Of a stretch of DNA of 64,000 nucleotides, positions 1 through 64,000 are shown piece by piece. The position numbers and the translations under genes were made by a program. Numbering within the stretch: the stretch's first letter is position 1; the number at the start of each line of letters is the position of its first letter. The notes below the pieces were generated by a model. That model did not search any database and was not told the DNA's origin. It saw only the letters and a program-made list of their open reading frames with translations. Origin of the DNA: an uncultured Candidatus Saccharibacteria bacterium (GTDB lineage Bacteria > Patescibacteriota > Doudnabacteria > UBA920). Location: positions 17,167-81,166 of the forward strand of contig CAZBAS010000005.1 of NCBI GenBank assembly GCA_964490395.1. The letters are read 5' to 3'.

Positions 1-435
1 CCAAATTTCTCCAGGGCTGAATTATACCAAGGGCGGTATTTGTCATTACGGGCAAGTGCAGTCTGCCATCCATACACTTAAATACACCTATCTCAGTAGG
101 GTGTTGGGCACGATACAAACGACGGGCAAGGGTAACCTTGGGGGAGCTAAATTCAGCTGCGTGAGTTTTATTTATTTCTATAAGTCTTTCTGGGCCGTGG
201 GTGTTCATAAGGTTATACAATTATACTGTTACCATATAGTATGCCACCTGGAAGTACTTTTCAAGATGCCTACCCGGGTGTATAATTGAAGGGCATTCAT
301 TTTCTTTATTCGAGCAATGATAGAGCGGATTTCCAAAAAATTTGAAATAACTATGAGCAAGTGGTTCTATAAATTAGCCTGCAGGCTAATTAAGTAGTTA
401 GAATATAGTAGTCTGTTGTCAGTTACAGATACAAC

Positions 436-466
436 ATAAAAGCCCCGTACGGGGCTTTTATGTTTC
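436..466 (-). terminator. Stem-loop terminator downstream of the ribonuclease gene
   Basis: aaaagccccgtacggggctttt is a perfect GC-rich hairpin with flanking A/T runs, just past the stop (504) of the minus-strand gene. Confidence 0.5.
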
Positions 467-503
467 CAGCTGACTACTGAAAACAATATTCTGACAGCTT
501 TGT

Positions 504-1910
504 TTACAGCTCGAAACTGTCATTATACTTCGGTACTACAATTTCCGCGTTCGGGAACTTTTCTTTAAGCATCGGCGCAAACGTAGTTGCTTGGTCCGTT
601 TCGGTGTGTACCAAGAATATTTTTTTTAGGCCATGAAGTGTTTGGATGTATTCAAGCAGTTGTTCCTGGTCGGCATGGGCAGAGAACTCGTTAAATACTA
701 CTATGCGCGCCCGTACGGTATGCTCGCGGTCGAATATTCTCACCGGGCTTACGCCTTCAATTATCTTTCTACCCAACGTACCTTCACCCTGGTACCCTGT
801 AAACATTACTATCGCGTTTTGGTCTTCAATGTTATTTTTCAGGTGGTGCAGTATGCGGCCGCCTTCGCACATGCCCGAAGCAGAAATAATCATGAAGGGT
901 CCAGCAGCATCATTGAGCCGTTTGGAGTCTTCTACTGAGTGGGTATATATCAAATTGCGAAAGGTGAGTGGAATTTCGCCGGCCTTAGTAAAGTCGTGCC
1001 AGGTCTCTTGGTCAAACTCTTCTGTGTGTTTACCAAATACCTCTGTCATGTTGGCAGCAAGAGGGCTGTCTATATAAATAGGCAGTCGTGGAATTTTCCC
1101 GCTGTCTGTGAGCTGATGGAGTATGTATATAAGCTCCTGGGTTCGGCCAAGGCTAAACGCAGGAACAATTATCTTACTTTTGTATTTGAAAGCGTCGTTA
1201 ATAATTTCAACCAGAGCCGCTTTGGCTTCTTCGGTAGATTTATGGTTGCGGTTTCCGTACGTACACTCAGACAAAAGTACATCCACTGGCTCTTGAATGG
1301 TTTCAGGGTCTCGCAGCATGGGTGTGTTTTTGTGCCCCAGGTCTCCGGTAAAGGCAATGGTTTGCAACTTTCCGTCCTCTGTTATTTCTAGAAGAATGAT
1401 GCTCGAGCCTAATATATGGCCAGCGTCGTAGAGCTTGAATCGTATTCGGTCGTTTATGCGCGTCCACTGTTGTGTGTGCCAGAAGTATGGGGTGGCAGCA
1501 AAGTGCGAGACGGTGGCTTCTACGTCTTCGGTGGTATAGACAGGGTATATGGGGTCTTGTCCGGGCAGTAAGTGGTCGTTGTAGTAGTTTGCGTCTTGCT
1601 CTTGTATTTTAGCGCTGTCTCTTAAAATGTAGGTGGCTACATCTACAGTTGCCGGGCTGGTATAAATGTTTCCGGTAAACCCTTTTTGTACAAGCAGTGG
1701 CAGCATGCCGCAGTGGTCTGCGTGGCCGTGTGACAAAATAACGGCGTCAATGTCACTCGCTTCAAAGGGTAGGTTTTTGTTTAGCTGGTTTACGTCGCTC
1801 CGCTTTCCTTGGTGCAAACCGCAATCTAGAAGTATTTTAAACCCCTGGGTGTCTATTAAATGTTTAGAGCCCGTTACGTTTTGGGCCGCCCCGTAGAAAG
1901 TAATTTTCAT
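504..1910 (-). CDS. MBL-fold beta-CASP ribonuclease (RNase J / CPSF-like)
   Basis: HGHADH metallo-beta-lactamase motif near the N-terminus; 468 aa with the layout of beta-CASP RNA-metabolising hydrolases. Confidence 0.75.
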   Translation of the reverse strand: MKITFYGAAQNVTGSKHLIDTQGFKILLDCGLHQGKRSDVNQLNKNLPFEASDIDAVILSHGHADHCGMLPLLVQKGFTGNIYTSPATVDVATYILRDSAKIQEQDANYYNDHLLPGQDPIYPVYTTEDVEATVSHFAATPYFWHTQQWTRINDRIRFKLYDAGHILGSSIILLEITEDGKLQTIAFTGDLGHKNTPMLRDPETIQEPVDVLLSECTYGNRNHKSTEEAKAALVEIINDAFKYKSKIIVPAFSLGRTQELIYILHQLTDSGKIPRLPIYIDSPLAANMTEVFGKHTEEFDQETWHDFTKAGEIPLTFRNLIYTHSVEDSKRLNDAAGPFMIISASGMCEGGRILHHLKNNIEDQNAIVMFTGYQGEGTLGRKIIEGVSPVRIFDREHTVRARIVVFNEFSAHADQEQLLEYIQTLHGLKKIFLVHTETDQATTFAPMLKEKFPNAEIVVPKYNDSFEL

Positions 1911-1996
1911 AAGTTGTCAGTAGTCAGAATATAGTTGTCAGTACCTTGTTATCTTAATGATAGCACGGTGTCCTGCATGCTGCATTCGGGTTATGG

Positions 1997-2034
1997 TGCA
2001 TTACCTGTGTCACATGTGTGACACAGGTAATGCA
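1997..2034. terminator. 38-bp perfect palindrome followed by a T-run
   Basis: tgcattacctgtgtcacatgtgtgacacaggtaatgca is its own reverse complement; it is followed by ggtttttt and lies between the ABC-F stop and the ribonuclease start. Confidence 0.5.
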
Positions 2035-2040
2035 GGTTTT

Positions 2041-3498
2041 TTATGTGGGGATCTCACGGATGCGCTTGTTTTCTAAGAGGAGGGTGCGGTGTATGCCCAC
2101 TTCTTTAAGGAAGTAGCGGTCGTGGGAAATAATGAGTAGACCTCCTTGGTAGGTTTTAAGTGCAGACTCTATTATTTCTCGTGATTGGATGTCGAGGTGG
2201 TTGGTTGGCTCATCCAATATAAGCAGCTCACATGCTTCGTGTACGAGCTTGGCGAGCATGAGGCGAACTTGCTCACCGCTGGAGAGTTGGCTTATGCGCT
2301 TGTAGCGGTCTGCATCAAAAAACCCGTATGCAGCAAGAAAGCCACGAGTGTTGTCGGTCTTCATTTTATGACCAATGGTGCCCAGTATTTCTTGCTCCAC
2401 GGTGTGCTCCTGGTTTAGGGTGCGATGCTCTTGGTCAAAGTAGCCGACTCGGACATTTTCGCCAAGCTTAATTTCACCACTATCCGGCGCAAGGCTACCC
2501 ATAATGAGTTTTGTAATGGTGGTCTTGCCGCTGCCGTTAGCGCCTTTGAGCAGTACATGTTCGCTTCCCCGAAGTTCAAATGACGTGCTTTCGAGTAAAT
2601 GTGAATCTCCCAATCTTTTTTCAATCTCCGCAAACCTTACCAGCAGTTTTCCGCTGTGCGTAGCGCCTTCAAACGCTAGTTTTTTTATGGCTGCGGTATC
2701 TTGCGGCCTCACCATCTCTTGGCTATATATTTCTCTTTCCATTCGTTTTTTCCACGCTCGAATCACAGCACCATCGAGCTGGTCTCGTGCTCCGAGAATC
2801 TGCATTTCTTTAAGCTTGGCCCCCATGCTTTTCTTTTTTGTTTGCTGTACCTTGTAGAGTTCTTCAGCTCGGGCTCGTCGTATGGCTCGTTCCGCTAGGT
2901 ATGAGTCGTAGTTGCCCATGTATTCGTTTATATTTTTACTTTGCACATCAAACTCAACAATTTTGCTTACGCACTTATTTAGAAAAGCGCGGTCGTGAGA
3001 CACAATTACTACTGCACCACTAAATGCATGTACCAATTGTTCCAGCAGTAGAATGCCCTGGGTGTCTAAATGGTTGGTGGGCTCGTCCAAGAGTAGGGTG
3101 GTGGGCCGCTCCAAGAGTATTTTTGCAAGTGCAAGTCTTGTCTTTTGTCCGCCGCTTAAGGATGCTATGGCCAGAGATGTGTCTAGATGGCTTAGTCCTA
3201 CTTCAGCAAGCATTGCATCTGTCTGGTGTTCTTTATAGCTTTGGAGGTATTGGAATACAGATTGGGCTTGCTCCTCGTGCGGAATAACTTGCTCTAGGTA
3301 CCCCACGCGTTCTTTTTCTAGCACGACTTCGCCTTCGTCCGGAAATTCCATGGAGGCTATCATTTTAAGTAGGGTGGATTTACCCGCCCCATTTGGGCCA
3401 ACAATGCCTATGTGGTCACCACGGTGAATGGTGAGGTTCAAGTTTTTAAATAATGGTTCGTAGTTAACAAGTTTAGAGAGGTTTCGAATAAGAATCAT
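2041..3498 (-). CDS. ABC-F family ATPase (tandem ABC domains, EttA/Uup-like)
   Basis: Two Walker A motifs (GPNGAGKST, GANGSGKTT), two ABC signatures (LSGGQKTRL, LSSGEQVRL) and two Walker B motifs (LLLDEPTNHLD, LILDEPTNHLD); no transmembrane domain. The track ORF runs to 3651, but MILIRNL (ATG at 3496-3498) matches the usual ABC-F N-terminus. Confidence 0.85.
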   Translation of the reverse strand: MILIRNLSKLVNYEPLFKNLNLTIHRGDHIGIVGPNGAGKSTLLKMIASMEFPDEGEVVLEKERVGYLEQVIPHEEQAQSVFQYLQSYKEHQTDAMLAEVGLSHLDTSLAIASLSGGQKTRLALAKILLERPTTLLLDEPTNHLDTQGILLLEQLVHAFSGAVVIVSHDRAFLNKCVSKIVEFDVQSKNINEYMGNYDSYLAERAIRRARAEELYKVQQTKKKSMGAKLKEMQILGARDQLDGAVIRAWKKRMEREIYSQEMVRPQDTAAIKKLAFEGATHSGKLLVRFAEIEKRLGDSHLLESTSFELRGSEHVLLKGANGSGKTTITKLIMGSLAPDSGEIKLGENVRVGYFDQEHRTLNQEHTVEQEILGTIGHKMKTDNTRGFLAAYGFFDADRYKRISQLSSGEQVRLMLAKLVHEACELLILDEPTNHLDIQSREIIESALKTYQGGLLIISHDRYFLKEVGIHRTLLLENKRIREIPT

Positions 3499-3510
3499 AT
3501 ATATCCCTTC

Positions 3511-3604
3511 CGTCATTGCGAGGAAACTTTGTGACGAAGCAATCTGGGCTGTAGAAGCAAGATTGCCACGTCGGTCGCAGGGCCTTCCTCCTCGCAATGA
3601 CACG
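3511..3604. repeat. Inverted repeat upstream of the ABC-F gene
   Basis: gtcattgcgaggaa and ttcctcctcgcaatgac are a perfect 12-14 bp inverted repeat separated by about 60 nt. Confidence 0.35.
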
Positions 3605-3871
3605 GTGGAGAAAGTTATGTATAAACAAAAAAGACCCAGTATTGGGTCCATATGATTCTTACACGAAAGTTGTACTTATACGCTAGAAGTCATATTTTTT
3701 ACCCAATACAAAAACAGCCCCCTCATAGTGCCCTGTTCGAATACCTAGTTCTGCTAGAGTTCTCTTTTTCATATATTGGTAAAAATTGACTTATGTATTA
3801 TACCACGCGCTACTACATTGCGCAAACGATTGTGTAACAAGGGTGACCCTTGTTTGCAACTTGTTTGCCAG

Positions 3872-5224
3872 CTACAGTGAAAACTTTTCAAAGTAGATCT
3901 TATTTTTGCTTATGCCAATGCTAGGGAGGGATTTTATGAGCGCGTTCATCATGGGAGGTGGGCCGCAGAGGAAGGTTTCTCTGTCTGCTGCGTCGGGCAC
4001 GAGCTGTTGTATGAGCTCGGGGGTGACGAAACCTTTGGAGAACGTGGTTAGAGGGGAGAGGTTAGAGGGGGGAGTGGGGAGGTCCTGCTGGTTACTTAGT
4101 ACGTGATGGATCTTTATCGAATATTTTTCAGACAGTGCTTCGAGTTCAGCGCGAAGGGCTATATCTGCTTCAGTTTTGTTGCCGTAGATGAGTTTGATGT
4201 CTTTTCCGGCTTTGCCCAGGTCTTCGAGTATTGCAATGTAGGGAGTTATGCCGATGCCGCCCGCAACCAGCAATACTTTGTTAGTTACAGATCTATGCGC
4301 TGTGAATATACCATATGGTCCTTCCACCAGAACTCTAGTACCAGGTTTTATTTTCGGAATGGTTTTAGTGAAGTCGCCAATGGCTTTTATGGACTGGCGT
4401 AACCCCTTACCATCATAATTCTTTGAAATGGAAAATGGATGGGCCTCCCAGTAAAAAGGCTTTGCTAAAAATCTGACTATAAGGAATTGTCCGCCAGTAA
4501 ATGTAAAAGTGTCTATTTGGTCTCCGGTTATATAAACGGAGTTTACATCTGCAGTTTCTGGTTTAATCTCACTCACTGTAAAGCGGTGTTTGCGGAACAA
4601 GAGTATGGGTTTAAGAAAACGAAAGGCGAGGAGGTTGGTCCCCACGAATGCATACACCACATACCAGTAGTAGGTAAAGAGTGTGCTTACATTAAAATCT
4701 CCGCCCAGAGGAAGTTGGTGGCCCCACGCAAGCACAATGGCTACGTACATGGCAAGGTGCACATAGTACCACCGTTCAAAGTTCCAACGTTTCCAGACAA
4801 CAAGCAGGGAATAAATAATAATGCCTAAGAACAAGTAAAAGGCAATGCTCGCTTGTAGCAGGTCATCGTTTTTAAGAAAAGTAAAATATTGACTAATGAT
4901 ACCTACGCCTGCAAAGCGGCTATAACTAAAAATTATTAGTGCTGGGTGGAGTACTAAAAAGATAATAAAGTAGCGACCTATCTTGTGGTGAAGTCGCGCG
5001 AGTCTATCTAGTCCAAACGCCTGTTCTACCCATGGGGCGCGGCTCATAATGAGCAGCTGAAGCAAGACAAGGGAAACCAGTATAAGGCCAGAGGCTTTTC
5101 CTATGGCAAGCGAGAAATTGCTTAGGTCTTGACCAAAGAGCGATGCAGAGCCATGCCACCAGAAATAGGCTATCACAACGGTGTGAAGCAAAATAGCTAA
5201 ATAAAACCAAATCTTTTTATTCAT
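3872..5224 (-). CDS. Ferric-reductase-like transmembrane oxidoreductase with FAD/NAD-binding FNR-type domain (NOX/Fre-like)
   Basis: Hydrophobic N-terminal half with conserved His residues; HPFSIS FAD-binding motif; LLVAGGIGITP NAD-binding motif; C-terminal CGPPPM. Likely start is MNKKIWFYL at 5224; the track extends to 5281. Confidence 0.75.
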   Translation of the reverse strand: MNKKIWFYLAILLHTVVIAYFWWHGSASLFGQDLSNFSLAIGKASGLILVSLVLLQLLIMSRAPWVEQAFGLDRLARLHHKIGRYFIIFLVLHPALIIFSYSRFAGVGIISQYFTFLKNDDLLQASIAFYLFLGIIIYSLLVVWKRWNFERWYYVHLAMYVAIVLAWGHQLPLGGDFNVSTLFTYYWYVVYAFVGTNLLAFRFLKPILLFRKHRFTVSEIKPETADVNSVYITGDQIDTFTFTGGQFLIVRFLAKPFYWEAHPFSISKNYDGKGLRQSIKAIGDFTKTIPKIKPGTRVLVEGPYGIFTAHRSVTNKVLLVAGGIGITPYIAILEDLGKAGKDIKLIYGNKTEADIALRAELEALSEKYSIKIHHVLSNQQDLPTPPSNLSPLTTFSKGFVTPELIQQLVPDAADRETFLCGPPPMMNALIKSLPSIGISKNKIYFEKFSL

Positions 5225-5351
5225 ATTTGTAGTATACCGCACCGTTTGTGTCGCAACAATGAAGGTGTGAATTTGGCGCACTGCGCGCTTCGGGGTGGTG
5301 ACTATTGCAATGAAATAAAAAGCCCTCCTATTCCGGTGGGCTTTTTCTAAA

Positions 5352-6797
5352 TTATTGTGCTTTTTCCATAATGCCGATTGGTGGCTGCTGGCTTTGGCTA
5401 TCGAGAATTTCTTTTACGAGCGGTACTACTACATATTTATTGTACGGATGTGCGGGGTCGCTGCTTGTAGCTGGGAAGAGGAGTGCAGGGGCGTAGACTT
5501 CATTGCCTGTTTGCTCGTTTGGCTTTTGCAACCAAGAGCGTACGAGCCCGTGCACAGGTGTGCCCAGGGTTACGGTGACTTTGGTCGATCCTGGCATATC
5601 TCCGGTGTAGCTGTTTCCTTCCGCCACTGCGACCAGGCGCTTAAAGTCCGTTACGGTGTCGTATTTAGATTCTTCAAGGCGAAGAGGTCCGTAGTCAAAC
5701 ACACCGGCAACTCGTTTGTGCCACAAAGATATGTTTACCACTAGGCCTGCAGGGTTACCCGCTTCGTCAAGGACAGTCTCTCCCTTAATTTTACGAGGAT
5801 ATACCACTGATGCGTAGGGGGGTGCGGAATTGGGGTCTGTGGTAAGGTTTGCCTTAATTTGGTCCCAACCTGCTTGCATTTCTGGGTCGCCATATTCGGC
5901 AAGGCTTATTCCTTGGTCTTTGAAAAAGTTATTTGCAATGCTTACTAAGTCTGCGTCGCTAACGGGGTTTGCAGCATAGTGTTGTTTTAAGCACTCGCTA
6001 TTGTAATTGCACTCAGTATAGTCGTTAGGCCATCGTTGCCAATTCTGGTTTAGGGTAATGGATCCGTTTAAAAAGTCTATGGTTGCTGTGTAACCAAAAT
6101 CGCGGTCATCGTGGAACGACACGGTCTCCATTTGGGGGTTTGTGAAGTTGGTGAATCCAAAGCTTTTGAGGTTTAAGCGGCTCAGTAGGCTTTTTTGCAA
6201 CTCCGGGAAGGCATTGCGTGACCGAAGGTACACTGAGGCCGAATTGTCTTTCAGTTCTATCTGCCCTCCTTTATACACAAAAGTGTATTGGACCATAACG
6301 GGCATGGAGCTGGGCGCTATCATTTTTCCGTCTGTTGCTTGTGGCGCGGCTGCAGCTGCGGAAGCGCTCCCTTCTGTCCCGCCACCGCCCTTACCACCTG
6401 CGGTTACCGTGGCTAGGCTGCCAAAGGCTTGGGGTTTGGTGCTCACAATACTCGTTTTTCCATCTATCTGTGAGACCGCAGATTCAAAACTACTGAGGTT
6501 GGTTTTCTGCTTATACACTACAGTGGTGGTAACGAGTCCAATAATGGCAAGGGTAGCAAAAGTTGTAGTGAGCCAAGAGAATCTATGGCTCGGCATGTGT
6601 GCTGGCTGCTGAATGGTGGCCTGTGCAGCAAGTCTTTGGCGAAGTGTGTGTGCAAACGCTTCGTCTACCGTGACCTCGGGCCTGCTGGCAACAAGCTGGG
6701 TAATAATGGTTACGAGCTTTTGCTCGTGCTTTTTGAAGTCAGGATCCAGTGCGTATAGATCGCGTAGTATATCTTGAATTTTTTCTGGGGTTGTCAT
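5352..6797 (-). CDS. Anti-sigma-factor-like membrane protein
   Basis: Lies immediately downstream of the ECF sigma gene; N-terminal cytoplasmic helix region, one TM segment (LTTTFATLAIIGLVTTTVV), G/A-rich linker and an extracytoplasmic domain. Confidence 0.55.
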   Translation of the reverse strand: MTTPEKIQDILRDLYALDPDFKKHEQKLVTIITQLVASRPEVTVDEAFAHTLRQRLAAQATIQQPAHMPSHRFSWLTTTFATLAIIGLVTTTVVYKQKTNLSSFESAVSQIDGKTSIVSTKPQAFGSLATVTAGGKGGGGTEGSASAAAAAPQATDGKMIAPSSMPVMVQYTFVYKGGQIELKDNSASVYLRSRNAFPELQKSLLSRLNLKSFGFTNFTNPQMETVSFHDDRDFGYTATIDFLNGSITLNQNWQRWPNDYTECNYNSECLKQHYAANPVSDADLVSIANNFFKDQGISLAEYGDPEMQAGWDQIKANLTTDPNSAPPYASVVYPRKIKGETVLDEAGNPAGLVVNISLWHKRVAGVFDYGPLRLEESKYDTVTDFKRLVAVAEGNSYTGDMPGSTKVTVTLGTPVHGLVRSWLQKPNEQTGNEVYAPALLFPATSSDPAHPYNKYVVVPLVKEILDSQSQQPPIGIMEKAQ

Positions 6798-6810
6798 AGG
6801 AGTAGCAAAT

Positions 6811-6889
6811 AATATCTAATTTCTAATATCTAATGTCTAAATAAACTCCAAATCCTACATTAGGAATTAGATATTAGACATTTCTAAAT
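6811..6889. repeat. CTAAT-based palindromic intergenic repeat, copy 1
   Basis: aatatctaatttctaatatctaatgtctaaat ... attaggaattagatattagacatttctaaat sits between the sigma and anti-sigma genes; related copies are at 14058-14129 and 21418-21506. Confidence 0.5.
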
Positions 6890-7459
6890 CTACAGTTTAA
6901 GCAGTAATAATAACGCTATCGCTGCGGCGCCGAAATTTGCTTGTAGTTTGCTTATGGTGCGCGAGTAATTCATTTTCACTGCAGCTTCGCTCATGCCAAG
7001 CACTGCTGCTATGTCTTTATGGGGTAAGTCGTCCCATACACGCATTATGACAATGTCTCGTTGAGTAGCGTCCAGGGTGTTCAGAAACTTTTGTACAGAG
7101 TCAATGTCAAATGCAGTACTCGCATCGTGCGCAGGATTATGGTGCGATGCTACGTCTTTTGCAGTATCTATATCTTCTACACTTTTACGTGTGCGTGTAT
7201 GGTCAATAATCTTGTTCCGAGCAATGGTGTACAGCCAGGTGCTGAACGAAGCCTTAGACGCACTAAAGGTGTGTATTTTTTCTAGCGCAGATATAAATAT
7301 GTCACTCGTGACATCTTCTGCAGTTTGCCTGTGGGGGAGCCGGTGAAAAACAAAGCGGTAGATTCGCTCTAGATACGCATCGTACAGCTTAGTAAATTCT
7401 TCCAGCTCGCCCTTGGCAATTGCCGCGAGTATTCTATTTTCGTCTAACATGTCTTGCAT
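6890..7459 (-). CDS. ECF-type RNA polymerase sigma factor (sigma-70 regions 2 and 4)
   Basis: Region 2 FVFHRLPHRQTAEDVTSDIF; region 4 HTH LPHKDIAAVLGMSEAAVKMNYSRT; 189 aa. Confidence 0.8.
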   Translation of the reverse strand: MQDMLDENRILAAIAKGELEEFTKLYDAYLERIYRFVFHRLPHRQTAEDVTSDIFISALEKIHTFSASKASFSTWLYTIARNKIIDHTRTRKSVEDIDTAKDVASHHNPAHDASTAFDIDSVQKFLNTLDATQRDIVIMRVWDDLPHKDIAAVLGMSEAAVKMNYSRTISKLQANFGAAAIALLLLLKL

Positions 7460-7590
7460 TCGCGCGTCCGCGGCTTAGTATATTCAGCATATATGTGCTG
7501 CTATATATACTATACGATATAAGCCTGTAAAAGGTAACAAGCCTCAAAAGGTTGGGCGAATCCTTTATTTTCTGATACTATAATGGTACT

Positions 7591-8088
7591 TTGTTTATAC
7601 CCCATATGCATTTAAAGACACGCACAACAGTAAGCTTTCTCAGAATTTCCTCTTGGGGACACGACGCGGGTCGTGGGTTTACTTTGGTAGAGCTGCTGGT
7701 GGTCATTGGTATTATTGGCCTGCTCGCCTCCGTGGTGCTTACAAGTTTGAGTTCAGCGCGAAAAAAATCGCGCGATGCCAAGCGAGTAGCCGACATGAAG
7801 CAGCTTGCCACCGCGATGGAGCTATATTTCAATGATTACAGCGGGTACCCGGCTGCCTCTGGTACTGCTCCAGCAGTGCCCGCGGGCCTTACGCCAGGCT
7901 ATATAGCTGCCCTGCCAGTTGCTCCTCAGCCGTACGATGGTTGCAATGCCCTTGCCGCAAGTAACTACTACAATTACACTCCAAGCACTGCTCCTGCTAC
8001 AACGTACGCCTACACCTTTTGTCTGAGTGCGACCACTGGTAGCTACACAGCTGGGAGTCATACTTTGAGCCCTGCGGGTATACAATAA
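7591..8088 (+). CDS. Type IV pilin / pseudopilin-like protein (prepilin N-terminal cleavage and methylation domain)
   Basis: G|FTLVELLVVIGIIGLLASVVL class III signal peptide after a roughly 24-aa leader; ATG start probably at about 7606 (MHLKTRTT). Confidence 0.75.
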   Translation: MFIPHMHLKTRTTVSFLRISSWGHDAGRGFTLVELLVVIGIIGLLASVVLTSLSSARKKSRDAKRVADMKQLATAMELYFNDYSGYPAASGTAPAVPAGLTPGYIAALPVAPQPYDGCNALAASNYYNYTPSTAPATTYAYTFCLSATTGSYTAGSHTLSPAGIQ

Positions 8089-8153
8089 TCTTCTTCTTGC
8101 ATAATTATAAAACCGGCACCGAGCCGGTTTTGTTTAAATGCAGTTTCATGTAT

Positions 8154-8897
8154 CTATTGAGAGACTTTTCCCTGCGCTTGAAGGTCTACCACTTTTTGCC
8201 AATAGGCGAGCTCTTGTGCGCTGGATTCATTTCCAAAGTCTTTTTCCAGTGCTTGTACTGCTCGGTTGCGTAGTACCTCCGGGCTCATTTGAAAATGTTG
8301 GTAATCTTTAAGGCTGCTCCAGTTTCCGCCCCACTCAAACCCATGCCGAGCAAATAGCGCTACAATGTCCTCGTCCACCGTCCCTGGAGTGGTGCCGGTA
8401 GGGTCGTACGAGGCGCCTTGGGGGTACGTTGTCTCGCCAATAACCATTGGGTTTTGTTTTGGGTTTATATCTATGGCTATGCCAAATGAGTGCAGGGAGA
8501 GCTTTCCAGTCCTGCCCACAAAGCGAATGTTTTGCGCGCTCGTATTGTTATGCTCCATAGAGGTATCGTCGTCCCATGCATATGATGCTATGGGTTGCAC
8601 GCTTTGCACTGGGAATCTTTTCTCTAGGAGCTCTTCAAAAATGTCTTTTACCGCAGGGGCTATGGTCTTGTCCACTGTAATTTGCCCTTGTTCGTAATCG
8701 CCTTGAAAATTTATGTACACAATGGCTACGACTTCTTGCCGCTCGCGTATCGCCTCGGTAAACTCCCGCATTTCCGCCGACAACTCCAAGTCAGGGTTTG
8801 TTTTTCTGGCTTCATCTTTACTGAGATTAGATACTATTATGGGACTCTCCCTCATCTTTCCCAGGGCTTCTTCATGGCTTTGTTCCCAGTTTGTCAT
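8154..8897 (-). CDS. M15 family peptidase (VanY / D-Ala-D-Ala carboxypeptidase-like)
   Basis: SLHSFGIAIDINP and GFEWGGNW...DYQHFQ are motifs of the LAS / M15 zinc peptidase family. Confidence 0.7.
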   Translation of the reverse strand: MTNWEQSHEEALGKMRESPIIVSNLSKDEARKTNPDLELSAEMREFTEAIRERQEVVAIVYINFQGDYEQGQITVDKTIAPAVKDIFEELLEKRFPVQSVQPIASYAWDDDTSMEHNNTSAQNIRFVGRTGKLSLHSFGIAIDINPKQNPMVIGETTYPQGASYDPTGTTPGTVDEDIVALFARHGFEWGGNWSSLKDYQHFQMSPEVLRNRAVQALEKDFGNESSAQELAYWQKVVDLQAQGKVSQ

Positions 8898-9514
8898 ATC
8901 TTTTTCTTAAAGAAATGAGTAAATATACGGGAAATAGACATGAGCAACACAATGCCAAGTAGTAGCCCTATTTCCGCATAACGAATAGAGTGGCCAAGGT
9001 GTACCACTCCTGCACTGCTCGCATAACCAAGTCCACCAATTATTACTATCCAGGCAATATTTCCTGGAAGGTCTTTGCGCATAAGTTCAGGGAGCGGCAT
9101 GCCTAGTGCGCCAGCCTTTGCCAGAATGGCGTGGTTTACCCCATAGAGAAACTTTGAAATAAACAGGCTTCGTCTTGGTCGTTCAAGTAAGTGGGGGCCA
9201 AGGGGGTTGGTGACCGCTTTAAGCCAGCGCACGAGCCAATTGTTTTTTGGTTCAAGCCAGGCGCCGAGCTGGTACCATGCTACATCGCCTATGGTGCAAC
9301 CGAGCAAAAGCCAAAGGAACATGAATACTGGATCGAATAAGCCTTGATGGGTCAAAAACCCAGCAGTAAACAATACAGCGTCCCCTTCAAGAAAAATTCC
9401 TACAGCAAGACTAACGTAGCCCACTATGCGCCAATTGCCCGATGCATGAAGGAGAAGGGAGTTAATATGGTGGTTATGGTGTAGCTGCCTATGCAGTGTC
9501 TCGAATTCTTGCAT
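8894..9514 (-). CDS. DedA / VTT-domain family membrane protein
   Basis: GIFLEGDAVLFTAGFL motif and multiple TM helices. Confidence 0.65.
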   Translation of the reverse strand: MQEFETLHRQLHHNHHINSLLLHASGNWRIVGYVSLAVGIFLEGDAVLFTAGFLTHQGLFDPVFMFLWLLLGCTIGDVAWYQLGAWLEPKNNWLVRWLKAVTNPLGPHLLERPRRSLFISKFLYGVNHAILAKAGALGMPLPELMRKDLPGNIAWIVIIGGLGYASSAGVVHLGHSIRYAEIGLLLGIVLLMSISRIFTHFFKKKI

Positions 9515-9517
9515 TAG

Positions 9518-9919
9518 TTATTCAGTTTTTTCCAGCTTCAGTGAACACGAGTTAATGCAAAAACGCTGACCAGTAGTTTCGGGTCCGTCATCAAAGACAT
9601 GCCCAAGATGGGCGCCGCAGCGTTTGCAGGTAACTTCGGTGCGGTGCATGCCATGTGAGTCATCGGCAATGAGTTCCACATGCTCACGGTTCATGGGTTG
9701 GTCAAAGCTAGGCCAGCCAGTACCTGAGTCGAATTTTGTATCGGAAGAAAATAGTTCAAGCCCGCAGTTGGAGCACTTATATACTCCCTTGCTGTGTTCA
9801 TTTACATATTTGCCGGAAAATGGCGCCTCAGTTCCTTTTTCTCGAGTAATGTGGTACGTTTCCGGGTCTAATGTGGCTTTCCATTCTTCATCTGTTTTTG
9901 GTAGGTTGTCTGTGTCCAT
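9518..9919 (-). CDS. msrB: Peptide-methionine (R)-S-oxide reductase MsrB
   Basis: CSNCG...CKRCG zinc-site cysteines; GWPSF; HLGHVFDDGP; catalytic RFCINS motif; 133 aa. Confidence 0.9.
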   Translation of the reverse strand: MDTDNLPKTDEEWKATLDPETYHITREKGTEAPFSGKYVNEHSKGVYKCSNCGLELFSSDTKFDSGTGWPSFDQPMNREHVELIADDSHGMHRTEVTCKRCGAHLGHVFDDGPETTGQRFCINSCSLKLEKTE

Positions 9920-9973
9920 AATTTTATAATATTTAAAAATGGTAATGAGTCTTTTGTCTCTACTAAGTATAAC

Positions 9974-10741
9974 TTACACCGCATCTGGGAGCGAATCCCA
10001 TAATAAATTGAATAGTGAGCGCATAGAGGTGGCAACTTTTGAGTTTTGAATAACGCAGGCAGAAGGGTTTTTTATATCTGGATCAATAATTGCAAGTTTA
10101 TTCCCATAAACCCAGAATGATATAGCGAATTCATACCTATTTTTATTAAAGAGTTTAATTTTTCTATACTTTTCATTCATGCCAACGAGGTTTTGCATGA
10201 AGGGGGTGTGCGGCGCAATCCATCTGACTGGTATTTGTTCTTTTATTCTCTTTTGAACAAAGTGTTTGTCGTGGTCCGGCATAAGCTCGTATACATACTC
10301 ACCAGCTGAGATGCCCACTATCTCCCTGTTGGTTTTAGCGTTTTTTAGACTAAGTAAGCCTTCTTCGTATATTCGTTTAATGTTCTCTTTTCCTTCAAAA
10401 AAACGGACGGTCGACTGTTTAATTTCTTGGTGCGTCAAAGCTTGGAGTAAGGGAATGGTGTCGCGAAAATTATGCAAGGTGCGTTCAAGTTGGTACGCAA
10501 GTCGTTCGGGTGGTTCTGCCGCAAATGCTTTCCTTTTGCCACTTATGAAGTGGCTAATAAACCCTTTAGCCTCAAGCCTGCCAACTATAAGGTTTACAGT
10601 ACTGCGTTTTAAGCCAGTTTCATCTGTAATTTTTTGTATTGTAAGTCCTGGTTTCGCAACAAGGCATGTTAAATAAACCTTTATTTCAGGTGGTTTTAGC
10701 CCGAGACCTTCCATGTCACTGTATATGTCTTCATTAAACAC
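9974..10741 (-). CDS. TrmB-family transcriptional regulator
   Basis: N-terminal wHTH (IKVYLTCLVAKPGLTIQKITDETGLKRSTVNLIVGRLEAKGFI) plus a TrmB-like C-terminal domain; a paralog is at 45580-46323. Confidence 0.65.
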   Translation of the reverse strand: MFNEDIYSDMEGLGLKPPEIKVYLTCLVAKPGLTIQKITDETGLKRSTVNLIVGRLEAKGFISHFISGKRKAFAAEPPERLAYQLERTLHNFRDTIPLLQALTHQEIKQSTVRFFEGKENIKRIYEEGLLSLKNAKTNREIVGISAGEYVYELMPDHDKHFVQKRIKEQIPVRWIAPHTPFMQNLVGMNEKYRKIKLFNKNRYEFAISFWVYGNKLAIIDPDIKNPSACVIQNSKVATSMRSLFNLLWDSLPDAV

Positions 10742-10747
10742 ATTTAA

Positions 10748-10775
10748 ATATTAACATAAATAATGTTAAATTGAT
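10748..10775. promoter_or_regulatory. Palindromic candidate operator in the divergent promoter region
   Basis: aatattaacataaataatgttaaatt is palindromic (ttaacat / atgttaa) between the divergently transcribed TrmB gene and the 10838 gene. Confidence 0.35.
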
Positions 10776-10837
10776 ACATATCTGACATAGTCTATGATTA
10801 TAAGTCTTGCCATAGTGGCCGGACAAAGGAGGAATCT

Positions 10838-11380
10838 ATGTATTTAAAGCATATCGAAGGTCTACCGAATCCAAATGCATGGTTGGGTGTTCCGTGGGTG
10901 TTTGCTGAAGTGGTATCCAATATGTCTTGGGATTCGGCTATCTTGGGAGGACGAACATTTGAGGCAAGGTTGTCGGAAAGTTTCCGCGCACTTTGCACTC
11001 AGTCGCCGCACCCACACTTTGGTGGTCCCATGCCGCAGTTAGTTCAAGAAGGCATTTCAGTAGTAACTGGGTCCTTATTTGGGGTATATGGTAAGGAACT
11101 TCGTTCCGTTCAGACACGCGTAAGCTTACAGTTTGAGCGTGAGTCGTTATTCATAGGCGTGCCCTATGATGAGCATGGTCAACACAATCCGGTGCTAATG
11201 GATAATATACTTGTGCGTTGGCAGTTCGTTGGGGAACGCAATGTTTCTGAGCGCAGACTGCAGCATAAAGGAGTGTGTAAAATTGAGTTTTACGCATGCT
11301 TAAAAACAGCGGAGACATTGGTGGCGAGTATGGACACTCATTATCGTCAGCTCAAGCCGATGACAAAATCAAGATGGTAG
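10838..11380 (+). CDS. Hypothetical protein
   Basis: Strong SD (aggagg) 6 nt upstream of the ATG; 180 aa; no family recognised. Confidence 0.5.
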   Translation: MYLKHIEGLPNPNAWLGVPWVFAEVVSNMSWDSAILGGRTFEARLSESFRALCTQSPHPHFGGPMPQLVQEGISVVTGSLFGVYGKELRSVQTRVSLQFERESLFIGVPYDEHGQHNPVLMDNILVRWQFVGERNVSERRLQHKGVCKIEFYACLKTAETLVASMDTHYRQLKPMTKSRW

Positions 11381-11440
11381 CAAAATGACAGGGTACTGGC
11401 AATACCCTGTCTGCTTTATATTTTGGTGACATCAGCTATT

Positions 11441-12043
11441 TTAAATTGGTACCCCCAAGTAGTTTAATGTGTTCTTAAGTTGTTCTGGGTTTTGAAAATG
11501 GATTACTGACATGCCGAGTGCTTTTGCGGGTTCAAGCAATTCCGGTTTGTCATCGATGTATACACAGTCTGAAGCGGGGGAGTTTGTAAGTTTGAGGGTC
11601 TGTTTGTAAATAATTGGGTCAGGCTTACGAGTGTGGGCAATATGCGAAAATACTCCACCTTTAAACTTTTGAATGAAGTGATATTTCATATCGAGATACT
11701 CAACTCGCTCCTGTACGTTATCCGATAGAAAAATAAGCTCGTAGCCAGCATTTCTCAGTGCATCAATGAGCGTTACTGTGCCTTCAATAGGCGCGTAGCC
11801 TTTAAGCCATATTTGGGCAAGGTCTAAGTTTTCAGCCTCAACGTTCCAAATTGATTTTGCACCATCCCAAAACTGTTTTGCGGTAATTGCACCAACACGG
11901 TACTGTGTGCCGAGCTCTCCTTTTAGTACCGATTTCACTGCCCCAACATCTATGTGATATCGGTGTGCAATTTCTCTAATGGCCTCGGCAGTGCCATCAG
12001 TAAAATATACACCTCCGAGGTCAAATATGATTGTTTTTATCAT
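11441..12043 (-). CDS. HAD-superfamily hydrolase
   Basis: N-terminal IFDLGGV (DxG motif I), C-terminal YIDDK motif IV; a paralog is at 58862-59485. Confidence 0.7.
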   Translation of the reverse strand: MIKTIIFDLGGVYFTDGTAEAIREIAHRYHIDVGAVKSVLKGELGTQYRVGAITAKQFWDGAKSIWNVEAENLDLAQIWLKGYAPIEGTVTLIDALRNAGYELIFLSDNVQERVEYLDMKYHFIQKFKGGVFSHIAHTRKPDPIIYKQTLKLTNSPASDCVYIDDKPELLEPAKALGMSVIHFQNPEQLKNTLNYLGVPI

Positions 12044-12083
12044 ATATCCATTTTACCCGGTTTTCAGGAAATAAAAAAGCGCC

Positions 12084-12287
12084 TTATGGCGCTATGCTTA
12101 GGGGAAAATATCGTTTATCAGACAGTTTTAGGTAATTATTAACAGAATTGCGCAGGCCTTTTATGTCCGATTGGAGTCTGGTCTCAACCGTGCTCAGTCT
12201 GGTCTCAACCGCGTCTATCTTGTTGCTTAGCTTTTTATCAACGGCCGCAATATCTGTGTTTACTTGTTCAAAGCCCCGAGTAGTCAT
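12084..12287 (-). CDS. Small coiled-coil hypothetical protein
   Basis: 67 aa containing a tandem 16-nt DNA repeat (agtctggtctcaaccg twice) that encodes ETRLSTVETRL; weak. Confidence 0.3.
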   Translation of the reverse strand: MTTRGFEQVNTDIAAVDKKLSNKIDAVETRLSTVETRLQSDIKGLRNSVNNYLKLSDKRYFPLSIAP

Positions 12288-12357
12288 TACTGCTAAGTCT
12301 TCTAGGGTTACCCGTTTTGGCGTAAGAGTTTTTTCATACTGCTACGATACCATTGCC

Positions 12358-14001
12358 TTAAGTGTTTCGCAAGTGTTTCTCGTAGTACTCCATGTCTGCG
12401 TCGGTCTTTTTGTGGGGGTTAAATATGTTCAGTGGGTCAAATATTTTTTTAGTTTGACGGAATAGCTCCATAACGTGGGAGCCGTACATCATTTCTAGGT
12501 AGGGACCGCGTACAATGCCATCGTTATGTTCGGCGGTAATGGAGCCTCTATATTCCATAACTAGTGCAAAAACTTCGTTGGAGAGTCGTACTACTGCATC
12601 TCGTTGTGACTGCTCGGTTAGGTCCATGAGCGGCATTATGTGGAAATTGGCATCTCCGGCGTGTCCTGCAATGGTGTAAATAAAGTTTGGGTAGCGGGCA
12701 AAAATTTTGTTTAAGCGGGGAAGGAATTCGGGCAGCTGGTCGGAATGGACAATAATATCTTCTATAAAACACGCAGCAAGCCTATTTTTCGTATGCTGGC
12801 GAAGCAAGTTATAGCTCTCGCGGCGAATAGTCCAGTACTTCTTTGCGTCTACAACATCTTTAGTTATGCGGGAGGAAAGTTTAAATGTTGACTCTATGGC
12901 AGTTTGGGTGGCGCGGGCTTTCTCTAAAGCCTTTGCATCGGTATCTGCGGTAAACTCCGCAAGCAAGACCAGGCGAGGGAAGCCGCCCGTTATGGACATC
13001 CATATTTCGGGGAGGAACTGTTTTAAGAGGCTTAGGCTTTTACCGCCCATTTTTTGCATTATCTCTGGCAGGTACTGCATGGCGAGCCGCAGTGTGTGGT
13101 CGTCGTAGAGTTCAAAACTTTCAGGACGATATTTTTTAATCTCGTTTACAACACGGCCAAGGTCAGTTAGGTCCTGCATGAACACCACCACCATGCGGCT
13201 ATGAGGCTTCACGGGTACGAGTTGAAAAGTGATGTTCGTAATTATGCCTAGTGTGCCTTGCGAGCCAACCAGTAGTTTGGTAAGGTCAAATGTTTGGCCA
13301 TCCCATACCTTCCACAAATAGTAGCCAGCAGAGTTTTTAGACGTAGAAGGTTCTGCTTTTTTTATGAGTTCGTAATTGCTCGATATGAGGTGCCATATTT
13401 TTTTATATAGGGTGCCCTCAAAGCTATTCTCTTTTATTTTATTTATCAGCTGGGCTTCGGTAAGAGGTTGTATGGTGTGCGTTTTGCCGTCGGCAAGTAC
13501 AATGTCGAGTTTTTTGACCCAATCCACTGTTTGCCCGTACGATAAAGATTTTTCACCGCCAGCATTGTTTCCCACCATGCCTCCTACGCCGCATATGGCC
13601 TTAGAAGCCGGGTAACTAGGCATTATAAGATTGTGCTTCAGGGTAACTTTTTCTAAGTCTCGGTAGTAAGCACCAGGCTGCACATCTATAGTTTGTTCGT
13701 CAGTAACACTGCCAATGGTATGTAAATGCTCGGCAAAGTTTATGAGCACAGATTCGGTAATGCTGCCGCCCGTCATGTCTGTGCCGCCGGCGCGCGGTGT
13801 AAGAGATATGTCTTGGCCTTCTTCTTTTGCGTTTGTGGCAAAAGCAACTAAAGACTCTATGTCCGCAGTACTTGTAGGGCTGGCGACTATTTCGGGCGTG
13901 GCTTCAAATATACTCGCGTCGTGGCTAAATGTAGCGCGGGTAGGGGCGTCCACGTGTATTTCGCCAGTAAAATTTTGTTTTAGTTTCTCTACGTCAATCA
14001 T
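12358..14001 (-). CDS. FAD-linked oxidase (PCMH-type FAD-binding domain; GlcD / D-lactate dehydrogenase / vanillyl-alcohol-oxidase family)
   Basis: 547 aa; FAD-binding N-terminal domain (RAGGTDMTGG) and a C-terminal FAD-oxidase domain. Confidence 0.8.
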   Translation of the reverse strand: MIDVEKLKQNFTGEIHVDAPTRATFSHDASIFEATPEIVASPTSTADIESLVAFATNAKEEGQDISLTPRAGGTDMTGGSITESVLINFAEHLHTIGSVTDEQTIDVQPGAYYRDLEKVTLKHNLIMPSYPASKAICGVGGMVGNNAGGEKSLSYGQTVDWVKKLDIVLADGKTHTIQPLTEAQLINKIKENSFEGTLYKKIWHLISSNYELIKKAEPSTSKNSAGYYLWKVWDGQTFDLTKLLVGSQGTLGIITNITFQLVPVKPHSRMVVVFMQDLTDLGRVVNEIKKYRPESFELYDDHTLRLAMQYLPEIMQKMGGKSLSLLKQFLPEIWMSITGGFPRLVLLAEFTADTDAKALEKARATQTAIESTFKLSSRITKDVVDAKKYWTIRRESYNLLRQHTKNRLAACFIEDIIVHSDQLPEFLPRLNKIFARYPNFIYTIAGHAGDANFHIMPLMDLTEQSQRDAVVRLSNEVFALVMEYRGSITAEHNDGIVRGPYLEMMYGSHVMELFRQTKKIFDPLNIFNPHKKTDADMEYYEKHLRNT

Positions 14002-14057
14002 ATTTTAATTATAGCAGAAGGTGGCTCATAGTATTTCGGATACGCTATACTATGAGT

Positions 14058-14129
14058 AATATCTAATATCCAATATCTAATTTCCAATACAAGACAAACC
14101 TTATCCAGCCTTTAGAAATTAGTAATTTC
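14058..14129. repeat. CTAAT-based intergenic repeat, copy 2
   Basis: taatatctaatatccaatatctaatttccaat ... tagaaattagtaatttc lies in the divergent region between 14001 and 14140. Confidence 0.45.
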
Positions 14130-14139
14130 TTTTACCCCC

Positions 14140-14904
14140 ATGTTTGCATTTTTAGGTTTCCTGTTTTTTCTCATTGTTCTATTTTTCATAGTCCTTGCAG
14201 TCAATGGACGCGTGCAGCGCCTTACCTACGAAGAGAGTTTTTCGCGGGGGAAAGTGCCAGATTCAACGCTGGATGGCGCGCAGCAGGGTAACGCGCACGT
14301 ACTGTACGGCGCGCAGGTTGGTTGGAAAGGTAAACGTTTTAGCGCGCAGCAGGGCACAGGCATTAATGTGCTCACTGGCACGGGGCAGCGCTTGGCATCT
14401 ATACTCACGCCTCGCTACAAAAAATTTGAAAAGCAGGCAGATGGAACGTTCACGGCCTACGAATTTACTACAAGCGTTGGGCCTGGAATTAAAAACCCGC
14501 AGCAACAGGTGTTAAAACTAGACTACAACTCTGAGCTTAACCCAAGCATTATCCGCATTATAGAAGATGAAGTAGTAGAAATAGATCCTGGTCGCTACCT
14601 TGCAAAGATTCACCTGCAAGTACTCCCGGGGCTGTATTGGACCATTGGCTATTTTGCGTTACAGAAAGCTGAGTGGGGAACTGCTTCCCTTCCGTTACCG
14701 AGAGAGCAAGTCACGGAATCGGTTTCTGCTACGCATGCTGGTGAGCCACCCCCTACTGCAGCGGAGCCTGTTCCTCCATTGCCTGTAGTGCCACCTGTAG
14801 AACCGGCACATTCCGATTCTGTATCCACTCCGTCTATAGCACCCATTAATGCGTCTGCGCCAAATTCCTCCCATGATCTGCAGCGTGCACAGTCAGAAAT
14901 ATAA
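14140..14904 (+). CDS. Membrane-anchored hypothetical protein with a Pro-rich C-terminus
   Basis: N-terminal TM helix (FAFLGFLFFLIVLFFIVLAV); C-terminal PPPTAAEPVPPLPVVPPVEP. Confidence 0.5.
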   Translation: MFAFLGFLFFLIVLFFIVLAVNGRVQRLTYEESFSRGKVPDSTLDGAQQGNAHVLYGAQVGWKGKRFSAQQGTGINVLTGTGQRLASILTPRYKKFEKQADGTFTAYEFTTSVGPGIKNPQQQVLKLDYNSELNPSIIRIIEDEVVEIDPGRYLAKIHLQVLPGLYWTIGYFALQKAEWGTASLPLPREQVTESVSATHAGEPPPTAAEPVPPLPVVPPVEPAHSDSVSTPSIAPINASAPNSSHDLQRAQSEI

Positions 14905-15175
14905 AAAAGTTTTTTAGATTTGGTTTGACAAGCGCGTCATGAATAAGATACATTGAATGCATGTTAAAACTTTCAGCGAACCTTTTTAGCTTCTATCCTT
15001 GGTATCCAGCTTCCGTTTTGGTAGTTCGCTTTAGGTTTGCTTGTGCGTAAACGAAAACTCGCAAGAAAAATTAAGGCCAGCTCCCAAGATAATCTCGGGA
15101 GCTGGTTTCTTTTTGCGAAACCTTTTTAAAGGGTTTCAGACCAATACTAGCACAAATAACAGGAGGAATGAAACC

Positions 15176-16201
15176 ATGGCAAGTTTGGAAACTCGCATTG
15201 CTGCATGTGAGTGTATTAAACGTACTCTGGGGGCTGCGTTGTTCGATTTTAGTCTGCCGGAGCGCATAAAACCCACTGATCCACCCATACTCTATTCACC
15301 GTATCCCGCGCAGGCCGGTGGAAAAGGCGTAACACTTCATGACCTGTACCGGTTTTGCGTGGGGCAACAGTCAATGCGTTTGCAGGTCACAAAAAATAGG
15401 CGTATGCAGGCCTTACTTACTCCCCTGCTGGATGTGGGGCCAACAGCTACAGCGTTTGCTCAACTACTAACGCAGTTACCGGTCGCTTGTCAACCAGAAG
15501 AGGTAATGACTGCTCTGGCCGAATGGTTTGCAAAAGCTCTCGGAGGGGAGCCTAGCACTGTTGTAGCCGGCGTTTGTCCTGACTATGCGCACCAAAACGG
15601 TGTGTATACTTTTGACGAGCTTCGTGATGGTGTGGGTTTGGTTGCGGGTCGGGTAGTGGAGGCGGTGCGCACACTCGCTGCCTTTTTCGAACAGCATGAG
15701 CTGCCCGTAAGCTTTGTGCTCGCGGCCGCAGACCATGAAGCAGATGACCTGGCGAATTGCGATCGTGTCTCGGTAACTCAGGAAGAGTTCCGTTGCCGTG
15801 TACGCAAGAGTCAGCTTGCTTTGGCCAGCGTGTGTAACGGCTATAAAGTGGTAACACCTTTTATAACCGAAGTGGGAGACTGGCCTGCGGTCTTGGAGGA
15901 GGCCCGGAGGGCAGTTGCTATGGGTAAGTACGCTGGACCGTTTTCGGTAACACAAGAACATCTGGGGCATATGGCAGAGATGCGTCGCCCGTTATATGCC
16001 AAATGGCATAATGGGGATATAGACGCGCTAGCGCTGCTCCTTGCGCAAATCCCTGAGTATGCTGCGCTGCCAGCACTCCTGTGTCGTAACTTCCCGAACC
16101 CTCTTGTCTTAGACAGTGGCACACCGCTCATGCGTATTTTCATGCATGGTTTATCTACGACTGTCAGGCCTATGATAGGCCTGGATACCAGTCGCTACTA
16201 A
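15176..16201 (+). CDS. Hypothetical protein
   Basis: ATG at 15176 is preceded by aggagg at the right spacing (track start 15041 is less likely); slightly GC-richer than its neighbours; no family recognised. Confidence 0.5.
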   Translation: MASLETRIAACECIKRTLGAALFDFSLPERIKPTDPPILYSPYPAQAGGKGVTLHDLYRFCVGQQSMRLQVTKNRRMQALLTPLLDVGPTATAFAQLLTQLPVACQPEEVMTALAEWFAKALGGEPSTVVAGVCPDYAHQNGVYTFDELRDGVGLVAGRVVEAVRTLAAFFEQHELPVSFVLAAADHEADDLANCDRVSVTQEEFRCRVRKSQLALASVCNGYKVVTPFITEVGDWPAVLEEARRAVAMGKYAGPFSVTQEHLGHMAEMRRPLYAKWHNGDIDALALLLAQIPEYAALPALLCRNFPNPLVLDSGTPLMRIFMHGLSTTVRPMIGLDTSRY

Positions 16202-16276
16202 TTCAATCTTACCGCGCGAGCGGGGTGCGCGGTAAGATTTCTTGATGTCCTTGTCTTTATAATCTAATCTACATAT

Positions 16277-16621
16277 ATGATATTTACTCATCGCGAGTCT
16301 GCTCAACAATTTAATATTACTGGCGGCACAGCAGGCGTTTTGTATCCGCCTGGGCCTCATCGTAGTTTTAGTCTCGCGGTGGTGGCGTCACAAGGGCGTT
16401 ATCCCGAGCAGGGGTTTTCCGTAAACGATATTTGTACTGAGTCTATATTCGTCCAGGCAGGTACGCTCGACATAACCGTAAATGGTCAGCAGTATACACT
16501 TCTCCCGGGTGATATGCTTTCTATTGAACCAGGTGAGCAGTATAGTATTGAGGGTAGTGCGCAGTGCTTAGATATTATTACTCCTGCGTGGGATAGTACG
16601 CAAAATCATATAATTCAATAA
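16277..16621 (+). CDS. Cupin-domain protein
   Basis: 114 aa; a two-beta-strand motif pattern (GTLDITVNGQQYTLLPGDMLSIEPGEQYSIEG) typical of small cupins. Confidence 0.55.
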   Translation: MIFTHRESAQQFNITGGTAGVLYPPGPHRSFSLAVVASQGRYPEQGFSVNDICTESIFVQAGTLDITVNGQQYTLLPGDMLSIEPGEQYSIEGSAQCLDIITPAWDSTQNHIIQ

Positions 16622-16627
16622 CAACAC

Positions 16628-17746
16628 ATGAATATTCCTAAACTCCTTTATGCCAATGGCAAAGACAGCAATGCATTGTATGTGACTGGTGTATATATTC
16701 CAGATCCATATTACTTTTTAGATTTTGGTGATAAAAAATATATTTTTCTTGACGATAGAGAAGTGGGTGTTTTTTTAGATCATAATACGAACCCTGCCAT
16801 CGAGGTTGTAAATGTAGATGCCTATTTAGCAGAAGCACGTACAATGGCGGATACAGAGCAAATTATGTACAAGCTCGGTCGTATTATTCTTCGCGAATAC
16901 TCGGTTGCTCATGCTTTGGTGCCCCCAAATTTTCCTGTGGGCCTCGCGGATTATTTGCGCGCAGGTGGTATACATTTGGTTGTCCAACATCCATTGTATT
17001 CAGCTCGCTTACAAAAACAACAGCATGAAATTGCACACTTGCGCCAAGTGCTGGGGGTGACCAGTAAGGCATTTGCACTTATTGAGCGCGTGTTGGGCGA
17101 ATCAATCATTGCAGAAGGCTACCTTATATATAAAGGCAAGCGCCTTACGAGCGAAACGCTCAAGGCCATGGTGGAACAGCTCTTTTTAGAACACGGTGTA
17201 AGCAACGAGGAGGGGATTATTATATCCTGTGGCCCGCACGCGGCAATACCCCACCATCAAGGTAAGGGAGAACTTCGGGCGAATGAGACCATAGTATGTG
17301 ATATTTTTCCTAGACACAAAGAAAGCGGGTATTATGCCGATATGACACGTACCTATGTGAAAGGTGTGCCTACTCCGGAAATGCGTCGTATGTATGAAGC
17401 TGTGGCAAAAGTTCAGAAAGATGCTATTGCCCGGATTGCTCCAGGAGTCGTTGGGAAAGCTGTGCATAGAGAATGCCAAAAGCAATTTATAGAGCTCGGA
17501 TTCGTTACGGCAAACGGTGAAGGGTTTACCCATGGTACGGGGCATGGAGTAGGGTTAGATGTACATGAGCTACCCAGCTTGAGCAGCTCTTATGAAGAAC
17601 CGCTTGTGGCAGGCAATGTTGTTACGGTCGAGCCTGGATTGTACTATGCAAGCCATGGCGGTGTAAGAATAGAAGATGTGGTGTTAGTAACAGAGGCTGG
17701 TGCAGAGTTGCTAAGTCAGCATCCATATACGTGGATTATAGATTAG
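16628..17746 (+). CDS. M24 family metallopeptidase (Xaa-Pro aminopeptidase / prolidase-like)
   Basis: HGTGHGVGLDVHE and VVTVEPGLY are motifs of the creatinase/prolidase fold with its metal ligands. Confidence 0.85.
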   Translation: MNIPKLLYANGKDSNALYVTGVYIPDPYYFLDFGDKKYIFLDDREVGVFLDHNTNPAIEVVNVDAYLAEARTMADTEQIMYKLGRIILREYSVAHALVPPNFPVGLADYLRAGGIHLVVQHPLYSARLQKQQHEIAHLRQVLGVTSKAFALIERVLGESIIAEGYLIYKGKRLTSETLKAMVEQLFLEHGVSNEEGIIISCGPHAAIPHHQGKGELRANETIVCDIFPRHKESGYYADMTRTYVKGVPTPEMRRMYEAVAKVQKDAIARIAPGVVGKAVHRECQKQFIELGFVTANGEGFTHGTGHGVGLDVHELPSLSSSYEEPLVAGNVVTVEPGLYYASHGGVRIEDVVLVTEAGAELLSQHPYTWIID

Positions 17747-17788
17747 TGCACTCTGTGGGTTGTGCTAGTACCAGAAGAAGCTAAAGTA

Positions 17789-18511
17789 CTATACGGTGGC
17801 TGTGCGTTTCTGTGCAAGGTAGTATGCTCTCTCCTTTGGCGTTAGTCTTTCTATGGCATAGCGGAGCATGGTACGGGGCATGGTGGTAGCGGTTTCATTT
17901 AAAAAGCGCGTGAGTACTTGTTTGTCGCGCTTGCCAACTTCTCGGAGCATCCAGCCGCTTGCTTTATGGATGAGGTCGTGGGTGTCTGTAAGTAGTAGCT
18001 TAGATATGGCGAGTGTGTCGCTAAATTGTTCGTGCCGAATAAAATCGAAGGTTGCGACTATGGCCATGCGGCGCTCCCACAAGTTTTTAGACTTTGCCCA
18101 CTTGTAGAGTAGTGTTTTTGGTTTATCACGGAGATGCGGTCCCACTATATATTCGACCGAGGTGTCTACTAAATCCCAGTTGTTAATGTACCTCGTATTG
18201 CGTATATAAAAATTGTATAGTGCCTTCTGAGCTGCACTAGTTGCGGCATCGTATTGCATGACTAAGATTTCCAAAGCAGTAAACCTATGTTCGTGGGTTT
18301 TGCTTTTGAGCAGCTTTTGTATTTCAGCGAGCGGTAAATTTCTATAGAGCTTTGCTACCTCGCGCTGTGCAGGCACGGTAATTCCCAAAAAAATATCACC
18401 TTCGCCATATTCACCAGGGCCAGTTTTAAAGAACCGACTTAGCCCGGCTGCTTTTTCAGAATTGGCCAGCATTTTTAGCTCTTTCTGCACTTGGTTTGCT
18501 GTTGCTGTCAT
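17789..18511 (-). CDS. DNA alkylation repair protein (AlkD / AlkC-like HEAT-repeat glycosylase family)
   Basis: The ELKMLANSEKAAGLSRFFKTGPGEYGEGDIFLGITVPAQREVAK N-terminus is typical of the DNA_alkylation family; likely start MTATANQ at 18511. Confidence 0.7.
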   Translation of the reverse strand: MTATANQVQKELKMLANSEKAAGLSRFFKTGPGEYGEGDIFLGITVPAQREVAKLYRNLPLAEIQKLLKSKTHEHRFTALEILVMQYDAATSAAQKALYNFYIRNTRYINNWDLVDTSVEYIVGPHLRDKPKTLLYKWAKSKNLWERRMAIVATFDFIRHEQFSDTLAISKLLLTDTHDLIHKASGWMLREVGKRDKQVLTRFLNETATTMPRTMLRYAIERLTPKERAYYLAQKRTATV

Positions 18512-18536
18512 ATAGTAAAGTATAACGTATTTCCGT

Positions 18537-19289
18537 ATGTCTCCAGAATTTCTAAAATCGTTGCTCCTTATGACTCCTCCCACCGAAACTATGTATGGCG
18601 TAGTTGGGCGTATGGAAGCGTTGCGAACACTGGTTGCCTCACGGCCAGAGTACCGGTCTTTGCTACCTTTTTTAGAAGTATACTATCGGGTCACCAAGGC
18701 GGTAGTTGCAGCGCATGGCACGCAGTCAGAAAGGTTTAGGGATCCGCACGCGCTTGAGCGCCTCGATGTGTATTTCGCGTCGTTATACTTTAGTGCGGTC
18801 TACTCATTCCTAAACTCTGGCGAATGTGTTAGCCCCTGGCGTGGGTACTTTGCATACTCCCAGAAGCCACACCAGAGTGCTTTTGTTTCAATGCTCCTTG
18901 GCATTAACGCCCACATAAACGGAGACCTGGCTCACGCGTTGGCTATGAGTGGGTATAGTCAATATGAAGATTTTATTGCTATAAATGAGATCCTAAAAAA
19001 ACAGATTCGTGCCATGCTAGTACACCTGGCCACTACTCATGGCGACGCTATTAGCGCTGCGGCATGGTTTCTGCCTAGTAGAACTACTGCGTTGTTTGAA
19101 TCTACTATAGTAGAGTGGCGCAGTACAGCGTGGCGTTTTGCTGCTCAGGGCACGAATGTTTCCCTGCTTTGGCAGCGCACCGAGGGTGCTGCTGAGCAAA
19201 TTGAAGATATTTTCGCATCGCCCTTACACTTGCTACGCACATCGCAGCTCCAGAAAGATTTATCTCGCGTATATATACCACTGGGGTGA
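18537..19289 (+). CDS. Hypothetical protein
   Basis: 250 aa, alpha-helical; transcribed divergently from the alkD-like gene. Confidence 0.5.
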   Translation: MSPEFLKSLLLMTPPTETMYGVVGRMEALRTLVASRPEYRSLLPFLEVYYRVTKAVVAAHGTQSERFRDPHALERLDVYFASLYFSAVYSFLNSGECVSPWRGYFAYSQKPHQSAFVSMLLGINAHINGDLAHALAMSGYSQYEDFIAINEILKKQIRAMLVHLATTHGDAISAAAWFLPSRTTALFESTIVEWRSTAWRFAAQGTNVSLLWQRTEGAAEQIEDIFASPLHLLRTSQLQKDLSRVYIPLG

Positions 19290-19326
19290 GCGTGCGCTGT
19301 AAAAAAAACTGCTCGTGGGCAGTTTT

Positions 19327-19653
19327 TTAGTGTGCGTGTCCGGGTGGTATAAATGGTTTGTTTGGCTCGTGGTGCATAGCTCCTAGCTGGTCTTTCTGCT
19401 GCAGGCGAGAAGTGAGTCGCTCGTGGAGTGTGTCTATGTGAGTTCCTGTGGCTGACCCTGCGTGGTGAGTTTTAACCTGGCGCATTATCCTATCTATGCC
19501 ATCTGCGGTGATTTGATGATTATGGCTTTCTACCAGCAAGTTTTTTGTAAGGGCCTCTTTTATGTCAGGGGACAGGAGTGACTGTGCTATGAGTTGGTTT
19601 AGCTCGTGCATAGATATAGAGCCGCTCTTGTGCGGTGAAGAAGGAATATCCAT
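19327..19653 (-). CDS. Hypothetical small protein
   Basis: 108 aa; directly downstream of the 19666-19968 gene, probably a two-gene operon. Confidence 0.4.
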   Translation of the reverse strand: MDIPSSPHKSGSISMHELNQLIAQSLLSPDIKEALTKNLLVESHNHQITADGIDRIMRQVKTHHAGSATGTHIDTLHERLTSRLQQKDQLGAMHHEPNKPFIPPGHAH

Positions 19654-19665
19654 ATATAAGTGTAT

Positions 19666-19968
19666 TTACTGTTCTTCTGATGGTTCCAACAGTTCTGCTA
19701 GGGCAGGTCCAATATGCTCTGAGACTTTATATGAATCTATGCCGTAGTCGCTCGTGTCATTGCGAAGCTCGCTCATCCAGCGGTGAATTTGGTCTCCGCT
19801 TATGGTGCGGTCCGAGCGGTCCTGGGCCAGTGCTGTGGCTCCGCCTTCTAAATATTGATATTGCTGGCTATTTAAATAGCCACTTTTTCGCAAGTCATTG
19901 AGACAGTCTTCAACATCTGAAAGGTCTACACGAGTAGAGCCGTATCGAGAAAATAAGCTAAAATCCAT
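19666..19968 (-). CDS. Hypothetical small acidic protein
   Basis: 100 aa. Confidence 0.4.
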   Translation of the reverse strand: MDFSLFSRYGSTRVDLSDVEDCLNDLRKSGYLNSQQYQYLEGGATALAQDRSDRTISGDQIHRWMSELRNDTSDYGIDSYKVSEHIGPALAELLEPSEEQ

Positions 19969-20169
19969 ATATGTATATATTATTGCTTTTTAATAAAGAC
20001 AAGGCCGGTGCATGCGGCTTCTGCGTCTAGGGGGGGCCACAATGGCCTTGGGGTATGCACGAAAGTAATTTCATAGTATCAATAAAAAATACCTTGGTCT
20101 ATACTTCATATATAAATCATATGGCCGTCATAAGCTATGTGTATAAGTAATGAGTAACGAAATATAGGT

Positions 20170-20694
20170 ATGAATAATTCAAAAGCAAAGTATTGGGTTG
20201 GTGCTCTTATAGTCCTGGTTATAATTGCTAGTATCTATTGGGCTATTCAGGCTCAGGGCAATAAAGATACTGACCACGTCACTAGCGCAGATACTGTTAT
20301 GACCGATGCAAACACGCAGCCCTCGCCAGAAGCTATGACCGATACCTCTGCTAGTAACACAGCGAACACTAACGCTGCTACCCCTCCTGCAAAGGGTACT
20401 GGCGCAGTAAAGCTTGCATATGCTGAAGCGCTTAACAAGTATACTGCCAGCCGCATTCAGTTAGATGGCAATTGTCAGGCTGTGCCAAAGGCTACAACGT
20501 ATAAGGCGGGGACAACCATTATGTTCGACAACCGAGCTGGTGTGGCACGTAAAATAATGTATAATCTCAAAACATATACTATAGCTGCCTACGACTACCT
20601 TCTCCTGCCTGCAACTGCTTCTCAATATCCAGCAACCACCTTTGTGGATTGCGGCGATAAGCAAAACGTAGCCACTATTACTATCCAGAAGTAA
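20170..20694 (+). CDS. Membrane-anchored or secreted hypothetical protein
   Basis: N-terminal TM/signal anchor (YWVGALIVLVIIASIYWAI) and a T/A-rich linker. Confidence 0.5.
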   Translation: MNNSKAKYWVGALIVLVIIASIYWAIQAQGNKDTDHVTSADTVMTDANTQPSPEAMTDTSASNTANTNAATPPAKGTGAVKLAYAEALNKYTASRIQLDGNCQAVPKATTYKAGTTIMFDNRAGVARKIMYNLKTYTIAAYDYLLLPATASQYPATTFVDCGDKQNVATITIQK

Positions 20695-20918
20695 GGGTAG
20701 CCTATTCCTGCAAAGCAATCACACCTGTGGTTGCTTTTTTGTTATTCTCTGGCTATGCGCTGTTGTTTTTGCGCATACAATGCTCCTGACTTGGGTCCTT
20801 CATTGGGGGCTAGACACTGGAAATTGTCCGCCCCAGGGGGGTCGCCTTGGGAGGAGAGATTAGAAATTTGCTTGGGGTTTGCTATACTACATACGTCAAT
20901 AATGGTTATATAAAAGTA

Positions 20919-21419
20919 ATGCCAAAGACTACTACCCGCAGCAAAAGTAAAAAAGACGTAATAGAACCAAAGCCTTCTAAGTTTAGACTTATAGCCAAAC
21001 GCTCAAGTGCTGGCCTTGGCTTGTACACCCTGGACCCTATCAAAAAGGGTGAAAAAATAATCCAATACGGCGGATACAAAATAACGAATGAAGAAGCAGA
21101 TAGGCAAGGGGGGAAGTATTTATTCGAAATCATAGACAGTAAATTCACTATAGACGGTACGCCGCGGTGGAATATTGCACGGTACGCAAATCATAGCTGC
21201 AAGCCAAATAGTGAGGCAGTATGGTACGGCCAAAATGTGTGGATTTGTTCCAAGAAAAACCTACAGCCCGGGGATGAAATTACCTACAATTACGGCAAAG
21301 TATATTTTAACGATATTATCGGCGGCGAGAAGCATTGCATGTGCGCCGTGCATCATCCTAAAAAGGGGTACCTCGGCAAGCTAACAGATGCAGAGATAAA
21401 GAAATATGGTAAAAAATAA
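20919..21419 (+). CDS. SET-domain protein (putative protein-lysine methyltransferase)
   Basis: GLGLYTL, ARYANHSCKPN and ITYNYG motifs plus a post-SET CMCAVHH; the track start 20847 is TTG, and the ATG at 20919 (MPKTTT) is more likely. Confidence 0.75.
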   Translation: MPKTTTRSKSKKDVIEPKPSKFRLIAKRSSAGLGLYTLDPIKKGEKIIQYGGYKITNEEADRQGGKYLFEIIDSKFTIDGTPRWNIARYANHSCKPNSEAVWYGQNVWICSKKNLQPGDEITYNYGKVYFNDIIGGEKHCMCAVHHPKKGYLGKLTDAEIKKYGKK

Positions 21420-21506
21420 TGCCTAATGCCTAATATCTAATTTCTAATGCTCGGACCAGATTCAGTCTTTGCCATTAGATATTAGGAATTAGTAATTAGA
21501 CATTTC
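21418..21506. repeat. CTAAT-based intergenic repeat, copy 3
   Basis: taatgcctaatgcctaatatctaatttctaatg ... cattagatattaggaattagtaattagacatttc lies between the SET gene and mscL. Confidence 0.5.
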
Positions 21507-21514
21507 AGCTACTT

Positions 21515-21913
21515 ATGTTACAAGGATTTAAACAATTTATATTGCGGGGCAACGTGGTTGAGCTAGCCGTGGGTGTGGTCATAGGCGCAGCATTTAACAA
21601 CATTGTAAATTCCTTAGTTAAAGACGTACTGACGCCACTCATTGGCGCCATTGCCAAGGTGCCAGATTTTTCTAACCAGGTCTTTGTGCTGAATGGGAGC
21701 AAGTTTACGTATGGCGCATTTTTAAATGCTGCTATCTCGTTTGTACTTATCTCCTTTGCAGTGTACTTCTTTGTGGTAATTCCCATGAACAAGCTCTTGC
21801 ACAGACACGCTCAGGAAGAGCAAAAGCCTAAAACAAAGCAATGCCCGCAGTGTCTGAGCGAAATTCCGATTGAGGCAAAGCGGTGCGCTCACTGTACGCA
21901 GCCTGTGGCGTAA
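21515..21913 (+). CDS. mscL: Large-conductance mechanosensitive channel MscL with a C-terminal zinc-ribbon extension
   Basis: GNVVELAVGVVIGAAFNNIVNSLVKDVLTPLIG is a canonical MscL TM1; a second TM follows, then CPQC...CAHC. Confidence 0.85.
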   Translation: MLQGFKQFILRGNVVELAVGVVIGAAFNNIVNSLVKDVLTPLIGAIAKVPDFSNQVFVLNGSKFTYGAFLNAAISFVLISFAVYFFVVIPMNKLLHRHAQEEQKPKTKQCPQCLSEIPIEAKRCAHCTQPVA

Positions 21914-21974
21914 AATACCTATGCATATACAAAGCCGGACTACGGTTAGTCCGGCTTTTGTAATGGGATCTGCT

Positions 21975-23066
21975 TTAAATAATGGCTCGTTTGCCTCGTT
22001 CTTGCCTTACAATGGTACGAGCGGTGCGGCTATTTTTCTTTTCCCGCTTCTTTTTTGATAGCGTTGCTTCGTAGTCTATTTTGCGGGCGTGGCTGGTGAG
22101 TTCGGTTTTTAGTTTCAGAAAACTGTTATACCGTTCTTTACTCAGGGTGCCGTTTTGTACTGCTGCGAGTAGTGCGCAGCCCTGGCTTAATTGGTGGTCG
22201 CAGTCAGTGAATTTGCACTGTAAAGCCAAGTCTTCTATGTCGCCGAAAGCTGCTTCAAGTGAAGTGGTTTCATCTCCCCAGAGCTGCATTTCACGCATGC
22301 CAGGAGTGTCTATAATTATGCCGCCGCCCGGAAGTACAATGAGTTGCCGTACAGTGGTGGTGTGTCTACCGCGCTGGTCTTCGGCTCGTACTTCACTGGT
22401 TGCCAATACATCATTTTGTGCTAAATAATTTATAAGACTCGACTTGCCTACACCCGAAGGTCCCATAAGCACTGCTGTTTCGCCTGCGGGGAGGTGCTGG
22501 GTAATTGCCTCGATACCAAGGCCTGTTTTAGTGCTGGTAATAAGTATGGGCAAAGTAGGGAAGCGGGCTTTGGCTGCTTCGATGAAGGTATGTTTTTCAG
22601 TTTCAGATACTGCATCTGCTTTGGTTAAGATGAGCGCTGCCTCTACGTGCGCAGTCTCGGGCACGACCAGAAACCGTTCTATGCGGTTAGGATCAAAGGT
22701 GTTTGAAAGGCTTTCCACTATGTACACAATGTCTACATTTGTCGCAATAATTTGCGGCTCTAACCGTTTCCCTACTTTTTTACGTGACAGCTGACTAAAA
22801 CGGGGGAGTACACGAGTAAGCTTTAGTTTTGTGTCGCCGGGTATTGTTTCTACGGTGACCCAGTCGCCTACTTTTGGTCTTTCTTCAGAGCTGGCTCCCG
22901 TAATGAGTGTCTTGGGCGCAATGGCATCTTGTTGGCCGTCTTTGGTATACACGGTGTACCGCGTGCCGTACTCAGCGGTAATGCGCGCAACAGACTCCTC
23001 AGGTGCTACTGTGTGCTGAGTGCGTGCTGTATAGTGGTTAAGACCGAGTGTTTCTAGGGTATGCAT
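21975..23066 (-). CDS. rsgA: Ribosome small-subunit-dependent GTPase A (RsgA / YjeQ)
   Basis: N-terminal OB fold; circularly permuted GTPase (MGPSGVGKSSLINYL); C-terminal zinc finger CKFTDCDHQLSQGCA. Confidence 0.85.
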   Translation of the reverse strand: MHTLETLGLNHYTARTQHTVAPEESVARITAEYGTRYTVYTKDGQQDAIAPKTLITGASSEERPKVGDWVTVETIPGDTKLKLTRVLPRFSQLSRKKVGKRLEPQIIATNVDIVYIVESLSNTFDPNRIERFLVVPETAHVEAALILTKADAVSETEKHTFIEAAKARFPTLPILITSTKTGLGIEAITQHLPAGETAVLMGPSGVGKSSLINYLAQNDVLATSEVRAEDQRGRHTTTVRQLIVLPGGGIIIDTPGMREMQLWGDETTSLEAAFGDIEDLALQCKFTDCDHQLSQGCALLAAVQNGTLSKERYNSFLKLKTELTSHARKIDYEATLSKKKREKKNSRTARTIVRQERGKRAII

Positions 23067-23242
23067 TATAGCTATTGTAGCAAAAATGATAATATAGAGA
23101 TAGGAAATAAGAGAAACAATTGAAATAGAAAATGATTGAGGTAAAGGGCGTTAAGAAATAGAGAAACCGATACTAGCAATCTCATTATTTCTGCTATTTC
23201 GTGAGTCAGCGAACATATTTCTAGTAATATCGAAATCTTACT

Positions 23243-23587
23243 ATGACTTTCACAGAACGGGTAATTTACATAATTAAAAAGATTCCTACAGGGCGCGTGG
23301 CAAGTTATGGGCAGGTGGCAGCGCTGGCTGGTAGTCCTGGTGCAGCGCGGCAAGTAGGATTTATCTTGCGCTCGTCCACTTTAGATAGCCTGCCGTGGTG
23401 GCGCGTTATCAATAATGCAGGCGTGCTCTCTATAAAAGGCAGCTTTGAAGCAACGAAGAGCTTGCAAAAAGATTTATTGGAAAAAGAAGGAATAGAGGTA
23501 TCTGAACAATTTACCGTTCCCATTGAAACATATCGATACCACCCCACCAAAGCCGCCCTCGCCACGTTCCACCAACTTCAAAAATAG
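23243..23587 (+). CDS. Alkyltransferase-like (ATL) protein / MGMT-family DNA-binding domain protein
   Basis: The MGMT C-terminal domain fold has PWWRVIN where the PCHRV active site would be (Trp replaces the acceptor Cys, as in the Atl1/YbaZ class). Confidence 0.65.
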   Translation: MTFTERVIYIIKKIPTGRVASYGQVAALAGSPGAARQVGFILRSSTLDSLPWWRVINNAGVLSIKGSFEATKSLQKDLLEKEGIEVSEQFTVPIETYRYHPTKAALATFHQLQK

Positions 23588-23656
23588 CACTGCCATGGCA
23601 GTGCTATTTTCCAGATACATGATTCGTGATTCTATATTCTTAATTCAGCGCTTCGC

Positions 23657-23923
23657 CTATGCGTGGCTGCTCCGTCGTACCATACTAACTATCCAGAGGA
23701 GCACTACTGCGCCCACAACTGCTACGAGGAAGCTGTACAGATTGAATCCAGTTACTCCACTACCACCCAAGGCGCGGAAGATAAGGCCGCCGATGGCTGC
23801 TCCTAAAATTCCTATTACTACATTCATCCAGCCGTTTACGCGGCCGCCAGCTCCTGCCAGAGAAGAGGCAATAAAGCCAGCTATTGCACCGAACACTATC
23901 CAAAAAAGTATTGTAAGTAACAT
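23657..23923 (-). CDS. GlsB/YeaQ/YmgE family stress-response membrane protein
   Basis: 88 aa with G-rich TM helices (FGAIAGFIASSLAGAGG, VIGILGAAIGGLIF). Confidence 0.7.
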   Translation of the reverse strand: MLLTILFWIVFGAIAGFIASSLAGAGGRVNGWMNVVIGILGAAIGGLIFRALGGSGVTGFNLYSFLVAVVGAVVLLWIVSMVRRSSHA

Positions 23924-23991
23924 ATAATAAGTTCTCCATCGTCAGTTTCCCGTTATGTATTTACAACAGGCAACTGACAATTACATTCTAA

Positions 23992-24234
23992 TTACTTGTG
24001 AGAAGTCTTTTTTCGCGGGGGGACTTTTGCTCCCTTTTCGCGCGCTTCCGAAAGCCCTATGGCTATGGCCTGCTTTCGGCTTTTTACTTTTTTATTGCTT
24101 CGCCCACTTTTGAGCGTGTCCTCTTTGTATTCGCGCATTACTTTTTCTACTTTCCGCTGGGCTTTGTCGCTGTATTTCCTTGTACCCGTTTTTGTGCGTT
24201 TTTTTGTTGCCATACTGTATTGTTCCTTTCGCAC
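23992..24234 (-). CDS. Small basic protein (hypothetical)
   Basis: 80 aa, K/R-rich (MATKKRTKTGTRKYSDKAQRKVEKVMREYKE...). Confidence 0.4.
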   Translation of the reverse strand: MRKEQYSMATKKRTKTGTRKYSDKAQRKVEKVMREYKEDTLKSGRSNKKVKSRKQAIAIGLSEAREKGAKVPPRKKTSHK

Positions 24235-24652
24235 TTACTTTTTATTTCCCATTTAGTATGAACGAGTCTCGTTAAAATAAAATGATTTACAGAATAGCAG
24301 CGGACAATTGTTATGTGGTAGCAGAGCAAGCAGGCTACAGTGCGCATACTCCTCTGGTAATTAACGTGGTGCCCGCTTTTTGACAGCCGCGCTTAACGAA
24401 AAAGTTAATGGTTTTTTAAGTTCTTCATGGCATGCTGTATACATCATTAATCCCACACCGCGAGAATAAAATAAACATATGGCAAATTCTCGCAATGGCC
24501 CGACAAACAAAGCCACCCAACGTGTCCGCAAATGCGCTGGCTCTCGAGGGAGCAATAAGAAGTAGTTCTTCGAGATACTGTATTGATATAAAAAATGACT
24601 ATAGTGTGGACGAAACTCGCACATATAGTCATTTTTATTTTTTATGACTACT

Positions 24653-25456
24653 CTACACCTTTTGCGTTTCTAGATAGTTTGCCTGCTTTATCAGTCCTAA
24701 GTAAGTATCGTGTAATATTCCATTGCTCATGAGGCACCCTTGCACATCTTGGTCATAGCGTTGATTATGACCGTATATATCTGTTACCTTTCCGCCCGCT
24801 TCTTCTACGAGTATTTTTAGTGCAGCTACATCGTATGCGTGCGTATCGAGATAAATAGCTGCCGAGAGTTGTCCGCTGGCAACTAGCATGCCCATGTATA
24901 CAATGGAAAATGCGTTGAGGGGGAGTATATTTGCTTGTTTGAATTGAGGGATGAGTTGAGAAAAATCGTATTTTGATCCTGCCCACAGTGATATTCCCAT
25001 CATTGTATTGAACAGGCCATTCTCTGACGAGACATGCACCGCCCTGCCATTCAATGTACACCCCTTATTTTCTTCAGCCACAAACAGACGTCTTTGGAGT
25101 GGGTCATACACTACTCCCAATATGCTTTTTCCATCTCTTACCAATGCAAGAGAAAAAGCACAAGCGGGTATGCCGTGCGCAAAAACTGCTGTACCGTCTA
25201 GTGGGTCGCACACCCAGACAAAAGACTCGTGCGTTCCGTGACCACTCATTTCTTCGGCAATAATGGGAATGGTTGGAAATTTGGTTTGGAGAGTTTGTAG
25301 CACTAAAGAGTTAATTTCAGTGTCTACATTTGTTACTAGCGAAGAGTCAAATTTTGTATCAATTGTAATGTTTTGGCAAAATGCATCCCTAATAATTCTC
25401 CCAGCTTGGTACGCAAGAGCTACTGCCGCTTCTTTATGTGATTCCGAGGTACTCAT
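24653..25456 (-). CDS. Inositol monophosphatase family protein (SuhB/IMPase-like)
   Basis: WVCDPLDGT and IIAEE motifs; a fold-typical C-terminal aspartate. Confidence 0.8.
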   Translation of the reverse strand: MSTSESHKEAAVALAYQAGRIIRDAFCQNITIDTKFDSSLVTNVDTEINSLVLQTLQTKFPTIPIIAEEMSGHGTHESFVWVCDPLDGTAVFAHGIPACAFSLALVRDGKSILGVVYDPLQRRLFVAEENKGCTLNGRAVHVSSENGLFNTMMGISLWAGSKYDFSQLIPQFKQANILPLNAFSIVYMGMLVASGQLSAAIYLDTHAYDVAALKILVEEAGGKVTDIYGHNQRYDQDVQGCLMSNGILHDTYLGLIKQANYLETQKV

Positions 25457-25713
25457 ATGATTTTATGAAAGATACAGAGAGGGCTAGTGACAAGGTAATT
25501 ATACCCATTTAGATGAAAGAAATATTAAGACCCACATAGGCTACTTGCGTATGGGGAAATCTTTTTCATTATGCCATATATAAGCCACAATTAAACAATA
25601 TTTTTCATTGACCGAAAGTGTTGGCAAATCTATACTCTTCATAAGAGCTTCAGGCGGGGCTCTATTGCAAGCAAGTTTTTAACGCGAGCAAAAAGAAGGA
25701 GGGGAAAACAATT

Positions 25714-26643
25714 ATGGGGACGATAGCCCAAACTAGTCAAACGTATACTTTGCGTTTGACACAGAAGACGGCTCTCTGGCCCGAATTGGTGGTTGCTCCA
25801 TACCTCCAAGCAGAGTTGGAGCAATGGGAAAGTGATATGGCGGAAGACTTCGCCATGTCGCCAAGCATTCTTAAGCCGAAATTCAAAAGCGGCCAACATA
25901 CCCAGTATTATAAAGACGAAAATAAAGCTTTTGGAAATTTCGTTAGGAATCACCAATTAGAAGAGTTGGTTTTGCTTAGTGATCAAGTGTCTAATATTTC
26001 TCAGTATGTCTTTCGTTCGATAGGGATCGGACAAGGGCACGATCTAGAAGGTTTGGTTACTGCTGCCCGGCTTTTCGGTGTTAAGATTAAGGCCTATGAC
26101 TGGGCTACATCTGCGCTTGAAAATGGCCGAGGTGTGCTTACAGAGCTTCTTGAACAAGACTCTGTGACAGACGTAACCCCGCAAAACATTCTGGAACGTG
26201 CAGAGCTTGGGCAATTGCTTGGGCTCGGTGCTGAGGAAAAAGACTGGCCATATATGCAAGGCCGACTCTCGATAGAAGATGCAACGCAGACGATATTAAT
26301 TTCTCTGTCGCGTGTATTACAACATGTGTGCGACAAAAAAACGAAGGCGCACTTTCTGCAGGAACGCAGGGTGGTTCGCATTCTGAGAGGGCTTGGTAGA
26401 ATTATCGCCTTGAATCCTCTATGTCGAGTGGTTATAGTTCATCCTTATCCTGAAGATGAACTGAATCAGCCGATTGAGAAGAAGTATCGAACTGCCGATC
26501 CATATACGCTCAGTTTTTTTGAGCAATGCATTAGCGAAGGCGCTGGTGCAGAGTGTGTTGAGCTTCGTCGCTCGACACATGAGTATATGGGTTGGCAACT
26601 CTATAGTGCATCTACTATAGGGCTACAACAACAAACACCTTGA
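25714..26643 (+). CDS. Hypothetical protein
   Basis: 309 aa; SD-like aggagg upstream; no family recognised. Confidence 0.5.
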   Translation: MGTIAQTSQTYTLRLTQKTALWPELVVAPYLQAELEQWESDMAEDFAMSPSILKPKFKSGQHTQYYKDENKAFGNFVRNHQLEELVLLSDQVSNISQYVFRSIGIGQGHDLEGLVTAARLFGVKIKAYDWATSALENGRGVLTELLEQDSVTDVTPQNILERAELGQLLGLGAEEKDWPYMQGRLSIEDATQTILISLSRVLQHVCDKKTKAHFLQERRVVRILRGLGRIIALNPLCRVVIVHPYPEDELNQPIEKKYRTADPYTLSFFEQCISEGAGAECVELRRSTHEYMGWQLYSASTIGLQQQTP

Positions 26644-26689
26644 GCAGAGATGGAATCCCCACCAATCTCTGCTCTCCCCCTACATTTTC

Positions 26690-28864
26690 ATGAAACAATC
26701 CCTCGTTCAAAAAATAGCTATTTTAAATAAAACAGTTCTGGAGTGTTTTGGTGCGCCTACAGAACAATATATTGTAAAGAAATTTGTCGATACGGGCATA
26801 GTCGTTTTGGGTGCCGACTTTGGGTGTTCGTGGCTGAGGCGTTCGGGCCCTCGTTTTGAGCTAGGCTATAAGAGTCCAGCTATGCCGTATGCTCCAGAGC
26901 CTCCCCGTCGAAGTGATGGCGTTAATGCGCGGATACAGCGTTCAAAAGTGCCGTTGTTGATTGGAGATATTTTACCAAATCGCAAGGTCAAACAAGACTC
27001 TAAGCAGCACATGCGTGCTATCGCAGGTATACCTATCATATATAAGAATGATAATTATGGTAATTTAATCTATTGTTTTAAAAATCCGCGAAAATTTACA
27101 CAGGAAGAAAAGAGTATTTGCGAATTTATTGGAAACGTGACCGCTCAAGCCATACGGATAAACCGTTTGTATGCAAATATAAGCGAGCTTAAACATACCC
27201 TCGACAATGCGCGGGATGCTATGTTTATTTTAGAGCCGGAAGATTTGCGCATTTTATATACGAACCAAACTGCGATAAAACATTTGGGCATGTCGGAGAA
27301 GCAGCTGGTGGGAAAGTCGGTGCGAGAACTACAAACCGGCATACCACTGGATTCATTCCAGGAAATTATTCAAGCAGTGGTGGAGAACCCTGCAGAGCGC
27401 CGATTGTTTGAAACTGAAATTACCTTGCCTGGACAAACCATTATCCCCATTGAAGTTTCGCTTGAGCATGTAGTGAAGGAAAAGTCTGCGGCAGAACCAA
27501 GACTCCTTGCTACTGTGCGCAATTTAACAGACCAGAAAAATGCTGAAAGCGAAATTAAGCGCAGTATGTATTACGACAAGCTCACGGGCTTGCCGAACCG
27601 TAAGTACCTTATGGAGGAGCTTCCTAAGGTAGTAGAGGCAGCAAAGTTGGAGAAGCGCCAGTTCGCAGTTATTTTTGGAGATTTAGATAAGTTCAAATTT
27701 ATAAACGACATGCTGGGTCACGAGCAAGGTGACTTGCTACTAGTAGAGGCGGCAAAGCGGTTGTGGGATGCAGTAGAGAAGCGCGATATGGTGGCGCGTA
27801 CGGGTGGCAATGAATTTATTTTGTTACTGGAACACATGCAGTCCATACAGGACATAGAGCGAGTGGCAGAGCGTATCCAAGCTGCTTTCTCAGAAGCCTT
27901 TATGCTCGAAGGTCAGGAGATATATATGAGTATATCCCTTGGCATAAGTGTGTTCCCAAACGACGGTACCGATGTGCAGGCGCTGTTGCGCAACGGGCAG
28001 GCAGCGCTTCGGTCGGTTAAGGCTACGGGCGGTGGTTCGTTTAGGCACTACTACGGCGACATAGCTGCAGTTTCTCCAGACCAGCTTAAACTACAACAAC
28101 AGTTGCGTCAGGCAGTGAGCAAGGGCCAGCTCGTAGTGTACTATCAGCCAGCCATAAGCCTTGCCAATGGAAAAGTGCTGGCAGCAGAAGCGTCGCTGCG
28201 TTGGAAACATCCGGAACGTGGCCTGCTTTTGCCGGAGGACTTTATGCCCCGCGCAGAAGAAAATGGTTTTGTCGTGGAAATAGGCTATTGGCTTGTTCGC
28301 GAAGTGGCAGGGCATATTAAAGCATGGCAAAAGAAAAAACTAGGGACCATTCCGGTAAGTATAAATTTGTCGTACCGCCAACTAGCTCAGCACAACATTG
28401 TGGAAGACATGACCAAGATTGTCTCAGCAGCAGGCATTGTTCCGCAGCTTCTGTCCATTGAGGTGACCGAGAGCACGGTGATGAAGGATTTAAATCTTGC
28501 GCTGGCCGTACTTACAAAGTTTAAACGACTAGGCTGTAAAATATTGGTGGATGGTTTTGGGCGAGGGTATAGTTCTTTGAAAGACCTCAAGCAAATGCCC
28601 ATAGATAGCATTAAAATAGATCCCTCGTTTATTCAAAGCATTGGCACAGATAAATACGACAATGCCATAGTGACCGCCATTATATCTTTAGCGCACGACA
28701 TGAAGCTCCTGGTAGTTGCAGAAGGTGTCCATGAGAGTGCCCATATAAAGTTTTTGGCTGAACATGGGTGTGACATGGTGCAAGGGGATTGGTTTACAGA
28801 AGCATTGCCAGAGCACGGGTTTGTTTCGTGGGTGTCTGAACTGAACAAAGTTCGCAAAAAATAG
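26690..28864 (+). CDS. Sensory GAF-PAS-GGDEF-EAL cyclic-di-GMP signalling protein (GGDEF likely degenerate)
   Basis: GGDEF domain with LTGLPNRKY, FGDLDKFKFINDMLGHEQGD and the GGNEF variant of GG(D/E)EF. EAL domain with YYQP...EASLRW, EVTES, DGFGRGYSS, IKID, EGVH and QG. Confidence 0.85.
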   Translation: MKQSLVQKIAILNKTVLECFGAPTEQYIVKKFVDTGIVVLGADFGCSWLRRSGPRFELGYKSPAMPYAPEPPRRSDGVNARIQRSKVPLLIGDILPNRKVKQDSKQHMRAIAGIPIIYKNDNYGNLIYCFKNPRKFTQEEKSICEFIGNVTAQAIRINRLYANISELKHTLDNARDAMFILEPEDLRILYTNQTAIKHLGMSEKQLVGKSVRELQTGIPLDSFQEIIQAVVENPAERRLFETEITLPGQTIIPIEVSLEHVVKEKSAAEPRLLATVRNLTDQKNAESEIKRSMYYDKLTGLPNRKYLMEELPKVVEAAKLEKRQFAVIFGDLDKFKFINDMLGHEQGDLLLVEAAKRLWDAVEKRDMVARTGGNEFILLLEHMQSIQDIERVAERIQAAFSEAFMLEGQEIYMSISLGISVFPNDGTDVQALLRNGQAALRSVKATGGGSFRHYYGDIAAVSPDQLKLQQQLRQAVSKGQLVVYYQPAISLANGKVLAAEASLRWKHPERGLLLPEDFMPRAEENGFVVEIGYWLVREVAGHIKAWQKKKLGTIPVSINLSYRQLAQHNIVEDMTKIVSAAGIVPQLLSIEVTESTVMKDLNLALAVLTKFKRLGCKILVDGFGRGYSSLKDLKQMPIDSIKIDPSFIQSIGTDKYDNAIVTAIISLAHDMKLLVVAEGVHESAHIKFLAEHGCDMVQGDWFTEALPEHGFVSWVSELNKVRKK

Positions 28865-29170
28865 CGTATCGTACAACATCATATATATACTAAAACTCCT
28901 CATATGTTTTTCAGAGGAGTTTTGTATAATATAAGTGGTTTTGTATAAGTAAATACCAAGCCTATGAGATTAAACATATTTACCAGGCAAGCACTTCGCC
29001 TTCCTCATACAAAAGTATCGGGTCCTCATGCGGGGTGTACCCTGTGTAAGGATTTTCGGGCAAATTATTACCAAAACATATTTCGGGGAAATGGTTTCTA
29101 TTTTTAATCTGGGAAGGCCCCTACGCACAAAGCGTGTGGAGGCGGACAACTCAGACTATGGAGGCAGCTT

Positions 29171-29425
29171 ATGCCTAAAACAACCAAGTTACTTACGAAT
29201 TTTGTAAAATATATTGGTGCAAAAAAGCACGGAGTTAAAATAAAATACGAACGGACTCCAGCTGGTGGTATCCCTGGCATGGCCGCGGGGTCGGTGTTTC
29301 GCAGTAGCGTGCTTCGCCCGCTCTGTCGTATACGCAATACAGATAGATTTGTTCGGGCAATGAGCAAGGACTCCATTCATCATTCCATACTACATTCAGG
29401 CCGGGTGTTTGAGTGTCCAACGTAG
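29171..29425 (+). CDS. Hypothetical small basic protein
   Basis: ggagg SD 6 nt upstream of the ATG; 84 aa. Confidence 0.3.
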   Translation: MPKTTKLLTNFVKYIGAKKHGVKIKYERTPAGGIPGMAAGSVFRSSVLRPLCRIRNTDRFVRAMSKDSIHHSILHSGRVFECPT

Positions 29426-29671
29426 CGAACTATGTACTGAATGCCATGGAGTGTCCCTATTCTGCCCAGCTTTCTGGGCAGAATTTGTTTTATTTGGGTA
29501 TTCATATGTTCTTCATGTGGTCATCATACTATAATGGAAGATACTCATATACTAATGAGCGCACCGATGCCATGGCCGCAGGGGTGCCATACGACTGACT
29601 AAAAAAGCAGTCACATTAGTATATGTTTGTATCTACAGGGTTGATATCTATATTTAGTAGCTAAAAATTTT

Positions 29672-30340
29672 ATGGTTATACTCCTTATTGAAGATGAACC
29701 TAAGCAGTCAGAATTTATTGCTACCGCGCTGGAACAGGCAGCCTATGTGGTGGATACTGCGTATGATGGAGAAGAGGCGCTTAAAAAAATTGAAGTACGT
29801 GACTACGACTTAATGATAGTAGATTTGCACCTACCAAAGGTTTCGGGTGAAGAGCTTATTGGCCGGATTCGTGAGCTCAAACTTGCCACGCCCATACTAG
29901 TGCTTACAGCAAACGACAACACCGACACCAAGGTGCTTACGCTTAACACGGGGGCCGATGATTACCTGACCAAGCCATTTGCACTAGACGAACTCCTTGC
30001 GCGCGTGCGCGCGCTCATGCGTCGTCCGGCAGCGGTGGTGCCGCATACGTTTGTGGCGGGGCAGCTAGAGCTGCGGTATGGTACCCACGAAATTAAGGCT
30101 GGAGAAAAAGTAGTGAAGCTCACTCGCAATGAGTTTAGGCTCCTCGACTTTCTTGTTCATAAACCAGACAGGGTCTGTACTCGGGCTATGATAGAAGAGC
30201 ATGTTTGGGGGTATAACACTACCAACGAAAGCAACGTTATAGAAGTGGTGGTATACAATTTGCGTAGAAAGCTTGGTCCGCAAATAAAGAAATATATTCA
30301 AACTGTACCGAACATTGGGTATCGTTTTAAGCCCGAATAG
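29672..30340 (+). CDS. OmpR/PhoB-family response regulator
   Basis: Receiver domain (DLMIVDLHLP with the phospho-acceptor Asp, K at TKPF) and a winged-helix C-terminal domain. Confidence 0.9.
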   Translation: MVILLIEDEPKQSEFIATALEQAAYVVDTAYDGEEALKKIEVRDYDLMIVDLHLPKVSGEELIGRIRELKLATPILVLTANDNTDTKVLTLNTGADDYLTKPFALDELLARVRALMRRPAAVVPHTFVAGQLELRYGTHEIKAGEKVVKLTRNEFRLLDFLVHKPDRVCTRAMIEEHVWGYNTTNESNVIEVVVYNLRRKLGPQIKKYIQTVPNIGYRFKPE

Positions 30341-31600
30341 TTGTATTCGCCCTTGTCGTATGCCACCTATAACAATATAGCGTTATACCATGCAGGGAAG
30401 GCATTGCCCTCTTGGTATACATGCTATATTGTTATATTGTTTTCTCGTCATAATAGTACCTCTATGGCTCGCGCGCTTTCGTCAAAAAAAACTGCATCCA
30501 CAAAAGCTGCCAAGCTTTTAAGTTCGCCTGAGCTGCGAGAGTTGCTGTTGGACCATTTTAATTTGTCTGGTTTGGTCATTGTAAGTCCTGACCGGCAAGT
30601 GATATATGCTAGTCCAAAAGCGTTGCAAGCGCTGGAGTTAAATACGAGTCAACTCGTGGGGAAAAATTTTGCAGAAGCAGTGCCTTTATTAGATAACCAC
30701 GGCGTCCTTATACCCGATGAAAAAAGGCCAAGCTATAAGGCGCTCACCGGAACTTCTGTGCAGGCCACTATGTTTTTTTGTCAGTATCGTCAGCCTGCAA
30801 CCGGTGAGTTGTTTCCGTTGGCAGTGCGGGCTGCTGCTATCCGCAAAGGAAAAAAAGTTTTGGGGGCAATAGTTGAACTGAGACGCACAGTAAAACAGCT
30901 GAATGTAGATGGCATGAAGTCTTTGTTTACTGGGTTTGCTGCTCACCAGCTCAAAACACCGAGCTCCATAGTAAAAGGCTTCTTGGAACTCATGATGCGC
31001 CAGGGCAGGCAGGCATATAAGCCCGAGCAGTGGCATTTTTTAAGTTCTGCCTTTGAGGCAAACGAGCGACTCATCCGGCTCTCTCAAACGCTGTTAAAAA
31101 TAACTCGGTTAGAGGGTGGTATGGTTGAGCTTGCCGTTACAAAAACGAACATTGCGCGGATCTTAGAAGACCGGGTGCTTGCCTATAAGCGTGCAGCTAA
31201 GGAGCGTCAGGTTACGGTAGACTTTTCTGCAGACGAAGCAGCTATGCAGGTTTCCACAGATCCTTCATTTGTTTCGGAGATTGTAGATGTGCTGGTAGAC
31301 AACGCGCTTAAGGTAATGCCCGTTGGAGGTAAGTTGTTGCTGGGTGTGCAAGTCCATGTAGGTAAATTAGAAATTTCAGTTACTGACCAAGGGCCGGGTT
31401 TGCCCGAAGAAATTCTGAATAAACTCCGTGGCCCCATAGCCCAGCACCAGCCAGGCTCTTCCACTGGTGGAAATGGACTGGGGCTGTATATGGCCAGAAA
31501 GTATGCAGCTATGCTTAGGGGTGATATTTGTGCAGAGAATGTAGACTCCGGGGGTGCACGGTTTACTTTGTCTGTCCCAGCGAGTGAGAGTGAGTTTTAA
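30341..31600 (+). CDS. Sensor histidine kinase (PAS, HisKA, HATPase_c)
   Basis: H-box FAAHQLKTPSS; N, G1 and G2 boxes (DQGPGLP, GNGLGLYMARKY); no clear TM. The track start is TTG at 30341, abutting the RR stop; the first ATG is at 30464 (MARALSS). Confidence 0.8.
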   Translation: MYSPLSYATYNNIALYHAGKALPSWYTCYIVILFSRHNSTSMARALSSKKTASTKAAKLLSSPELRELLLDHFNLSGLVIVSPDRQVIYASPKALQALELNTSQLVGKNFAEAVPLLDNHGVLIPDEKRPSYKALTGTSVQATMFFCQYRQPATGELFPLAVRAAAIRKGKKVLGAIVELRRTVKQLNVDGMKSLFTGFAAHQLKTPSSIVKGFLELMMRQGRQAYKPEQWHFLSSAFEANERLIRLSQTLLKITRLEGGMVELAVTKTNIARILEDRVLAYKRAAKERQVTVDFSADEAAMQVSTDPSFVSEIVDVLVDNALKVMPVGGKLLLGVQVHVGKLEISVTDQGPGLPEEILNKLRGPIAQHQPGSSTGGNGLGLYMARKYAAMLRGDICAENVDSGGARFTLSVPASESEF

Positions 31601-31603
31601 GAA

Positions 31604-31742
31604 GCATGCGAGCATGTAAACATATAAACATATAAGCATGTAAACAAAATACGACTGCCACTGGCAGTCGTATTTGTATTTTTGCTTATATGTTCTTTTG
31701 TTTACATGTTTGCATGCTTACATGTGTTTGTATGCTTGCATG
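31604..31742. terminator. Long imperfect palindrome with a central hairpin after the histidine kinase
   Basis: Central perfect hairpin aaatacgactgcc-act-ggcagtcgtattt (31647-31675), flanked by inverted catgtaaaca/tgtttacatg repeats. Confidence 0.5.
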
Positions 31743-31982
31743 GCCAACGCAGTCGTTGGGGTTTCCACTGGGACGTTTGGCCGTGGAGTCGTCATGGGCA
31801 TGTCGGGTGGTGTGGGGTCGGTTGGGGGAGCTGGGTTCGGCATAGGGACTTCAAGGGGTGGTGTAGTGGTATCTAGTGTCATAGTATGATGTTTAATACA
31901 ATGCCACTACACTATACAAATATAGCCTGAAGGAAACATGAACGCGCGATTTCTCTTCCAGACAGCTTCAGTCATAAATGCG

Positions 31983-32540
31983 CTAAGCTGGAATGGCGGC
32001 AAATTGTTGTACTTTGGCTACAATGGACGCGCCATTAATTTCCGAAAAACTAGAGGTGTTGAGTTGCATAAGGCCGCCAATGGTGAGCGGGGTGTACTGG
32101 GCTACGTACGCATGCAAGCCTTCGGCATCCATGGGTATGGCGTGGTGTCCGGGGTGGCGTTCTTTATGGGCTATGCGCGCGTTAAATCTTTCCAGCAAAA
32201 TAGCCGAGTCTGCATGGCAAAAAATTTCTATAAAGTGCGCGTTGTAGGTGGCAGCTAACTTTTGCATGCGCAGCCTATCGGTTTCTGGTTTGAAGTTTGC
32301 TTCAAGCACAAACGAATTTTTGCTTTGGAGTTCGGTTTCAAGTATATGCTAGAGAATTTTCATGCTTGCAACGCCCAACTTTTTTGACCACTCAGCATCG
32401 CTCCAGCCAAGAGTATCGAACAGGCTTTCCTTTATCTCATCTTTGTAAAAAAACGGGAGAGAAAGTTCTTTGGACAACAACTTGCCAATGGTAGTTTTAC
32501 CTGCCCCAGGTGGGCCAGAAATAATAATTTGGAAGTTCAT
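31983..32540 (-). pseudogene. Frameshifted P-loop kinase / AAA-like ATPase gene
   Basis: The 32349-32540 ORF encodes a Walker A N-terminus (IIISGPPGAGKTTIGK) and stops after 63 aa. The 31983-32309 ORF, in a different frame (offset 40 nt), continues with a C-terminal region (RHPGHH); together they make about 175 aa. Confidence 0.45.
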
Positions 32541-32962
32541 AGGTTCTCTTAGTATGAGCCTCTAGAGCGCCAAAAGTCAATGTTTATAACTACTTTGGAA
32601 GCAATTGGACAGCTGACACCATTTATGATATAATAAAAATAAGTTACATTCTTCATGCATTGGCCTGTCCAATCTAGGACAGCTTTTTTAATAGCCAATG
32701 TTTACTCTTGGATTCCCAAGGGTTCCAGCAGAAGATATCCTTACCTTACTTTTTTGAGGAAGGAAGACGGTAAAATAGCCGCTCTCAGTTTGAGAAACGT
32801 ACATCATAAGCGATGTGCGTGCGGTATGTATAGTGCAGCCCCTGCGTGGGCCGTACGTATATTTTTTCTTGCCGTCATGCTTAGGCCCTTCATGGGCTGC
32901 GCTTTTACAAGTATATGTGTAAGCGCACTACTTCGCAGAATGAGGCTTGAAAGAATATAGAT

Positions 32963-34402
32963 ATGAATAAGACAACAAGTGCGGCCGAGGTAAACCTTGA
33001 GTCGCCGGCTACGTTTGAAGGACTGGGGATACACGAAAAGTTTTTGGTTATGTTGAACAGGGCTGGCTATACAGTGCCAACACCTATTCAGCAGCAATCC
33101 ATCCCTATTAGTTTGAAAGGGGAAGATGTTCTCGGTATTGCGCAAACAGGTACTGGTAAAACCCTGGCTTTTGGCGTGCCAATGATTCAGCGCCTTGTCC
33201 AAGAAAAAGGTATGGGTTTGGTAGTACTGCCAACTCGAGAACTTGCAGTACAGGTAGAAAGTTCACTGCACCGCATAGGCAAAGAAATTGGTCTTCGCAC
33301 TGCGCTGCTTATAGGTGGTGAACCAATGGGTAAGCAAATGAGAGCGCTTCGCAGTAATCCGTACATTATTATAGCCACTCCTGGTCGTCTCATAGACCAC
33401 TTGGAACAAAAAACCATCAGCCTAGATACAGTAAAGGTACTCGTGCTGGATGAAGCCGATCGCATGCTCGACATGGGATTTGCACCACAGCTCAAGCGCA
33501 TACTTCAGTCTGTGCCTGCTGAGCGACAAACCATGCTCTTCTCTGCAACCATGCCCGATGAGATTGTAAAAATAGCTGCAGGGTACATGAAACTTCCGGT
33601 GCGGGTAGAAGTTGCTCGTGCTGGCACTGCCTCTAAAAACATTACCCAGGAAGTAGTGTTTGTGCACAAGGCAGATAAACTTGCAGTACTGAAACAGCTT
33701 CTTTCTGAAGAAGCTGGTAACATTTTGGTATTTAGCCGAACCAAGTTTGGCGCAAAGAAAATTGCCAGCAGCGTTCGCGATTGGGGTTTTTCTTCTACCG
33801 AACTTCACTCCAACCGTACGCTCAATCAGCGCCTTTCTTCTTTGCAGGGTTTTAAAACTGGTAAGTATAAAGTGTTGGTGGCAACCGATATTGCTGCTCG
33901 CGGTATAGATGTGACTGGTATAGCACTGGTAGTAAATTTTGACTTGCCTATGCAAGCAGAAGATTACGTGCACCGCATTGGTCGTACTGGCCGTGCTGGT
34001 TTGTCTGGTAAAGCTATTTCGTTTGCTGCTCCAGAACAGCGCCGCGATGTGCGAGACATAGAACGTCTCATTGGCCAAATGTTGCCCGTAAAGCAACTTG
34101 GCAAAATAGAACGCTTGGCTCCTACTCCACGCTCTGCTGAACAGCGAGAAGAGCGACCTCGCACGTTTGCGCCTCGTACTCCTCGCGCTGAAAATCCGTT
34201 TTCAACCAAACCTCGTGCTGGTTTTGGCGGTCGTTCTCACAGTGGCAAGTCAAGCGCTGGTCGCAGCCGTTCCAGTTTTGGTGGCGGCGCTGAGCGCAGC
34301 AGTGCACGGCCATCGTTTGGTCGCAAACCTTCCTTCCGTGGCGGCATGCAAGAACGTCCACTGCCATCGGGTAGCAGACGTTCTGGTCGCGGTCGCTCCT
34401 AG
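32963..34402 (+). CDS. DEAD-box ATP-dependent RNA helicase with an RG/S-rich C-terminal tail
   Basis: Q-motif; AQTGTGKT, PTRELA, DEAD, SAT and HRIGRTGRAG motifs. Confidence 0.9.
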   Translation: MNKTTSAAEVNLESPATFEGLGIHEKFLVMLNRAGYTVPTPIQQQSIPISLKGEDVLGIAQTGTGKTLAFGVPMIQRLVQEKGMGLVVLPTRELAVQVESSLHRIGKEIGLRTALLIGGEPMGKQMRALRSNPYIIIATPGRLIDHLEQKTISLDTVKVLVLDEADRMLDMGFAPQLKRILQSVPAERQTMLFSATMPDEIVKIAAGYMKLPVRVEVARAGTASKNITQEVVFVHKADKLAVLKQLLSEEAGNILVFSRTKFGAKKIASSVRDWGFSSTELHSNRTLNQRLSSLQGFKTGKYKVLVATDIAARGIDVTGIALVVNFDLPMQAEDYVHRIGRTGRAGLSGKAISFAAPEQRRDVRDIERLIGQMLPVKQLGKIERLAPTPRSAEQREERPRTFAPRTPRAENPFSTKPRAGFGGRSHSGKSSAGRSRSSFGGGAERSSARPSFGRKPSFRGGMQERPLPSGSRRSGRGRS

Positions 34403-34423
34403 GCATAACGTATATACCAAAAA

Positions 34424-34450
34424 AGGCACAGGTGTGCCTTTTTTGTTTTC
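34424..34450 (+). terminator. Rho-independent terminator after the helicase gene
   Basis: aaaaaaggcacaggtgtgccttttttg. Confidence 0.55.
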
Positions 34451-34534
34451 ATATTATCTTCACCAGCCCACCGTATACTAGTAGTACTGCTAGTTCTAGA
34501 GTACTGGCAGCGATCCTTAAATGAAAGGACGGAT

Positions 34535-34636
34535 ATGGCAAATGCTACCACTCCAAACAAGAGCGCGAAAAAGCAATCCGCAAATAAAAAAGAAGGCGAA
34601 GGTTTTGAATTACTTGAAGATATATTCGACTTCTAA
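34535..34636 (+). CDS. Tiny acidic ORF 1 (33 aa)
   Basis: MANATTPNKSAKKQSANKKEGEGFELLEDIFDF; upstream gaaagga SD; first of three tandem small ORFs with a conserved upstream tta..gaaagga..tatATGGC context. Confidence 0.35.
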   Translation: MANATTPNKSAKKQSANKKEGEGFELLEDIFDF

Positions 34637-34672
34637 ATTCCGCCCGGAACATTAATTGTGAAAGGAATATAT

Positions 34673-34774
34673 ATGGCAGATACTAACGACGATCCTGTAG
34701 AAGATATAATCAATCCTAAAAAAGAAAATACTGGTACCGGCATTGGGGTTATAGATGACCTAAACAAAGCATAG
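34673..34774 (+). CDS. Tiny acidic ORF 2 (33 aa)
   Basis: MADTNDDPVEDIINPKKENTGTGIGVIDDLNKA; same upstream context as ORF 1. Confidence 0.35.
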   Translation: MADTNDDPVEDIINPKKENTGTGIGVIDDLNKA

Positions 34775-34832
34775 CCAGTTAGCCCACTTTACCAGCGATG
34801 GTTAACAGTACTATTAACACGAAAGGAACTAT

Positions 34833-34967
34833 ATGGCTGCAGATGACGACATAGCATCCGCACAAGCGGATGAAGAGGCTGCTCAAAGCGCTTTGGATGA
34901 TGCCAAAGAAGCAGAAGCAAGCGCCCATGAAAGAAAGGCCGCAGAGGTACGCGATAGTGAATCGTAA
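34833..34967 (+). CDS. Tiny acidic ORF 3 (44 aa)
   Basis: MAADDDIASAQADEEAAQSALDDAKEAEASAHERKAAEVRDSES; same upstream context as ORF 1. Confidence 0.35.
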   Translation: MAADDDIASAQADEEAAQSALDDAKEAEASAHERKAAEVRDSES

Positions 34968-35082
34968 GGACGTATTGATACTATATATAACACCGCCTAT
35001 TCAAGCGCAATAGGCGGTGTTGCGTTATTTCCCGATATTTTGCTATAATTGGACAGCCAGTTTTGGCAGCAAAATTGTATAT

Positions 35083-35157
35083 TCGGGAGTAGCTCAGCGG
35101 TAGAGCGGCACGCTGTTAACGTGATGGTCCTGGGTTCGATCCCCAGCTCCCGAGCCA
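35083..35157 (+). tRNA. tRNA-Asn (anticodon GTT), CCA encoded
   Basis: Acceptor tcgggag/ctcccga; D-arm gctcagcggtagagc; anticodon loop ctGTTaa; T-arm ctggg-ttcgatc-cccag; discriminator g, then cca. Confidence 0.85.
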
Positions 35158-35470
35158 ACAAAAAAGTAGTACTTTAGTACTACTTTTTTGTTGGCTCGAT
35201 GAGGAGTGCAGGGATCGAAGGGAACGGTCCCGTACCGCAGGGAATTTCATGCGAATACTTGCAGCATGAAATAGTGGCGGGGTCGCGTTAGGTGAGAACT
35301 GAAACGACCTTAAGGAGTTGAAGTTCCACCGTGGGTGACCAATCCCCAGCTCCCGAGCCAACAAAAATACGTCACCTTTTGGTGGCGTTTTTTTCTTGGC
35401 TCATGGAGGAGCGCAGGGATTGAAGGGAACGGTCCCGTACCACGGGAATTTCATGCGAACACTTAGGGCT
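35150..35470 (+). repeat. Direct repeats of the tRNA-Asn 3' end, long hairpins and a duplicated ~65-nt segment
   Basis: atccccagctcccgagccaacaaaaa recurs at about 35339-35364. Each copy is followed by a long hairpin whose stem includes cgagccaac (gagccaacaaaaaagtagtac-ttt-gtactacttttttgttggctc). The segment ttggctcgatgaggagtgcagggatcgaagggaacggtcccgtacc... is repeated imperfectly at about 35396. Confidence 0.45.
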
Positions 35471-35655
35471 CCCACACTACTTGGGCCTTTAGGTTAAGTA
35501 GGGTGGGAAGAGGAGTAATCCTGAAAGGAATAAGAGTAAGTCTTTCTAAAGTTTACTTACATGACTGCAAGGCATTGCGACGAATTCCAGAATTATAGAA
35601 ACTCGATTCGGCTTTTCTTAACTTCCTTTTTGAACTTAGGAACTTTACGTTCATG

Positions 35656-35685
35656 TTGACAAAAGTACATATTAGTGCTTAAATA
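35656..35685 (+). promoter_or_regulatory. Sigma-70-like promoter upstream of the MAT gene
   Basis: TTGACA, a 17-nt spacer, then TTAAAT. Confidence 0.4.
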
Positions 35686-35709
35686 TATAAGCTGATTTTG
35701 CAGCAAAAC

Positions 35710-35742
35710 AAAAAGAGTTCGCCCGAACTCTTTTATTTTTTG
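35710..35742 (+). terminator. Stem-loop with a T-run inside the MAT leader (possible attenuator)
   Basis: aaaagagttcgcccgaactctttt followed by attttttg, between the predicted promoter and the SD/ATG at 35771. Confidence 0.45.
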
Positions 35743-35770
35743 TTCTTCGACAATCCACAGAGGAGGCGCG

Positions 35771-36997
35771 ATGAATTTCGGTTTTGTAAGTCAACATGGT
35801 CTTGGAAGTTTGCAGCAAGAAGTTATTGAGCGTAAAGGAATTGGGCATCCGGACACCCTAACTGACGCGTTAGCTGAACGTATGTCGGCTCACTACGCCC
35901 AGTACACATTGAAGCATTACGGAGTTATTTTGCACCATAATTTTGACAAGTTACACATACTTGGCGGTGCAACAGAGCTAGATTTTGGCGGTGGTAGGCT
36001 GATACGCCCCATCAGAGTTATTATAAACGGTAGAGCGTCTGCAAGCTTCGCCGGTGAACAACTGCCTGTCCAGTACATTCTGGGCGATGCAGCACGGTCA
36101 TTCTTTCAGGAGCGTTTTCCTGGATTGATTGACCCGGCTCGCGACCTTGAATTTCACTGGCTGGTCAGTACTTCCAGTAGCCCAGGCAGAACTAAGCGGA
36201 CTACTGGGGCGAGAGCATACATGTTTAATCCTCGGACAGTCGCCGAAGTGAAAGGTTACGACGGTCCCTTGGTCAACAACGATACTTCCATGGGGTGCGG
36301 CTACGCGCCGTATTCTATTCTGGAAGCAGCGGTGTTGGGTCTGGAGAGGGATTTGAACAGCAGTGTCCGGAAGGATGAATTCCCATGGCTTGGTACCGAC
36401 ATTAAAGTCATGGCCGTGCGGCAAGATGATCTCATTTCCATTACGGTGTGCTTGCCGCAAATAGCAAGTAAAGTGGCAAGTGAACGCGCGTACCAAGAAA
36501 ATTTGGCTACGTTGGACCGGCATATCAGGAGACAGCTTGCCCGGCTACTTCAAGGCGCGCCGTTCGAACTGGGGTATAACACCCGCGACAACAGGCGTAC
36601 AGGCGATTACTATCTTACTGTCACAGGCACTGCCCTTGAGTCTGGCGATGAAGGAGTAGTGGGTCGCGGTAATCGCATCAACGGTCTTATTACACCATTC
36701 CGACCGATGAACTTGGAAGGGGTGTGTGGTAAGAATCCACTCTACCATACGGGAAAGTTATATAACATAGTGGCGCAGCGAATCGCTGAGCGTATTCACC
36801 GCGAAACTGGCGCGTACTGCGAAGCGTACTTAGTGGGCCAAAGTGGACAAGCGTTGCTTGACCCGTGGTCTGCAACTATACGCAGCGCAGATACTAACTT
36901 GGATGCAGCAACTGCCCAAGCGTGGGCAGTTGAAGAAATACAACAAATTCCTGCTATAACCCAAGCGTTGGTGAAGCAGGAATTGACGTTATGGTAA
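35771..36997 (+). CDS. Archaeal-type S-adenosylmethionine synthetase (methionine adenosyltransferase, MAT)
   Basis: ERKGIGHPD, ILHHNFD, NNDTSMGCGYAP, DIKVM and YYLTVTGTALESGDEGVVGRGNRINGLITPFRPMNLEGVCGKNP...HTGKLYN are collinear with the archaeal MAT family; SD gaggagg upstream. Confidence 0.85.
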   Translation: MNFGFVSQHGLGSLQQEVIERKGIGHPDTLTDALAERMSAHYAQYTLKHYGVILHHNFDKLHILGGATELDFGGGRLIRPIRVIINGRASASFAGEQLPVQYILGDAARSFFQERFPGLIDPARDLEFHWLVSTSSSPGRTKRTTGARAYMFNPRTVAEVKGYDGPLVNNDTSMGCGYAPYSILEAAVLGLERDLNSSVRKDEFPWLGTDIKVMAVRQDDLISITVCLPQIASKVASERAYQENLATLDRHIRRQLARLLQGAPFELGYNTRDNRRTGDYYLTVTGTALESGDEGVVGRGNRINGLITPFRPMNLEGVCGKNPLYHTGKLYNIVAQRIAERIHRETGAYCEAYLVGQSGQALLDPWSATIRSADTNLDAATAQAWAVEEIQQIPAITQALVKQELTLW

Positions 36998-37010
36998 GAA
37001 AGGGAAAACC

Positions 37011-38057
37011 ATGCGCAAAGAACCACAAGACTACTCGCAGGCGCGAGATAGTTTCCTTTTGGAGAGGGGTTGGGCGTGTGCAGTCTGCCCCCGTTGCCAA
37101 AAACCATTTTTTACCAAACAGCGTTATCCATTGAATACGTGTGGCTCATACCGGTGCGAAGGTGGATATGTATTTTTGCAACGCCCCGCACCCAAGATAA
37201 AATTGACTGCCGCAGCGGCGGTAGATCATTTTTGTTTTACGGAGTTTGTTCGTGCGCCGACCATAGATTTGGTTCGGCGTGGCGAGCGGACTTTGTTTGC
37301 AAGCGCAGCTGGTCAAGTTCATGATGCTTGTATCTATGGCGGCGATATTACTATCGCTCCGCAGTGTTCGGTACTGCAGCCGGTTGTAAGGCTACAGTGT
37401 CTGCATGCAATAGATGAGCAAGATGGATTCTCCAGTAGTTTTCTCAACGCAGGGTTGGCTTGGTGGCAAGCGAGTCCTGAGCAGCACTTTCAAGCGTTCG
37501 ACAAGTTGCTCCAGTACTTGTCCCTACACGGAATATGTGTTGGGCACTTGGCGTTGAAACTCGACAGCGCAGAGAATGTGTGGGGCGACCTGCACGTACC
37601 CACGGACAGTCTAAAAATGAATTATGGTGGACTCGAAATTGGCATAGCCAACTTCTTTAACCATATTCAAACACCAAATGGCGAATCAAGCTTTAGCGAC
37701 ATTAGTCTTGGCGTGGAGAGGTTTGTATGGGCTGCGAATAAAAACGGCTCGTACTTTGACGACCTCGCTCCGGTCCAGTATGCTTCTGAGGTAAAAAGAA
37801 GCGTGCTAGACGCGGTACGCACGGCCACTTTGCTTATGGCTTCCGGGCTTACTCCTGGGAGCGTCCATCACGGGCAAAAGCTCCGCCTCATTCTGGGTCA
37901 GCTTCGCGACATTGGGTTCTGCCTTGACTGGTTTGGACTTGTCCGGTACTTCCACCAATTTTGGCGGCAGTTTATCGAACTGAGCCGGACAGAGGTGGAA
38001 TGTTATGAAGTATTAGAGCAAGAGCTAATGCACTTGCGCAATACCAGGCCTAACTAA
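37011..38057 (+). CDS. Hypothetical protein with an N-terminal Cys4 zinc ribbon
   Basis: CAVCPRC...CGSYRC; 348 aa; starts 14 nt after the MAT stop, so operonic. Confidence 0.55.
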   Translation: MRKEPQDYSQARDSFLLERGWACAVCPRCQKPFFTKQRYPLNTCGSYRCEGGYVFLQRPAPKIKLTAAAAVDHFCFTEFVRAPTIDLVRRGERTLFASAAGQVHDACIYGGDITIAPQCSVLQPVVRLQCLHAIDEQDGFSSSFLNAGLAWWQASPEQHFQAFDKLLQYLSLHGICVGHLALKLDSAENVWGDLHVPTDSLKMNYGGLEIGIANFFNHIQTPNGESSFSDISLGVERFVWAANKNGSYFDDLAPVQYASEVKRSVLDAVRTATLLMASGLTPGSVHHGQKLRLILGQLRDIGFCLDWFGLVRYFHQFWRQFIELSRTEVECYEVLEQELMHLRNTRPN

Positions 38058-38066
38058 TTCCATTCC

Positions 38067-38726
38067 ATGACTAACATATTTCTTGGCGGCGGGGGGTCTG
38101 CTATAGACTCCTTGCCGCTCGACCAACACTTTGCCAATCTTTTAGATAAGCAGAAACTGCTTGTCTATATTCCCAACGCCATGACCTCGCGCCCTTTTTC
38201 AGAGTGCATGGAATGGTTTACACATACGTTTGCTCCTTTGGGAGTAAATCGTATAGAAATGTGGGATCGGCTGCAGCCGCAGGCGGATGTTTCCGAGATT
38301 GCGGGAATATATGTGGGCGGCGGCGATACGGGCAGGCTTTTGAAACTGATACGAGAATCGCACTTTTCGGAATACATAGTAGAAGCGGTCAAGTCAGGCG
38401 TGCCAGTCTACGGCGGTAGCGCTGGGGCTATTGTACTTGGCCGTGACATTCGCACTGCGCCAGAAGCGGTTAATCTATCCTTGCAAGATGCAACAGGGTT
38501 AGGTTTGCTTGCTGATGAGTGCGTCGCGTGTCACTATGTCCCAGAACGAGAAACCAGTGTTTGTCACGCTGTATCGTCATTGGGCTACTCTATAATTGCT
38601 ATTCCAGAAAAGTCCGGTTTGTATTATAACGGTCAAGTATATTCGGTTTTCGGAACCGAGTCTGCTTGGCTTTTTTCTATGGATGAGAAAAAAGAACTGC
38701 TGTCAGGGGAGAGTTATACGCTGTAA
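38067..38726 (+). CDS. Peptidase S51 family protein (dipeptidase E / cyanophycinase-like)
   Basis: FLGGGGS, IYVGGGDTGRLL and YGGSAGAIV motifs of the S51 Ser hydrolase family. Confidence 0.7.
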   Translation: MTNIFLGGGGSAIDSLPLDQHFANLLDKQKLLVYIPNAMTSRPFSECMEWFTHTFAPLGVNRIEMWDRLQPQADVSEIAGIYVGGGDTGRLLKLIRESHFSEYIVEAVKSGVPVYGGSAGAIVLGRDIRTAPEAVNLSLQDATGLGLLADECVACHYVPERETSVCHAVSSLGYSIIAIPEKSGLYYNGQVYSVFGTESAWLFSMDEKKELLSGESYTL

Positions 38727-38762
38727 TAATTATTGTATTTTATAAATTTAATTGAATTACCT

Positions 38763-39191
38763 ATGGCAACCATAAACCCTTGGATAAACTTTAACGGGAA
38801 TGCAGAAGAAGCATTTACCTTTTACAAATCCGTCTTTGGTGGGGATTTTGGTAAAATAGTACGGTTTAAAGACCTGGCAAGCGCTGAGTTTCCTGTGCCC
38901 GAAGCAGAAGCAGAGAAGATAATGCTTATTACCTTACCCATTGGTCAGGGTAGTGCGCTCATGGCTAACGACGTACCGGAAGTACTGGGCAAAGTAAACG
39001 AGCGCGAAAACCGCAGCAAGATTTCCGTACGCGCGGAAAGTAAAGAAGAAGCCGACAAACTCTTTACCGGCCTTTCCGCCGGGGGAGAAGTAGAAGGCCC
39101 CATGGGCGACGGCCCCTGGGGGTCCTATGCCGGTATGTTCCGCGACAAATACGGCATTGAGTGGATAATTGAATTTGACCCTAGCAAATAA
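38763..39191 (+). CDS. VOC-family protein, PhnB / 3-demethylubiquinone-9 3-methyltransferase-like domain
   Basis: The PWINFNGNAEEAFTFYKSVFGG N-terminus is typical of the PhnB-like glyoxalase fold. Confidence 0.7.
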   Translation: MATINPWINFNGNAEEAFTFYKSVFGGDFGKIVRFKDLASAEFPVPEAEAEKIMLITLPIGQGSALMANDVPEVLGKVNERENRSKISVRAESKEEADKLFTGLSAGGEVEGPMGDGPWGSYAGMFRDKYGIEWIIEFDPSK

Positions 39192-39204
39192 AGGTTTGTA
39201 GAGC

Positions 39205-39240
39205 CTACAAAAAACACCTGTTTCAAACAGGTGTTTTTTG
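39205..39240. terminator. Bidirectional terminator hairpin
   Basis: aaaaaacacctgtttcaaacaggtgttttttg. Confidence 0.55.
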
Positions 39241-39253
39241 TTATTCTATTGCC

Positions 39254-39949
39254 ATGGAAGATTACAAGACGAGAGCGGTTAATCCGCAACAGTATGATTC
39301 TCCCGACCTGGATTGGAGAATAGACGGAGACGAGAACGCTTATTGGCGCATATTTTTTCGCGACCATTTAAGGCCATTTTTAAATGATCTTCCGGGCAAA
39401 CGAGTTTTGGATATTGGAAGTGGAGTTGGCCAGCTGTTTAATATGCTTAAGGAGTTAGGCGCGGCAGAAATTGTTGGGCTTGAACCATCAAAGAGGAATG
39501 TAGAAGCCTCTCGAAAAACCTACCCTGATATTGTTGTGCTTCAAAAGCCACTTGAACAGTTTAGCTCAGACGCGCAATTCGATGTTGCAATAAGTATTAT
39601 GGTATTTGAGCATATCTCCAATATCGATTTTGCTTTCAGTAAAGTATCCAATTTATTAAAAGGGAAGGGTAGATTCTATTTAATTGTTGGTGATATGGAA
39701 TGCTTTATCCAGTCAATACCAGGAGCGGAGGTAGACGCGCAGCCTTTGCCAGGAGGTGGCTATGCCACAAAAACAGTTAGACCAAATGGAGTAATGTTCG
39801 ATATCTTTCGCCCACTAGCAAGCTATATTAACAGCGCTGAATCGAATGGTTTAAAGCTTGTTGATCAAAAGGGTCTAGTTTCAACCTCCGAGCAGCATAC
39901 ATCCATGGGCGGTAAGCCAATTTGTCATTTGCTAGTTCTTGAGAAATAA
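39254..39949 (+). CDS. Class I SAM-dependent methyltransferase
   Basis: Motif I VLDIGSGVGQL; motif II/post-I acidic residue; 231 aa. Confidence 0.8.
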   Translation: MEDYKTRAVNPQQYDSPDLDWRIDGDENAYWRIFFRDHLRPFLNDLPGKRVLDIGSGVGQLFNMLKELGAAEIVGLEPSKRNVEASRKTYPDIVVLQKPLEQFSSDAQFDVAISIMVFEHISNIDFAFSKVSNLLKGKGRFYLIVGDMECFIQSIPGAEVDAQPLPGGGYATKTVRPNGVMFDIFRPLASYINSAESNGLKLVDQKGLVSTSEQHTSMGGKPICHLLVLEK

Positions 39950-39979
39950 ATTACGGCTTTATAGTACATAGGAAAACAT

Positions 39980-40531
39980 ATGAAAAAACTTATAATGTGG
40001 AACTTGGTTACGCTGGATGGGTATTTTGAGGGGGAGAAGCCGTGGGACTTGGAGTTCCATAACTTAGTGTGGGGCGAAGAGCTGGAAAAGTTTAGCATAG
40101 AGCAACTTAAAACAGTAAGTGCGCTCGTGTTTGGCGAGCGGACCTACAAAGGCATGGCCGACTACTGGACCAAAGCTACAAACGAAGGCGAAGTAACAGG
40201 CTTCATGAACAGCCTGCCAAAAATAGTTTGCTCTACCACATTGCAAACTGCAGACTGGAACAACACCACCATAGTGCGGGACGCAGTTGCCGAACTCACC
40301 AAGCTGAAACAAGAGGGAAGTGGTAACCTGTTTGTGTTTGGGAGTGGCGAACTTTCCGACTCCCTTATGAAGGCCAACCTCTTTGACGAGTACCGCCTCT
40401 GCGTTGTACCCGTCTTCCTCGGCAAAGGCAACCGCCTCTTTAAAGAAGGCCTGCCCTACCAAAAACTCAATCTGTTAGAAACAAAACCCCTCCACACCGG
40501 CGGCGTCATCCTCACTTACGCCTCAGCATAA
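39980..40531 (+). CDS. Dihydrofolate reductase family protein (RibD C-terminal-like)
   Basis: MKKLIMWNLVTLDGYFEG...LFVFGSGEL...PVFLGKGNRLF; a paralog is at 44155-44754. Confidence 0.75.
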   Translation: MKKLIMWNLVTLDGYFEGEKPWDLEFHNLVWGEELEKFSIEQLKTVSALVFGERTYKGMADYWTKATNEGEVTGFMNSLPKIVCSTTLQTADWNNTTIVRDAVAELTKLKQEGSGNLFVFGSGELSDSLMKANLFDEYRLCVVPVFLGKGNRLFKEGLPYQKLNLLETKPLHTGGVILTYASA

Positions 40532-40760
40532 ACCCTAACTTTCAAACAGCACTACATCCGTGGTGCTGTTTTGTTTGCCAAAATTTAGCCCCAGGCGTTT
40601 GGCTGGCTATACTTGGAAAGAATTTCGCGTAGTGCTACAGTTAGGGCAAGTCTGACAATGCTTAGTACTGTTTACTGATATATATTTTTACGAGTCAAAA
40701 ATTTCTCCACAAAGTTGATACGCTATATACCGTATACGTTATTTTTATTTTAAGGCTACT

Positions 40761-42866
40761 ATGGCCTACCAAAATTACGAGAAAAATGAGAGTAAGTTGT
40801 CTCACCATAAGCAGTTTAAGAAGGAGTTAAAACCTCCGCTCCTTACGCTTAATATGACAACCTATTCTTGGATAAATGACCGCATGCCTGAAATGTTATG
40901 GGCGGTTTTAGTCATTGGGAATATAGAAAGAGAAATTGCCTTAAAATTTTTCAGAACTATTGCCGAATTTGTACATAAGAATCCTGACTGTTCAGATGTA
41001 ACACTTACTGGTATTAGCAAATTTCATGAAGAAAAGAAAAAGCAATTTATTCAACTTGCCACAAGCTGGTCAGAGGAAGTAAAAAATGTCTTAAAGCCTT
41101 TGATGTGGCTTGAGCAGCTACCAGCAAAAGAAGTATGGAAGGAATTGCTAGGAGAACCTGCAAGGAAGGATGAAGATTTTAATAAACTAGCCAATGGCGT
41201 ATCTAAGACTTACTGGCACCAATCAGAAGCAGCTACTGACTGTAGATGGATTAAATTTTTGTGCCAGATACTAGGCGGAAAAATGTCTTTTACAAAAGGT
41301 ATGGAAGATAAAGTAAAAGGTGTTTTAGAATATCCAAACTACGGAGATTTGAAAACTATAAGACCCTTTATAAGGGCATCTGAAATTATGCCATCCGACC
41401 CTGATGCGGATAAACCTTTTCATAGTGATTGGTCATTTAATTTTTGGCAACAATGTTTTGATGAAACTGGTTGTCTCCCAGAAGAGAAGGTTAGTCAGAA
41501 AATCCGAAAGAAACAAGACGATTTGTTTCAAGAAATGAAAAAATCAAGAGAGTTTAGATTAAAGCAAATAGTTGATGTAAGACATAATTTAATTGAACAC
41601 TCGATTAAGGAGTCAAAAATTTCTTCTGTAGATGCAAGACATGAAGGAAGTTTTGGTTTGGCTTTGTATGGTCTCTCTCTGTATATTGAAATTATTTTTT
41701 ATACAGTATCACTCTCGATTACGGGCAGATTGGCTATGCGAGCTTTAGTAGAGTGTTATATAACATTTAAGTATTTATTACAAAAGGAAAAAAGTGAGCC
41801 AGCCATATGGGACACTTATCGCGAGTACGGAAACGGGCAACTAAAGCTGCTTTATCTAAAACTCAAAGAAATGAACCAGAAGATAGGAAGTATTGAAATT
41901 GATACACTAGACGAATTAGCGAATGAAGATAAATCGGTTGAGTTTGTTCCTATAAATCTAGGGAATTGGGACTCTGAAAATTTGAGAAAAATGGGCGCAG
42001 AAGCTGGGCTTAAAGATTTATACGATAAATACTATAGCTATACATCTGGTTTCATGCATGGAAGCTGGGGAGCTGTCAGAGAGTCTATTTACCAAAAGTG
42101 CGTAAATCCTCTTCATAGATTTCACAGAATACCTATTTTTGATATGCCTTTAATGTCGAGTGTGGTTGACGATGCAACAGAAATTATGAATGGCATCCTA
42201 GAATGTTTGTCAGTAGCATATCCTAAATTTGATGATAGATTATTAAATTCTGATAGCCTAGACAAAACAGAGGCTAAGTCAGAAGAACTAAGCCCTCAAC
42301 CAATTAAAGCAAGTAGCATCGCTAAGGGAATACATCATAGCATTAAAAATGCGGAAAGATATGTTCAGTCAGCTAAGGAGCTGAAAACTAAAGATAAACA
42401 GGCTGCCTATCTCTTATTTCTTTATGCGCTAGAAGAAATGGGAAAAGTTCCTTTAATTTGGAATGCTTTATTTCATACAGAAACAAAGAGTGAATGGCTA
42501 AAGTGGCAAAGAAGGTTCAAAGACCATGCAGAAAAATTTTGGTTTAGTAGAGATCTTGAAGATTTTGATGAGAGGAAATTATCTAACAAAGAAAATAAGG
42601 CGGAAACAAAAATGGCAGCTAAAAAACTAGATGTATCTTACGTTAGCTTTGATGGTGAATTTCAACCCCCTGAAGATGTAGGCGAAGAGGAATTGGCGAA
42701 GATAGAGTTAAATTGCGAACGCAGAATCGCGTTCTTAAAAAGAAATCATAAATCAATTGAAGAGGACGAAAAAAGAATTGTAGAAGGTTATAAAAAAATG
42801 AAAGGTCTGACACAGGAAGAATTGAAAGAAATGATCAAGAACATGCAAAAAGAAAAATCGGATTAG
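40761..42866 (+). CDS. Large AT-rich, Lys-rich orphan protein (701 aa), unknown function
   Basis: About 35% GC against about 48% in its flanks; no family recognised; internal R-x5-H (VRHNLIEH) and a C-terminal K/E-rich coiled-coil-like tail. Confidence 0.6.
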   Translation: MAYQNYEKNESKLSHHKQFKKELKPPLLTLNMTTYSWINDRMPEMLWAVLVIGNIEREIALKFFRTIAEFVHKNPDCSDVTLTGISKFHEEKKKQFIQLATSWSEEVKNVLKPLMWLEQLPAKEVWKELLGEPARKDEDFNKLANGVSKTYWHQSEAATDCRWIKFLCQILGGKMSFTKGMEDKVKGVLEYPNYGDLKTIRPFIRASEIMPSDPDADKPFHSDWSFNFWQQCFDETGCLPEEKVSQKIRKKQDDLFQEMKKSREFRLKQIVDVRHNLIEHSIKESKISSVDARHEGSFGLALYGLSLYIEIIFYTVSLSITGRLAMRALVECYITFKYLLQKEKSEPAIWDTYREYGNGQLKLLYLKLKEMNQKIGSIEIDTLDELANEDKSVEFVPINLGNWDSENLRKMGAEAGLKDLYDKYYSYTSGFMHGSWGAVRESIYQKCVNPLHRFHRIPIFDMPLMSSVVDDATEIMNGILECLSVAYPKFDDRLLNSDSLDKTEAKSEELSPQPIKASSIAKGIHHSIKNAERYVQSAKELKTKDKQAAYLLFLYALEEMGKVPLIWNALFHTETKSEWLKWQRRFKDHAEKFWFSRDLEDFDERKLSNKENKAETKMAAKKLDVSYVSFDGEFQPPEDVGEEELAKIELNCERRIAFLKRNHKSIEEDEKRIVEGYKKMKGLTQEELKEMIKNMQKEKSD

Positions 42867-43181
42867 ATTAAGTGGTAAATTTATTTAACTTCCTCACCTT
42901 GTACAATCGCTAAATTGTAAACTGACCGAAATTCCCCATGTTGTTAACATAATTCGAGCCACAAAAAAACATCAGGATGCGCGGTGTTTTTATGTTTTTG
43001 GTGTAGTAGTTCGTAGAGGATTGAAAATGTTATAATACCACTGTGAATACTATTAAAAATGCACAACGAGTATATTGCAAGGACCGGGTGGCGTGGCGGT
43101 TGTGGTCGGTGTATGACAGGAACCATGGCCGCAGGCAGGAATATTAAGGCTAATCATTATAGGCAATAACGCATACTATAT

Positions 43182-43634
43182 ATGTCTCCATACAAACACA
43201 CGCAAGTTAGTTGGTTTGTGATTACCATTACCCTAGTGGTGCTGGTGTTTTTTGGGTGGCTGCAAGTGACTAGCAGACTGGAGCCGGCATCAGCTGACTC
43301 GGGTGCAAACTTTTTGGTAACGGCGGTAATGGCGCTGGTCTTGTTTGTGCTGGCGTCTTTTTCTTCGCTTACCGTAAGTGTGGACGAGCAGAGTGTAAAA
43401 ATTCGTTTTGGCTGGGGCATTTTTCGGAAAACTTTCTTACTTGCCCAAGTTGCTACAGTTAAGCAAGTACAAAACCCCTGGTACTACAGCTGGGGCATAC
43501 ACTATTGGCTATGGCCTAAAATGTGGGTTTTTAACATTGCCGGCTTAGGCGCAGTGGAACTTACTATGAAAAACGGGAAAATCTTTCGCATAGGCACAAA
43601 CGAACCAGAAAAACTTGAGAGTGCCATTAAGTAG
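43182..43634 (+). CDS. Membrane protein with a bacterial PH-like domain
   Basis: Two N-terminal TM helices followed by a YcxB/bPH-like C-terminal region. Confidence 0.5.
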   Translation: MSPYKHTQVSWFVITITLVVLVFFGWLQVTSRLEPASADSGANFLVTAVMALVLFVLASFSSLTVSVDEQSVKIRFGWGIFRKTFLLAQVATVKQVQNPWYYSWGIHYWLWPKMWVFNIAGLGAVELTMKNGKIFRIGTNEPEKLESAIK

Positions 43635-43678
43635 GATGTACATTCCTAGCTAGTAAACTGTAACAACGAGTATATTTT

Positions 43679-44134
43679 ATGGCAGAAATAAAGACCAAGG
43701 CGACTAAGGAGAGTGCGACTAATTTTTTGAACACTATTACGCCGGACGAGAAAAAGAAGGATGCTTTGGCGCTGCTTAAATTGTTCAAAGACGTTACCGG
43801 AGAGAAGCCGGTTATGTGGGGCCCGAGCATTGTAGGGTTTGGGAAGTACCATTACAAGTCTGATAAGAGTAGCCAGGAAGGCGATTGGTTCCATGTGGGC
43901 TTTTCTCCAAGAAAGCAAAACTTAACGCTCTATATATTGGCGTGGAAAGCAGAGGAGCCAAAGGAGTTGGCTAAGCTTGGGAAGTTTAAACGAGGCGGCG
44001 GGTGTTTGTATATAAACAAGCTCGTGGACATAGACCAGAAAGTTTTAGCCAAGCTTATAAAAGACATATATATGTACCGGAAGAAAATCCACAAAAAAGA
44101 AGAACGATTGCGCGATGTTAAAGATGCTAAATAG
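43679..44134 (+). CDS. DUF1801 (YdhG-like) family protein
   Basis: FL..I..DEKKKDAL.LL.LF..VTGE.PVMWGPSIVGFGKYHYK...G.W...GFSPRK. Confidence 0.65.
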   Translation: MAEIKTKATKESATNFLNTITPDEKKKDALALLKLFKDVTGEKPVMWGPSIVGFGKYHYKSDKSSQEGDWFHVGFSPRKQNLTLYILAWKAEEPKELAKLGKFKRGGGCLYINKLVDIDQKVLAKLIKDIYMYRKKIHKKEERLRDVKDAK

Positions 44135-44154
44135 AGTTTAATCTGGGAAAACAT

Positions 44155-44754
44155 ATGAGAAAAATAATTGTAATAGAGTTCATAAGTTTAGATGGCGTTA
44201 TGCAGGCACCGGGTGCTCGTGAAGAAGACACTTCCGGAGGTTTTACATTTGGCGGCTGGACGGTTCCTCTTGGAGACGGGTTTTTGGAAGAGGTTATGCA
44301 AGAGCAAATGCAAGGGCCTTACGAATTGCTTTTAGGTCGTAAAACGTACGATATTTTTGCTGGGTACTGGCCGGAGCACGAGTCTGGTTGGCCGGGGGTG
44401 AACAAGTCTAAAAAATATGTTGTTTCTAGTAGCTTTACAAACCCAACGTGGGAGAATACCGTTGTGATACAGAGTAATGTTGTAGAAGAATTGAAGAGAC
44501 TAAAAAGTCAGGACGGGCCAAACCTGCATGTGTGGGGGAGCGGCAACCTTGTTCAAACATTGCTGAAAAATGATTTGGTTGATGAATTGTGGTTGAAGAC
44601 TTATCCTCTTACGCTCGGAGCAGGTAAGCGTTTATTTGCAGAAGGCACTATTCCGGCAGCTTTCAAGCTAATGGAGTGCAAAACTTCGCCAAAAGGGGTT
44701 GTTGTTGCAAACTACGAACGCGCAGGAGAGGTGCAGACTGGTTCTTACGTCTAA
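44155..44754 (+). CDS. Dihydrofolate reductase family protein (RibD C-terminal-like), second copy
   Basis: MRKIIVIEFISLDGVMQAPG...LHVWGSGNLVQTLL. Confidence 0.75.
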   Translation: MRKIIVIEFISLDGVMQAPGAREEDTSGGFTFGGWTVPLGDGFLEEVMQEQMQGPYELLLGRKTYDIFAGYWPEHESGWPGVNKSKKYVVSSSFTNPTWENTVVIQSNVVEELKRLKSQDGPNLHVWGSGNLVQTLLKNDLVDELWLKTYPLTLGAGKRLFAEGTIPAAFKLMECKTSPKGVVVANYERAGEVQTGSYV

Positions 44755-44994
44755 TGTTGGGAAAGTCTACCAGGTAAGTGTGAGTTGAGGAGTTAAGACT
44801 AGTGCTGCGGATGCAGAATAAAAATATAATCATCTACCTTTGTGCGGGAGGGTTGGCATTTCTCTTCCCGTGGAGTATTTGGCTCGTGAATACGCAGGTA
44901 TAATATAGTGGTTTTTAGCTTTGTAATATGAAAAAAACACCAGTGTTAAATCTGGTGTTTTTGGTATAATAGAGAAAAGCATTAACAACGAAAC

Positions 44995-45414
44995 ATGCAA
45001 CTAAATTACACGGCTATACTTATAGCCACAATAGCTCAGTTTATTTTTGGGGCCATTTGGTACACACCCATTTTTGGTAAGCTCTGGGGGAAAATTCACG
45101 AGTTCGACAAAGTCCCGGCCGACAAGCAAAAGGAAATGATGAAAAACATGTGGAAGCCCTTGCTGGTCCAGCTCATTGTTACGTTCATAACTAGCTTCGT
45201 GTTTGCCTTGCTCTTGAACGGTTTCCCAGCAGAGTGGAATGTGTATGGCCTGGCTTTCTTCTTCTGGCTTGGGTTTATTTTCCCAACCCAGGTGGCCGCA
45301 GTTTTATTTGGCGGTACCAAACCAGAGTGGGTCATAACCAAAATAGCTATTATGGCAGGCGCGGCTCTCGGCTGCATGGAAATAGCTGCTGTTGTGTTTA
45401 AGTGGATGATGTAA
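44995..45414 (+). CDS. DUF1761-family membrane protein
   Basis: Four TM segments; N-terminus AILIATIAQFIFGAIWYTPIFGKLW. Confidence 0.55.
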   Translation: MQLNYTAILIATIAQFIFGAIWYTPIFGKLWGKIHEFDKVPADKQKEMMKNMWKPLLVQLIVTFITSFVFALLLNGFPAEWNVYGLAFFFWLGFIFPTQVAAVLFGGTKPEWVITKIAIMAGAALGCMEIAAVVFKWMM

Positions 45415-45442
45415 TACAGAGCTAACTCAATAACTCAAAAGG

Positions 45443-45479
45443 GTTACCCTTTGTTTAGTGCAAAGGGTAACCCTTTTTG
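45443..45479. terminator. Two adjacent copies of the AAAGGGT(A/T)ACCCTTT hairpin
   Basis: aaaagggttaccctttg and caaagggtaaccctttttg; the same palindrome recurs at 50008-50024. Confidence 0.5.
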
Positions 45480-45579
45480 TCTTTTAACATGGTTTAGTTT
45501 GTTGTTAGAGTAACGCTTTAGCCTTCTGTAAGCCCTGTTCATGGTGAAGTCAAAATTGTGCTACTATGGAGGCACAGGT

Positions 45580-46323
45580 ATGCATATTCAAACTGTGTTA
45601 CATCAGCTGGGGTATCCTATGAACCAGGTAAAAATTTACTTGGCATGTTTGAGAATGGGCGAGGGGACCATTGCAGATGTGGCGGAGCAGGTAAAGATGC
45701 CTCGCACTACCGTTACCGAGCTCGTTTCGGAAATGCATAAACAAGGACTCATAAATTACTATACCAAGAAGAATAGGAAATTCTGGGTGGCGGAAAACCC
45801 CGATAAACTTATGGTTATGGTAAAAGAGCGGGAGGTGGGACTTAAGGCAGTTTTGCCGCAGCTGCATGCAATGATGTTCGATAGTGGTGCGGCCAAGCCA
45901 AGCATTCGTTTGTATATAGGCATGAAAGAAGTGCAAAGCATGCTCGACGACATGATAGACACACAGCACAACATTATGGCGGTGGTGTCCTGGGACGATT
46001 GGAAAGAGTTTTTTGATGAGGACTATGTGGACGGGCTTATAGAACGTCGCCGCAGTCACTTTTTGCACATGCGGCTCATAACCCCAAAGTCTGAGTTGGC
46101 CATAGCGCTGAAGAGCCGGGATGGTGAAGAGCTAAGGCAGACCAAATTTTTGCCAGAGCACATTACGCTTCGGCATACTTCTACATTCATTTACGACAAC
46201 AAAGTAACCTTGCTTTCTTTAAATCGCAAGCAGCCAACGGGTATACTCATACAAGACCCCGATGTAGTGCATGGCCAGACCATATATTTTGAAAGCTTGT
46301 GGCGCCATAGTACCGACAGCTAA
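45580..46323 (+). CDS. TrmB-family transcriptional regulator, second copy
   Basis: wHTH QVKIYLACLRMGEGTIADVAEQVKMPRTTVTELVSEMHKQGLI; ATG at 45580. Confidence 0.6.
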   Translation: MHIQTVLHQLGYPMNQVKIYLACLRMGEGTIADVAEQVKMPRTTVTELVSEMHKQGLINYYTKKNRKFWVAENPDKLMVMVKEREVGLKAVLPQLHAMMFDSGAAKPSIRLYIGMKEVQSMLDDMIDTQHNIMAVVSWDDWKEFFDEDYVDGLIERRRSHFLHMRLITPKSELAIALKSRDGEELRQTKFLPEHITLRHTSTFIYDNKVTLLSLNRKQPTGILIQDPDVVHGQTIYFESLWRHSTDS

Positions 46324-46499
46324 GTTTTGTCTCCAAGAGTTTTGTGAGGTAGTGCAGCACGTCTTACAATAACGACAAAAACGTTGCCGTGCGGTGTTGC
46401 GGAGCGCTCATGGCTTTTTATAGTTTATGATATGCTTCAAGCAGAATTTGCAAATAATGCATTTTGAGAAATAAAAACGTCATTTAGAAAATACTTTTT

Positions 46500-46688
46500 T
46501 AGAAAGCAACACACATAGAGACTGTTACTGAAATACTTTTTACTGAAGAAGATGGCAAAACTAAAGTAAATCTTACCTCTGCAATACTTAAAACTGGCCC
46601 TGCTGCTGGTATGGCTGTGCAAGGTATGCAGCACGGTTTTACTCAGCAACTCGAAAAGCTCCATGCCTTCCTTTCCGCGATGGAGTAA
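46500..46688 (+). pseudogene. 3' fragment of an SRPBCC/AHSA1-family gene
   Basis: An in-frame ORF with no start encodes ...ETVTEILFTEEDGKTKVNLTSAILKTGPAAGMAVQGMQHGFTQQLEKLHAFLSAME, which matches the Aha1-domain C-terminus; a stop lies immediately upstream. Confidence 0.4.
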
Positions 46689-46702
46689 TATATAGTATTT
46701 AT

Positions 46703-46972
46703 ATGAGCACACAGGAAAAAACTACAGAAAAAATGCCACACACCGTACCTCCTGACCTGCGAAGGGCGGTGGCCGCTAACGCGAAAGTGCAAAAATTGTG
46801 GGACGACATAACTCCACTCGCGCGCAATGAGTGGGTGTGCTGGGTTGTGTCCGGCAAAATGGAAAAGACGCGTGACATTCGTATAGAGAAAGCTATTTCT
46901 AAAATGAAAGGTGGCATGCGTCGGCCGTGCTGCTGGATGGGGTGCCCCCACCGCGCTAAGCGCGGTAACTGA
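46703..46972 (+). CDS. YdeI/OmpD-associated family protein
   Basis: ...LWDDITPLARNEWVCWV..GK..ETR..RIEK... Confidence 0.5.
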   Translation: MSTQEKTTEKMPHTVPPDLRRAVAANAKVQKLWDDITPLARNEWVCWVVSGKMEKTRDIRIEKAISKMKGGMRRPCCWMGCPHRAKRGN

Positions 46973-47141
46973 CACGCTCAGCGTGTGCATAGGACCGATA
47001 AAGCAGTAAGCCCTTCTGCGCAGTGGGTTTTAAGTAAACAATCTAAGAAAACGAAGTAGTACCAAACAAGGACCACCCTCGCGCCGCGCGAAGGCGGCCC
47101 TTGTTCTCAAGACTGGTGTTTGTTGTTACCATAAAACTACT

Positions 47142-47330
47142 ATGAAAACTACTCAAAAAAAGGAATTGAAAAACGGAGTCCAATGTAAAGTTGTAGCCGG
47201 TACACATACAGGCAAATCTGGAATAGTACAAGATATGCACACCAGCAAAACTGGCGCGGTAACCATTACCGTACTACAAGCAAACGGCGTGCGTTTTAAA
47301 ACCTTGGCTAAAAGTATCGAAATAATATAA
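47142..47330 (+). CDS. Small KOW-like protein (hypothetical)
   Basis: 62 aa; GVQCKVVAGTHTGKSGIVQDM resembles a KOW motif. Confidence 0.4.
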   Translation: MKTTQKKELKNGVQCKVVAGTHTGKSGIVQDMHTSKTGAVTITVLQANGVRFKTLAKSIEII

Positions 47331-47442
47331 TCCACTCTATAGTGGGGCCCCCCGTTTTCACGAAGGCGACTCTTGTAGGAACTTTAGAAAGATTTTAAAA
47401 ATCCCACGAAGCCTGGTCACAGGCTTCGTGGGGGCTGAATGA

Positions 47443-47622
47443 TCAGCTAGATTGTTTTTTCTTTTTCTTGCACTTGCCACTGCCATTGCAGTGTCCGCAT
47501 AGTTTTGCGGTTCCGACTTCCTGCGCCCTCTGTCCTATTCCTTGGCACATTGCGCAGTAGTTTTTACTACAAAACTGTTTGCACATTTGCGTAAGCAGTG
47601 TTTCTATCGGCAGGCGTTTCAT
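47443..47622 (-). CDS. Small Cys-rich protein (59 aa), putative zinc-binding
   Basis: Not in the ORF track (below 60 aa). MKRLPIETLLTQMCKQFCSKNYCAMCQGIGQRAQEVGTAKLCGHCNGSGKCKKKKKQSS; aaggag SD 7 nt upstream; a terminator hairpin lies at 47398-47432. Confidence 0.4.
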   Translation of the reverse strand: MKRLPIETLLTQMCKQFCSKNYCAMCQGIGQRAQEVGTAKLCGHCNGSGKCKKKKKQSS

Positions 47623-47815
47623 ACATTTTTTCTCCTTTCGTTTTGTATGCGCCTACCGAAACGCAAGTCAGTAACGAGCTTAGTATAGCGATGTCGCACG
47701 GATTTCGCAAGTTGGTTATTGAGTTGGTATGAGGGCGAGTACTCTAGGAGTCGTCTAACGGGCGCGGCCTTTGAGGTGGGTTGCTCAACGTATGTTGTTC
47801 AGTTATTATGGTTCT

Positions 47816-48208
47816 ATGCACAAAGACATTACTGCATATAATGGCGCACAAAGCAAAGAACGGCAAGCTATTTGCACAGAGCTCGCAAAAGAAATAGATG
47901 CCGGTTTACCCAAAGCAGAAAGCAAGGTCTGGCACGGACACCCGGTCTGGTTTTTGGATGGCAACCCAGTAGTGGGCTATGCCGCACGCAAACAAAATGT
48001 GCAACTCCTTTTTTGGAGTGGGCAGTCGTTTGAAGAACCCGGCCTGGAACCCGAGGGTTCATTTAAAGCAGCAGAGAAGCGGTACGCTACCAAAGAAGAA
48101 ATAAACACTAAAGACTTAAAACGCTGGCTCAAAAAAGCAAAAACTATTCAGTGGGACTATAAGAATATAGTGAAGCGCAAAGGTAAGCTGGTGCGGCTAG
48201 AACAGTAA
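47816..48208 (+). CDS. DUF1801 (YdhG-like) family protein, second copy
   Basis: VWHGHPVWFLDGNPVVGYAARKQNVQLLFWSG; ATG at 47816. Confidence 0.55.
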   Translation: MHKDITAYNGAQSKERQAICTELAKEIDAGLPKAESKVWHGHPVWFLDGNPVVGYAARKQNVQLLFWSGQSFEEPGLEPEGSFKAAEKRYATKEEINTKDLKRWLKKAKTIQWDYKNIVKRKGKLVRLEQ

Positions 48209-48263
48209 AGTTTTAATGTAAAAGTCGTTACGATGGTGACCAGTCATAACGGCTTTTATTATT

Positions 48264-49076
48264 TTATACTTCTGCTGTATCTTTTTTGGGCAATCTGTAC
48301 ATTATTCGTGCAGCGGTTATGGTTTGTGGGTAGAGTTTTTCCAGTCTCTCTTCCATATCTTCCGGTATTTCATGACTTGGTGTATCGTTTTCAAGTACAG
48401 CAAGCTGAAAGATAGTATCTTGCCATATGTCTTCCCCATACTGCCCCATTTGTTCTAGCTGGTCTAGGAAGTACGCGCGGTACTCATTTAGTTTTTCACC
48501 CATAGAAGCCATGAACATGACTGAAGGCATTGGAGGAAGCTTCCGAGCTTTCAGGATGGCCTCTTCCGCCATAAAGGCGAGTGTGTGATTCGGTAGCTCG
48601 CTTGCTTCCAGCAGCCCAATACCAGTCTTTTCATCGGCCCCAAAGTTCTGACAATATTCCGCTATGAGCTGTTTGGAAATTTTTACTGGAATGACCGATA
48701 ATTTTATATTGTCTTGAAAATTTGTACTCGCTGCATCTCTAAAACCGAAAATTTGTGTACTTGCGCTATCTGGTTTTTCTTTGTTTTGGTTCTCAAGAGT
48801 GGTATCGTAAAAGTACACTAAGTCTAGGTCTGAGTTTTCTGCGGCATACCCGCGAACCCGTGAGCCGAACACGCCGAGCCCAACAGCTGTCTCGTGCTCC
48901 TTTGCGTATTGCGCAAAGAAAGCCCTCAGTTCGCTAAAGCGTTCGTGGGTTGGCCCATGGTCGGGAATGAAGAACCGCCGGTCGTTTAATACACCGCTCT
49001 CTGCAATCTGTCGGTAACGTTCTTCTTTTAGTCTTGTGTCTGAAAATAGTTCTTTACGAAAGTTATGTTCTGACAT
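48264..49076 (-). CDS. Nucleotidyltransferase-domain protein (Pol-beta-like NTase fold)
   Basis: GVFGSRVRGYAAENSDLDLVYFYD matches the GS...SDxD minimal NTase motif; likely start MSEHNF at 49076. Confidence 0.6.
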   Translation of the reverse strand: MSEHNFRKELFSDTRLKEERYRQIAESGVLNDRRFFIPDHGPTHERFSELRAFFAQYAKEHETAVGLGVFGSRVRGYAAENSDLDLVYFYDTTLENQNKEKPDSASTQIFGFRDAASTNFQDNIKLSVIPVKISKQLIAEYCQNFGADEKTGIGLLEASELPNHTLAFMAEEAILKARKLPPMPSVMFMASMGEKLNEYRAYFLDQLEQMGQYGEDIWQDTIFQLAVLENDTPSHEIPEDMEERLEKLYPQTITAARIMYRLPKKDTAEV

Positions 49077-49136
49077 ATGCTGGCAGTGTACCACAACCAT
49101 AAAGGCTTAGAAAAGTATGGGTCTTAGGAAATAAGT

Positions 49137-50000
49137 ATGGCACGAAAACTATTAACCGCGGGAGATTTACAGACTATTTTAACCAATTTTAAAATTGGTA
49201 CTTTGGCACGTAAGCAGTACATAGGTGTAACCATTGAAAACCAAAACTACAAAATAGTTACCACCAAAGGGATGTATCTGTTAAAGCTTTTTGAGGACGC
49301 AGATGTTCCGGCAGAAGATATAGCTTTTCAGAATAGTCTCATGACGCACCTCAGGGCAAGGGGAGTAAAGGTGCCAAAAGTTATTGCCACGAGAACTTCC
49401 GAAACCATTGCTTTGTTTCAAGGTAGACCGGCATCCCTATACGAATTTGTTCAGGGCAAGCACATCATTAAGTTCTCTAAAAAGAACCTTGCATCTATAG
49501 CCAAAGAAATAGCAAAGCTCCACACGGTACTACTGGACTACAAGTTGGAGAAGAAACACCAGAATTCTTACTACTCCGGCCAGGCGCAAGGGTATATAAA
49601 GGGTAAAAAGCTCCGCAGCATGCTTATACACGCCGACCTGGGTACGGACAACATACTTATGAAAGGTGATAGGGTAAGCGCTATTATAGACTTTGGTAAC
49701 ATGCACTGGGGGTACCTTGTAAACGACCTCGCGACGTTTGCATTAGTATTTGTAAGTAAACAAAACTTACCGTACCTTCCCATATTTTTTGCTGAGTACC
49801 AAAAACACCTCAAACTCACCGAAGACGAAAAAGCCAGCCTGCACTTTTTTATGACCGAACACACCAAAGGTGTGCTCCGGTGGACAAAACAACAAGCCAA
49901 GCTGAAGCGAGGTACGCAGCTTGCACTTATACATAAAATCCAAACTGCCTATACCAAAAAGCTAGAGTCGCTTAAGCAGAGTAAATTGTTCTCACTATAA
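49137..50000 (+). CDS. Phosphotransferase-family protein (APH / homoserine-kinase-type-II-like kinase fold)
   Basis: HADLGTDNILMKGDRVSAIIDFGNMHWG matches the Brenner catalytic motif HxDxxxxN plus an IDF(G) metal-binding Asp. Confidence 0.7.
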   Translation: MARKLLTAGDLQTILTNFKIGTLARKQYIGVTIENQNYKIVTTKGMYLLKLFEDADVPAEDIAFQNSLMTHLRARGVKVPKVIATRTSETIALFQGRPASLYEFVQGKHIIKFSKKNLASIAKEIAKLHTVLLDYKLEKKHQNSYYSGQAQGYIKGKKLRSMLIHADLGTDNILMKGDRVSAIIDFGNMHWGYLVNDLATFALVFVSKQNLPYLPIFFAEYQKHLKLTEDEKASLHFFMTEHTKGVLRWTKQQAKLKRGTQLALIHKIQTAYTKKLESLKQSKLFSL

Positions 50001-50007
50001 AATTAGG

Positions 50008-50024
50008 CGAAAGGGTAACCCTTT
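50008..50024 (+). terminator. AAAGGGTAACCCTTT hairpin after the APH-like gene
   Basis: cgaaagggtaacccttttgag. Confidence 0.45.
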
Positions 50025-50514
50025 TGAGTTAATGTATGGATGTATATATTCAAACAAATATACAGCAGTGCAAGAGTCTGTTCAGAGAGGCTGGTTTTCG
50101 TATAATTGAAAGGTCGGGTTATGCTGATGCTGAACTTAAAACTTCTTTTGGCAGATTCCACATACATTTTGCGGCGTTGCCAACGCAGGTGTATGCCGAT
50201 TTGCATTATGATTTGCGCGTGCATTTTCTATTCTTAGGGGTCTTTTACCAGCGCTTTACAGAAGGTTTTTTAAAACAAGTTTTATTACCTGTATTGGTGA
50301 AACATAAAATTGGTTATTCGTGGTCCAAATCAAGTTGGCTTCGAAGAAGAAATAGAGCAATCCTGTGGGGTATGAGAATTTAGTTGAAATTTTGTGCTAA
50401 AGAGTGCCTTTGCCACAACCGCTCGTATTATAAAAACCATGTGTTTGCATGGTTTTTCTTTTGGGTTTATTCTAGATTTATAAATGGCTATCAAATTTTT
50501 TAGATGCTTAATTT

Positions 50515-51252
50515 ATGAAACATAAATTTTTAGTGTTGTGGTTGGCCGGGTTGGTTGGTGCAGCAGCGGTGCTGCCCTATGCTTTTACTTTGCAGCACGA
50601 CATTATAGCTAAAGTAGGGAAGCCGTTGCTGGTACTGGTGTTTGCTTCCCTTGCTCAAACAGCAGTACTGCTCGCCATTGCTCTATTCTTCGGACTAAAG
50701 CTTGCCAAGCGTGTGGGCTTGTCTGTGCTAGAGGTTGGCTTGCCGGCAAAAGAAAAGCTGCGTGAGTTTTTAACTCTTACCGTTGGCGCAGGTGTGGTAA
50801 CTGGACTACTTATTACTCTTGGCGATAAAATTTTTGGCCAATATTTACCGCAGCTTGCAGCGGTGAACGGCAGCGTGGCACTTTGGAAAACTTTGCTTGC
50901 TTCTCTCTACGGGGGAGTAGTAGAAGAAGTGCTCATGCGCCTGTTCTGCATGTCCCTGTTCGCCTGGTTGTTCGCCACATTGTTTAGAGTGACCGAGCCC
51001 ACGAAAAATGCACTCGTTATGTGGACGGCCATAGTTATTTCCACGGTGCTGTTTGGCTTAGGTCACCTGCCCGTAACTGCTGCGCTCACCGTTATAACTC
51101 CCTTAGTGGTAGCCAGGGCTATAGTGCTTAACGGCATCGGCGGCCTGGTTTTTGGCTGGCTCTACTGGAAAAAAGGCCTCGAGTACAGCATGGTAGCTCA
51201 CTTTACGGCAGATATAGTTCTGCTTACTATTCTTCCTGCTTTGCTCAAGTAA
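50515..51252 (+). CDS. CPBP-family intramembrane glutamic endopeptidase (CAAX protease / Abi-domain)
   Basis: EEVLMRLF (the EExxxR motif) and GLGHLP (the His motif), with multiple TM helices. Confidence 0.75.
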   Translation: MKHKFLVLWLAGLVGAAAVLPYAFTLQHDIIAKVGKPLLVLVFASLAQTAVLLAIALFFGLKLAKRVGLSVLEVGLPAKEKLREFLTLTVGAGVVTGLLITLGDKIFGQYLPQLAAVNGSVALWKTLLASLYGGVVEEVLMRLFCMSLFAWLFATLFRVTEPTKNALVMWTAIVISTVLFGLGHLPVTAALTVITPLVVARAIVLNGIGGLVFGWLYWKKGLEYSMVAHFTADIVLLTILPALLK

Positions 51253-51331
51253 GCATAGCCTCGTATCAAAGGGTGCCTTTGATGCTTTGATTCCCGCTTT
51301 TCAAACAGCGGGATTTTAGTATACTTATCCC

Positions 51332-52012
51332 ATGAACACAGACTTTACCGCCATAGACCTTACTCATGAGCTTGCCGAAAACATCCCTAGCTGGGATGGG
51401 GGCAAGGCTCTAGATTTTACACTAGCGCTGGACTACCCAGACTGTACGGCACCGGATATATTCCGCAAATATGATATTAAATCTAGCACGGGCATAGGGA
51501 CGCATTTAGACGCACCTGCTCATGTGGTCCCTGGCGGTCGGACCATAGACCAACTTACTTTAGAGGAGCTCATTGCTCCTTGTGTGGTTATTGACGTAAG
51601 TGCTGAAGCAAGTGAAAACTATATTGCCATGCCAGCTGCGGTTGAGAGGTTTGAACAAGAACATGGACCCATACCCGCTGGTTCCGTAGTTATTTTTTAC
51701 ACTGGATGGGACAAGAAGTGGGCTACTCCAGAGCAGTACCATAACAACCATGTATTTCCGAGTGTACACATTTCTACAGCAGAACTATTACTTACAAAAG
51801 GTGTGGCTGGTATAGGCATAGATACATTTTCTTGTGACACCGGCGCACATGGTTTTCCGGTGCACAGAGCGGTGCTGGGGGCGGATAAATATTTATTAGA
51901 GAACATAGCCAATGCGGGCCAACTACCGCTAACGGGTAGTAAAGTGTTGGTGTTGCCTATGAACATTAAAGGTGTAACCGAAGCTCCGTTGCGGTTAATT
52001 GCAATTATATAA
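51332..52012 (+). CDS. Cyclase-family protein (kynurenine formamidase-like)
   Basis: THLDAPAHV (the HxDxPxH motif). Confidence 0.7.
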   Translation: MNTDFTAIDLTHELAENIPSWDGGKALDFTLALDYPDCTAPDIFRKYDIKSSTGIGTHLDAPAHVVPGGRTIDQLTLEELIAPCVVIDVSAEASENYIAMPAAVERFEQEHGPIPAGSVVIFYTGWDKKWATPEQYHNNHVFPSVHISTAELLLTKGVAGIGIDTFSCDTGAHGFPVHRAVLGADKYLLENIANAGQLPLTGSKVLVLPMNIKGVTEAPLRLIAII

Positions 52013-52017
52013 ACTCT

Positions 52018-52740
52018 ATGAAGCTACACATTGTAATGCATGAAAGTTTTGAGGCTCCTGGTGCTATAGCGACTTGGGCGCAAAGCAAGGGTCATGAAAT
52101 AACGTATACCAAATTACATGAAGGGGATTCTTACCCAGAAGAGTGCAATTTTGATTTCCTTGTAGTAATGGGTGGTCCCCAATCTCCTGCTACTACGGTG
52201 GAGGAGTGTGCCCATTTTAACGCAACTAAAGAAATTGCGTTTATCAAAAAAGCCATAGACCAGAACAAGCTGGTTATAGGTGCGTGTCTTGGCGCGCAAA
52301 TGATTGGCGAGGCACTGGGTGCGCATTTTGAGCATAGCCCGAACAGGGAAATTGGGGTGTTTCTTGTTACTCTTACCGAAGAAGGAAAGCAGGACCCTAT
52401 AATTGGTACGTTCCCGGAAACATTTCCGGTTGGTCACTGGCACGGCGATATGCCGGGTCTTACCAGCGATGCAAAAATACTTGCTACCAGCGAAGGCTGT
52501 CCTCGGCAAATAGTGCGTTATGCGCCAACTATATATGGCTTCCAGTGTCACTTCGAGTTTACTCCGAAAGTTATAGAACTAATGATTCAAAATAGCACTG
52601 CGGAACTTGAAGCGTATAAGGACCTCCCATACATGCAAACAGTAGAGCAGCTTCGAGCAAATGACTACGGTCCCATGAACGAACTGCTGTTTCGTTTTCT
52701 AGATTATATGCAGGCCCTGCATGAAGGAGCACAAAGGTAA
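52018..52740 (+). CDS. Class I glutamine amidotransferase-like protein
   Basis: IGACLGAQM holds the nucleophile Cys; HWHGD...FQCHFE holds the His/Glu. Confidence 0.75.
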   Translation: MKLHIVMHESFEAPGAIATWAQSKGHEITYTKLHEGDSYPEECNFDFLVVMGGPQSPATTVEECAHFNATKEIAFIKKAIDQNKLVIGACLGAQMIGEALGAHFEHSPNREIGVFLVTLTEEGKQDPIIGTFPETFPVGHWHGDMPGLTSDAKILATSEGCPRQIVRYAPTIYGFQCHFEFTPKVIELMIQNSTAELEAYKDLPYMQTVEQLRANDYGPMNELLFRFLDYMQALHEGAQR

Positions 52741-52741
52741 T

Positions 52742-53179
52742 ATGCTTGAATATATTCCTACAACTCACCAGTTTGTGTGCGTGGTAAACAAAAAAGTAGA
52801 AGCGCCAAAGCTGCTTAACGCGCTTGGCCACATGGCCGCAGGGCTGGTAAACCAGTATCGGCAAGACACCTCTCTCATGCGCTTTCGAGACTTCATAGAT
52901 AAAGACAAAACAGTGCACCCCAGTACCTCAGAAAATGGTTTTATTGTGCTTCGCTCAGAGAATGGCAACCAACTTCGCACACTCCGGAACAAGCTTGTAG
53001 AAGAACATATTCTTTACACAGATTTTACCCAAACCATGGTCCCAGGTACCTATGTAGACCAACAAAACGAATTTGATAACACTGCGGAACAAGACCTCGA
53101 ATACTTCGGCATTTGCTTCTTCGCCGAAAAAGAAAAGGCGAGAGAGCTCACTAAAAAGTTTTCGCTGTATGTTGGCTAG
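52742..53179 (+). CDS. DUF2000-family protein
   Basis: FVCVVNKKVEAPKLLNALGHMAAGL; ATG at 52742, which is 2 nt after the upstream stop. Confidence 0.55.
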   Translation: MLEYIPTTHQFVCVVNKKVEAPKLLNALGHMAAGLVNQYRQDTSLMRFRDFIDKDKTVHPSTSENGFIVLRSENGNQLRTLRNKLVEEHILYTDFTQTMVPGTYVDQQNEFDNTAEQDLEYFGICFFAEKEKARELTKKFSLYVG

Positions 53180-53222
53180 CGTCTTGCATGTTTTAACAAC
53201 TATTTCTATCTAAAATTATCAC

Positions 53223-53972
53223 ATGAAGTTATTGCAGTGGAATATTTGGTATAAGGAGGACGCCGGGCATATATTAGAACTGTTGAAATTGATTCAGCCC
53301 GATATAATTTGTTTACAAGAGTCAACCATTGGCTATCCTGAAAATAACGGCATCGATGTTTCTAGTTTTTTGGCAAAATCTCTAGATTACAATTGTTTCT
53401 TCTGCCCAGCTCAAGAGTGGCAGCTCGGGGGTGTTTTGAAAACCCAAGGGAATGTTATTTTGTCTAAATATCCGATTGTGGACACAAGTTATCTATATAT
53501 ACAGCAACCGCAAGACCCAAGTCTAAATTCTAGTGATTATACAAAAGAGGGTAGGGTGTATGCAGAAGTGTGTTTGGATGTTAATGGCCAGGTTTTAACA
53601 GTGGGTACAGCGCACGCTTCTTATACAGATGCCTTTGTTGTCACAGATGCCAAAAGAGCAGAATTGGATAGGTTGATTAATGTGTTTCGTCATAAAAGAA
53701 ACAGATATATTTTTGCTGGTGATTTAAATGTTAATTCAGACGCAGATGCTATTGTGGCTATACAACAGCATCTGCAAAATCTTGGTCCTGGCTTTGAATA
53801 TCCAACATGGACTACAAAACCTTTTTCTTATCGTGGATTTGAAGAAAATAGGTTACATTGGAGGTTAGATTATGTTTTTGGCACTGAAGATATTGAAGTA
53901 AAAAACACAAGTGTAATAGATACCGAATATTCTGATCATCTGCCGTTACTTTTAGATTTTAATGTTAGGTGA
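53223..53972 (+). CDS. Endonuclease/exonuclease/phosphatase (EEP) family protein
   Basis: LLQWNIW...CLQE N-terminus; C-terminal SDHLPLLLDF. Confidence 0.8.
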   Translation: MKLLQWNIWYKEDAGHILELLKLIQPDIICLQESTIGYPENNGIDVSSFLAKSLDYNCFFCPAQEWQLGGVLKTQGNVILSKYPIVDTSYLYIQQPQDPSLNSSDYTKEGRVYAEVCLDVNGQVLTVGTAHASYTDAFVVTDAKRAELDRLINVFRHKRNRYIFAGDLNVNSDADAIVAIQQHLQNLGPGFEYPTWTTKPFSYRGFEENRLHWRLDYVFGTEDIEVKNTSVIDTEYSDHLPLLLDFNVR

Positions 53973-54004
53973 TTTTTTGAGTCTCGTTAAAAAATAATAT
54001 TCTT

Positions 54005-54457
54005 TTACCTTAACCAAGCAGAAATGTAGCTGCCGTATTCTTGCCGTTTGTGGTCGGGGAGGCGCGCGAAGCGACCAATGGTTTTTCTACAGCTGGGCGT
54101 ACCGCAGAGGCACTGCATTTGCCAGTCGCTGTTTTCCGTCATGTCGTAATCCCAGGTAAGCTCTTCGCCCGCCTGAATATCACGCATGGTCACGATGGTA
54201 AATAAATTTTGGATACCGCAGTTCGGCTCGCACGAGTGATTGAGCAGTTCGGCTATGCCGGTGCTTTCTCGGTAGAGGTGGGGCGCACATTGTACTACGT
54301 GGTCGGCAATAAACTTATTTGGTAGTTGGCTGGCGGATTCTGCTTCATGGAAGCTACCGTCAAAATTCGCTAGTTTTTCACCCTGCTTAATAACTGTCTT
54401 GGCAAAGACTCCCAAGCCTTTGCCCGGGGTTATTTTTATAATTAGATTTCCGTGCAT
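54005..54457 (-). CDS. SET-domain protein (second copy)
   Basis: GKGLGVFA, NHSCEPNC, ELTWDYD and a post-SET CLCGTPSCR. Confidence 0.75.
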   Translation of the reverse strand: MHGNLIIKITPGKGLGVFAKTVIKQGEKLANFDGSFHEAESASQLPNKFIADHVVQCAPHLYRESTGIAELLNHSCEPNCGIQNLFTIVTMRDIQAGEELTWDYDMTENSDWQMQCLCGTPSCRKTIGRFARLPDHKRQEYGSYISAWLR

Positions 54458-54463
54458 ACATTC

Positions 54464-54865
54464 TTATTTACGGATTAAAACTTTCATAGTGCTACTTTTT
54501 GCTTGAAAGAAGGTATCGCAAAACCTTTTTGCGGTGTGGGGGTTGTAGAGTCTGCAAGAGAAGATGTCTATATATACATTGCCATTGGCTTCTACAAAAT
54601 GACCGGTAAGTGACGAGGTTTCTATGAGCTGCATCATGGAGTAGCCGTAGAGTTCTGGATACCTACCAAGTTTAACTAGGGTAGTCGGGCCGAACTTGTT
54701 CACTTTGAGTAGCTTGCAAAGTATGTTGGTAAACGCTGTGAGTTTCTTTTTGCTCTTAATGGTATTACTGTTGCAGTTTCTTAAGTCTATATGGGTGGAG
54801 AGTCCCCAGCTGTTAGCTTTTTGGAATTCTGCCTTAAGTTTTGAATAGGGGAGGAGTTTTTGCAT
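54464..54865 (-). CDS. S-adenosylmethionine decarboxylase-like protein (SpeH / class 1b AdoMetDC fold)
   Basis: GLSTHIDLRNC (the G.H..D...C motif) and LIETSSLTGHFVEANGNVYIDIFSCR align to the SpeH autoprocessing region, but with TS where ES is usual; 6 nt upstream of the SET gene. Confidence 0.6.
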   Translation of the reverse strand: MQKLLPYSKLKAEFQKANSWGLSTHIDLRNCNSNTIKSKKKLTAFTNILCKLLKVNKFGPTTLVKLGRYPELYGYSMMQLIETSSLTGHFVEANGNVYIDIFSCRLYNPHTAKRFCDTFFQAKSSTMKVLIRK

Positions 54866-54978
54866 ACAGGTTTGCGTCGTACTTAATTATGTGTAGCAGT
54901 GTAGTGTTTTTTTATGCACGGTGTCCAAGAGGTATAGCCATTTTTGCATGTTTTAAACTATTAGTTTAATATACGTAT

Positions 54979-55803
54979 ATGCTTCTTACTCCAAAAACGA
55001 CCCTTTCCGAAAAGATATTGTTCGTGCTGGGCAAACATCCTAACAGTACGGCGGAATTTATTTTAAAAGTTGTAGGACCTTCGAATTATAGTATCCAGGC
55101 TGTATACAAAGAACTCAGAACCATGCAAAAGTTTGGGGCAGTGGTCAAGGTGGGGCATTCTTTTAGCTTGCGGGTATCATATGTACTGGCTTTGTCAGAA
55201 ATGTTTGACGCTTTTCAAACAATATCTCTAAGTAGTGGGTTGTCGAGCGATATCTTATCTGGGCCGAGTAAACAAGTGTGGAGACTAAACAGTTTAATCA
55301 AAGTAGTAAACTTTTGGGATTACTTACTGGTTGGGTTGGTGAGTGTTTCAAAATCAAAACAGCTGTTTGGATACACGAAGCACGCCTGGTACCATCTTGC
55401 ACAGCCCGAGGCAGAAGACCGTTACCTCCAGGCTATCCGCAGAGTCGGGGGCAAGATTTTCTTAACACTTGGTAGCAAGCAGCCGCTAGATGTGTGGTCT
55501 GAGAAATTTTGGCCAAAAGATGTTGTGGAGTTTGGATATGGAAAATCGTTTCTAGAGTCCGATGAAGACCTGGAGTTTGATGTTATTGATGACTATATAG
55601 TAACCGTAAAAAAAGACAAAAAAGTCTCTCAAATAGTTGAGGGCGTGTACAGCTCAGTTGCTCACCCGCGAGACTTTAGTGGTTTAGCGGAAATATTTCT
55701 ACGCCCAGCCAGTGTAAAAGTTGTGCTCGAGAAAAACCCTAAAAAAGCGATGGTTCTTAGGAAAAAGTTTACGAGGTTCTTCGGACTCAGAGTCTCTTAC
55801 TAG
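54979..55803 (+). CDS. Hypothetical protein (possible N-terminal wHTH)
   Basis: 274 aa; no family recognised. Confidence 0.45.
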   Translation: MLLTPKTTLSEKILFVLGKHPNSTAEFILKVVGPSNYSIQAVYKELRTMQKFGAVVKVGHSFSLRVSYVLALSEMFDAFQTISLSSGLSSDILSGPSKQVWRLNSLIKVVNFWDYLLVGLVSVSKSKQLFGYTKHAWYHLAQPEAEDRYLQAIRRVGGKIFLTLGSKQPLDVWSEKFWPKDVVEFGYGKSFLESDEDLEFDVIDDYIVTVKKDKKVSQIVEGVYSSVAHPRDFSGLAEIFLRPASVKVVLEKNPKKAMVLRKKFTRFFGLRVSY

Positions 55804-55881
55804 GTTGAGCTATTCTGTCTTGTGATTGAGAATGTAGAAGCCGTAGCTATGATTACCTGTTAATTACTATTTAGTAGCTTA

Positions 55882-56145
55882 TTAAGAATTGTGCTGCTCT
55901 ACTGCGGGAGAGGTTGGCAGATTGCCAATGAGTAGTTTTTGCTTGGAGTATATCTTTTTGATTGGGAAGCCAGCCTTCCAAGCTTTTTTATCTTCACCTT
56001 GCAGTTTGCTGTACATTTCTATTTGTTGTGAGGCAGCATCTGCAGAAAGGTTTGCTATGTAGTACGCATCAATCTTTCCGGTTTGGCTGTACTGCTTGAC
56101 TGTGGAGTTGGTTATAAAGCGATCGGGGTTTATCCGGTTTACCAT
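55882..56145 (-). CDS. Hypothetical small protein
   Basis: 87 aa; weak. Confidence 0.3.
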   Translation of the reverse strand: MVNRINPDRFITNSTVKQYSQTGKIDAYYIANLSADAASQQIEMYSKLQGEDKKAWKAGFPIKKIYSKQKLLIGNLPTSPAVEQHNS

Positions 56146-56325
56146 TATATACGAATGTGGTGCCGCCTTGACGCAGCTGTTCTAAACTTTGATTGGTAAA
56201 CATTTCGATTTGGCCGTAATCCTACCCAAAAGTATTAAACTTGGATTGGGAGAGCCTGTTTTTATTTCGGGTGAAACGTATGTGGCGCGTGCGCGTTATG
56301 TATTATTAGAAAGGAAATAAAAAAT

Positions 56326-56991
56326 ATGGTATCTAAATATGTATTTGCTGGGTTGTTAGCTCTCGTTTTAATTGGGGGTACAGTGTACGCGTCGCAGGGG
56401 GTAGGGCCTGGTGGTTTGCTCGAAGGGGCAAAGCACTTAAAAGATAAGGTGGTATCGGTGGCGGCTGTGAAAGAGTCTGTTCAGGATGATAAAACAGGAA
56501 GTAGTGAGACTGGTCCTACAACTGTTGCAGCTACAACCACGACTGAAGTGAACGATAATGTTCAAGAAGAACGTGTCCGTAGCGGGGATGATAAGAATAC
56601 AAGTGTAGAAAAGGAAAGTAAGGACGATGCAGACGAAGAGGGGGATGAAGATGGAGATGAAGATGAGGGAGGGCATCGTTCAACTGGTACCGCAGTAGTT
56701 ACTCAACCGGTACAAACTCCTACCCCAACCCCTGCTCCTGCGCCCGCACCAAAACCACAAGGGTACACTATGGCGCAGGTGCAAGCGGCAAATTCAGCCA
56801 GTAAGTGTTGGTCTGTTGTATCTGGCAATGTATATGATTTAACAAGCTGGATAGGTCAGCACCCGGGTGGGGCGAGTGCAATAAAAGCGATGTGCGGTGT
56901 TGACGCTACTTCAGCATTTCAAGGTCAACATGGTGGTCAAGCAAGACCCGCAAGCGAACTCGCTGGTTTTAAAATTGGTGTGTTGTTATAG
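56326..56991 (+). CDS. Secreted or membrane-anchored cytochrome b5-like heme-binding domain protein
   Basis: N-terminal signal anchor; acidic DEEGDEDGDEDEGG and TPTPTPAPAPAPKP linkers; C-terminal YTMAQVQAANS...CWSVVSGNVYDLTSWIGQHPGG. Confidence 0.65.
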   Translation: MVSKYVFAGLLALVLIGGTVYASQGVGPGGLLEGAKHLKDKVVSVAAVKESVQDDKTGSSETGPTTVAATTTTEVNDNVQEERVRSGDDKNTSVEKESKDDADEEGDEDGDEDEGGHRSTGTAVVTQPVQTPTPTPAPAPAPKPQGYTMAQVQAANSASKCWSVVSGNVYDLTSWIGQHPGGASAIKAMCGVDATSAFQGQHGGQARPASELAGFKIGVLL

Positions 56992-57145
56992 CGTGTGTAC
57001 GAGGTTGCTCGGGCACAGTCTGCATAATTGAATCACAAGGGCCATCTTCGCAAAACACGAGGGTGACCCTTGTTTGCAACAGGTGCATCCAAAAGAGGGG
57101 AAATAGCTTGGTGACTTTTTTCTTGCTTATCGATATACTTACAAT

Positions 57146-57658
57146 ATGAGAAAAATATTGAACGCCCTCGGGGCTCTGTTATACGGTTTGCGGTTTATAA
57201 TGTCCTTTTTTTACTTAGGCCTTATTGTTGTATTGGTAGCAATTTTGTACCAATTTAGCCTTGAAGTATGGCACATGGTGGACTATCTTCTTGTGGGTAA
57301 CGTAGCAAAAACCGACCTCATGATTAAGGCCTTAGAGTTGGTGGACGCAACCATGGTAGCTCAGTTGGTCTGGGTGGTGGCACTTGCTGGCTTTTCTTTG
57401 TTTGTGGCTAATGAACATTTTAAAGATGGCATACGCAAACCCGAGTGGCTGGATGACGTGAATACCTATAACTTAAAACTTAAATTGTCTTTCGCTATTA
57501 TATCTATTTCCGGAGTCTACGCACTTAAAACCTACCTGCAGGGAAACCTGACCCGGGTGGATATGCTTTGGACAGTCGGAGTCCACGTGCTCTTTGTTCT
57601 TTCTGCTGTTGGCATGGCCTATGCGGAATACATTGCCAAGAAGCATCATACTGAGTGA
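57146..57658 (+). CDS. YqhA / UPF0114 family membrane protein
   Basis: LVDATMVAQLVWVVALAGF and KLSFAIISISGVYALK are collinear with E. coli YqhA. Confidence 0.7.
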   Translation: MRKILNALGALLYGLRFIMSFFYLGLIVVLVAILYQFSLEVWHMVDYLLVGNVAKTDLMIKALELVDATMVAQLVWVVALAGFSLFVANEHFKDGIRKPEWLDDVNTYNLKLKLSFAIISISGVYALKTYLQGNLTRVDMLWTVGVHVLFVLSAVGMAYAEYIAKKHHTE

Positions 57659-57785
57659 GTAAATCCAAGGTTGTGTGATTTTTTGTAGCTATTCCCGAAT
57701 TGTGCGGGAGTAGCTATTTTGTAAATTGGTTGGGTTTAAATTTTTAGAGTACCATATAAGAGTATTGTAATTAGACAAAAAACAT

Positions 57786-57965
57786 ATGTCAGGAAAAATG
57801 CATAAGGGTGGTAGCAGCGCGGTGTATGGCATGGGCTTTATTGGTGCCGCGGTGTATTTTATAGGTCACGCGACAAGTTTTTGGTTGGGCGTGCTTGGTT
57901 TCTTAAAAGCGTTGGTCTGGCCAGCACTCATGGTGTACGAAGTGTTTAAGGCGCTCTATAAATAA
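57786..57965 (+). CDS. Small two-TM membrane protein (59 aa)
   Basis: Not in the ORF track. MSGKMHKGGSSAVYGMGFIGAAVYFIGHATSFWLGVLGFLKALVWPALMVYEVFKALYK. Confidence 0.3.
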   Translation: MSGKMHKGGSSAVYGMGFIGAAVYFIGHATSFWLGVLGFLKALVWPALMVYEVFKALYK

Positions 57966-58229
57966 AATAGATTACGTAAATAGAAAGGGTTGCCCTTATA
58001 CAACGCAAGGGTGGCCCTTATTTCAAGAAAGAAATATGACATTTCATACAAGGGTCGAAGCGTTGGCTTTGCTGGGCGATATGGAAATTCTTGCTTTTGA
58101 AGAGGAAGAAAAGGACCGTACATTGTCCAGCGGCGACACGCAACATTGGCATGTGTTCCATATAATAGCTAAAGTAAAATAGTTGCTTCCGTATTGGCAG
58201 AAGCCTTTGCTTTTTGATATCCTTGGTCT

Positions 58230-58841
58230 ATGAGTAACACAGAACAAAACCATGCATCAAGCCATAACAGTCTTACGCCGGCGCGGCTGGAAGCTTTTTC
58301 CGATGGCGTGTTAGCAATTATTATTACCATTACAGTTCTTGAGCTTAAAGTTCCAGTAGGGGAGGACTTTCATGCGCTTATGCCCTTGATACCCCTGGCT
58401 ATTGCCTATCTCGTAAGCTTCCAAACCGTGGGTACGTATTGGAACAACCATCACCACTTACTGCGCGTAACTGACCACGTAACCGCGGGCATTATGTGGG
58501 CGAACTTACATTTGCTCTTTTGGCTCTCGCTTATTCCGTTTGGTACTGGTTGGATAGGGGAGAATCATGGCGGCGCTGCTCCAACCATCTTGTATTCTGC
58601 CATTCTGGTTATGTGCGCCATTGCATATTTTATTATGCAGTCGCAGGTGCTTAAGAATTCGCCAAACCGTGAACAATTTATAAAAGAGTTTAACCGGAGC
58701 CCTAAAGGCATAATTTCCATATGTGTGTACGCCCTTGCAGTGGTAGCAGGGTTCTATAATCCCATAGTCTCCGACGTGTGCATTGTACTGGTCTCGCTTC
58801 TCTGGCTCGTACCCGACCGCCGCATAGAAAAGTATTTGTAA
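58230..58841 (+). CDS. TMEM175 / DUF1211 family potassium-channel-like protein
   Basis: RLEAFSDGVLAIIITITVLEL signature; six TM helices. Confidence 0.75.
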   Translation: MSNTEQNHASSHNSLTPARLEAFSDGVLAIIITITVLELKVPVGEDFHALMPLIPLAIAYLVSFQTVGTYWNNHHHLLRVTDHVTAGIMWANLHLLFWLSLIPFGTGWIGENHGGAAPTILYSAILVMCAIAYFIMQSQVLKNSPNREQFIKEFNRSPKGIISICVYALAVVAGFYNPIVSDVCIVLVSLLWLVPDRRIEKYL

Positions 58842-58861
58842 TTTGCTTGTGCTGTAACGCT

Positions 58862-59485
58862 ATGATTAACTTTGTTTATTTTGATATTGGTGGAGTTGTT
58901 GTTCAAGATTTTAGCGGTACTGACAAGTGGGAGCAGTTACGTAATGAAGTTTGTGGTATACGGGGGAGTGCGGAAAAGTTTGAAGAAATTTGGAATGCCA
59001 CTCATGACACGCATAATACTATATTAGATGTAGACAGCCTTGTTCCGGTATTTAGAAAAGAACTGAACTCTGACCTGCCGAAAAGCTACTCGTTCCTTAT
59101 GGGCTTTGTGAATAGGTTCGAAAAGAATGAGCCTATTTGGCCTGTTATAGCTGAAATACAAAAACAGGTTCCCGTTGGTCTACTTACGAATATGTACCCA
59201 AGAATGCTAGAGAGGATATATGCCGCAGGCATTATGCCAACCACACAGTGGAGTGTAACAGTGGACTCAAGCGTAGAAAGACTTCAGAAACCACAAACGG
59301 CAATATACAAACTGGCAGAAGAAAAGGCCCAAGCCAGTGGGGGCGATATTCTATTTATAGACAACACGCAGCGACATCTAGACGCAGCAGCAAAAAACTT
59401 TGGATGGCAAACGTTTTTGTTTGATCATACTGAACCGGAAAAGTCGTCTCGTTCGTTATTGGAGTATGTTAAGGAGCAGAGATAG
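58862..59485 (+). CDS. HAD-superfamily hydrolase, second copy
   Basis: MINFVYFDIGGVVV; ATG at 58862. Confidence 0.6.
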   Translation: MINFVYFDIGGVVVQDFSGTDKWEQLRNEVCGIRGSAEKFEEIWNATHDTHNTILDVDSLVPVFRKELNSDLPKSYSFLMGFVNRFEKNEPIWPVIAEIQKQVPVGLLTNMYPRMLERIYAAGIMPTTQWSVTVDSSVERLQKPQTAIYKLAEEKAQASGGDILFIDNTQRHLDAAAKNFGWQTFLFDHTEPEKSSRSLLEYVKEQR

Positions 59486-59530
59486 TTTTTTCACCAATAA
59501 ACAAATGATAACCTGGTTGATGTAGTTCAT

Positions 59531-60067
59531 ATGCCTTACTTGCCCGGCACCACATGGTATTGGAAAATTATTCTTCCTATAGCGCTCATAGTGCTAATAC
59601 CAATTATTCTAATAATTGCGGTACCTTTTTTGTGCGTGTATTTTTTGCGGAGATATTGGTTGCTGCTGCAGGTGTGGCGTGAGTGGGCGCCGCGGGGAAA
59701 ACATGTTCTCCTTGTGTATTCAGATAACCCAGAGTGGAAACAGTACGTAGAATTAACTTTGGTACCACAGCTTCAGCCTCATGTGGTGTTGCTCAACTGG
59801 TCGGAAAAGAATAAGTGGAAACATGACGATGTGCTTGAAGTAGAACTGTTTCGGCATTTTTACGGTAACGGTTGGCTTAGCGCAGAAAAGCTGAGACTGG
59901 GAGGGCAAGAGTTTAATCATGTTGCCATTGTATTTCGCCCCTGGTATGCACCGCACAAGGTACGGTTTTGGTCTGCATGGAAAGAACATACATTTGGCAA
60001 AGAAGAAGCTTTGCGGAAAACAGAGAAGAAACTTGTGGCCTTGGTAACAGGACCGAATATGCATTGA
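59531..60067 (+). CDS. Hypothetical membrane protein
   Basis: One N-terminal TM helix; 178 aa. Confidence 0.5.
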   Translation: MPYLPGTTWYWKIILPIALIVLIPIILIIAVPFLCVYFLRRYWLLLQVWREWAPRGKHVLLVYSDNPEWKQYVELTLVPQLQPHVVLLNWSEKNKWKHDDVLEVELFRHFYGNGWLSAEKLRLGGQEFNHVAIVFRPWYAPHKVRFWSAWKEHTFGKEEALRKTEKKLVALVTGPNMH

Positions 60068-60188
60068 CTATGTCTTCCTGCGCTCGAAATATAATAATCG
60101 AACGGTAGTGTATACATATAAAACCTCGACCATGATCGAGGTTTTATACTATGTCCGCTGTTCCGGTGCTGTAGCGTACATGTAGATT

Positions 60189-60662
60189 TTATTTTATGAT
60201 AGTTTGAATGCCCAAAAAATATTGTACTTCTCCTTGCTCGTCCAAGATGGGTGATACTCTATTAGTGCACTCGTATAGTGTGCCGTCTTTCTTTTTGTTG
60301 GTAAGGCGAACGAGGGTTGCTTTTTTCTGAACGAGAATTGTTTGCCAAAAGTTTTTATAAAACTCGTCGGGCATTTGTCTGCCCCAAATGGCCGGAGTCT
60401 TTCCAATTACGTCTCCGAGTGTGTACCCAGTAATGGCCTCGAGCTGTTCATTGGCGTACATAATTTGTCCTGCAGCAGAGGTTATGTAGACGAGCGTATC
60501 CTTACCATCTAAAATAGAATTGATGGTACCGCACCGAGTACATTTAATTTCTATGGTCGCTGTCTCTAGCGCGTGCTTGCCGAGTAGCTTAGAGCAACTG
60601 CGACAACGTAGTTCGTAGTCGTCGGAGTTTTGGGTATGTATATTTGCCGAAGTTGGTTCCAT
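60189..60662 (-). CDS. PAS-domain protein with an N-terminal Com-like zinc ribbon
   Basis: LRCRSCSKLLGK...IEIKCTRCGTIN resembles the Mu Com zinc-finger family; followed by a PAS fold (YITSAAGQIMYANEQLEAITGY). Confidence 0.55.
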   Translation of the reverse strand: MEPTSANIHTQNSDDYELRCRSCSKLLGKHALETATIEIKCTRCGTINSILDGKDTLVYITSAAGQIMYANEQLEAITGYTLGDVIGKTPAIWGRQMPDEFYKNFWQTILVQKKATLVRLTNKKKDGTLYECTNRVSPILDEQGEVQYFLGIQTIIK

Positions 60663-61781
60663 AAAAAGAGGAGCCCAAAACAAACTAATTTTGTTTTGAG
60701 CTTCGTGTGAGCTTCTAAAATAAGTGCTAAGACTAAAATTAGTATATCACAATTTTTAGAGCGGGATTGCGTTGGTGCAGTCCTAATATATTTTTTAAAC
60801 ATAGGCTAAGTCGTTCGCGCTGTTACGTGATGAGAATGTTTCGTTTGCCAGTAGTCGTACTACGTAAAAACTATCTGCCCTTTTTTTAGCAATGCAGGTG
60901 TGGCATTTGGTCTGACTAGGTCTCGAATTTTTCTTGCAGCAACGTTTGTCGCTTCTTGCCGGAGGTGGCTTGGGCTAGGGGGTCCATGTAAATCTCCCAT
61001 GGTGTAACAAAGGGGTCTGGCTATGCTGCTAGGGCTTGGGCCGAGCCGGTTGTGGGGAACACTTGTGGCCCCACTTAGAGCGCGGTGAGTGGGTAAGGGG
61101 TGCGACTTGGCTGCGCCTTTTCTATGGCGACAGTAAGGGGTAAGGTTTGAGATCCACGATCGCGGTGCTGTAAAGGTGGGAAGTCCGAAGCTTTCTGCGC
61201 TACTCGTGCCTATCAGAAATGTGGTTCTATGTCCGATTATGTGTGGACAACTCACTGGTAAGTTCTCCCAATTTTTTAAGCTAGTCGAACATTTTGGTCT
61301 CTGCCAGGAGAGATACGAACGCTAATACTTGTAACCGATCCCAGTTGGCCGCACTGAATGAATCTTAAAGAAAGTTCTTTAGAAACAAGTGTTTCATAGA
61401 TTTTATTAACATATATAACTTTGTATTAAATTCTTTCGACTACTATAAAAAGTGAACTAAGTTTCAAAAACATGTTTTTAATAATGTATACATTTTCATA
61501 TCCCGCGTGTTGTAAGTATGAATTACTTCGCTCTTTGTGTTCCATGGGGACTCGGGCAGTTTAAAAAGTGAAATTGCAATCATTTTTAGGGCGAAGTTTG
61601 GAAGAAGAATTGGGTACTAGTCCCTTGAAGTCTGTGCGCCTAAAAACATAAAAATTTTGCAGACAGAATGGCCTCAATTTCTTATACTTAATACAGGAAA
61701 TGCAGCTCAAAAAGTAGTGCAAAAAATCCTTGTTTGAAAGAAAAATCAGAACACAATTTAACAGTTATCAGGTTTCAAAAA

Positions 61782-64000
61782 ATGTTCAAAGCCTCTCCCG
61801 TAGCAAAGCTCTTTTTCTTCTCTGGTTGCCTTGTCTTGGCAGGCTTTTTATTTTTGGCTGGACCAGTCAAAGCGGTAGTGGCAGAAGAGCTTCCCGCGAG
61901 TGCCCAGACTGCAACTTCGGCTCTAGTGGTTACCCCGGAAAGTGTTTCTGCTCCTGAGGTGGTAAGCACCCAAGAAAGTGTCACAGCTCCTGTTTCGGAA
62001 ACTGTCCCAGAAGTAGCTGTAGAATCAGAAGAGGTCGTGTCCACTCCAGAAGTTGCGACAGTACCGCCAGAAGTTCCAGAGGCGAGTGGTGTTATTTCGG
62101 AAGAAGAGCCAAGCTCCGAAACTCCTGTCACGACCCCAGTGGTAGATGCTGATGCAACTTCACAGGCACCTACTCCAGAGGTTGTGGGGCCTGAACAAGG
62201 TACTGCTCAAGATAACGTGCCTACTACTTCCGAACAGTCTGCTACTGAGAACATAGCTCCTACACCCGAAAGCTCTTCTTCTAATTCCGGTGACGGAACA
62301 AATGCATCTGCCGAAACGGGCGCGGAGGCGGAGCAGCCAACTTCTACTGATGCGCAGGCAGATGCTGCTACTCCTGAAGTCGTAGAGGTGGTGCCAGAGA
62401 ATACACCTGCTGTAGACGTTGTCCCAACTGTTGTAGAAGAATTTACAAGCAATGGAAAAACCATTGTGGTTTCTGCTACGCCCGAGCAAGAGCTGGTGCA
62501 CCCCATGGTGAACATTCCTGTTGGCACCGACATTCCAGAAATTTTTAAAGTTGGTCAGGAAGATCAAATAAAAATAAAATGGCAGAACAATGGCAGCCAA
62601 GAGATGGAATTTACAGCGCTCGATACAAACGGTAACGGGTACATAGACCGTGTTGAATGGATAGTGCCGCATCTGTCCGTTCAGACATTTGAAATAATAT
62701 ATCTTTCGAATGCGTTTTTGCTAGACTCGAATAAGCAGGTGATTGATGATATCTACGATTTGGTAAAATCGCAAGATCAAAACTACGTGAGCGTTACCAA
62801 CGGCCAATATGTTCGAGTAACGTTTGAGCATATATTGGACAGCACCAGGGACATTACTTTGTATGCTCGACCGACCAATTCTGGAGAGCTCGGGCGCATA
62901 GAGGTCTACGATATGGACGGACAGTTGGTGGCTACCTTTGCGGACATAGATCATGATGGCAAATACAGAGTAATACTAACAGCGCTTACAAATCCTTCCG
63001 CTGTGTTTGATTTAAAAATATACGGCAACGTTGATATAGACTTTATTATTGACCCACCAGCTAACGCGTACTGGGTTGGCGGTGCGGGTAATTGGTCCGA
63101 TGCGGCAAACCACTGGGCAACAACTTCCGGCGGTGCACCTGGCGCGGGGAACTTACCCGATGCAACGACGAATGTTTTCTTTGATGCAACGTCTGGTTCT
63201 GCTGCAGTAACTATTGATGCTCCGGTAACTATTGGTTCGCTTACCATAAACGGTTACACTGGAACCATTACGCAAAGTGCCAATCTAGCTATAACCAACT
63301 CAGGTGGACAGTCGGGAAATTATTCTCAAACTTCAGCTGCAACATTTACTGCTACCAATCCGGGGACGAATACATTTTCTGCTACGGGAAGTTTTTCGGT
63401 TACCGCTGGTACGTTTCGTCGGTATACTGGTCTTGGTATAAGTGCGGACCCATACCTTGTGTTTGATGTGTACGGGCTACAGGGTATGAAAACAGGATTG
63501 TCCAGTTCGTACGAGTTGAACAACAACATTGTTGCAACTGTTACTTCGGGTTGGAACTCGGGCGCAGGATTTGTACCGGTTGGAGATAATACCACAAACT
63601 TTAGTGGTGTGTTTGACGGTGCGGGGTATACCATTAGTAATCTCTACATTAACTCCACGACACTTAACTACGTTGGGTTGTTTGGCTATGCGACCAATAA
63701 TATAAAAAATGTAACGCTTACTGGTACCTCAATTACTGCGGTTGGTACCGCGGGTACGGTTGGTACAACCGGTACTAATGGTACGGATGGTGTGGCAACT
63801 TCTGCAGGCACCAACGGAGGCGCCGGTACTGCGGGTAGTACTTTGTATGCTGGCGGTGTTGTTGGGTACAACACGGGCAACATTGCTAACGTGAGTGTGG
63901 CGGGAAGTGTCACGGGCACGGGTGGCGCTGGTGGCGCTGGTGGCAACGGTGGGAATGGGGGAAACATAACGAGTGGTACAAACACGGGTGGGGCTGGGGG
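61782..64000 (+). CDS. Very large secreted surface / adhesin-like protein with a GLUG motif (5' partial; continues past the window end)
   Basis: Not in the ORF track because it is open at the window end. Signal peptide MFKASPVAKLFFFSGCLVLAGFLFLAGPVKA; a T/P/E/V-rich linker; FSGVFDGAGYTISNLYIN...YVGLFGY (GLUG); then GT-rich GTAGTVGTTGTNGTDG repeats. All the listed minus-strand ORFs from 61775 to 63985 are antisense shadows of it. Confidence 0.7.
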   Translation, partial: MFKASPVAKLFFFSGCLVLAGFLFLAGPVKAVVAEELPASAQTATSALVVTPESVSAPEVVSTQESVTAPVSETVPEVAVESEEVVSTPEVATVPPEVPEASGVISEEEPSSETPVTTPVVDADATSQAPTPEVVGPEQGTAQDNVPTTSEQSATENIAPTPESSSSNSGDGTNASAETGAEAEQPTSTDAQADAATPEVVEVVPENTPAVDVVPTVVEEFTSNGKTIVVSATPEQELVHPMVNIPVGTDIPEIFKVGQEDQIKIKWQNNGSQEMEFTALDTNGNGYIDRVEWIVPHLSVQTFEIIYLSNAFLLDSNKQVIDDIYDLVKSQDQNYVSVTNGQYVRVTFEHILDSTRDITLYARPTNSGELGRIEVYDMDGQLVATFADIDHDGKYRVILTALTNPSAVFDLKIYGNVDIDFIIDPPANAYWVGGAGNWSDAANHWATTSGGAPGAGNLPDATTNVFFDATSGSAAVTIDAPVTIGSLTINGYTGTITQSANLAITNSGGQSGNYSQTSAATFTATNPGTNTFSATGSFSVTAGTFRRYTGLGISADPYLVFDVYGLQGMKTGLSSSYELNNNIVATVTSGWNSGAGFVPVGDNTTNFSGVFDGAGYTISNLYINSTTLNYVGLFGYATNNIKNVTLTGTSITAVGTAGTVGTTGTNGTDGVATSAGTNGGAGTAGSTLYAGGVVGYNTGNIANVSVAGSVTGTGGAGGAGGNGGNGGNITSGTNTGGAG

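Follow-up and report, generated by a model that had tools for sequence, protein, structure and literature searches.

Several paralogues of aminoacyl-tRNA synthetases (aaRSs) act as ligases, among them MshC, the SerRS-like amino acid:carrier-protein ligases, AsnA and EpmA. MshC, the cysteine:GlcN-Ins ligase, belongs to the mycothiol pathway, the other members of which are Ino1, the GT4 glycosyltransferase MshA, the phosphatase MshA2, MshB and Mca of the PIG-L family, and MshD. Paralogues of AlaRS are, to our knowledge, otherwise known mainly as the editing-domain AlaX proteins, plus AcmF. In ascamycin biosynthesis, AcmF, an AlaRS-like protein truncated so that the editing and C-Ala domains are missing, sets a precedent for an aaRS paralogue in small-molecule biosynthesis (PMC12945691). 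Here we describe an AlaRS-derived protein encoded between a methionine adenosyltransferase (MAT) and an S51 hydrolase, in a stretch of DNA of 64 kb (hereafter referred to as the window) from an uncultured Candidatus Saccharibacteria bacterium.

The three open reading frames of the initial annotation, ORF1, ORF2 and ORF3 (408, 348 and 219 amino acids), were borne out on the same strand together with their spacing; ORF1 and ORF2 are separated by 13 nt and ORF2 and ORF3 by 9 nt, the starts lying 14 and 10 nt past the preceding stop. The features of the locus are as follows.

35711..35744, + strand: hairpin with T-run, directly 5′ of the MAT gene (consensus scan and sequence inspection)
35771..36997, + strand: ORF1, archaeal-type MAT of a module-specific subtype (Pfam, NCBIfam, PDB, clade alignment)
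37011..38057, + strand: ORF2, AlaRS catalytic-domain paralogue, subtype A (TIGR03683, family profile, AF2, Foldseek, 128 representatives)
38067..38726, + strand: ORF3, Peptidase S51 / type-1 glutamine-amidotransferase-like hydrolase (PF03575, PepE structure 1fy2, triad conservation)
38733..39191, + strand: VOC / glyoxalase-bleomycin-resistance-fold protein, YjdN/PhnB-like (PF00903, E 3e-11; PF06983, E 2e-8)
39207..39241, + strand: strong intrinsic-terminator-like hairpin with a 16-bp stem and T tail, predicted to close the MAT/AlaRS-like/S51/VOC unit
39254..39949, + strand: class I SAM-dependent methyltransferase, just past the terminator (PF08241, E 9e-14)

The first hairpin probably represents the end of an upstream transcript and the 5′ boundary of the unit. 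It is followed, a few nucleotides ahead of the MAT ATG at 35771, by a GAGGAGG match to the ribosome-binding consensus. The VOC gene is the fourth gene of the transcription unit; a copy with 82-86 % identity occurs in the closest Saccharibacteria locus, and since the gene is common to this locus and the window only, the VOC protein is probably outside the conserved core of the module. The methyltransferase is a candidate tailoring enzyme, and at other loci the module is flanked by class I methyltransferases unrelated to that of the window. In the window, the module forms the head of a genomic island adjoining tRNA-Asn, with an att-like duplication, and a DitA-like DUF5677+HEPN/AbiV gene (PADLOC, E 2e-80) lies about 2 kb away.

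ORF1 had been assigned to the archaeal rather than the bacterial type of MAT, and rightly so: PF01941 (AdoMet_Synthase) was matched over its full length (E 4.8e-100), the archaeal MAT structure 6s81 in the PDB was matched at E 4e-68, and no bacterial MetK signature was found anywhere within the 64-kb window. The motifs named for it, GHPD, ILHHN, NDTSMGCGYAP and GRGNRINGLITPFRPM, are present, except that the last block ends in N and not in S. The scores of ORF1 (280-320 bits) stay under every NCBIfam equivalog cut-off (435-577 bits). We compared the module MATs with canonical archaeal MATs (PF01941; Pf, Tk, Ss and Mj structures) in a clade-wide alignment, with residue roles taken from PMC9298006. 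Both match the fold over the full length and have GHPD, HHN with the Met-carboxylate His (H55 in VILHHN of ORF1), NDTS, the adenine-stacking Tyr and GRGNR. In contrast, where canonical MATs have the gating loop IGxGSxDLV with its adenine-N6 Asp and methyl-pocket Leu, the module MATs have a loop 11-15 residues longer (SSPGKT...R..F.PR; SSPGRTKR...F.PR in the window). The methyl-pocket position of Mj I351 is occupied by Ser in the window and by Ser, Asn, Ala or Thr in 26 of 27 module MATs, with Met in the remaining one (locus L028), and the canonical TGTSAExGDDG reads [IT]GS[SA][IL]ESGDEG in most of them. Judging from the alignment, ORF1 is a distinct subtype of archaeal-type MAT in which gating loop and methyl pocket are remodelled.

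ORF2 had been regarded as an unknown protein with an N-terminal zinc ribbon of the form CxxCPRC...CxxxRC. The ribbon exists and begins as described, its second cysteine pair being C44-x4-C49 (C23-x2-C26-P-R-C29...C44-x4-C49), but the protein itself is a paralogue, in shortened form, of the catalytic domain of archaeal AlaRS, and the ribbon (Cys4: C26, C29, C44, C49) is the Cys cluster found at the N terminus of that enzyme; about two thirds of the AlaRS-like family have these four cysteines. ORF2 itself matched TIGR03683 at E 4e-5, and the family profile matched the archaeal AlaRS structures 2ztg, 3wqy and 2zze in the PDB at E 6e-20 to 5e-17. The AF2 model (pLDDT 77, pTM 0.80) had archaeal AlaRS as its top Foldseek matches (TMq 0.75, E 1e-15). 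The class II core, with R127 (motif 2), F144, D230 and E236-R237 (motif 3), is followed by a short helical tail, and these five residues are 96-100 % conserved among 128 diverse representatives. By this conservation ORF2 is shown to keep the putative class II ATP/aminoacyl-adenylate machinery. It lacks the distal (Mid2) tRNA-recognition part, the editing domain and the C-Ala domain; of the helical region by which AlaRS approaches the acceptor end of the tRNA, about 90 residues are retained. The family comprises at least 216 clusters at E<1e-30; nearly all of the 150 best matches listed are 330-420 amino acids long, and no full-length AlaRS form was found in it. Membership in a well-known enzyme family, which the initial annotation would have held against a common module had the protein a standalone role, does not do so here because the protein is never a full AlaRS and does not stand alone. 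Residues of the pocket, where Gln stands for the Met of AlaRS and Asn or Asp changes occur, define two subtypes in the family, and accessory gene content follows this division; the window has subtype A.

ORF3 proved to be an S51 hydrolase as proposed (PF03575, E 3e-25), and its likeness to dipeptidase E and cyanophycinase was recovered as weak matches. It aligns with the PepE structure 1fy2 (E 5e-10) at the nucleophile Ser and the Glu, and the triad Ser118-His156-Glu181 is 100 % conserved among 34 module S51 proteins. PepE aspartyl dipeptidase and cyanophycinase share the S51 domain and the Ser-His-Glu triad with ORF3, and the pairing of a synthetase with a hydrolase recalls cphA/cphB, whereas ORF3 scores far under the equivalog cut-offs (62.8 vs 156 bits for PepE, 41.8 vs 126.6 bits for cyanophycinase) and the module S51 protein, unlike either enzyme, in some cases forms a fusion with the AlaRS-like protein or with a GT4 glycosyltransferase. 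ORF3 also passes the Pfam cut-off for GATase_3 (28.2 vs 27 bits) and matches PdxT/SNO families. Homologues of the module S51 subfamily are also found among resistance-type genes.

Conservation of the triplet among relatives had been put forward as the test of the arrangement. The three genes are neighbours in nearly every relative examined, and the triplet is conserved at 58 non-redundant loci in Patescibacteria, DPANN archaea and Nitrososphaeria; the arrangement occurs far above chance. In tiny symbiotic bacteria and archaea, the AlaRS-like gene is almost without exception accompanied by the other two. Among the 20 loci with at least 3 kb on both sides, all have S51 and 19 have MAT, and a search that started from MAT homologues found S51 adjacent in 4 of 4 cases and the AlaRS-like gene in 3 of 4. 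The linkage persists through changes in gene order, down to 20-25 % sequence identity and across bacteria-archaea transfer. In mirror-tree comparisons, the Pearson correlation was 0.93 between the AlaRS-like and S51 proteins and about 0.6 between MAT and either of them (Mantel p = 0.001 for all pairs). Predicted proteins fuse the AlaRS-like protein to S51 (P0024) or to a methyltransferase domain (P0094), and an S51-GT4 fusion was also found. S51 is absent from some subtype-B loci (L074, L075 and L077), and at L033 a full-length ProRS occupies the place of the AlaRS-like gene. The distribution is patchy and spans bacteria and archaea. Other loci are flanked by integrases or recombinases, by ThiF+JAB+DUF87 genes or by a transposase; the Nitrososphaeria triplet adjoins integrases, and some loci lie in housekeeping contexts (GatCAB, sigma-70, DnaG and, by reading of ORFs, ribosomal proteins). 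The module was not found on IMG/VR viral contigs. In agreement with the claim that the arrangement is undescribed, nothing matching it was found in Pfam, NCBIfam, PADLOC, PHROGs or the searchable literature.

Recurrent accessory genes encode an Ino1-type inositol-phosphate synthase (MIPS), GT4, a PIG-L deacetylase, phosphatases of three non-homologous families that take their place in the same clusters, radical SAM proteins with weak viperin-family matches, and methyltransferases. The MIPS is nearest to M. tuberculosis Ino1 (1gr0, E 2e-104; TIGR03450, E 9e-116), and Mca and MshB are the best NCBIfam matches of the PIG-L protein. At L077, the ligase-methyltransferase fusion lies amid GT2, GT4, a polysaccharide deacetylase, a DegT aminotransferase, two radical SAM genes and MAT. 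Together with the DegT aminotransferase, these accessory genes suggest a biosynthetic pathway in which an amino acid would be conjugated to a cyclitol or amino-sugar and the product tailored by SAM-dependent enzymes. They do not suggest salvage, and the earlier proposal of a SAM-dependent modification or salvage module is too vague. The window contains the core only, plus the VOC protein and the nearby methyltransferase. None of the MIPS, GT4, PIG-L and radical SAM genes occurs within its 64 kb, so the acceptor is deduced from relatives, and GT4 or PIG-L was never seen adjoining subtype A, which leaves this subtype without an obvious amine acceptor.

The reading that we favour, at a little short of an even chance, is that the window carries the minimal core of a horizontally mobile small-molecule pathway, in which a putative amino-acid ligase that works without tRNA is combined with the hydrolase belonging to it and with a SAM source of its own; the support for this function is computational throughout. 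The AlaRS-like enzyme would use ATP to activate a small, probably polar amino acid to the aminoacyl-AMP, and would pass the aminoacyl group, without tRNA and in the manner of MshC, on to a small acceptor molecule at an amine or hydroxyl group. In the extended operons this acceptor may be a cyclitol or amino-sugar made by the Ino1-type synthase, GT4, a phosphatase and the MshB/Mca-like PIG-L deacetylase. S51 would be the matching amidohydrolase, serving turnover, recycling or proofreading of the conjugate, and MAT the source of SAM for product-tailoring methyltransferases and radical SAM enzymes. Since the replacement of the methyl-pocket Ile by Ser, Asn or Ala lowers product inhibition in other MATs, the module MAT may be a high-flux SAM source. 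Besides the acceptor genes missing from the window and the retained AlaRS helical residues, further points count against this reading: MAT is more constant than the SAM-using enzymes, which is odd for a mere supplier; the rebuilt adenine-N6 Asp position and gating loop are odd for plain SAM supply; and ligase and hydrolase for one bond share one operon, with the recycling or proofreading rationale assumed.

The closest comparison is with mycothiol synthesis. MshC and the module ligase are both aaRS paralogues and would both ligate an amino acid at the expense of ATP without tRNA, and the extended operons likewise have an Ino1-type MIPS, a GT4, a phosphatase and a PIG-L deacetylase or amidase. 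However, the module ligase derives from class II AlaRS and MshC from class I CysRS; the module lacks the GNAT (MshD) and has an invariant MAT and S51 core that mycothiol synthesis lacks; its genes form mobile clusters in Patescibacteria, DPANN and Nitrososphaeria, whereas the mycothiol pathway is found in Actinobacteria; and the window is without mycothiol-type sugar or inositol genes. No thiol- or Cys-specific feature was found in the module, and 'mycothiol-like' would apply to the pathway logic only. The SerRS-like amino acid:carrier-protein ligases, AsnA, EpmA/PoxA and HisZ resemble the module ligase in having a truncated class II core, loss of tRNA binding and a non-translational acylation (predicted for the module), and the carrier-protein ligases are likewise archaeal-type enzymes in bacteria. 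Unlike the module ligase, these paralogues are not AlaRS-derived, and no carrier protein or EF-P-type target is conserved near the module.

A different role for MAT is rather unlikely. SAM or a SAM analogue from the remodelled MAT would be the ligand or acceptor of the AlaRS-like enzyme, lying in the aminoacyl-adenylate pocket like 5′-O-sulfamoyl-adenosine in AcmF; the amino acid would be attached, for example, to the methionine amino group or the ribose, and removed by the dipeptidase-type S51 for activation or self-protection, the product being a masked SAM or antimetabolite in the style of a Trojan-horse prodrug. Aminoacyl-SAM is not a metabolite known to us. The MAT gene belongs to the invariant core while each candidate acceptor-making gene is optional, and loci that have the core alone (the window and the Nitrososphaeria islands, for example) must run on universal metabolites plus the MAT product. 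The rebuilding of the MAT pocket around the S-methyl and adenine N6 is clade-wide. Characterised S51 enzymes are dipeptidases with free-N-terminal substrates, and the PepE and cyanophycinase matches of ORF3 and the resistance-type kin of S51 agree with such a role. AcmF/AcmE provides the precedent, with a truncated AlaRS-like protein that binds a 5′-modified adenosine and is paired with a hydrolase removing the aminoacyl group (PMC12945691). AcmF, however, is bacterial-type, keeps its tRNA-recognition domain, uses Ala-tRNA and has lost adenylation residues (N219Q, D232E) (PMC12945691). The module family differs in being of archaeal type, in its shorter length and in retaining Asp230 together with the arginines of motifs 2 and 3; the hydrolases also differ, alpha/beta in AcmF/AcmE and S51 in the module. 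The full adenylation set, with the motif-3 Arg at 100 %, thus argues against the aminoacyl-SAM scheme, as do the loose co-divergence of MAT and ligase compared with that of S51 and ligase, the frequent MIPS, GT4, PIG-L and DegT genes that it leaves without explanation, and the lack of a conserved transporter or immunity gene at module loci.

It is very unlikely that the module serves, as a system borne on genomic islands, in conflicts with phages or other microbes, its enzymes making or destroying on infection a nucleotide or amino-acid derivative with toxic or signalling action. The island head with its tRNA-Asn, att-like duplication and DitA-like gene, the mobile or ThiF+JAB+DUF87 flanks elsewhere, the patchy spread across the bacteria-archaea boundary and the viperin-like radical SAM partners would suit it, but the three core proteins are all without a match among the PADLOC models, the module was not found on viral contigs in IMG/VR, several loci are in housekeeping contexts, the accessory genes encode typical enzymes of metabolic biosynthesis, and no sensor, nuclease or effector is conserved.

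We find it no more credible that the AlaRS-like protein and S51 form a two-subunit amidotransferase, adenylating a carboxylate and then amidating it in the manner of AsnA, with S51 (class I glutamine-amidotransferase fold) freeing ammonia or an amine from an amide donor and MAT acting up- or downstream. AsnA, a class II aaRS paralogue, does amidate through an acyl-adenylate; the GATase_3 and PdxT/SNO matches fit, and the tight co-divergence and fusion resemble synthetase-glutaminase pairs. Yet the nucleophile is Ser in 34 of 34 S51 sequences, whereas true amidotransferases use Cys; the nearest structural and sequence relatives of S51 are peptidases; and to judge from the S51-less subtype-B loci, the ligase can apparently work without S51.

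Only slight credence can be given to a remaining link to tRNA, with the AlaRS-like protein either charging a tRNA, as a minimal or split AlaRS, or acting as a transferase that depends on aminoacyl-tRNA. The retained helical residues, which include a D267-x2-R270 motif after the catalytic core, make tRNA involvement conceivable; AcmF, also truncated, can use Ala-tRNA (PMC12945691), and ProRS replaces the protein at L033. Against this, the protein has a length of only 348-420 amino acids and just the start of the post-core helical region aligns, the distal tRNA-recognition part and the editing and C-Ala domains being missing; the protein is of archaeal type while its bacterial carriers would possess a bacterial AlaRS of their own, is never found without MAT or S51 neighbours, and has pocket residues unlike those of AlaRS.

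A lineage-specific housekeeping neighbourhood without common function (an ordinary SAM synthetase, an unrelated peptidase and a decayed AlaRS fragment) is extremely improbable and was already disfavoured: many members are Patescibacteria, with common archaeal-type genes and compact operons, and MAT co-diverges more loosely than the other pair, but the linkage outlasts rearrangement, sequence divergence and interdomain transfer, the triplet stands beside integrases in Nitrososphaeria, which, like archaea in general, presumably possess a MAT of their own, gene fusions exist, and the strong conservation of catalytic residues in all three proteins argues that none is a decayed fragment.

The favoured reading, a ligase with its hydrolase and SAM supply, points to a pathway, so far undescribed, by which a small molecule would receive an amino acid.

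The three tightly spaced, co-directional open reading frames reported in the initial annotation were confirmed, with intergenic spacings of 13 nt between ORF1 and ORF2 and 9 nt between ORF2 and ORF3. They encode a methionine adenosyltransferase (MAT), a 348-aa protein related to AlaRS (hereafter referred to as the AlaRS-like protein or the ligase) and an S51 hydrolase, and a GAGGAGG ribosome-binding site lies ahead of the MAT ATG. The elements of the locus are as follows.

Features of the module locus
35711-35744, hairpin with T-run, 5′ of the MAT start
35771-36997, plus strand, MAT (ORF1), 408 aa
37011-38057, plus strand, AlaRS-like protein (ORF2), 348 aa
38067-38726, plus strand, S51 protein (ORF3), 219 aa
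38733-39191, VOC-fold protein, fourth gene, 3′ of S51
39207-39241, strong terminator-like hairpin, 3′ of the VOC gene
39254-39949, class I methyltransferase, just past the terminator-like hairpin

The two hairpins delimit what is probably a single transcription unit consisting of the MAT, 348-aa protein, S51 and VOC genes. An RNA search for a riboswitch or other RNA upstream of the module returned only tRNA-Asn, and motifs of the bacterial MetK were not found in the six-frame translation of the window.

The tRNA-Asn(GTT) gene (35083-35157) is located approximately 610 nt 5′ of the MAT gene. A 26-nt segment comprising its 3′ end and the next 7 nt (35139-35164) recurs perfectly 203 nt downstream (35342-35367), and in both places a T-run hairpin comes next and then an approximately 80-nt repeat (35184-35260 and 35389-35464; 84-95% identical). 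This tandem duplication of approximately 204 bp has the appearance of an att-type integration scar heading an island. A third copy of the tRNA 3′-end repeat, sought to delimit the island, was not found in the window, and neither was an integrase. Downstream of the module, the segment 38733-51252 carries small, mostly co-directional genes of accessory or resistance type, encoding the VOC protein, the class I methyltransferase, two RibD_C, two DUF1801 and one DUF1761 protein, a TrmB-like regulator, a Pol-beta nucleotidyltransferase, an APH phosphotransferase and an Rce1-like protease; such a content appears typical of a variable island, and several of these genes are shared with the closest Saccharibacteria locus, which is from a MAG. 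The window itself is of bacterial origin.

The initial annotation had described the ORF2 product as an unknown Zn-ribbon protein. The Cys ribbon is indeed present and corresponds to the Cys cluster at the N-terminus of archaeal AlaRS; the protein itself proved to have recognizable relatives. Although Pfam gave no match, TIGR03683 matched it weakly but specifically at the archaeal AlaRS N-terminus (22 bits against a cut-off of 744.7; E 4e-5), as did the N-terminal part of the archaeal AlaRS structures 2zze, 2ztg and 3wqy (E 2e-3 to 8e-3). A profile built from 11 homologues aligned with archaeal AlaRS at E 6e-20; its positions 14-268 correspond to AlaRS residues 11-279, beyond which the alignment resumes briefly and extends to approximately residue 395. 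All of the alignments stop at approximately residue 395-420 of the archaeal AlaRS chains, which are 739-906 aa long. When the AlphaFold2 model of ORF2 (pLDDT 77, pTM 0.80) was searched with Foldseek, archaeal AlaRS ranked first (TMq 0.75, E 1e-15), followed by the catalytic fragments of bacterial and human AlaRS and then by GlyRS-alpha. By homology and predicted fold, the 348-aa protein is thus a truncated paralogue of the AlaRS catalytic domain. The distal tRNA-recognition domain (Mid2, which reads G3:U70), the editing domain and the C-Ala domain are missing, the family has kept the helical domain only in part, and at 348 aa the protein falls short of the more than 700 aa expected of an AlaRS.

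When 1.84 billion representatives, clustered at 50% identity, were searched exhaustively with a profile, 562 relatives were retrieved, 399 of them at E<1e-10 and 216 at E<1e-30, so that the family comprises at least 216 clusters at the latter threshold. Nearly all of the best 150 matches listed are 330-420 aa in length, indicating a standalone family rather than a collection of AlaRS fragments. Among 128 diverse members the adenylation core is essentially invariant, comprising Q123-P124-x2-R127 of motif 2, F144, D230 and G234-x-E236-R237 of motif 3; R127, F144, D230, E236 and R237 are each conserved at 96-100%, with D230 kept in 123 sequences and the motif 3 Arg in all 128. The family therefore has, together with the class II fold, the motif 2 Arg, the adenine-stacking Phe, the alpha-amino-binding Asp and the motif 3 Arg. 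This invariance of the catalytic residues rules out a decayed AlaRS pseudogene. A split AlaRS of the Nanoarchaeum style is unlikely, since no partner half is conserved adjacent to the gene in the loci examined and since the gene also occurs in bacteria, which are expected to have their own bacterial AlaRS.

We compared the predicted amino acid pocket with M43, N212, V214 and G237 of E. coli AlaRS, the E. coli numbering being our reading of the profile alignments. On the same reading, an invariant Gln occupies the position of the Met in the AlaRS ‘NAGM’ sequence. Two subtypes were apparent: subtype A, to which the window protein belongs, has I/V212, N214, F216 and S/G232 together with the N-terminal Zn ribbon, and subtype B has D/E212, I/V/L214 and G232 and lacks the ribbon. 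Because of the invariant Gln and the Asn/Asp changes in the pocket, the activated amino acid is probably not plain alanine. One family member is predicted to be fused to S51 (P0024) and another to a class I methyltransferase (P0094).

The assignment of ORF1 as an archaeal-type MAT (the family of PF01941 and NCBIfam PRK04439) held up, as it matched PF01941 over its full length (residues 13-403; 335.6 bits against a cut-off of 27; E 5e-100) and the MAT structure PDB 6s81 at E 4e-68. It scored 280-320 bits with five NCBIfam MAT models, below the cut-off of every one (435-577 bits). Residues that contact the substrate have been assigned in MATs (PMC9298006): the Met-carboxylate His (Pf H59), the adenine-stacking Tyr (Pf Y268), the adenine-N6 Asp (Pf D141) and the methyl-pocket Leu and Ile (Mj L147 and I351). 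Using these roles, we aligned 27 module MATs with the Pf, Tk and Ss MAT sequences. The module clade retains the HHN Met-carboxylate His, the adenine-stacking Tyr, NDTS and GRGNR. The gating-loop segment IGxGSxDLV, which holds the adenine-N6 Asp and the methyl-pocket Leu, has been lost and replaced with a loop, S[SG]PG[KR]T...R..F.PR, that is 11-15 residues longer. At the position of Mj I351, all but one of the 27 sequences (26) carry Ser, Asn, Ala or Thr, and the exception, from locus L028, carries Met. Thus, the module MAT is, as judged from these alignments, a special subtype of the archaeal enzyme with a remodelled pocket. An engineered MjMAT, L147A/I351A, takes bulky S-substituents, and an Ile-to-Ala change at the I351 position reduces product inhibition in other MATs (PMC9298006). 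The module MATs naturally vary I351, the engineers' target for a broader substrate range and less product inhibition, and they lack the loop segment bearing the other engineered site, L147; such a natural variant is of practical interest for the production of SAM analogues.

ORF3 likewise proved to be an S51 protein, as proposed (PF03575, 89.5 bits against a cut-off of 23.9; E 3e-25). Its S118, H156 and E181 are conserved in all 34 module S51 sequences, and S118 and E181 align to S120 and E192 of PepE, which identifies ORF3, on sequence grounds, as an intact Ser-His-Glu hydrolase. In loci L029-L031 the S51 domain is predicted to be fused to a GT4 glycosyltransferase. A homologue with 39% identity is present in a cultured Firmicute, Alicyclobacillus acidiphilus (L036 4144-8543), where it is flanked by genes for GNAT, NTP_transf_6 (nucleotidyltransferase), HAD and APH proteins, with no MAT and no AlaRS-like gene. 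This S51 subfamily is therefore not confined to the module, and there are hints that some of its members may serve on their own as hydrolases in detoxification or resistance. No cultured organism carrying the module was identified, the S51 gene of this Alicyclobacillus candidate being standalone.

The three genes were found together on all five contigs carrying the homologues taken up at the outset; on one of them (L008) their order is rearranged and convergent. Species-representative genomes contributed 21 loci, distributed among Saccharibacteria, Paceibacterota and other Patescibacteria, Woese-, Aenigm- and Nanoarchaeota, plus a small number of further MAGs, several of them represented by short contigs that may be mis-binned; a metagenome scan yielded 39 further loci. 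When the window proteins were used in tblastn, all three genes were detected in almost every locus of sufficient sequence, even at 20-28% identity of the AlaRS-like protein. Flanks of at least 3 kb on each side are available for 20 of the 58 non-redundant loci; an S51 gene lies within 6 kb in 20/20 of these and a MAT gene within the same distance in 19/20, so that the triplet is indeed conserved in relatives. In the reverse direction, of four MAT homologues located on long contigs, all had S51 next to them and three the AlaRS-like gene. The fourth, on a Patescibacteria-like contig (L033 7001-11440), lacks an AlaRS-like gene and has the order MAT, S51, full-length ProRS, GT4, with the ProRS in the place of the AlaRS-like gene; this may reflect replacement of the paralogue by a complete synthetase or insertion of a housekeeping ProRS gene.

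Mirror-tree comparisons of pairwise-identity matrices from 34 loci gave the following correlations.

Mirror-tree correlations between the module proteins (34 loci)
AlaRS-like and S51: Pearson 0.93, Spearman 0.82, Mantel p 0.001
MAT and AlaRS-like: Pearson 0.59, Spearman 0.31, Mantel p 0.001
MAT and S51: Pearson 0.63, Spearman 0.42, Mantel p 0.001

In Nitrososphaeria the triplet is located beside integrases, on contigs that also carry histone and aIF5A genes. These comparisons, taken together, show a conserved mobile unit that crosses the boundary between bacteria and archaea and encodes a predicted adenylation enzyme, the Ser-His-Glu hydrolase that co-evolves with it, and a SAM synthetase whose pocket has been remodelled. 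In one Nitrososphaerales locus (L009 1-4100), ThiF/E1-like, Prok-JAB and DUF87 genes, a set of ubiquitin-like conjugation or defence type, adjoin the module, whose AlaRS-like gene appears disrupted (a 238-aa ORF, the rest matching the opposite strand).

Neighbourhood clustering and targeted searches revealed recurrent accessory genes. The MIPS (inositol-3-phosphate synthase) is of the Ino1 type (PDB 1gr0, M. tuberculosis Ino1, E 2e-104; TIGR03450 ‘mycothiol_INO1’, E 9e-116). Other recurrent partners are GT4, radical SAM/SPASM enzymes, class I methyltransferases, PIG-L-family deacetylases (whose best NCBIfam matches, Mca and MshB, are weak) and phosphatases of three unrelated families (His_Phos_1, IMPase-type and PHP-type). 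MIPS, GT4 and PIG-L were present in 14, 9 and 4, respectively, of the first 30 loci tabulated, and more were found in later loci. Several loci have tight operons.

Gene content of tight extended operons
L014 and L016: MIPS, phosphatase, radical SAM, MAT, ligase, S51
L031: MIPS, MAT, ligase, S51-GT4, GT4, PIG-L
L034 and L035: MAT, ligase, S51, GT4, PIG-L

The two subtypes of the AlaRS-like protein track this content: subtype A is accompanied by MIPS, radical SAM, His-phosphatase and methyltransferases, and never by nearby GT4 or PIG-L, and subtype B by GT4, PIG-L and MIPS. Of these accessory genes, the 64-kb window itself has only the methyltransferase, with no MIPS, GT4, PIG-L, phosphatase or radical SAM gene. 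Phosphatases in equivalent operon slots were IMPase/HisN-like (L029 12723-13502), PHP/HisJ-like (L032 9921-10721) and His_Phos_1/CobC-like (L014 13067-13633), the IMPase-type and PHP-type proteins both scoring highest with histidinol-phosphatase models; this looks like non-orthologous displacement in a single required dephosphorylation step. The fusion of the AlaRS-like protein with a methyltransferase, P0094, is encoded within a large sugar-tailoring cluster (L077 600-14000) together with FkbM-type and class I methyltransferases, a polysaccharide deacetylase, GT2, GT4, a 353-aa protein, two radical SAM enzymes, an archaeal-type MAT and a DegT (sugar) aminotransferase; no S51 gene was called within the 14.5 kb examined. 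A structural search with the radical SAM partner gave no informative relative, and a RiPP system around the radical SAM/SPASM enzyme is unlikely, as the loci share no conserved precursor peptide and do not always carry the radical SAM gene. Near another module (L018 15923-16528), a 201-aa ORF resembles by eye GNAT proteins of the LuxI/N-acyl-amino-acid-synthase type, which would make it a SAM-using enzyme.

The nearest known systems are mycothiol synthesis with its ligase MshC, AcmF/AcmE of ascamycin synthesis (PMC12945691), archaeal MAT, the S51 proteins PepE and cyanophycinase, and other tRNA-independent class II aaRS paralogues; the module is a member of none of them. The ligase scores below the AlaRS (tRNA-synt_2c) family thresholds, the module MAT falls below the equivalog cut-offs of the canonical archaeal enzyme and has a rebuilt pocket, and the S51 protein falls below those of both PepE, an Asp-specific dipeptidase (62.8 bits against 156), and cyanophycinase, a beta-Asp-Arg hydrolase (41.8 against 126.6). 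AcmF has lost adenylation residues (N219Q, D232E) and keeps the tRNA-recognition domain, whereas the AlaRS-like family keeps the residues. Genes of the mycothiol type, for an Ino1-type MIPS, an MshA-like GT4, a phosphatase and an MshB-like PIG-L, accompany the ligase in varying number in relatives of the window locus, but this set is absent from the window, and its GT4 and PIG-L components do not accompany subtype A at all. Moreover, mycothiol synthesis uses the CysRS-derived MshC, Cys and the GNAT MshD, whereas the module ligase is AlaRS-derived, with no conserved GNAT and no sign of Cys. Literature searches on the gene combination, AlaRS-like paralogues, archaeal-type MAT in Patescibacteria, MshC-like ligases in CPR and metK in Saccharibacteria turned up only the AcmF review. 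In agreement with the earlier remark that the arrangement is undescribed, we found no description of the AlaRS-like family or the triplet in the family models, defence models or literature searched. We classify the module as a putative aaRS-paralogue-based ligation pathway, with a real chance that its chemistry is new.

We propose that the AlaRS-like protein would activate a small amino acid as the aminoacyl-AMP, which would then be ligated, independently of tRNA, onto a small acceptor at an amine or hydroxyl group. For the extended operons, a cyclitol or an amino-sugar may fill this role, its free amine being provided by the deacetylase or the aminotransferase. This route would parallel that of MshC in mycothiol synthesis, starting from a class II AlaRS scaffold. 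The S51 protein would be the cognate amidohydrolase for recycling, turnover or proofreading, and the MAT, possibly a de-inhibited high-flux enzyme, would supply SAM to the methyltransferases and radical SAM enzymes. The probability that this mechanism is right falls, in our estimate, slightly short of an even chance. The main rival, which we consider unlikely, has the MAT product itself occupying the adenylate pocket and being aminoacylated; AcmF/AcmE provide a precedent, and such an acceptor would better account for the presence of MAT in the invariant core and for loci, such as that of the window, that have the core only.

Less likely still would be a defence or conflict system. Its island context, the integrases and a neighbour approximately 2 kb 3′ of the module, a 701-aa protein with DUF5677 and HEPN/AbiV domains that matches the candidate defence protein DitA (40761-42866; E 2e-80), are consistent with this reading, but that neighbour was the only match in PADLOC-DB 2.0, with none for MAT, the AlaRS-like protein or S51. 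In addition, no occurrence was found on viral contigs, the PHROGs gave no match to MAT or the AlaRS-like protein and one of unknown function to S51, and the accessory genes are metabolic. The AlaRS-like and S51 proteins are also less likely to be an amidotransferase pair, given that the S51 nucleophile is always Ser. A tRNA-dependent enzyme is a less likely role for a ligase that lacks the Mid2, editing and C-Ala domains, as is a coincidental housekeeping neighbourhood for genes that stay adjacent in both bacteria and archaea.

AlaRS is among the most architecturally conserved synthetases, and we know of essentially no catalytic-domain-only paralogues of it besides AcmF. A family of at least 216 clusters, annotated as ‘hypothetical’ and lacking a Pfam or NCBIfam model, thus points to a further branch of aaRS paralogues recruited to metabolism. 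More broadly, Patescibacteria, DPANN and some Nitrososphaeria may share a horizontally transferred pathway in which a tRNA-free, AlaRS-derived ligation acts on an inositol or amino-sugar, or on a sulfonium nucleoside made by a re-specified MAT, with S51 as the dedicated hydrolase; we regard this as possible, though somewhat doubtful. If this is true, aaRS paralogues would gain a new functional branch, and the MAT would have a natural specificity that is likewise new. An inositol or amino-sugar acceptor would imply a mycothiol-like cofactor in ultra-small symbionts, and a sulfonium nucleoside acceptor would imply an ‘aminoacyl-SAM’-type compound. The module is concentrated in Patescibacteria and DPANN, whose biosynthetic capacity is minimal. 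That they carry a conserved mobile pathway equipped with a SAM synthase of its own and an inositol/amino-sugar toolkit suggests that they make an unrecognised metabolite, perhaps a cofactor, protectant, surface decoration or antimetabolite that matters for their episymbiotic lifestyle.

Follow-up and report, generated by a model that had tools for sequence, protein, structure and literature searches.

Two phage-defence systems are the closest described counterparts of the gene reported here. Defence by Aditi, composed of DitA and DitB, has been validated by experiment, with no mechanism, domain or trigger known, and protection against phage was demonstrated only for the canonical two-gene system (Millman et al. 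2022, bioRxiv 10.1101/2022.05.11.491447). The AbiV system is made of the HEPN RNase AbiV1 and the RNA antitoxin abiV2 (Haaber et al. 2008-2010; Zhu et al. 2024, PDB 9bj5-9bj7). Experiments showed lactococcal AbiV to be a HEPN RNase that acts as a dimer, independently of metal, and degrades rRNA; it is restrained by the antitoxin, its N-terminal segment is needed, E67/K70 are conserved dimer-interface residues, and R91 and H97 are required for the RNase activity, the loop being flexible in the crystals (Zhu et al., bioRxiv 10.1101/2024.05.05.592566). Other defence proteins with a sensor and a HEPN RNase in a single chain are Csm6/Csx1 (CARF-HEPN), AbiA (RT-HEPN) and Cas13. DUF5677 is enriched beside serine recombinases, and a DUF5677 ORF assayed in E. 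faecalis did not belong to the protective ones (PMC12632615).

The gene analysed here lies in a window of 64,000 nucleotides (the whole stretch of DNA that was analysed), and the 701-aa plus-strand ORF of the first-pass annotation was confirmed as uninterrupted (Table 1). As judged from its sequence, this AT-rich gene is a rare, horizontally acquired fusion of a DitA-like protein with an AbiV-type HEPN RNase domain. Homology to DitA extends along the whole PADLOC profile in the N-terminal 495 aa, which have about 20 invariant residues in common with the canonical DitA of C. difficile and S. salivarius plasmids. However, at the canonical loci (L069 and L070) ditA is overlapped by a DitB gene (354 and 356 aa; PADLOC, 399 and 396 bits), whereas the fusion carries the HEPN domain at that place. 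Pfam and NCBIfam both place the C-terminal domain in the AbiV family; it has the HEPN fold and keeps the dimer-interface E/K pair and an invariant His-x-x-Lys. It differs from lactococcal AbiV, which stands alone (about 200 aa), in being joined to a 495-aa N-terminal module and in the offset of R584..H589 from R91/H97; unlike for abiV2, no conserved upstream non-coding RNA was found at the three fusion loci, where a lineage-specific RNA may nevertheless exist. In contrast to Csm6/Csx1, AbiA and Cas13, the N-terminal module has the DitA/DUF5677 fold and is not a CARF, RT or crRNA-binding module.

Table 1. Positions of the features in the window
Feature	Position	Strand	Evidence or remark
Tract near-identical between sibling strains	40524..44024	.	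1 mismatch in 3.5 kb; window against L001 and L002
Upstream intergenic region, AT-rich, GC 0.38	40532..40760	+	Composition
Terminator-like hairpin followed by a U-rich tract	40544..40571	+	13 nt past the stop of the upstream RibD_C gene
SD-like AAGG	40752-40755	+	Sequence
CDS of the DitA-AbiV fusion protein, 701 aa, stop codon included	40761..42866	+	ORF list, uninterrupted
DitA-like module, aa 1-495, all-helical	40761..42245	+	PADLOC DitA profile match
VRHNLIEH, aa 273-280, R-x5-H of the first-pass annotation	41577..41600	+	Outside the HEPN domain
Pfam DUF5677 region, aa 320-442, inside the DitA-like module	41718..42086	+	PF18928
C447-x-N-P-x-H452-x-x-H455 segment of the DitA-like module	42099..42125	+	Invariant in 40 sequences, canonical DitA included
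Interdomain linker, aa 496-515, flexible, fast-evolving	42246..42305	+	pN, pLDDT, orthologue alignment
AbiV-family HEPN domain, aa 516-701, K/E-rich helical tail included	42306..42863	+	
EEMGK, aa 558-562	42432..42446	+	E67 and K70 of lactococcal AbiV align with E559 and K562; three alignment methods agree
HEPN-type motif R584-R585-F-K587-D-H589-A-E-K592 (R-x4-H)	42510..42536	+	Alignments
Downstream intergenic region, AT-rich, GC 0.39, right edge of the compositional island	42867..43181	+	Composition

Domains and linker of the fusion protein

The first-pass annotation had described the protein as an orphan; strong matches to DitA, DUF5677 and HEPN_AbiV contradict this. The DitA profile of PADLOC (PDLC03826) matched with E = 2.3e-80 and 268.8 bits (aa 9-489 against profile positions 2-474 of 486). 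Since canonical DitA scores 709-732 bits on the same profile, the DitA-like module is a distant branch. It is 45-67% identical to about 600 standalone proteins of about 500 aa, and its database relatives are annotated as 'DUF5677 domain-containing protein'. The PF18928 match passed the gathering score (E = 3e-16, 60.4 bits; cut-off, 27.1); the region accounts for no more than about one quarter of the conserved DitA-like core and includes the superfamily-invariant residues R327, E331, E394, R409, Y421, S429 and H433. In the predicted structure, pLDDT was above 90 over aa 40-200 and below 50 in the C447/H452/H455 region. Searches of PDB by sequence and by Foldseek gave no relative of the module and detected no similarity of the core to any known enzyme. 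Together with C238, which is nearly invariant, the C447-x-N-P-x-H452-x-x-H455 segment may form a metal-binding site. In the alignment, the invariant residues common to the CPR clade and canonical Firmicutes DitA are polar residues, His and Cys. Many of these in the DitA core resemble an active site more than a passive sensor.

The C-terminal domain was matched by HEPN_AbiV (PF18728, 42.6 bits; cut-off, 27.1) and AbiV_defense (NCBIfam TIGR04498, 41.3 bits; cut-off, 27), and a profile of its family matched the solved AbiV structures 9bj7 and 9bj5 (E of about 2-3e-7). It is a four-helix up-down bundle with R-x4-6-H, as defines the HEPN superfamily. Among 35 AbiV-like family members, E559 was invariant and K562 was conserved in at least 90%; H589 and K592 were invariant in 35 AbiV-like sequences, and R584-x4-H589 was kept by all three fusion orthologues. 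When 91-RNHKSKH-97 of lactococcal AbiV was mapped with three alignment methods, R91 corresponded to K587, H93 to H589, K96 to K592 and H97 to F593. Thus, as R91 and H97 align with residues other than R and H, catalysis appears plausible but not assured. The R-x5-H sequence VRHNLIEH, which had been taken for a HEPN motif, is present at aa 273-280; however, the HEPN-type motif is R584-x4-H589. VRHNLIEH was rejected because it lies outside the HEPN domain, is not conserved (IFVYLSDL and ALKYYRDM occupy its position in canonical DitA, and distant family members lack it too) and is one of a chance-level number of such motifs: the protein has three R-x4-6-H motifs, against 2.05 +/- 1.35 in shuffled sequences, 33% of which reach three.

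The nearest relatives of the AbiV domain form a separate subfamily of standalone proteins of about 190 aa. The protein was correctly described as Lys-rich (Lys, 11.3%; Glu, 10.3%), and K+E make up 39% of the last 61 residues; this K/E-rich tail is, however, no separate coiled coil, as had been suggested, but the native C-terminal helical part of the standalone AbiV-like family. The nearest standalone relative, P0121, has an overlapping 271-aa partner gene; the partner was considered as a DitA fragment and rejected as unrelated. The AbiV domain also occurs, in N-terminal position, in another fusion family of about 510 aa; with neither a DitA nor a DitB signal, this is a separate family and not an AbiV-DitB or AbiV-DitA fusion. 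With PADLOC, DitB was found neither in the C-terminal region of the fusion protein nor among its window neighbours, and hhalign of DitB against AbiV gave a probability of 0.2%; the C-terminal region was therefore rejected as a fused DitB.

Values of pN were 0.42-0.58 in the linker against 0.10-0.25 in the DitA and AbiV domains, with pS saturated (0.70-0.82) in both domains. Purifying selection acts on both domains, and the linker is exempt. The linker had pLDDT below 50 at aa 500-514 and aligned poorly between orthologues, diverging in frame; the single ORF was kept in the orthologues at 77% and 62% identity.

Composition, surroundings and occurrence of the fusion gene

The fusion gene has GC of 0.356 and GC3 of 0.306. 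The mean GC of the 70 ORFs in the window was 0.462 +/- 0.034, and the fusion gene was the lowest of all (z = -3.1; for GC3, z = -2.4); it is foreign in composition. GC was near-equal in its two halves (0.358 and 0.351). The first-pass annotation had put the gene at about 35% GC, as a single-gene island within about 48%. The low value of the gene agrees with ours; however, GC around it is about 45%, and the intergenic regions on both sides are AT-rich too. The identical 701-aa protein was found on three independent metagenome contigs or assemblies.

The genes flanking this region (39980-40531 and 44155-44754) are RibD_C (DHFR-like) paralogs with 33% identity, as the DHFR-family assignment had indicated. 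The hairpin behind the upstream one has a 12-bp stem (-17.2 kcal/mol; z = -3.9 against shuffled sequences) and was missed by a consensus scan; it sets the fusion gene apart as its own transcription unit. Its promoter is presumed to lie within the upstream intergenic region, for which a sigma-70 scan gave no convincing match and fewer matches than in shuffled sequences. The flanks of the three fusion loci had no conserved sequence and no Rfam match. The near-identical tract breaks off sharply on the left, at the 3' end of the RibD_C gene upstream; that gene is itself 8.4% divergent. The neighbours in the window encode RibD_C, DUF1801, DUF1761, TrmB, glyoxalase and methyltransferase proteins. 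Co-occurrence with known defence genes, proposed as a check, was not seen: PADLOC gave only generic methyltransferase/HTH matches and weak sub-threshold ones in the window, so that the fusion gene lies outside any defence island in this genome. No CRISPR array or cyclic-oligonucleotide context was found within the window, and no integrase or transposase gene adjoins the fusion gene there. An empty site was searched for through metagenomic relatives of the downstream 150-aa gene (43182-43634), and the seven loci obtained had no shared synteny. ABC-F relatives, at 42-47% identity, tie the host only weakly to Patescibacteria.

The fusion is rare: three diverged orthologues (62-77% identity) were found in 5.8 billion protein clusters and, separately, 1.84 billion cluster representatives. 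They lie in three unrelated genomic contexts, each solitary among housekeeping or accessory genes; the neighbours at locus L059 are secA, which ends 5 nt before the start of the gene, and, on the other side, a tRNA-binding protein gene. All three have GC of about 0.357 irrespective of the host, two hosts being at 0.45-0.47, that is, about 10 points above the gene. Because of the foreign composition and the unrelated contexts, the gene is regarded as horizontally acquired and mobile. No conserved synteny was found around the fusion gene and its relatives, and INPHARED phages, IMG/VR contigs and PHROGs gave no matches for phage or viral carriage.

Proposed function and alternatives

We consider it moderately probable that the fusion is a horizontally acquired, self-contained anti-phage protein of the abortive-infection type, with a flexible linker connecting its two known defence modules. 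The first-pass annotation had suggested a horizontally acquired, solitary protein for defence or abortive infection that contains a HEPN RNase; homology, composition and context agree with this, whereas the evidence it cited (orphan status and VRHNLIEH) was wrong. For such a protein we infer a defence function, an RNase activity, a trigger and a division into sensor and effector. The protein would dimerise via the conserved AbiV-type HEPN interface (E559/K562). In the uninfected cell, the DitA-like module would keep the RNase site inactive, taking the place of the RNA antitoxin of lactococcal AbiV and of DitB of canonical Aditi; its point of attachment would be the N-terminal helix of the AbiV domain, and in lactococcal AbiV this segment is essential for activity. 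Upon infection, the DitA-like module may sense a phage cue and free the composite HEPN site (H589 with R584/R585/K587/K592), which, by analogy with AbiV, would cleave rRNA or other RNA and thereby stop translation. Note that, as DitB is absent and the DitA score is low, the validated function of Aditi may not transfer. The active-site-like residues of the DitA core, the position outside a defence island, the E. faecalis result with a DUF5677 ORF and the failure to find phage or viral copies also count against the proposal. The predicted AbiV HEPN module occurs here without the RNA antitoxin arrangement of Lactococcus, which points to protein-based control of the flexible active-site loop. A natural fusion of DitA with a HEPN RNase offers the concrete hypothesis that DitA controls a nucleic-acid-degrading effector and, as a one-gene construct, a simpler setting for it.

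The roles of the two parts may be reversed, with the DitA-like module as the enzyme or effector (e.g., a metal-dependent hydrolase) and the AbiV-like domain, its catalysis lost, as an RNA-binding, dimerising or targeting adaptor. The invariance of the candidate residues D160, R205/E208, R327/E331, H433 and C238/C447/H452/H455, among about 20 polar, His and Cys residues held in common by the CPR clade and canonical Firmicutes DitA, would fit this, as would the occurrence of about 600 DitA-like proteins alone without a conserved partner, the alignment of the proven catalytic R91 and H97 with K587 and F593, and the incomplete conservation of R and H in the AbiV family (Zhu et al., bioRxiv 10.1101/2024.05.05.592566). 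However, the invariant H589 and K592 of the 35 AbiV-like sequences, R584-x4-H589 in all three fusions, purifying selection on the AbiV domain as strong as on DitA, and a DitA core without detectable similarity to known enzymes argue against such a reversal, which we judge unlikely. Still less probable is a selfish element for addiction or toxin immunity, in which a HEPN toxin fused to its own neutralising domain spreads horizontally with no dedicated anti-phage role. HEPN domains are common as toxins of TA systems, AbiV itself being a type III TA system, and the solitary insertion in all three hosts, the foreign composition and the near-identical tract common to strains with diverged flanks are consistent with it; but both families are defined by anti-phage phenotypes, a covalently joined toxin and antitoxin cannot use differential stability (the usual basis of addiction), and no integrase or transposase is adjacent in the window.

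A housekeeping enzyme of RNA processing or ribosome quality control in this lineage, with no link to defence, is very improbable: rRNA is the target of AbiV-type RNases, YbeY, a housekeeping RNase, forms a fusion with one DitA homologue, and the L059 copy has secA and a tRNA-binding protein gene as neighbours, but the sporadic distribution (three fusions in 5.8 billion clusters and 1.84 billion representatives), the three unrelated contexts, GC 10 points under the host in two genomes and the unconserved synteny all speak against it. We give hardly any credence to a chimeric ORF produced by mis-assembly or by a lost stop codon between neighbouring genes. The end of most DitA homologues near residue 500 and the standalone AbiV-like relatives of about 190 aa would be expected of such an artefact; however, the same 701-aa ORF in three independent assemblies, one ORF in the 77% and 62% orthologues with a linker diverging in frame, and the equal GC of the two halves argue otherwise.

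DitA-like proteins outside the fusion

Beyond the anti-phage reading of the fusion itself, DitA-like proteins may form a widespread, autonomous and horizontally mobile family of general infection sensors or switches with interchangeable nucleic-acid-targeting outputs, Aditi then signalling to an RNA-degrading abortive-infection output; we put this forward tentatively, as rather doubtful. The outputs may be DitB in Bacillota, the AbiV HEPN domain here, and YbeY or a UDG-like domain elsewhere, and the family may be especially common in CPR/Patescibacteria and present in archaea too. Its core would be a new all-helical fold in which an invariant Cys/His/Asp/Arg/Glu constellation may serve as a metal site. 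If this is true, the fusion is a 'Rosetta stone' that links Aditi to RNA-degrading abortive infection.

About 600 DitA-like proteins occur alone, without a conserved partner; thus, the DitA core must be functional on its own. Among 75 neighbours of 49 standalone loci, no DitB or AbiV-like partner was found (phmmer, all-vs-all BLAST, PADLOC and Pfam), and local hhalign gave no DitB or AbiV-like match for 33 extensions or tight neighbours of standalone DitA. The hosts of the DitB-less proteins are uncultivated lineages (CPR and others), not Bacillota. Since most DitA-like genes of uncultivated lineages are without DitB, tools that require both genes would miss this large clade. Most DitA homologues stop near residue 500; elsewhere the core bears C-terminal YbeY-RNase or UDG-like add-ons. 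The standalone genes were AT-shifted relative to their flanks in 32 of 42 loci, and some of them adjoin R-M, PDC-S05, AriA, AbiLi and MADS genes.

Domain composition and comparison with Aditi

The gene (plus strand) was recovered from the ORF list as one uninterrupted frame of 701 codons. Its product had been described in the first-pass annotation as an orphan without a recognisable family. However, residues 9-489 match the whole DitA profile of PADLOC (Aditi anti-phage system; E = 2.3e-80), Pfam assigns DUF5677 to residues 320-442 (E = 3e-16) and HEPN_AbiV to residues 520-646 (E = 9e-11), both above the gathering cut-off, and NCBIfam assigns AbiV_defense to residues 523-647. The database search gave 613 homologues; among the best 120, both domains were found only in the window protein and two orthologues, P0002 (77% identity) and P0003 (62% identity), and the remainder are DitA-like proteins of about 500 residues that stop at the start of the linker. 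An exhaustive profile search of 1.84 billion representatives with the last 196 residues gave 212 relatives, nearly all standalone proteins of about 190 residues, with a DitA fusion only in the window protein's own cluster. The combination of a DitB-less DitA-like protein and an AbiV HEPN domain is a new domain architecture from two known defence families. Defence modules are, however, often shuffled.

The C-terminal module belongs to the HEPN domains of the AbiV family: its model, with a 35-sequence alignment as input, has a pLDDT of 93.9 and a pTM of 0.89, and a purely sequence-based comparison with the AbiV-like family profile also hits the sequences of the AbiV crystal structures (E about 2e-7). 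The C-terminus had also been described as K/E-rich and coiled-coil-like. The last 61 residues are indeed 39% K+E, but the matches of the AbiV-like subfamily continue through this tail; it is therefore native to the subfamily, and no coiled coil has been appended.

Aditi was described as two proteins without recognisable domains (Millman et al., 10.1101/2022.05.11.491447), and its mechanism is given as unknown in later surveys too. The canonical arrangement was seen on plasmids of C. difficile and S. salivarius, in which ditA (490 or 488 aa; PADLOC, 709 and 732 bits) overlaps a downstream gene for a protein of 354 or 356 aa (DitB profile, 399 and 396 bits). In contrast, the DitA score of the window protein is only 268.8 bits, and a different module stands in the place of DitB. 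No DitB signal was found with PADLOC in its C-terminal part or among its neighbours, and the AbiV-like module shows no relationship to DitB (profile-profile probability, 0.2%). Thus, a DitA-DitB fusion was ruled out.

Conserved residues and putative mode of action

The HEPN RNase AbiV of Lactococcus degrades rRNA as a metal-independent dimer, carries the motif 91-RNHKSKH-97, requires its N-terminal 23 residues and is inhibited by an RNA antitoxin (Zhu et al., 10.1101/2024.05.05.592566). Its residues were mapped onto the window protein with three alignment methods, all of which agreed: E67 and K70 of the dimer interface correspond to E559 and K562 (conserved), H93 and K96 to H589 and K592 (invariant in 35 family members), and R91 and H97, which Zhu et al. 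mutated, to K587 and F593, in place of which the window protein and both orthologues have R584-x4-H589. RNase activity is considered plausible only, because of the K587/F593 alignment and the offset R-x4-H, and because the AbiV family does not strictly keep R and H and has an unusually flexible loop (Zhu et al., 10.1101/2024.05.05.592566). Note that VRHNLIEH (residues 273-280), previously likened to HEPN RNase motifs, lies outside the HEPN domain, in the DitA module, where canonical DitA has IFVYLSDL and ALKYYRDM; the number of R-x4-6-H motifs in the 701 residues (three) is at chance level (average of shuffles, 2.05; 33% of shuffles reach 3). Most of the earlier observation held: its defence/HEPN reading is backed by homology to the DitA and AbiV families, and only the orphan label and the motif were wrong.

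In the DitA-like core, about 20 residues are invariant in the alignment from the window protein's clade to canonical DitA, including D160, R205/E208, R327/E331, E394, R409, H433 and C447-x4-H452-x2-H455. Throughout the DitA superfamily, C447, H452 and H455 are invariant and C238 is almost so, and these four may form a structural or catalytic metal site; the model of loop 444-462 has very low confidence. The invariant pattern recalls an active site or a metal-binding site, so that the DitA module could, as a less likely alternative, be an enzyme in its own right.

We infer a defence function for the window protein as a one-polypeptide abortive-infection protein. Its AbiV-type HEPN domains would dimerise, with the conserved E559/K562 pair at the interface, and together build a composite RNase site at H589. 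The flexible linker would tie the DitA-like module to the first helix of the HEPN domain, which lactococcal AbiV cannot do without, and the DitA-like module would hold the RNase site off until infection is detected; RNA cleavage would then arrest translation. The analysis shows directly the domain assignments, the fold, the conservation of residues, selection and mobility, whereas defence, RNase activity, the direction of control and the trigger are inferred.

DitA and AbiV modules in other arrangements

The DitB-less DitA-like clade (L006-L054, 49 reference-genome loci) has members in Patescibacteria, Omnitrophota, Chloroflexota, Proteobacteria and archaea; the standalone genes include many from Patescibacteria, and others from Omnitrophota, Dehalococcoidia, several archaea, Azospirillum and Neomoorella. 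No neighbour is conserved across the 49 loci, and neither DitB nor AbiV was found among 75 immediate neighbours, several of which are defence genes (type II and IIG R-M, PDC-S05/RhuM, AriA, AbiLi and MADS components). Large serine-recombinase-like ORFs lie within 6 kb of standalone DitA genes in eight loci (L004, L010, L020, L025, L028, L032, L037 and L043), in accordance with a preprint (PMC12632615) in which DUF5677 is one of the domains enriched beside serine recombinases; the DUF5677 ORF tested in that study was not in the E. faecalis-protecting set. In 32 of 42 loci, the standalone DitA-like gene has a lower GC content than its flanks, in some by 25-30 points (GC 0.32 vs 0.61 in L026; 0.41 vs 0.66 in L045). 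Rules demanding both ditA and ditB would miss this clade as Aditi. The fusion offers a testable handle on the Aditi mechanism and brings to light a large DitB-less DitA clade of uncultivated lineages.

Other DitA-like proteins carry C-terminal additions (see table): a UDG-like domain, extensions of 140-490 aa that have no annotation, and a YbeY endoribonuclease domain, although the last may come from read-through into a neighbouring housekeeping gene. Among standalone proteins, the AbiV module is closest to P0121 (189 aa, 47% identical), whose gene overlaps a downstream 271-aa gene by 14 nt, between rpoD and an ABC transporter; the 271-aa protein has no Pfam match and was found unrelated to DitA, and the pair is possibly an AbiV-like system of two genes in which the partner is a protein. 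In proteins of about 510 aa (P0196, P0197, P0218, P0236, P0253, P0265, P0266 and P0275), an N-terminal AbiV HEPN domain precedes a conserved region of about 350 aa; this region is unrelated to DitA and DitB, so these proteins are not fusions with either, and they form a separate family with another uncharacterised AbiV fusion architecture. Both parts of the window protein thus behave as modules elsewhere, DitA cores with YbeY or UDG-like additions and AbiV domains at the head of this family, which is consistent with the proposed one-polypeptide sensor/RNase.

Composition, transmission and surroundings of the gene

The GC content of the ORF (0.356; GC3, 0.306) is the lowest among 70 non-overlapping window ORFs (average GC, 0.462 +/- 0.034; z = -3.1 for GC, -2.4 for GC3). 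Both flanks are AT-rich, and the compositional island therefore agrees well with the bounds 40535-43180 assigned at first reading. The description as Lys-rich also held (Lys 11.3%, Glu 10.3%), as did the flanking DHFR-family paralogs (both RibD_C; mutual identity, 33%). The ORF is probably its own transcription unit, because a terminator-like hairpin lies after the upstream gene.

Features of the window and of related loci
Sequence	Feature	Coordinates	Remarks
Window	DitA-AbiV fusion gene	40761-42866
Window	C447-H455 segment	42099-42125	aa 447-455
Window	5' intergenic flank	40532-40760	GC 0.38
Window	3' intergenic flank	42867-43181	GC 0.39
Window	Upstream RibD_C gene	39980-40531	DHFR-like
Window	Downstream RibD_C gene	44155-44754	DHFR-like
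Window	Terminator-like hairpin	40544-40571	12-bp; -17.2 kcal/mol; z = -3.9
Window	Mismatches in upstream RibD_C gene	39978-40523	46 (8.4%)
Window	Near-identical tract	40524-44024	1 mismatch in 3.5 kb
Window	Further mismatch cluster	45036-45240	DUF1761 gene
Window	tRNA-Asn(GTT) gene	35083-35157	directly ahead of cassette
Window	Strain-variable cassette	35354-39975	4.6 kb
Window	AdoMet synthetase gene	35771-36997	PF01941, E = 5e-100
Window	Other AT-rich ORFs	53223-53972; 50036-50383; 9974-10741	GC 0.37-0.40
Window	RNase-like protein gene	504-1910 (-)	beta-CASP/metallo-beta-lactamase
L012	DitA-like, C-terminal extension	5998-7941
L032	DitA-like, C-terminal extension	6013-8058
L042	DitA-like, C-terminal extension	5911-8874
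P0106, P0007	DitA-like, C-terminal extension
L055	P0121 gene pair	8001-9372	also L056-L058

The identical protein is encoded on three independent metagenome contigs, and each orthologue is likewise a single ORF, in surroundings that differ greatly: one starts 5 nt after secA and is followed by tRNA-binding and NUDIX genes, and the other has a small GIY-YIG gene on one side and an unknown gene on the other. All three fusion genes have a GC content of about 0.357 (two hosts, 0.45-0.47), and the two halves of the window gene are alike (0.358 and 0.351), which fits transfer as an already-fused unit. Both domains are under purifying selection (pN 0.10-0.25; pS saturated, 0.70-0.82), and the 20-residue linker is freely evolving (pN 0.42-0.58). 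Between sibling strains, the fusion gene differs at 1 of 2103 nt. It lies, with the 150-aa and DUF1801 genes, in a near-identical tract whose sharp left breakpoint, at the island's edge, abuts the divergent RibD_C gene, which suggests a recent recombinational exchange or sweep; the mosaic divergence around the locus indicates recombination tracts within the population.

The neighbours of the fusion gene are accessory metabolic or regulatory genes, and host genes in the window include GGDEF-EAL, histidine kinases and RsgA. In this uncultivated host, the ABC-F protein has its nearest named relatives in Patescibacteria (42-47% identity), a weak placement. No other defence genes or CRISPR arrays were found in the window (PADLOC, array scan), and no relatives turned up in phages, IMG/VR or PHROG. 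The other markedly AT-rich ORFs, without a significant PADLOC match, may be further foreign genes. Among NCBIfam profiles, the RNase-like protein, which also resembles aCPSF1, scores best with 'type VII CRISPR-associated Cas14', but its 425 bits fall short of the cut-off (800). The cassette beside tRNA-Asn, apparently a variable hotspot linked to the tRNA gene and situated shortly before the DitA-AbiV locus on its upstream side, differs between sibling strains: in the window (plus strand) it holds an AdoMet synthetase, a 348-aa unknown, peptidase S51, glyoxalase and methyltransferase, and in the sibling contig L001 (minus strand) glyoxalase, cupin, TrmB and methyltransferase. Its S-adenosylmethionine synthetase is of archaeal type, in a window that is otherwise bacterial.

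Follow-up and report, generated by a model that had tools for sequence, protein, structure and literature searches.

A SET-domain methyltransferase gene in an operon with a SpeDC-type decarboxylase gene, and the recurrent linkage of SET domains to AdoMetDC-fold proteins

Genes and features at the locus

The window, that is, the whole 64-kb stretch of DNA that was analysed, is part of a 141-kb contig and contains a single tRNA and zero rRNA genes. On its minus strand, a decarboxylase gene lies 6 nt upstream of a SET-domain gene, as read directly from the sequence, and the two form a two-gene operon. A third gene is transcribed divergently from them. The features discussed below are these:

54464-54865, minus strand: AdoMet_dc-family ORF, 133 aa, ATG start, SpeDC-type proenzyme, predicted pyruvoyl-dependent amino-acid decarboxylase
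54614-54619, minus strand: codons of T83 and S84, predicted autoprocessing site, placed by alignment to SpeD and T. maritima AdoMetDC
54458-54463, minus strand: spacer of 6 nt from the decarboxylase stop to the SET start, read from the sequence
54005-54457, minus strand: SET-domain ORF, 150 aa, ATG start, class V SAM-dependent methyltransferase
54866-54978: divergent intergenic region, 113 bp; TTAATTAT, a conserved element, lies close to the start of the decarboxylase gene
54953-54969: candidate operator, a perfect palindrome (TTAAACTA-T-TAGTTTAA) upstream of the ATG of the putative regulator by about 10 nt
54979-55803, plus strand: TrmB-like putative regulator, 274 aa, divergent from the operon

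Pfam assigns the 133-aa product to AdoMet_dc (PF02675), with an E-value of 4.7e-15 and 56.3 bits (cut-off 25), and the 150-aa product to SET (PF00856), with an E-value of 3e-14 and 53.7 bits (cut-off 22.4). Thus, both domain calls of a preliminary description of this DNA were right, and the Thr-Ser site and the 6-nt spacing that it gave are borne out by the sequence. In one relative, L092, the decarboxylase and SET genes overlap as ATGA, and the SET gene is followed by one for a small EamA/DMT-like membrane protein, a match that falls under the Pfam threshold.

The 274-aa product has zero matches in Pfam or NCBIfam. Its AlphaFold2 model (pLDDT 72) has an N-terminal winged helix-turn-helix followed by a C-terminal α/β domain, and the best PDB match of the model is the archaeal TrmBL2 (5bpd), with an E-value of 2.6e-9 and a TM-score of only 0.35; the C-terminal domain further matches PLD-fold proteins. 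Only five homologues were found, and every one with a readable context is divergent to a SET-containing operon, although the SET gene of the operon in L171 is just a faint 89-aa SET match. We regard the neighbour as a putative TrmB-like regulator of the operon.

The palindrome, also written TTAAACTATTAGTTTAA, is kept in the otherwise diverged intergenic regions of two relatives (L172 and L005), and this conserved sequence is a candidate operator. The other conserved element of the region was found by aligning three intergenic regions. Promoter and terminator scans did no better than on shuffled sequence; a weak sigma-70-like match on the minus strand, at 54927-54898, is of a kind no commoner than in shuffled sequence.

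The decarboxylase and its clade

A word-indexed homology search gave just four close relatives, and an exhaustive profile search, which yielded 1244 representative relatives, was needed to reveal the family. In the PDB, the single sequence returned spurious coiled-coil matches only, and it was the family profile that matched the T. maritima AdoMetDC structures 1VR7 and 1TLU. A bona fide AdoMetDC was considered and rejected: the protein scores 19.9 bits with the NCBIfam equivalog TIGR03330, far under its cut-off of 75.65 bits, and it lacks the motifs, with IETSSLTGHFVEA standing where the Glu-Ser site or the HTWPE motif with its conserved Pro would be. Pfam and NCBIfam still place it under AdoMetDC, and the sole source label seen for a relative was “S-adenosylmethionine/arginine decarboxylase-like enzyme”.

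SpeDC is a clade of pyruvoyl-dependent L-ornithine decarboxylases that arose from the class 1b AdoMetDCs (Li, Liang, Phillips & Michael, PMC10407285). Its validated members include M. cariaci WP_062398326 and Ca. Kaiserbacteria OGG79367; the characterised proteins have no AdoMetDC activity and are ornithine-specific among the substrates tested (PMC10407285). Li et al. (JBC 2023, Fig. 8; PMC10407285) give four residues of the central region, Gln, Thr, Phe and Tyr, as diagnostic of SpeDC. The window decarboxylase carries Q79, T83, S84, H89, F90, Y98 and C104, the four diagnostic positions (Q79, T83, F90 and Y98) being located by alignment with the SpeDC ORF of Methanogenium cariaci JCM 10550 (L043). 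The two sequences align without gaps at 41% identity over 120 aa (E 6e-40), and, going by organism and family, we assume that the L043 ORF is the validated ornithine decarboxylase (ODC) WP_062398326 of Table 3 in PMC10407285. The relatives come from Methanomicrobia, CPR, Spirochaetota, Nitrospirota, Atribacterota and DPANN, which are the taxa given by Li et al.

By these sequence characters, the decarboxylase belongs to the SpeDC clade. The idea that this AdoMetDC homologue may use Arg or Orn rather than SAM, raised in the preliminary description, is well supported by the SpeDC signature and by the similarity, and L-ornithine, not SAM, is the likely substrate. One reservation concerns two loops near the site, which differ in the window clade from those of typical SpeDC, FGxDERVAG being replaced by LGRYPELYG and HFANxTN by HFVEANGN. 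Therefore, the substrate of the window clade may not be ornithine.

The site itself reads ...MMQLIE-T83-S84-SLTGH89F.... Alignment with canonical SpeD and T. maritima AdoMetDC places S84 at the pyruvoyl-forming Ser (S63 in T. maritima), T83 at the canonical Glu, H89 at His68 and C104 at Cys83. S84, H89 and C104 do not vary among 58 family members, and Thr occupies position -1 of the processing Ser in 219 of the 227 family domains; what had first been taken as an anomaly is instead one of the four SpeDC-diagnostic residues. Members of the SpeDC clade self-process and are active, and a Ser-to-Ala change at the predicted processing Ser of a SpeDC domain leads to loss of ODC activity (PMC10407285). 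Since Thr-Ser is the family norm, the SpeDC signature is matched and the identity to a validated enzyme is 41%, self-processing of the window decarboxylase is expected. The protein would cleave itself between T83 and S84, S84 would become the pyruvoyl cofactor, and H89 and C104 would assist; the fragments computed for such a cut are a β chain of about 9.5 kDa (residues 1-83) and a pyruvoyl-α chain of about 5.7 kDa (residues 84-133).

It has also been suggested that the homologue may not self-process. A protein in which Thr replaces Glu might be left inactive or merely SAM-binding, and the departure from the canonical Glu-Ser site and the unusual loops of the window clade, and nothing else, speak for this. 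We consider it highly improbable, since Thr-Ser is usual in this family, whose validated ODCs are processed and active, and since its Ser, His and Cys are invariant.

The SET protein and its recurrent linkage to AdoMetDC-fold proteins

The SET motifs N73-H-S-C-E-P-N-C80 and E99-L-T-W-D-Y-D105 are present and are conserved in 45 relatives; the cysteines of the post-SET zinc cluster, C116, C118 and C123 (CxCx4C), together with C76, are invariant in the same set. Judged by these residues, the protein is predicted to be a catalytically intact methyltransferase. Its AlphaFold2 model has a mean pLDDT of 95.8, and it ends in a conserved C-terminal helix common to the subfamily of SET partners. A fold search with the model gave 347 PDB matches at E<=1e-3, and the best 50 of the 347 are all SET-domain proteins. 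The closest solved relative by sequence and by Foldseek E-value is BurB (PDB 9l4t/9l4v; 30-35% identity), the sequence match having an E-value of 1.9e-12 with 35% identity over 120 aligned residues. The TM-scores to the histone lysine methyltransferases (KMTs) ASH1L, NSD1 and MLL are 0.65-0.72, equal to or above that of BurB, and the Foldseek search did not separate BurB-like enzymes from histone-KMT-like ones. The phage collection gave just a weak match, with 24% identity, in Sinorhizobium phage phiN3.

The methyl acceptor of BurB is free methionine, its partner enzyme is a decarboxylase, and its identity to a second Met S-methyltransferase, MSMT, is about 35% (PMC7496086, PMC12542666). BurB contacts methionine via main-chain atoms (PMC7496086, PMC12542666), and therefore substrate specificity is not confirmable from sequence. 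The genomic surroundings of the SET subfamily are varied. Among 80 metagenome loci of the subfamily, a decarboxylase adjoins in 3, and most members are without conserved neighbours; all-against-all clustering of the neighbours in these loci revealed no recurrent family. Gene lengths had hinted at an upstream gene of about 430 aa that would recur among the loci, but the clustering gave it no support. Since most SETs of the subfamily have no decarboxylase neighbour, their general substrate must be commonly available, and it is possibly a protein.

All window-clade relatives with a readable context (L002, L004, L172 and L005/L006) retain the pair, with differing flanking genes and with identities down to 65% for the decarboxylase and about 71-72% for the SET protein. 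The pair, the divergent TrmB-like putative regulator and the palindrome are together retained in relatives that are only 60-65% identical. Elsewhere, in several unrelated lineages, the two domains form single proteins, in the order SET-SpeDC in P0146, P0161, L021, L033, L065 and L084 and in the opposite order, decarboxylase-SET, in P0031 and P0128. Because the pair is kept in relatives and recurs as fusions in both orders, the pairing is not due to chance, and chance adjacency was excluded. The preliminary description had offered absence of the pair from related genomes as grounds for abandoning its view; the pair is instead conserved in relatives and fused elsewhere.

In a neighbour-joining tree, SET-linked decarboxylases fall in at least six separate places, and their SET partners belong to one subfamily with the C-terminal helix in common. 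A SET is also linked to a second AdoMetDC-fold lineage (L166 and P0128), which retains the Trp and acidic positions of the HTWPE motif; Pfam does not see AdoMet_dc in the N-terminal half of P0128, which is homologous to the L166 protein by BLASTP (E 2e-15). SET domains are joined to AdoMetDC-fold proteins in bacteria and in archaea. The pairing was earlier called unusual, and this holds. Counted over the entire SpeDC family and the entire SET subfamily, only a minority of loci, about 3-5%, have it. A literature search returned no report of a SET-SpeDC or SET-polyamine link, and Li et al. 2023 (PMC10407285) do not mention SET as a SpeDC partner; the pairing appears to be new.

In one lineage (P0199 and P0154), the fused SET has lost the SAM-binding and catalytic motifs, and the decarboxylase part is a typical SpeDC; this argues for an association that can be structural or regulatory, not catalytic. 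SpeDC is also fused to spermidine synthase (P0132 and L062) and to GNAT (P0176, confirmed by Pfam). P0134 and P0256 had been read by eye as GNAT fusions, and of these candidates Pfam confirmed only P0176. Spermidine synthase and GNAT, like the proposed SET activity, are transferases on primary amines.

The gene context of SpeDC bears on polyamines. The known arrangements are speD-speDC-speE operons and SpeD-SpeDC fusions (Desulfotignum phosphitoxidans and Ca. Omnitrophica; PMC10407285), and operons and fusions of these known types were recovered here too (P0202, P0262, L017, L024 and the Atribacterota loci). speE adjoins 14 of 80 SpeDC-family loci. Four spirochaete loci (Leptospiraceae) have a canonical speD and, after it, a SET-SpeDC fusion; the decarboxylase domain of the fusion shares 50% identity with M. 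cariaci SpeDC, and the 5-kb flanks are without speE. Contigs with speD and SET-speDC include JAVJNR010000004.1 and JABTUL010000002.1. Other spirochaete and Atribacterota loci read speD-speDC-speE. Neither the 64-kb window nor the examined flanks of the relatives' contigs yielded a SpeE or SpeD homologue.

Possible roles of the SET protein and comparison with known systems

If the decarboxylase produces a diamine, what would be the role of the SET protein? We tentatively propose, at somewhat short of an even chance, a three-gene module in which a SpeDC-type decarboxylase cooperates with a SET methyltransferase that would likely methylate the amine product, next to a divergent TrmB-like regulator. 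The decarboxylase would act on a basic amino acid and not on SAM, most likely turning L-ornithine into putrescine, and the SET protein would take a methyl group from SAM and place it on the primary amine that decarboxylation yields. Since putrescine corresponds, as a free molecule, to the lysine side chain that is the usual methyl acceptor of SET enzymes, the product would be an N-methylated diamine; the two-step route would probably lead from ornithine to putrescine and on to N-methylputrescine. The reverse order, with the amino acid methylated and then decarboxylated, is equally allowed by the data. The winged-helix protein, transcribed divergently, would control the operon.

For a coupling of the two proteins, the sequence comparisons offer the conserved operon with differing flanks, the overlap in L092, the fusions in both orders and the scattered positions in the tree. 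A small molecule as the SET substrate has a precedent in BurB, the closest solved relative, which acts on free methionine alongside a decarboxylase; the EamA/DMT-like membrane protein of L092, a match under threshold, would be in keeping with it. The spirochaete speD loci and the other transferases fused to SpeDC add a polyamine setting. Against methylation of an amine stand the altered loops, the polyamine genes not found nearby, the mostly solitary SETs, the KMT-like fold match and the pseudo-SETs of P0199 and P0154. In addition, a literature search on N-methylated polyamines in bacteria found no report of a bacterial N-methylputrescine pathway.

It is tempting to think of the SET protein not as a protein-lysine methyltransferase but as a polyamine-pathway enzyme that occupies the usual place of spermidine synthase beside SpeD and SpeDC and alkylates the diamine made by the decarboxylase. 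This is possible, if on balance doubtful. The group transferred would most plausibly be a methyl, giving N-methylated putrescine; at the extreme, it would be an aminopropyl group.

We find it rather unlikely that the SET protein is an ordinary protein-lysine methyltransferase, acting on a nucleoid or DNA-binding protein, on the TrmB-like neighbour or on the decarboxylase, or else a SAM-sensing or scaffold partner, with a link to SpeDC that is regulatory or structural. The SET protein might, for example, tune putrescine synthesis rather than carry out a consecutive metabolic step. The complete canonical KMT motif set, the TM-scores to ASH1L, NSD1 and MLL, and the solitary state and variable contexts of most subfamily SETs agree with a protein substrate, as does the conserved neighbour, whose best structural match, TrmBL2, is an archaeal chromatin protein; the pseudo-SETs that stay fused to typical SpeDC suggest a non-catalytic role. 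However, fusions usually join enzymes of consecutive steps, and the other partners of SpeDC (SpeD, SpeE and GNAT) are all metabolic. In the spirochaetes, moreover, it is the place of speE in the operon that the SET has taken, and the closest characterised SET relative acts on a free amino acid.

SAM, the ancestral substrate of the AdoMetDC fold, is a sulfonium amino acid, and the SET protein might make S-methylmethionine from Met, as BurB and MSMT do, with the AdoMetDC-fold protein converting this small, SAM-like sulfonium amino acid by decarboxylation to DMSP-amine. The two reactions would open the bacterial DMSP methylation route, as its first and second steps, with a pyruvoyl enzyme replacing BurI/SMMDC. 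BurB is indeed the best PDB match by sequence and by Foldseek E-value, an H-x-x-Q strand and a C-terminal “LP” segment occur in both BurB and the window SET, and the gene of one SET homologue (P0016) immediately follows that of an FAD amine oxidase, the kind of enzyme needed to take DMSP-amine to the aldehyde. SET methyltransferases of Burkholderia and Streptomyces work with a decarboxylase (PMC7496086, PMC12542666). Still, we judge the sulfonium route improbable. The decarboxylase has the full ODC-diagnostic signature, and the characterised members of its clade are ornithine-specific among substrates tested; the majority of SET-linked decarboxylases belong to typical SpeDC, with 50% identity to M. 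cariaci SpeDC and a place beside speD. Genes for an aminotransferase, an amine oxidase and an aldehyde dehydrogenase were not found near the window pair, and the main-chain contacts of BurB with Met keep the likeness to BurB from confirming specificity.

The least probable role, and a very remote one, is that of an aminopropyltransferase recruited to make spermidine from decarboxylated SAM and putrescine in place of spermidine synthase: the four spirochaete loci with speD and SET-SpeDC and no speE in their 5-kb flanks, beside relatives with speD-speDC-speE, and the SET links both to the putrescine-making SpeDC lineage and to the second lineage with the HTWPE Trp and acidic positions (L166 and P0128) would fit it, but the methyltransferase motifs of the SET protein are fully canonical, including the DY tyrosine, speE may lie elsewhere in those spirochaete genomes, speD was not found near the window pair, we know of no SET-fold aminopropyltransferase, and in the SET active site it is the methyl group, not C-gamma, that faces the substrate channel.

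Taken alone, the decarboxylase is ordinary, another member of a recently defined clade. What draws interest is that SpeDC has repeatedly been joined physically to small SETs of one subfamily, as has a second AdoMetDC-fold lineage; this linkage points to an undescribed connection between SET enzymes and polyamine-type metabolism. SET enzymes are regarded almost exclusively as protein-lysine methyltransferases, and the only small-molecule exceptions found in this survey were BurB and its homologue MSMT. If putrescine or a related amine is the substrate of these SETs, polyamines would be added to the reach of SET chemistry, prokaryotic polyamine metabolism would gain a new branch, and the orphan SET genes of CPR, DPANN and spirochaetes would gain a testable function. 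With methyl transfer, the SET protein would be, to our knowledge, the first polyamine N-methyltransferase of SET fold, and methylated polyamines would gain a route in bacteria or archaea; with aminopropyl transfer, it would be a SET-fold spermidine synthase. If, instead, the SET protein regulates or scaffolds the decarboxylase, it would represent a new mode of control over putrescine synthesis.

How does the locus compare with known systems? Small SET protein-lysine methyltransferases of about 120-170 aa with canonical SET motifs are found in chloroviruses (vSET) and in Methanosarcina (Go1-SET). The window SET resembles them in its minimal size and canonical motifs, and its predicted fold matches the SET domains of histone KMTs; we know of no linkage of enzymes of the vSET or Go1-SET type to decarboxylases. 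With the TrmB family and TrmBL2, the 274-aa neighbour may share the N-terminal winged helix and the C-terminal PLD-like domain with which it is modelled; sequence similarity is not detectable, and the confidence of the model is moderate.

BurB and MSMT, too, are small bacterial SETs with a post-SET region, BurB having in common with the window SET the strand and the C-terminal segment described above, and they are methyltransferases paired with a decarboxylase (BurI or SMMDC; PMC7496086, PMC12542666). BurB, however, has LHSC where the window SET has NHSC, and the partner in the window is a pyruvoyl enzyme of AdoMetDC fold from an ornithine-decarboxylase clade. In contrast to the DMSP methylation gene clusters, aminotransferase and dehydrogenase genes were not found within about 6 kb of the window pair.

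The decarboxylase shares with class 1b AdoMetDC, or SpeD (SpeH; T. maritima 1TLU and 1VR7), the Pfam family, the fold and the aligned Ser, His68 and Cys83, but it has neither a Glu-Ser-His site nor an HTWPE motif with the conserved Pro. Its likeness to SpeDC extends to fold, size, the Ser, His and Cys, the four diagnostic residues and the taxonomic spread; the window gene differs in having no adjoining speE, speD, hss or casdh and in standing instead in an operon with SET, beside a divergent putative regulator specific to its clade. As in the known arrangements of SpeDC, the decarboxylase is joined physically to an enzyme that would use or complement its product, except that the partner, both here and in the fusions of Leptospiraceae, is a SET domain.

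Membership of the decarboxylase in the SpeDC family

Two adjacent ORFs, 6 nt apart, lie on the minus strand, as the preliminary description had placed them:

54464-54865, minus strand, AdoMet_dc decarboxylase ORF, 133 aa (Pfam AdoMet_dc, E 4.7e-15)
54005-54457, minus strand, SET ORF, 150 aa (Pfam SET, E 3e-14)

Both Pfam matches are far over the curated cut-offs and bear out the AdoMetDC fold and SET domain assigned earlier. In the SET protein the motifs NHSCEPNC and ELTWDYD are followed by a CxCx4C post-SET cluster; the decarboxylase site reads QLIE-T83-S84-SLTGH89F...Y98IDIFSC104. In alignment with canonical SpeD and T. maritima AdoMetDC, S84 is the pyruvoyl Ser and T83 occupies the position of the canonical Glu. 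The Thr had been read correctly, but it is not an anomaly. A word-indexed search for decarboxylase relatives returned four close ones only; an exhaustive profile search returned 1244 representatives, 584 of them with E<=1e-10. Since QLIETS(x)I(S/T)GHF...YIDIFSC is common to nearly all relatives among the matches listed, Thr-Ser is the rule of this family; of 227 family domains, 219 have Thr directly before the processing Ser, and S84, H89 and C104 are invariant across an alignment of 58 members.

SpeDC proteins are homologues of AdoMetDC that took on a new function as pyruvoyl-dependent L-ornithine decarboxylases (Li et al., J Biol Chem 2023, PMC10407285). Their four diagnostic residues around the processing Ser, Gln, Thr, Phe and Tyr (PMC10407285), are all present in the window decarboxylase, as Q79, T83, F90 and Y98. 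More than 1000 homologues have been estimated, in CPR bacteria, Spirochaetota, Nitrospirota, DPANN and Methanomicrobia (PMC10407285), and our scan of GTDB genomes found decarboxylase relatives in the same taxa. One match is Methanogenium cariaci JCM 10550, whose SpeDC is ornithine-specific (Table 3, PMC10407285); the window protein aligns gap-free with the M. cariaci ORF across 120 residues, at 41% identity (E 6e-40). In public family models the SpeDC clade is not told apart from AdoMetDC. A bona fide AdoMetDC is ruled out by the large shortfall on the NCBIfam AdoMetDC equivalog, whose cut-off the window protein fails by a wide margin.

Judged by its sequence, the window decarboxylase is a new SpeDC member, and a known family already explains its cleavage site. 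The earlier hint of a substrate other than SAM appears right, given the SpeDC signature and the similarity to the M. cariaci enzyme. Two loops near the site differ in the window clade from typical SpeDC (LGRYPELYG vs FGxDERVAG; HFVEANGN vs HFANxTN), so the clade's substrate may be shifted away from that of typical SpeDC.

Conservation, regulation and fusion of the decarboxylase–SET pair

The gene pair, which the preliminary description had proposed looking for in relatives, is kept in every window-clade relative with readable context (L002, L004, L172, L005/L006), with the decarboxylase gene first. Where the contig can be read on the upstream side (L002, L172, L005/L006), a divergent gene for 270-276 aa stands there. 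The module proteins are only 60-86% identical to those of the window and the flanking genes differ, which argues that the three genes travel as a unit. The divergent neighbour and the adjoining palindrome are:

54979-55803, plus strand, 274-aa divergent neighbour
54953-54969, perfect palindrome TTAAACTA-T-TAGTTTAA, about 10 nt before the ATG of the 274-aa gene

The neighbour matches no Pfam or NCBIfam family and has five homologues only; those with readable context are all divergent to a SET-containing operon (at L171 with no more than a faint SET match). Its model (pLDDT 72) combines a winged helix at the N-terminus with a C-terminal alpha/beta domain; TrmBL2 is the best structural match, followed by PLD-fold proteins. 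The palindrome is kept in L172 and L005, while the remaining intergenic sequence has diverged, and it is a likely candidate for an operator. We infer that the neighbour is a putative TrmB-like regulator that would control both the divergent operon and its own gene.

Outside the clade, the L092 operon (954-2233) has SpeDC (954-1394) and SET (1391-1864) genes with an ATGA overlap, followed by a 114-aa EamA/DMT-like membrane protein (1889-2233; Pfam E 7.5e-5, below the gathering score) that may export a cationic product. L166 holds a further pair in a similar operon. SET pairing is a minority arrangement in both families, found in 4 of 149 relatives among those listed, in 4 of 80 GTDB loci and, starting instead from SET relatives, in 3 of 80 loci.

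The two domains are also fused. SET–SpeDC fusions occur in P0146, in P0161 (confirmed by Pfam) and at loci L021, L065 and L084 (Leptospiraceae/Leptospirales) and L033 (Spirochaetales); the reverse order is found in P0031 (Nitrosopumilales; both Pfam domains in precomputed annotation) and P0128. In a neighbour-joining tree the decarboxylases linked to SET come out at six or more distinct positions. Their SET partners form a single subfamily with a C-terminal helix in common and share 39-55% identity with the SET protein of the pair. The same SET subfamily is also tied to another AdoMetDC-fold lineage, whose site reads W-x-E-S-G...Y-x-W-(D/E)...D(I/M)(Y/H)(T/S)C, by operon in L166 (1069-1443) and by fusion in P0128 (residues 1-134); this lineage keeps the Ser and Cys, and Tyr replaces the catalytic His (His68 equivalent).

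Other genes in the window

504-1910, minus strand, beta-CASP / aCPSF1-like metallo-beta-lactamase ribonuclease
20847-21419, plus strand, second SET gene, 190 aa (Pfam SET, E 3.4e-20)
35771-36997, plus strand, archaeal-type methionine adenosyltransferase (NCBIfam PRK04439 models, E ~1e-95, below their cut-offs)
40761-42866, plus strand, 701-aa protein with a C-terminal AbiV abortive-infection domain (TIGR04498, E 1.8e-10, above cut-off)
56326-56991, plus strand, cytochrome b5-domain protein

With 26% identity to the first SET protein, no CxCx4C post-SET cluster and a long basic N-terminal region, the second falls in another subfamily; downstream of its gene, on the opposite strand, is one for an RsgA GTPase. 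The best NCBIfam match of the ribonuclease, 'type VII CRISPR-associated Cas14', scores 425 bits, far under the 800-bit cut-off. The cytochrome b5-domain protein has a membrane anchor at its N-terminus and a long low-complexity linker, acidic and Pro/Thr-rich. The rest of the window is bacterial in look (GGDEF-EAL, histidine kinase, ABC-F genes). Neither speE nor speD was found in the 64-kb window, nor any polyamine-related gene within 6 kb of the pair.

What the SET enzyme may do

The primary amine of putrescine is chemically that of a free lysine side chain. It is tempting to propose that the proenzyme would cut itself at T83|S84, that the processed enzyme would decarboxylate L-ornithine to putrescine, and that the SET enzyme would then methylate the resulting primary amine from SAM; decarboxylation and methylation may also occur in the reverse order. 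As a whole chain this is the best-supported reading, held tentatively. Other SpeDC fusion partners are SpeD, spermidine synthase and GNAT acetyltransferase (P0176 is a GNAT–SpeDC protein); spermidine synthase and GNAT are transferases acting on primary amines. Spermidine synthase (SpeE) fusions occur at DPANN-type archaeal loci (L062 4614-5861, L046 1075-2436, L038 4947-5873; P0132), and speE adjoins SpeDC in 14 of 80 loci, typically as speD-speDC-speE (Atribacterota, some Spirochaetota). A canonical speD (ESH...HTWPE) precedes each of the four spirochaete SET fusions, whose decarboxylase domain is 50% identical to M. cariaci SpeDC, and no speE was found within 5 kb of them, so in these loci SET fills the operon slot of the relatives' speE.

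That the SET protein instead methylates protein lysines, or has a regulatory or scaffold role, is the less likely but still serious alternative. The SET domains of the P0199 and P0154 fusions, N-terminal and without the NHSC, DY and post-SET cysteine motifs, look like pseudo-enzymes by sequence; their continued attachment to a typical SpeDC domain counts against a purely catalytic reading. The AlphaFold2 model of the window SET is confident (pLDDT 95.8), and Foldseek places BurB first by E-value with ASH1L, NSD1 and MLL equal in TM-score, so the fold does not tell protein from small-molecule substrates. BurB is also the best solved relative by sequence (E 1.9e-12, 35% identity over 120 aligned residues). 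At L010 (3713-5465), a locus with no decarboxylase, a SET homologue 57% identical to that of the pair (P0016) begins 1 nt past the end of an FAD amine-oxidase gene coding for 428 aa (Pfam Amino_oxidase/DAO).

BurB S-methylates free L-methionine, and a decarboxylase acts next in its pathway in Burkholderia and Streptomyces (PMC7496086, PMC12542666). Small bacterial SET proteins can thus act on small molecules, and pairing such a methyltransferase with a decarboxylase has precedent. A BurB-like sulfonium route itself, from Met through S-methylmethionine to DMSP-amine, is improbable beside the ornithine decarboxylase signature of the window protein. A non-processing pseudo-AdoMetDC, which the Thr had suggested earlier, is very improbable, since Thr-Ser is normal in SpeDC and SpeDC domains are functional; in a SpeD–SpeDC fusion, ODC activity was abolished when the Ser predicted to be processed in the SpeDC domain was mutated. 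Least probable of all, despite the shared operon slot, is a SET aminopropyl transferase in place of SpeE.

The literature searched holds no mention of a SET–SpeDC link. Together the linkage and its clade-specific regulator make up a recurrent, so far undescribed variant in the organisation of SpeDC genes, and the linkage gives a concrete, testable hypothesis on small-molecule SET methyltransferases.
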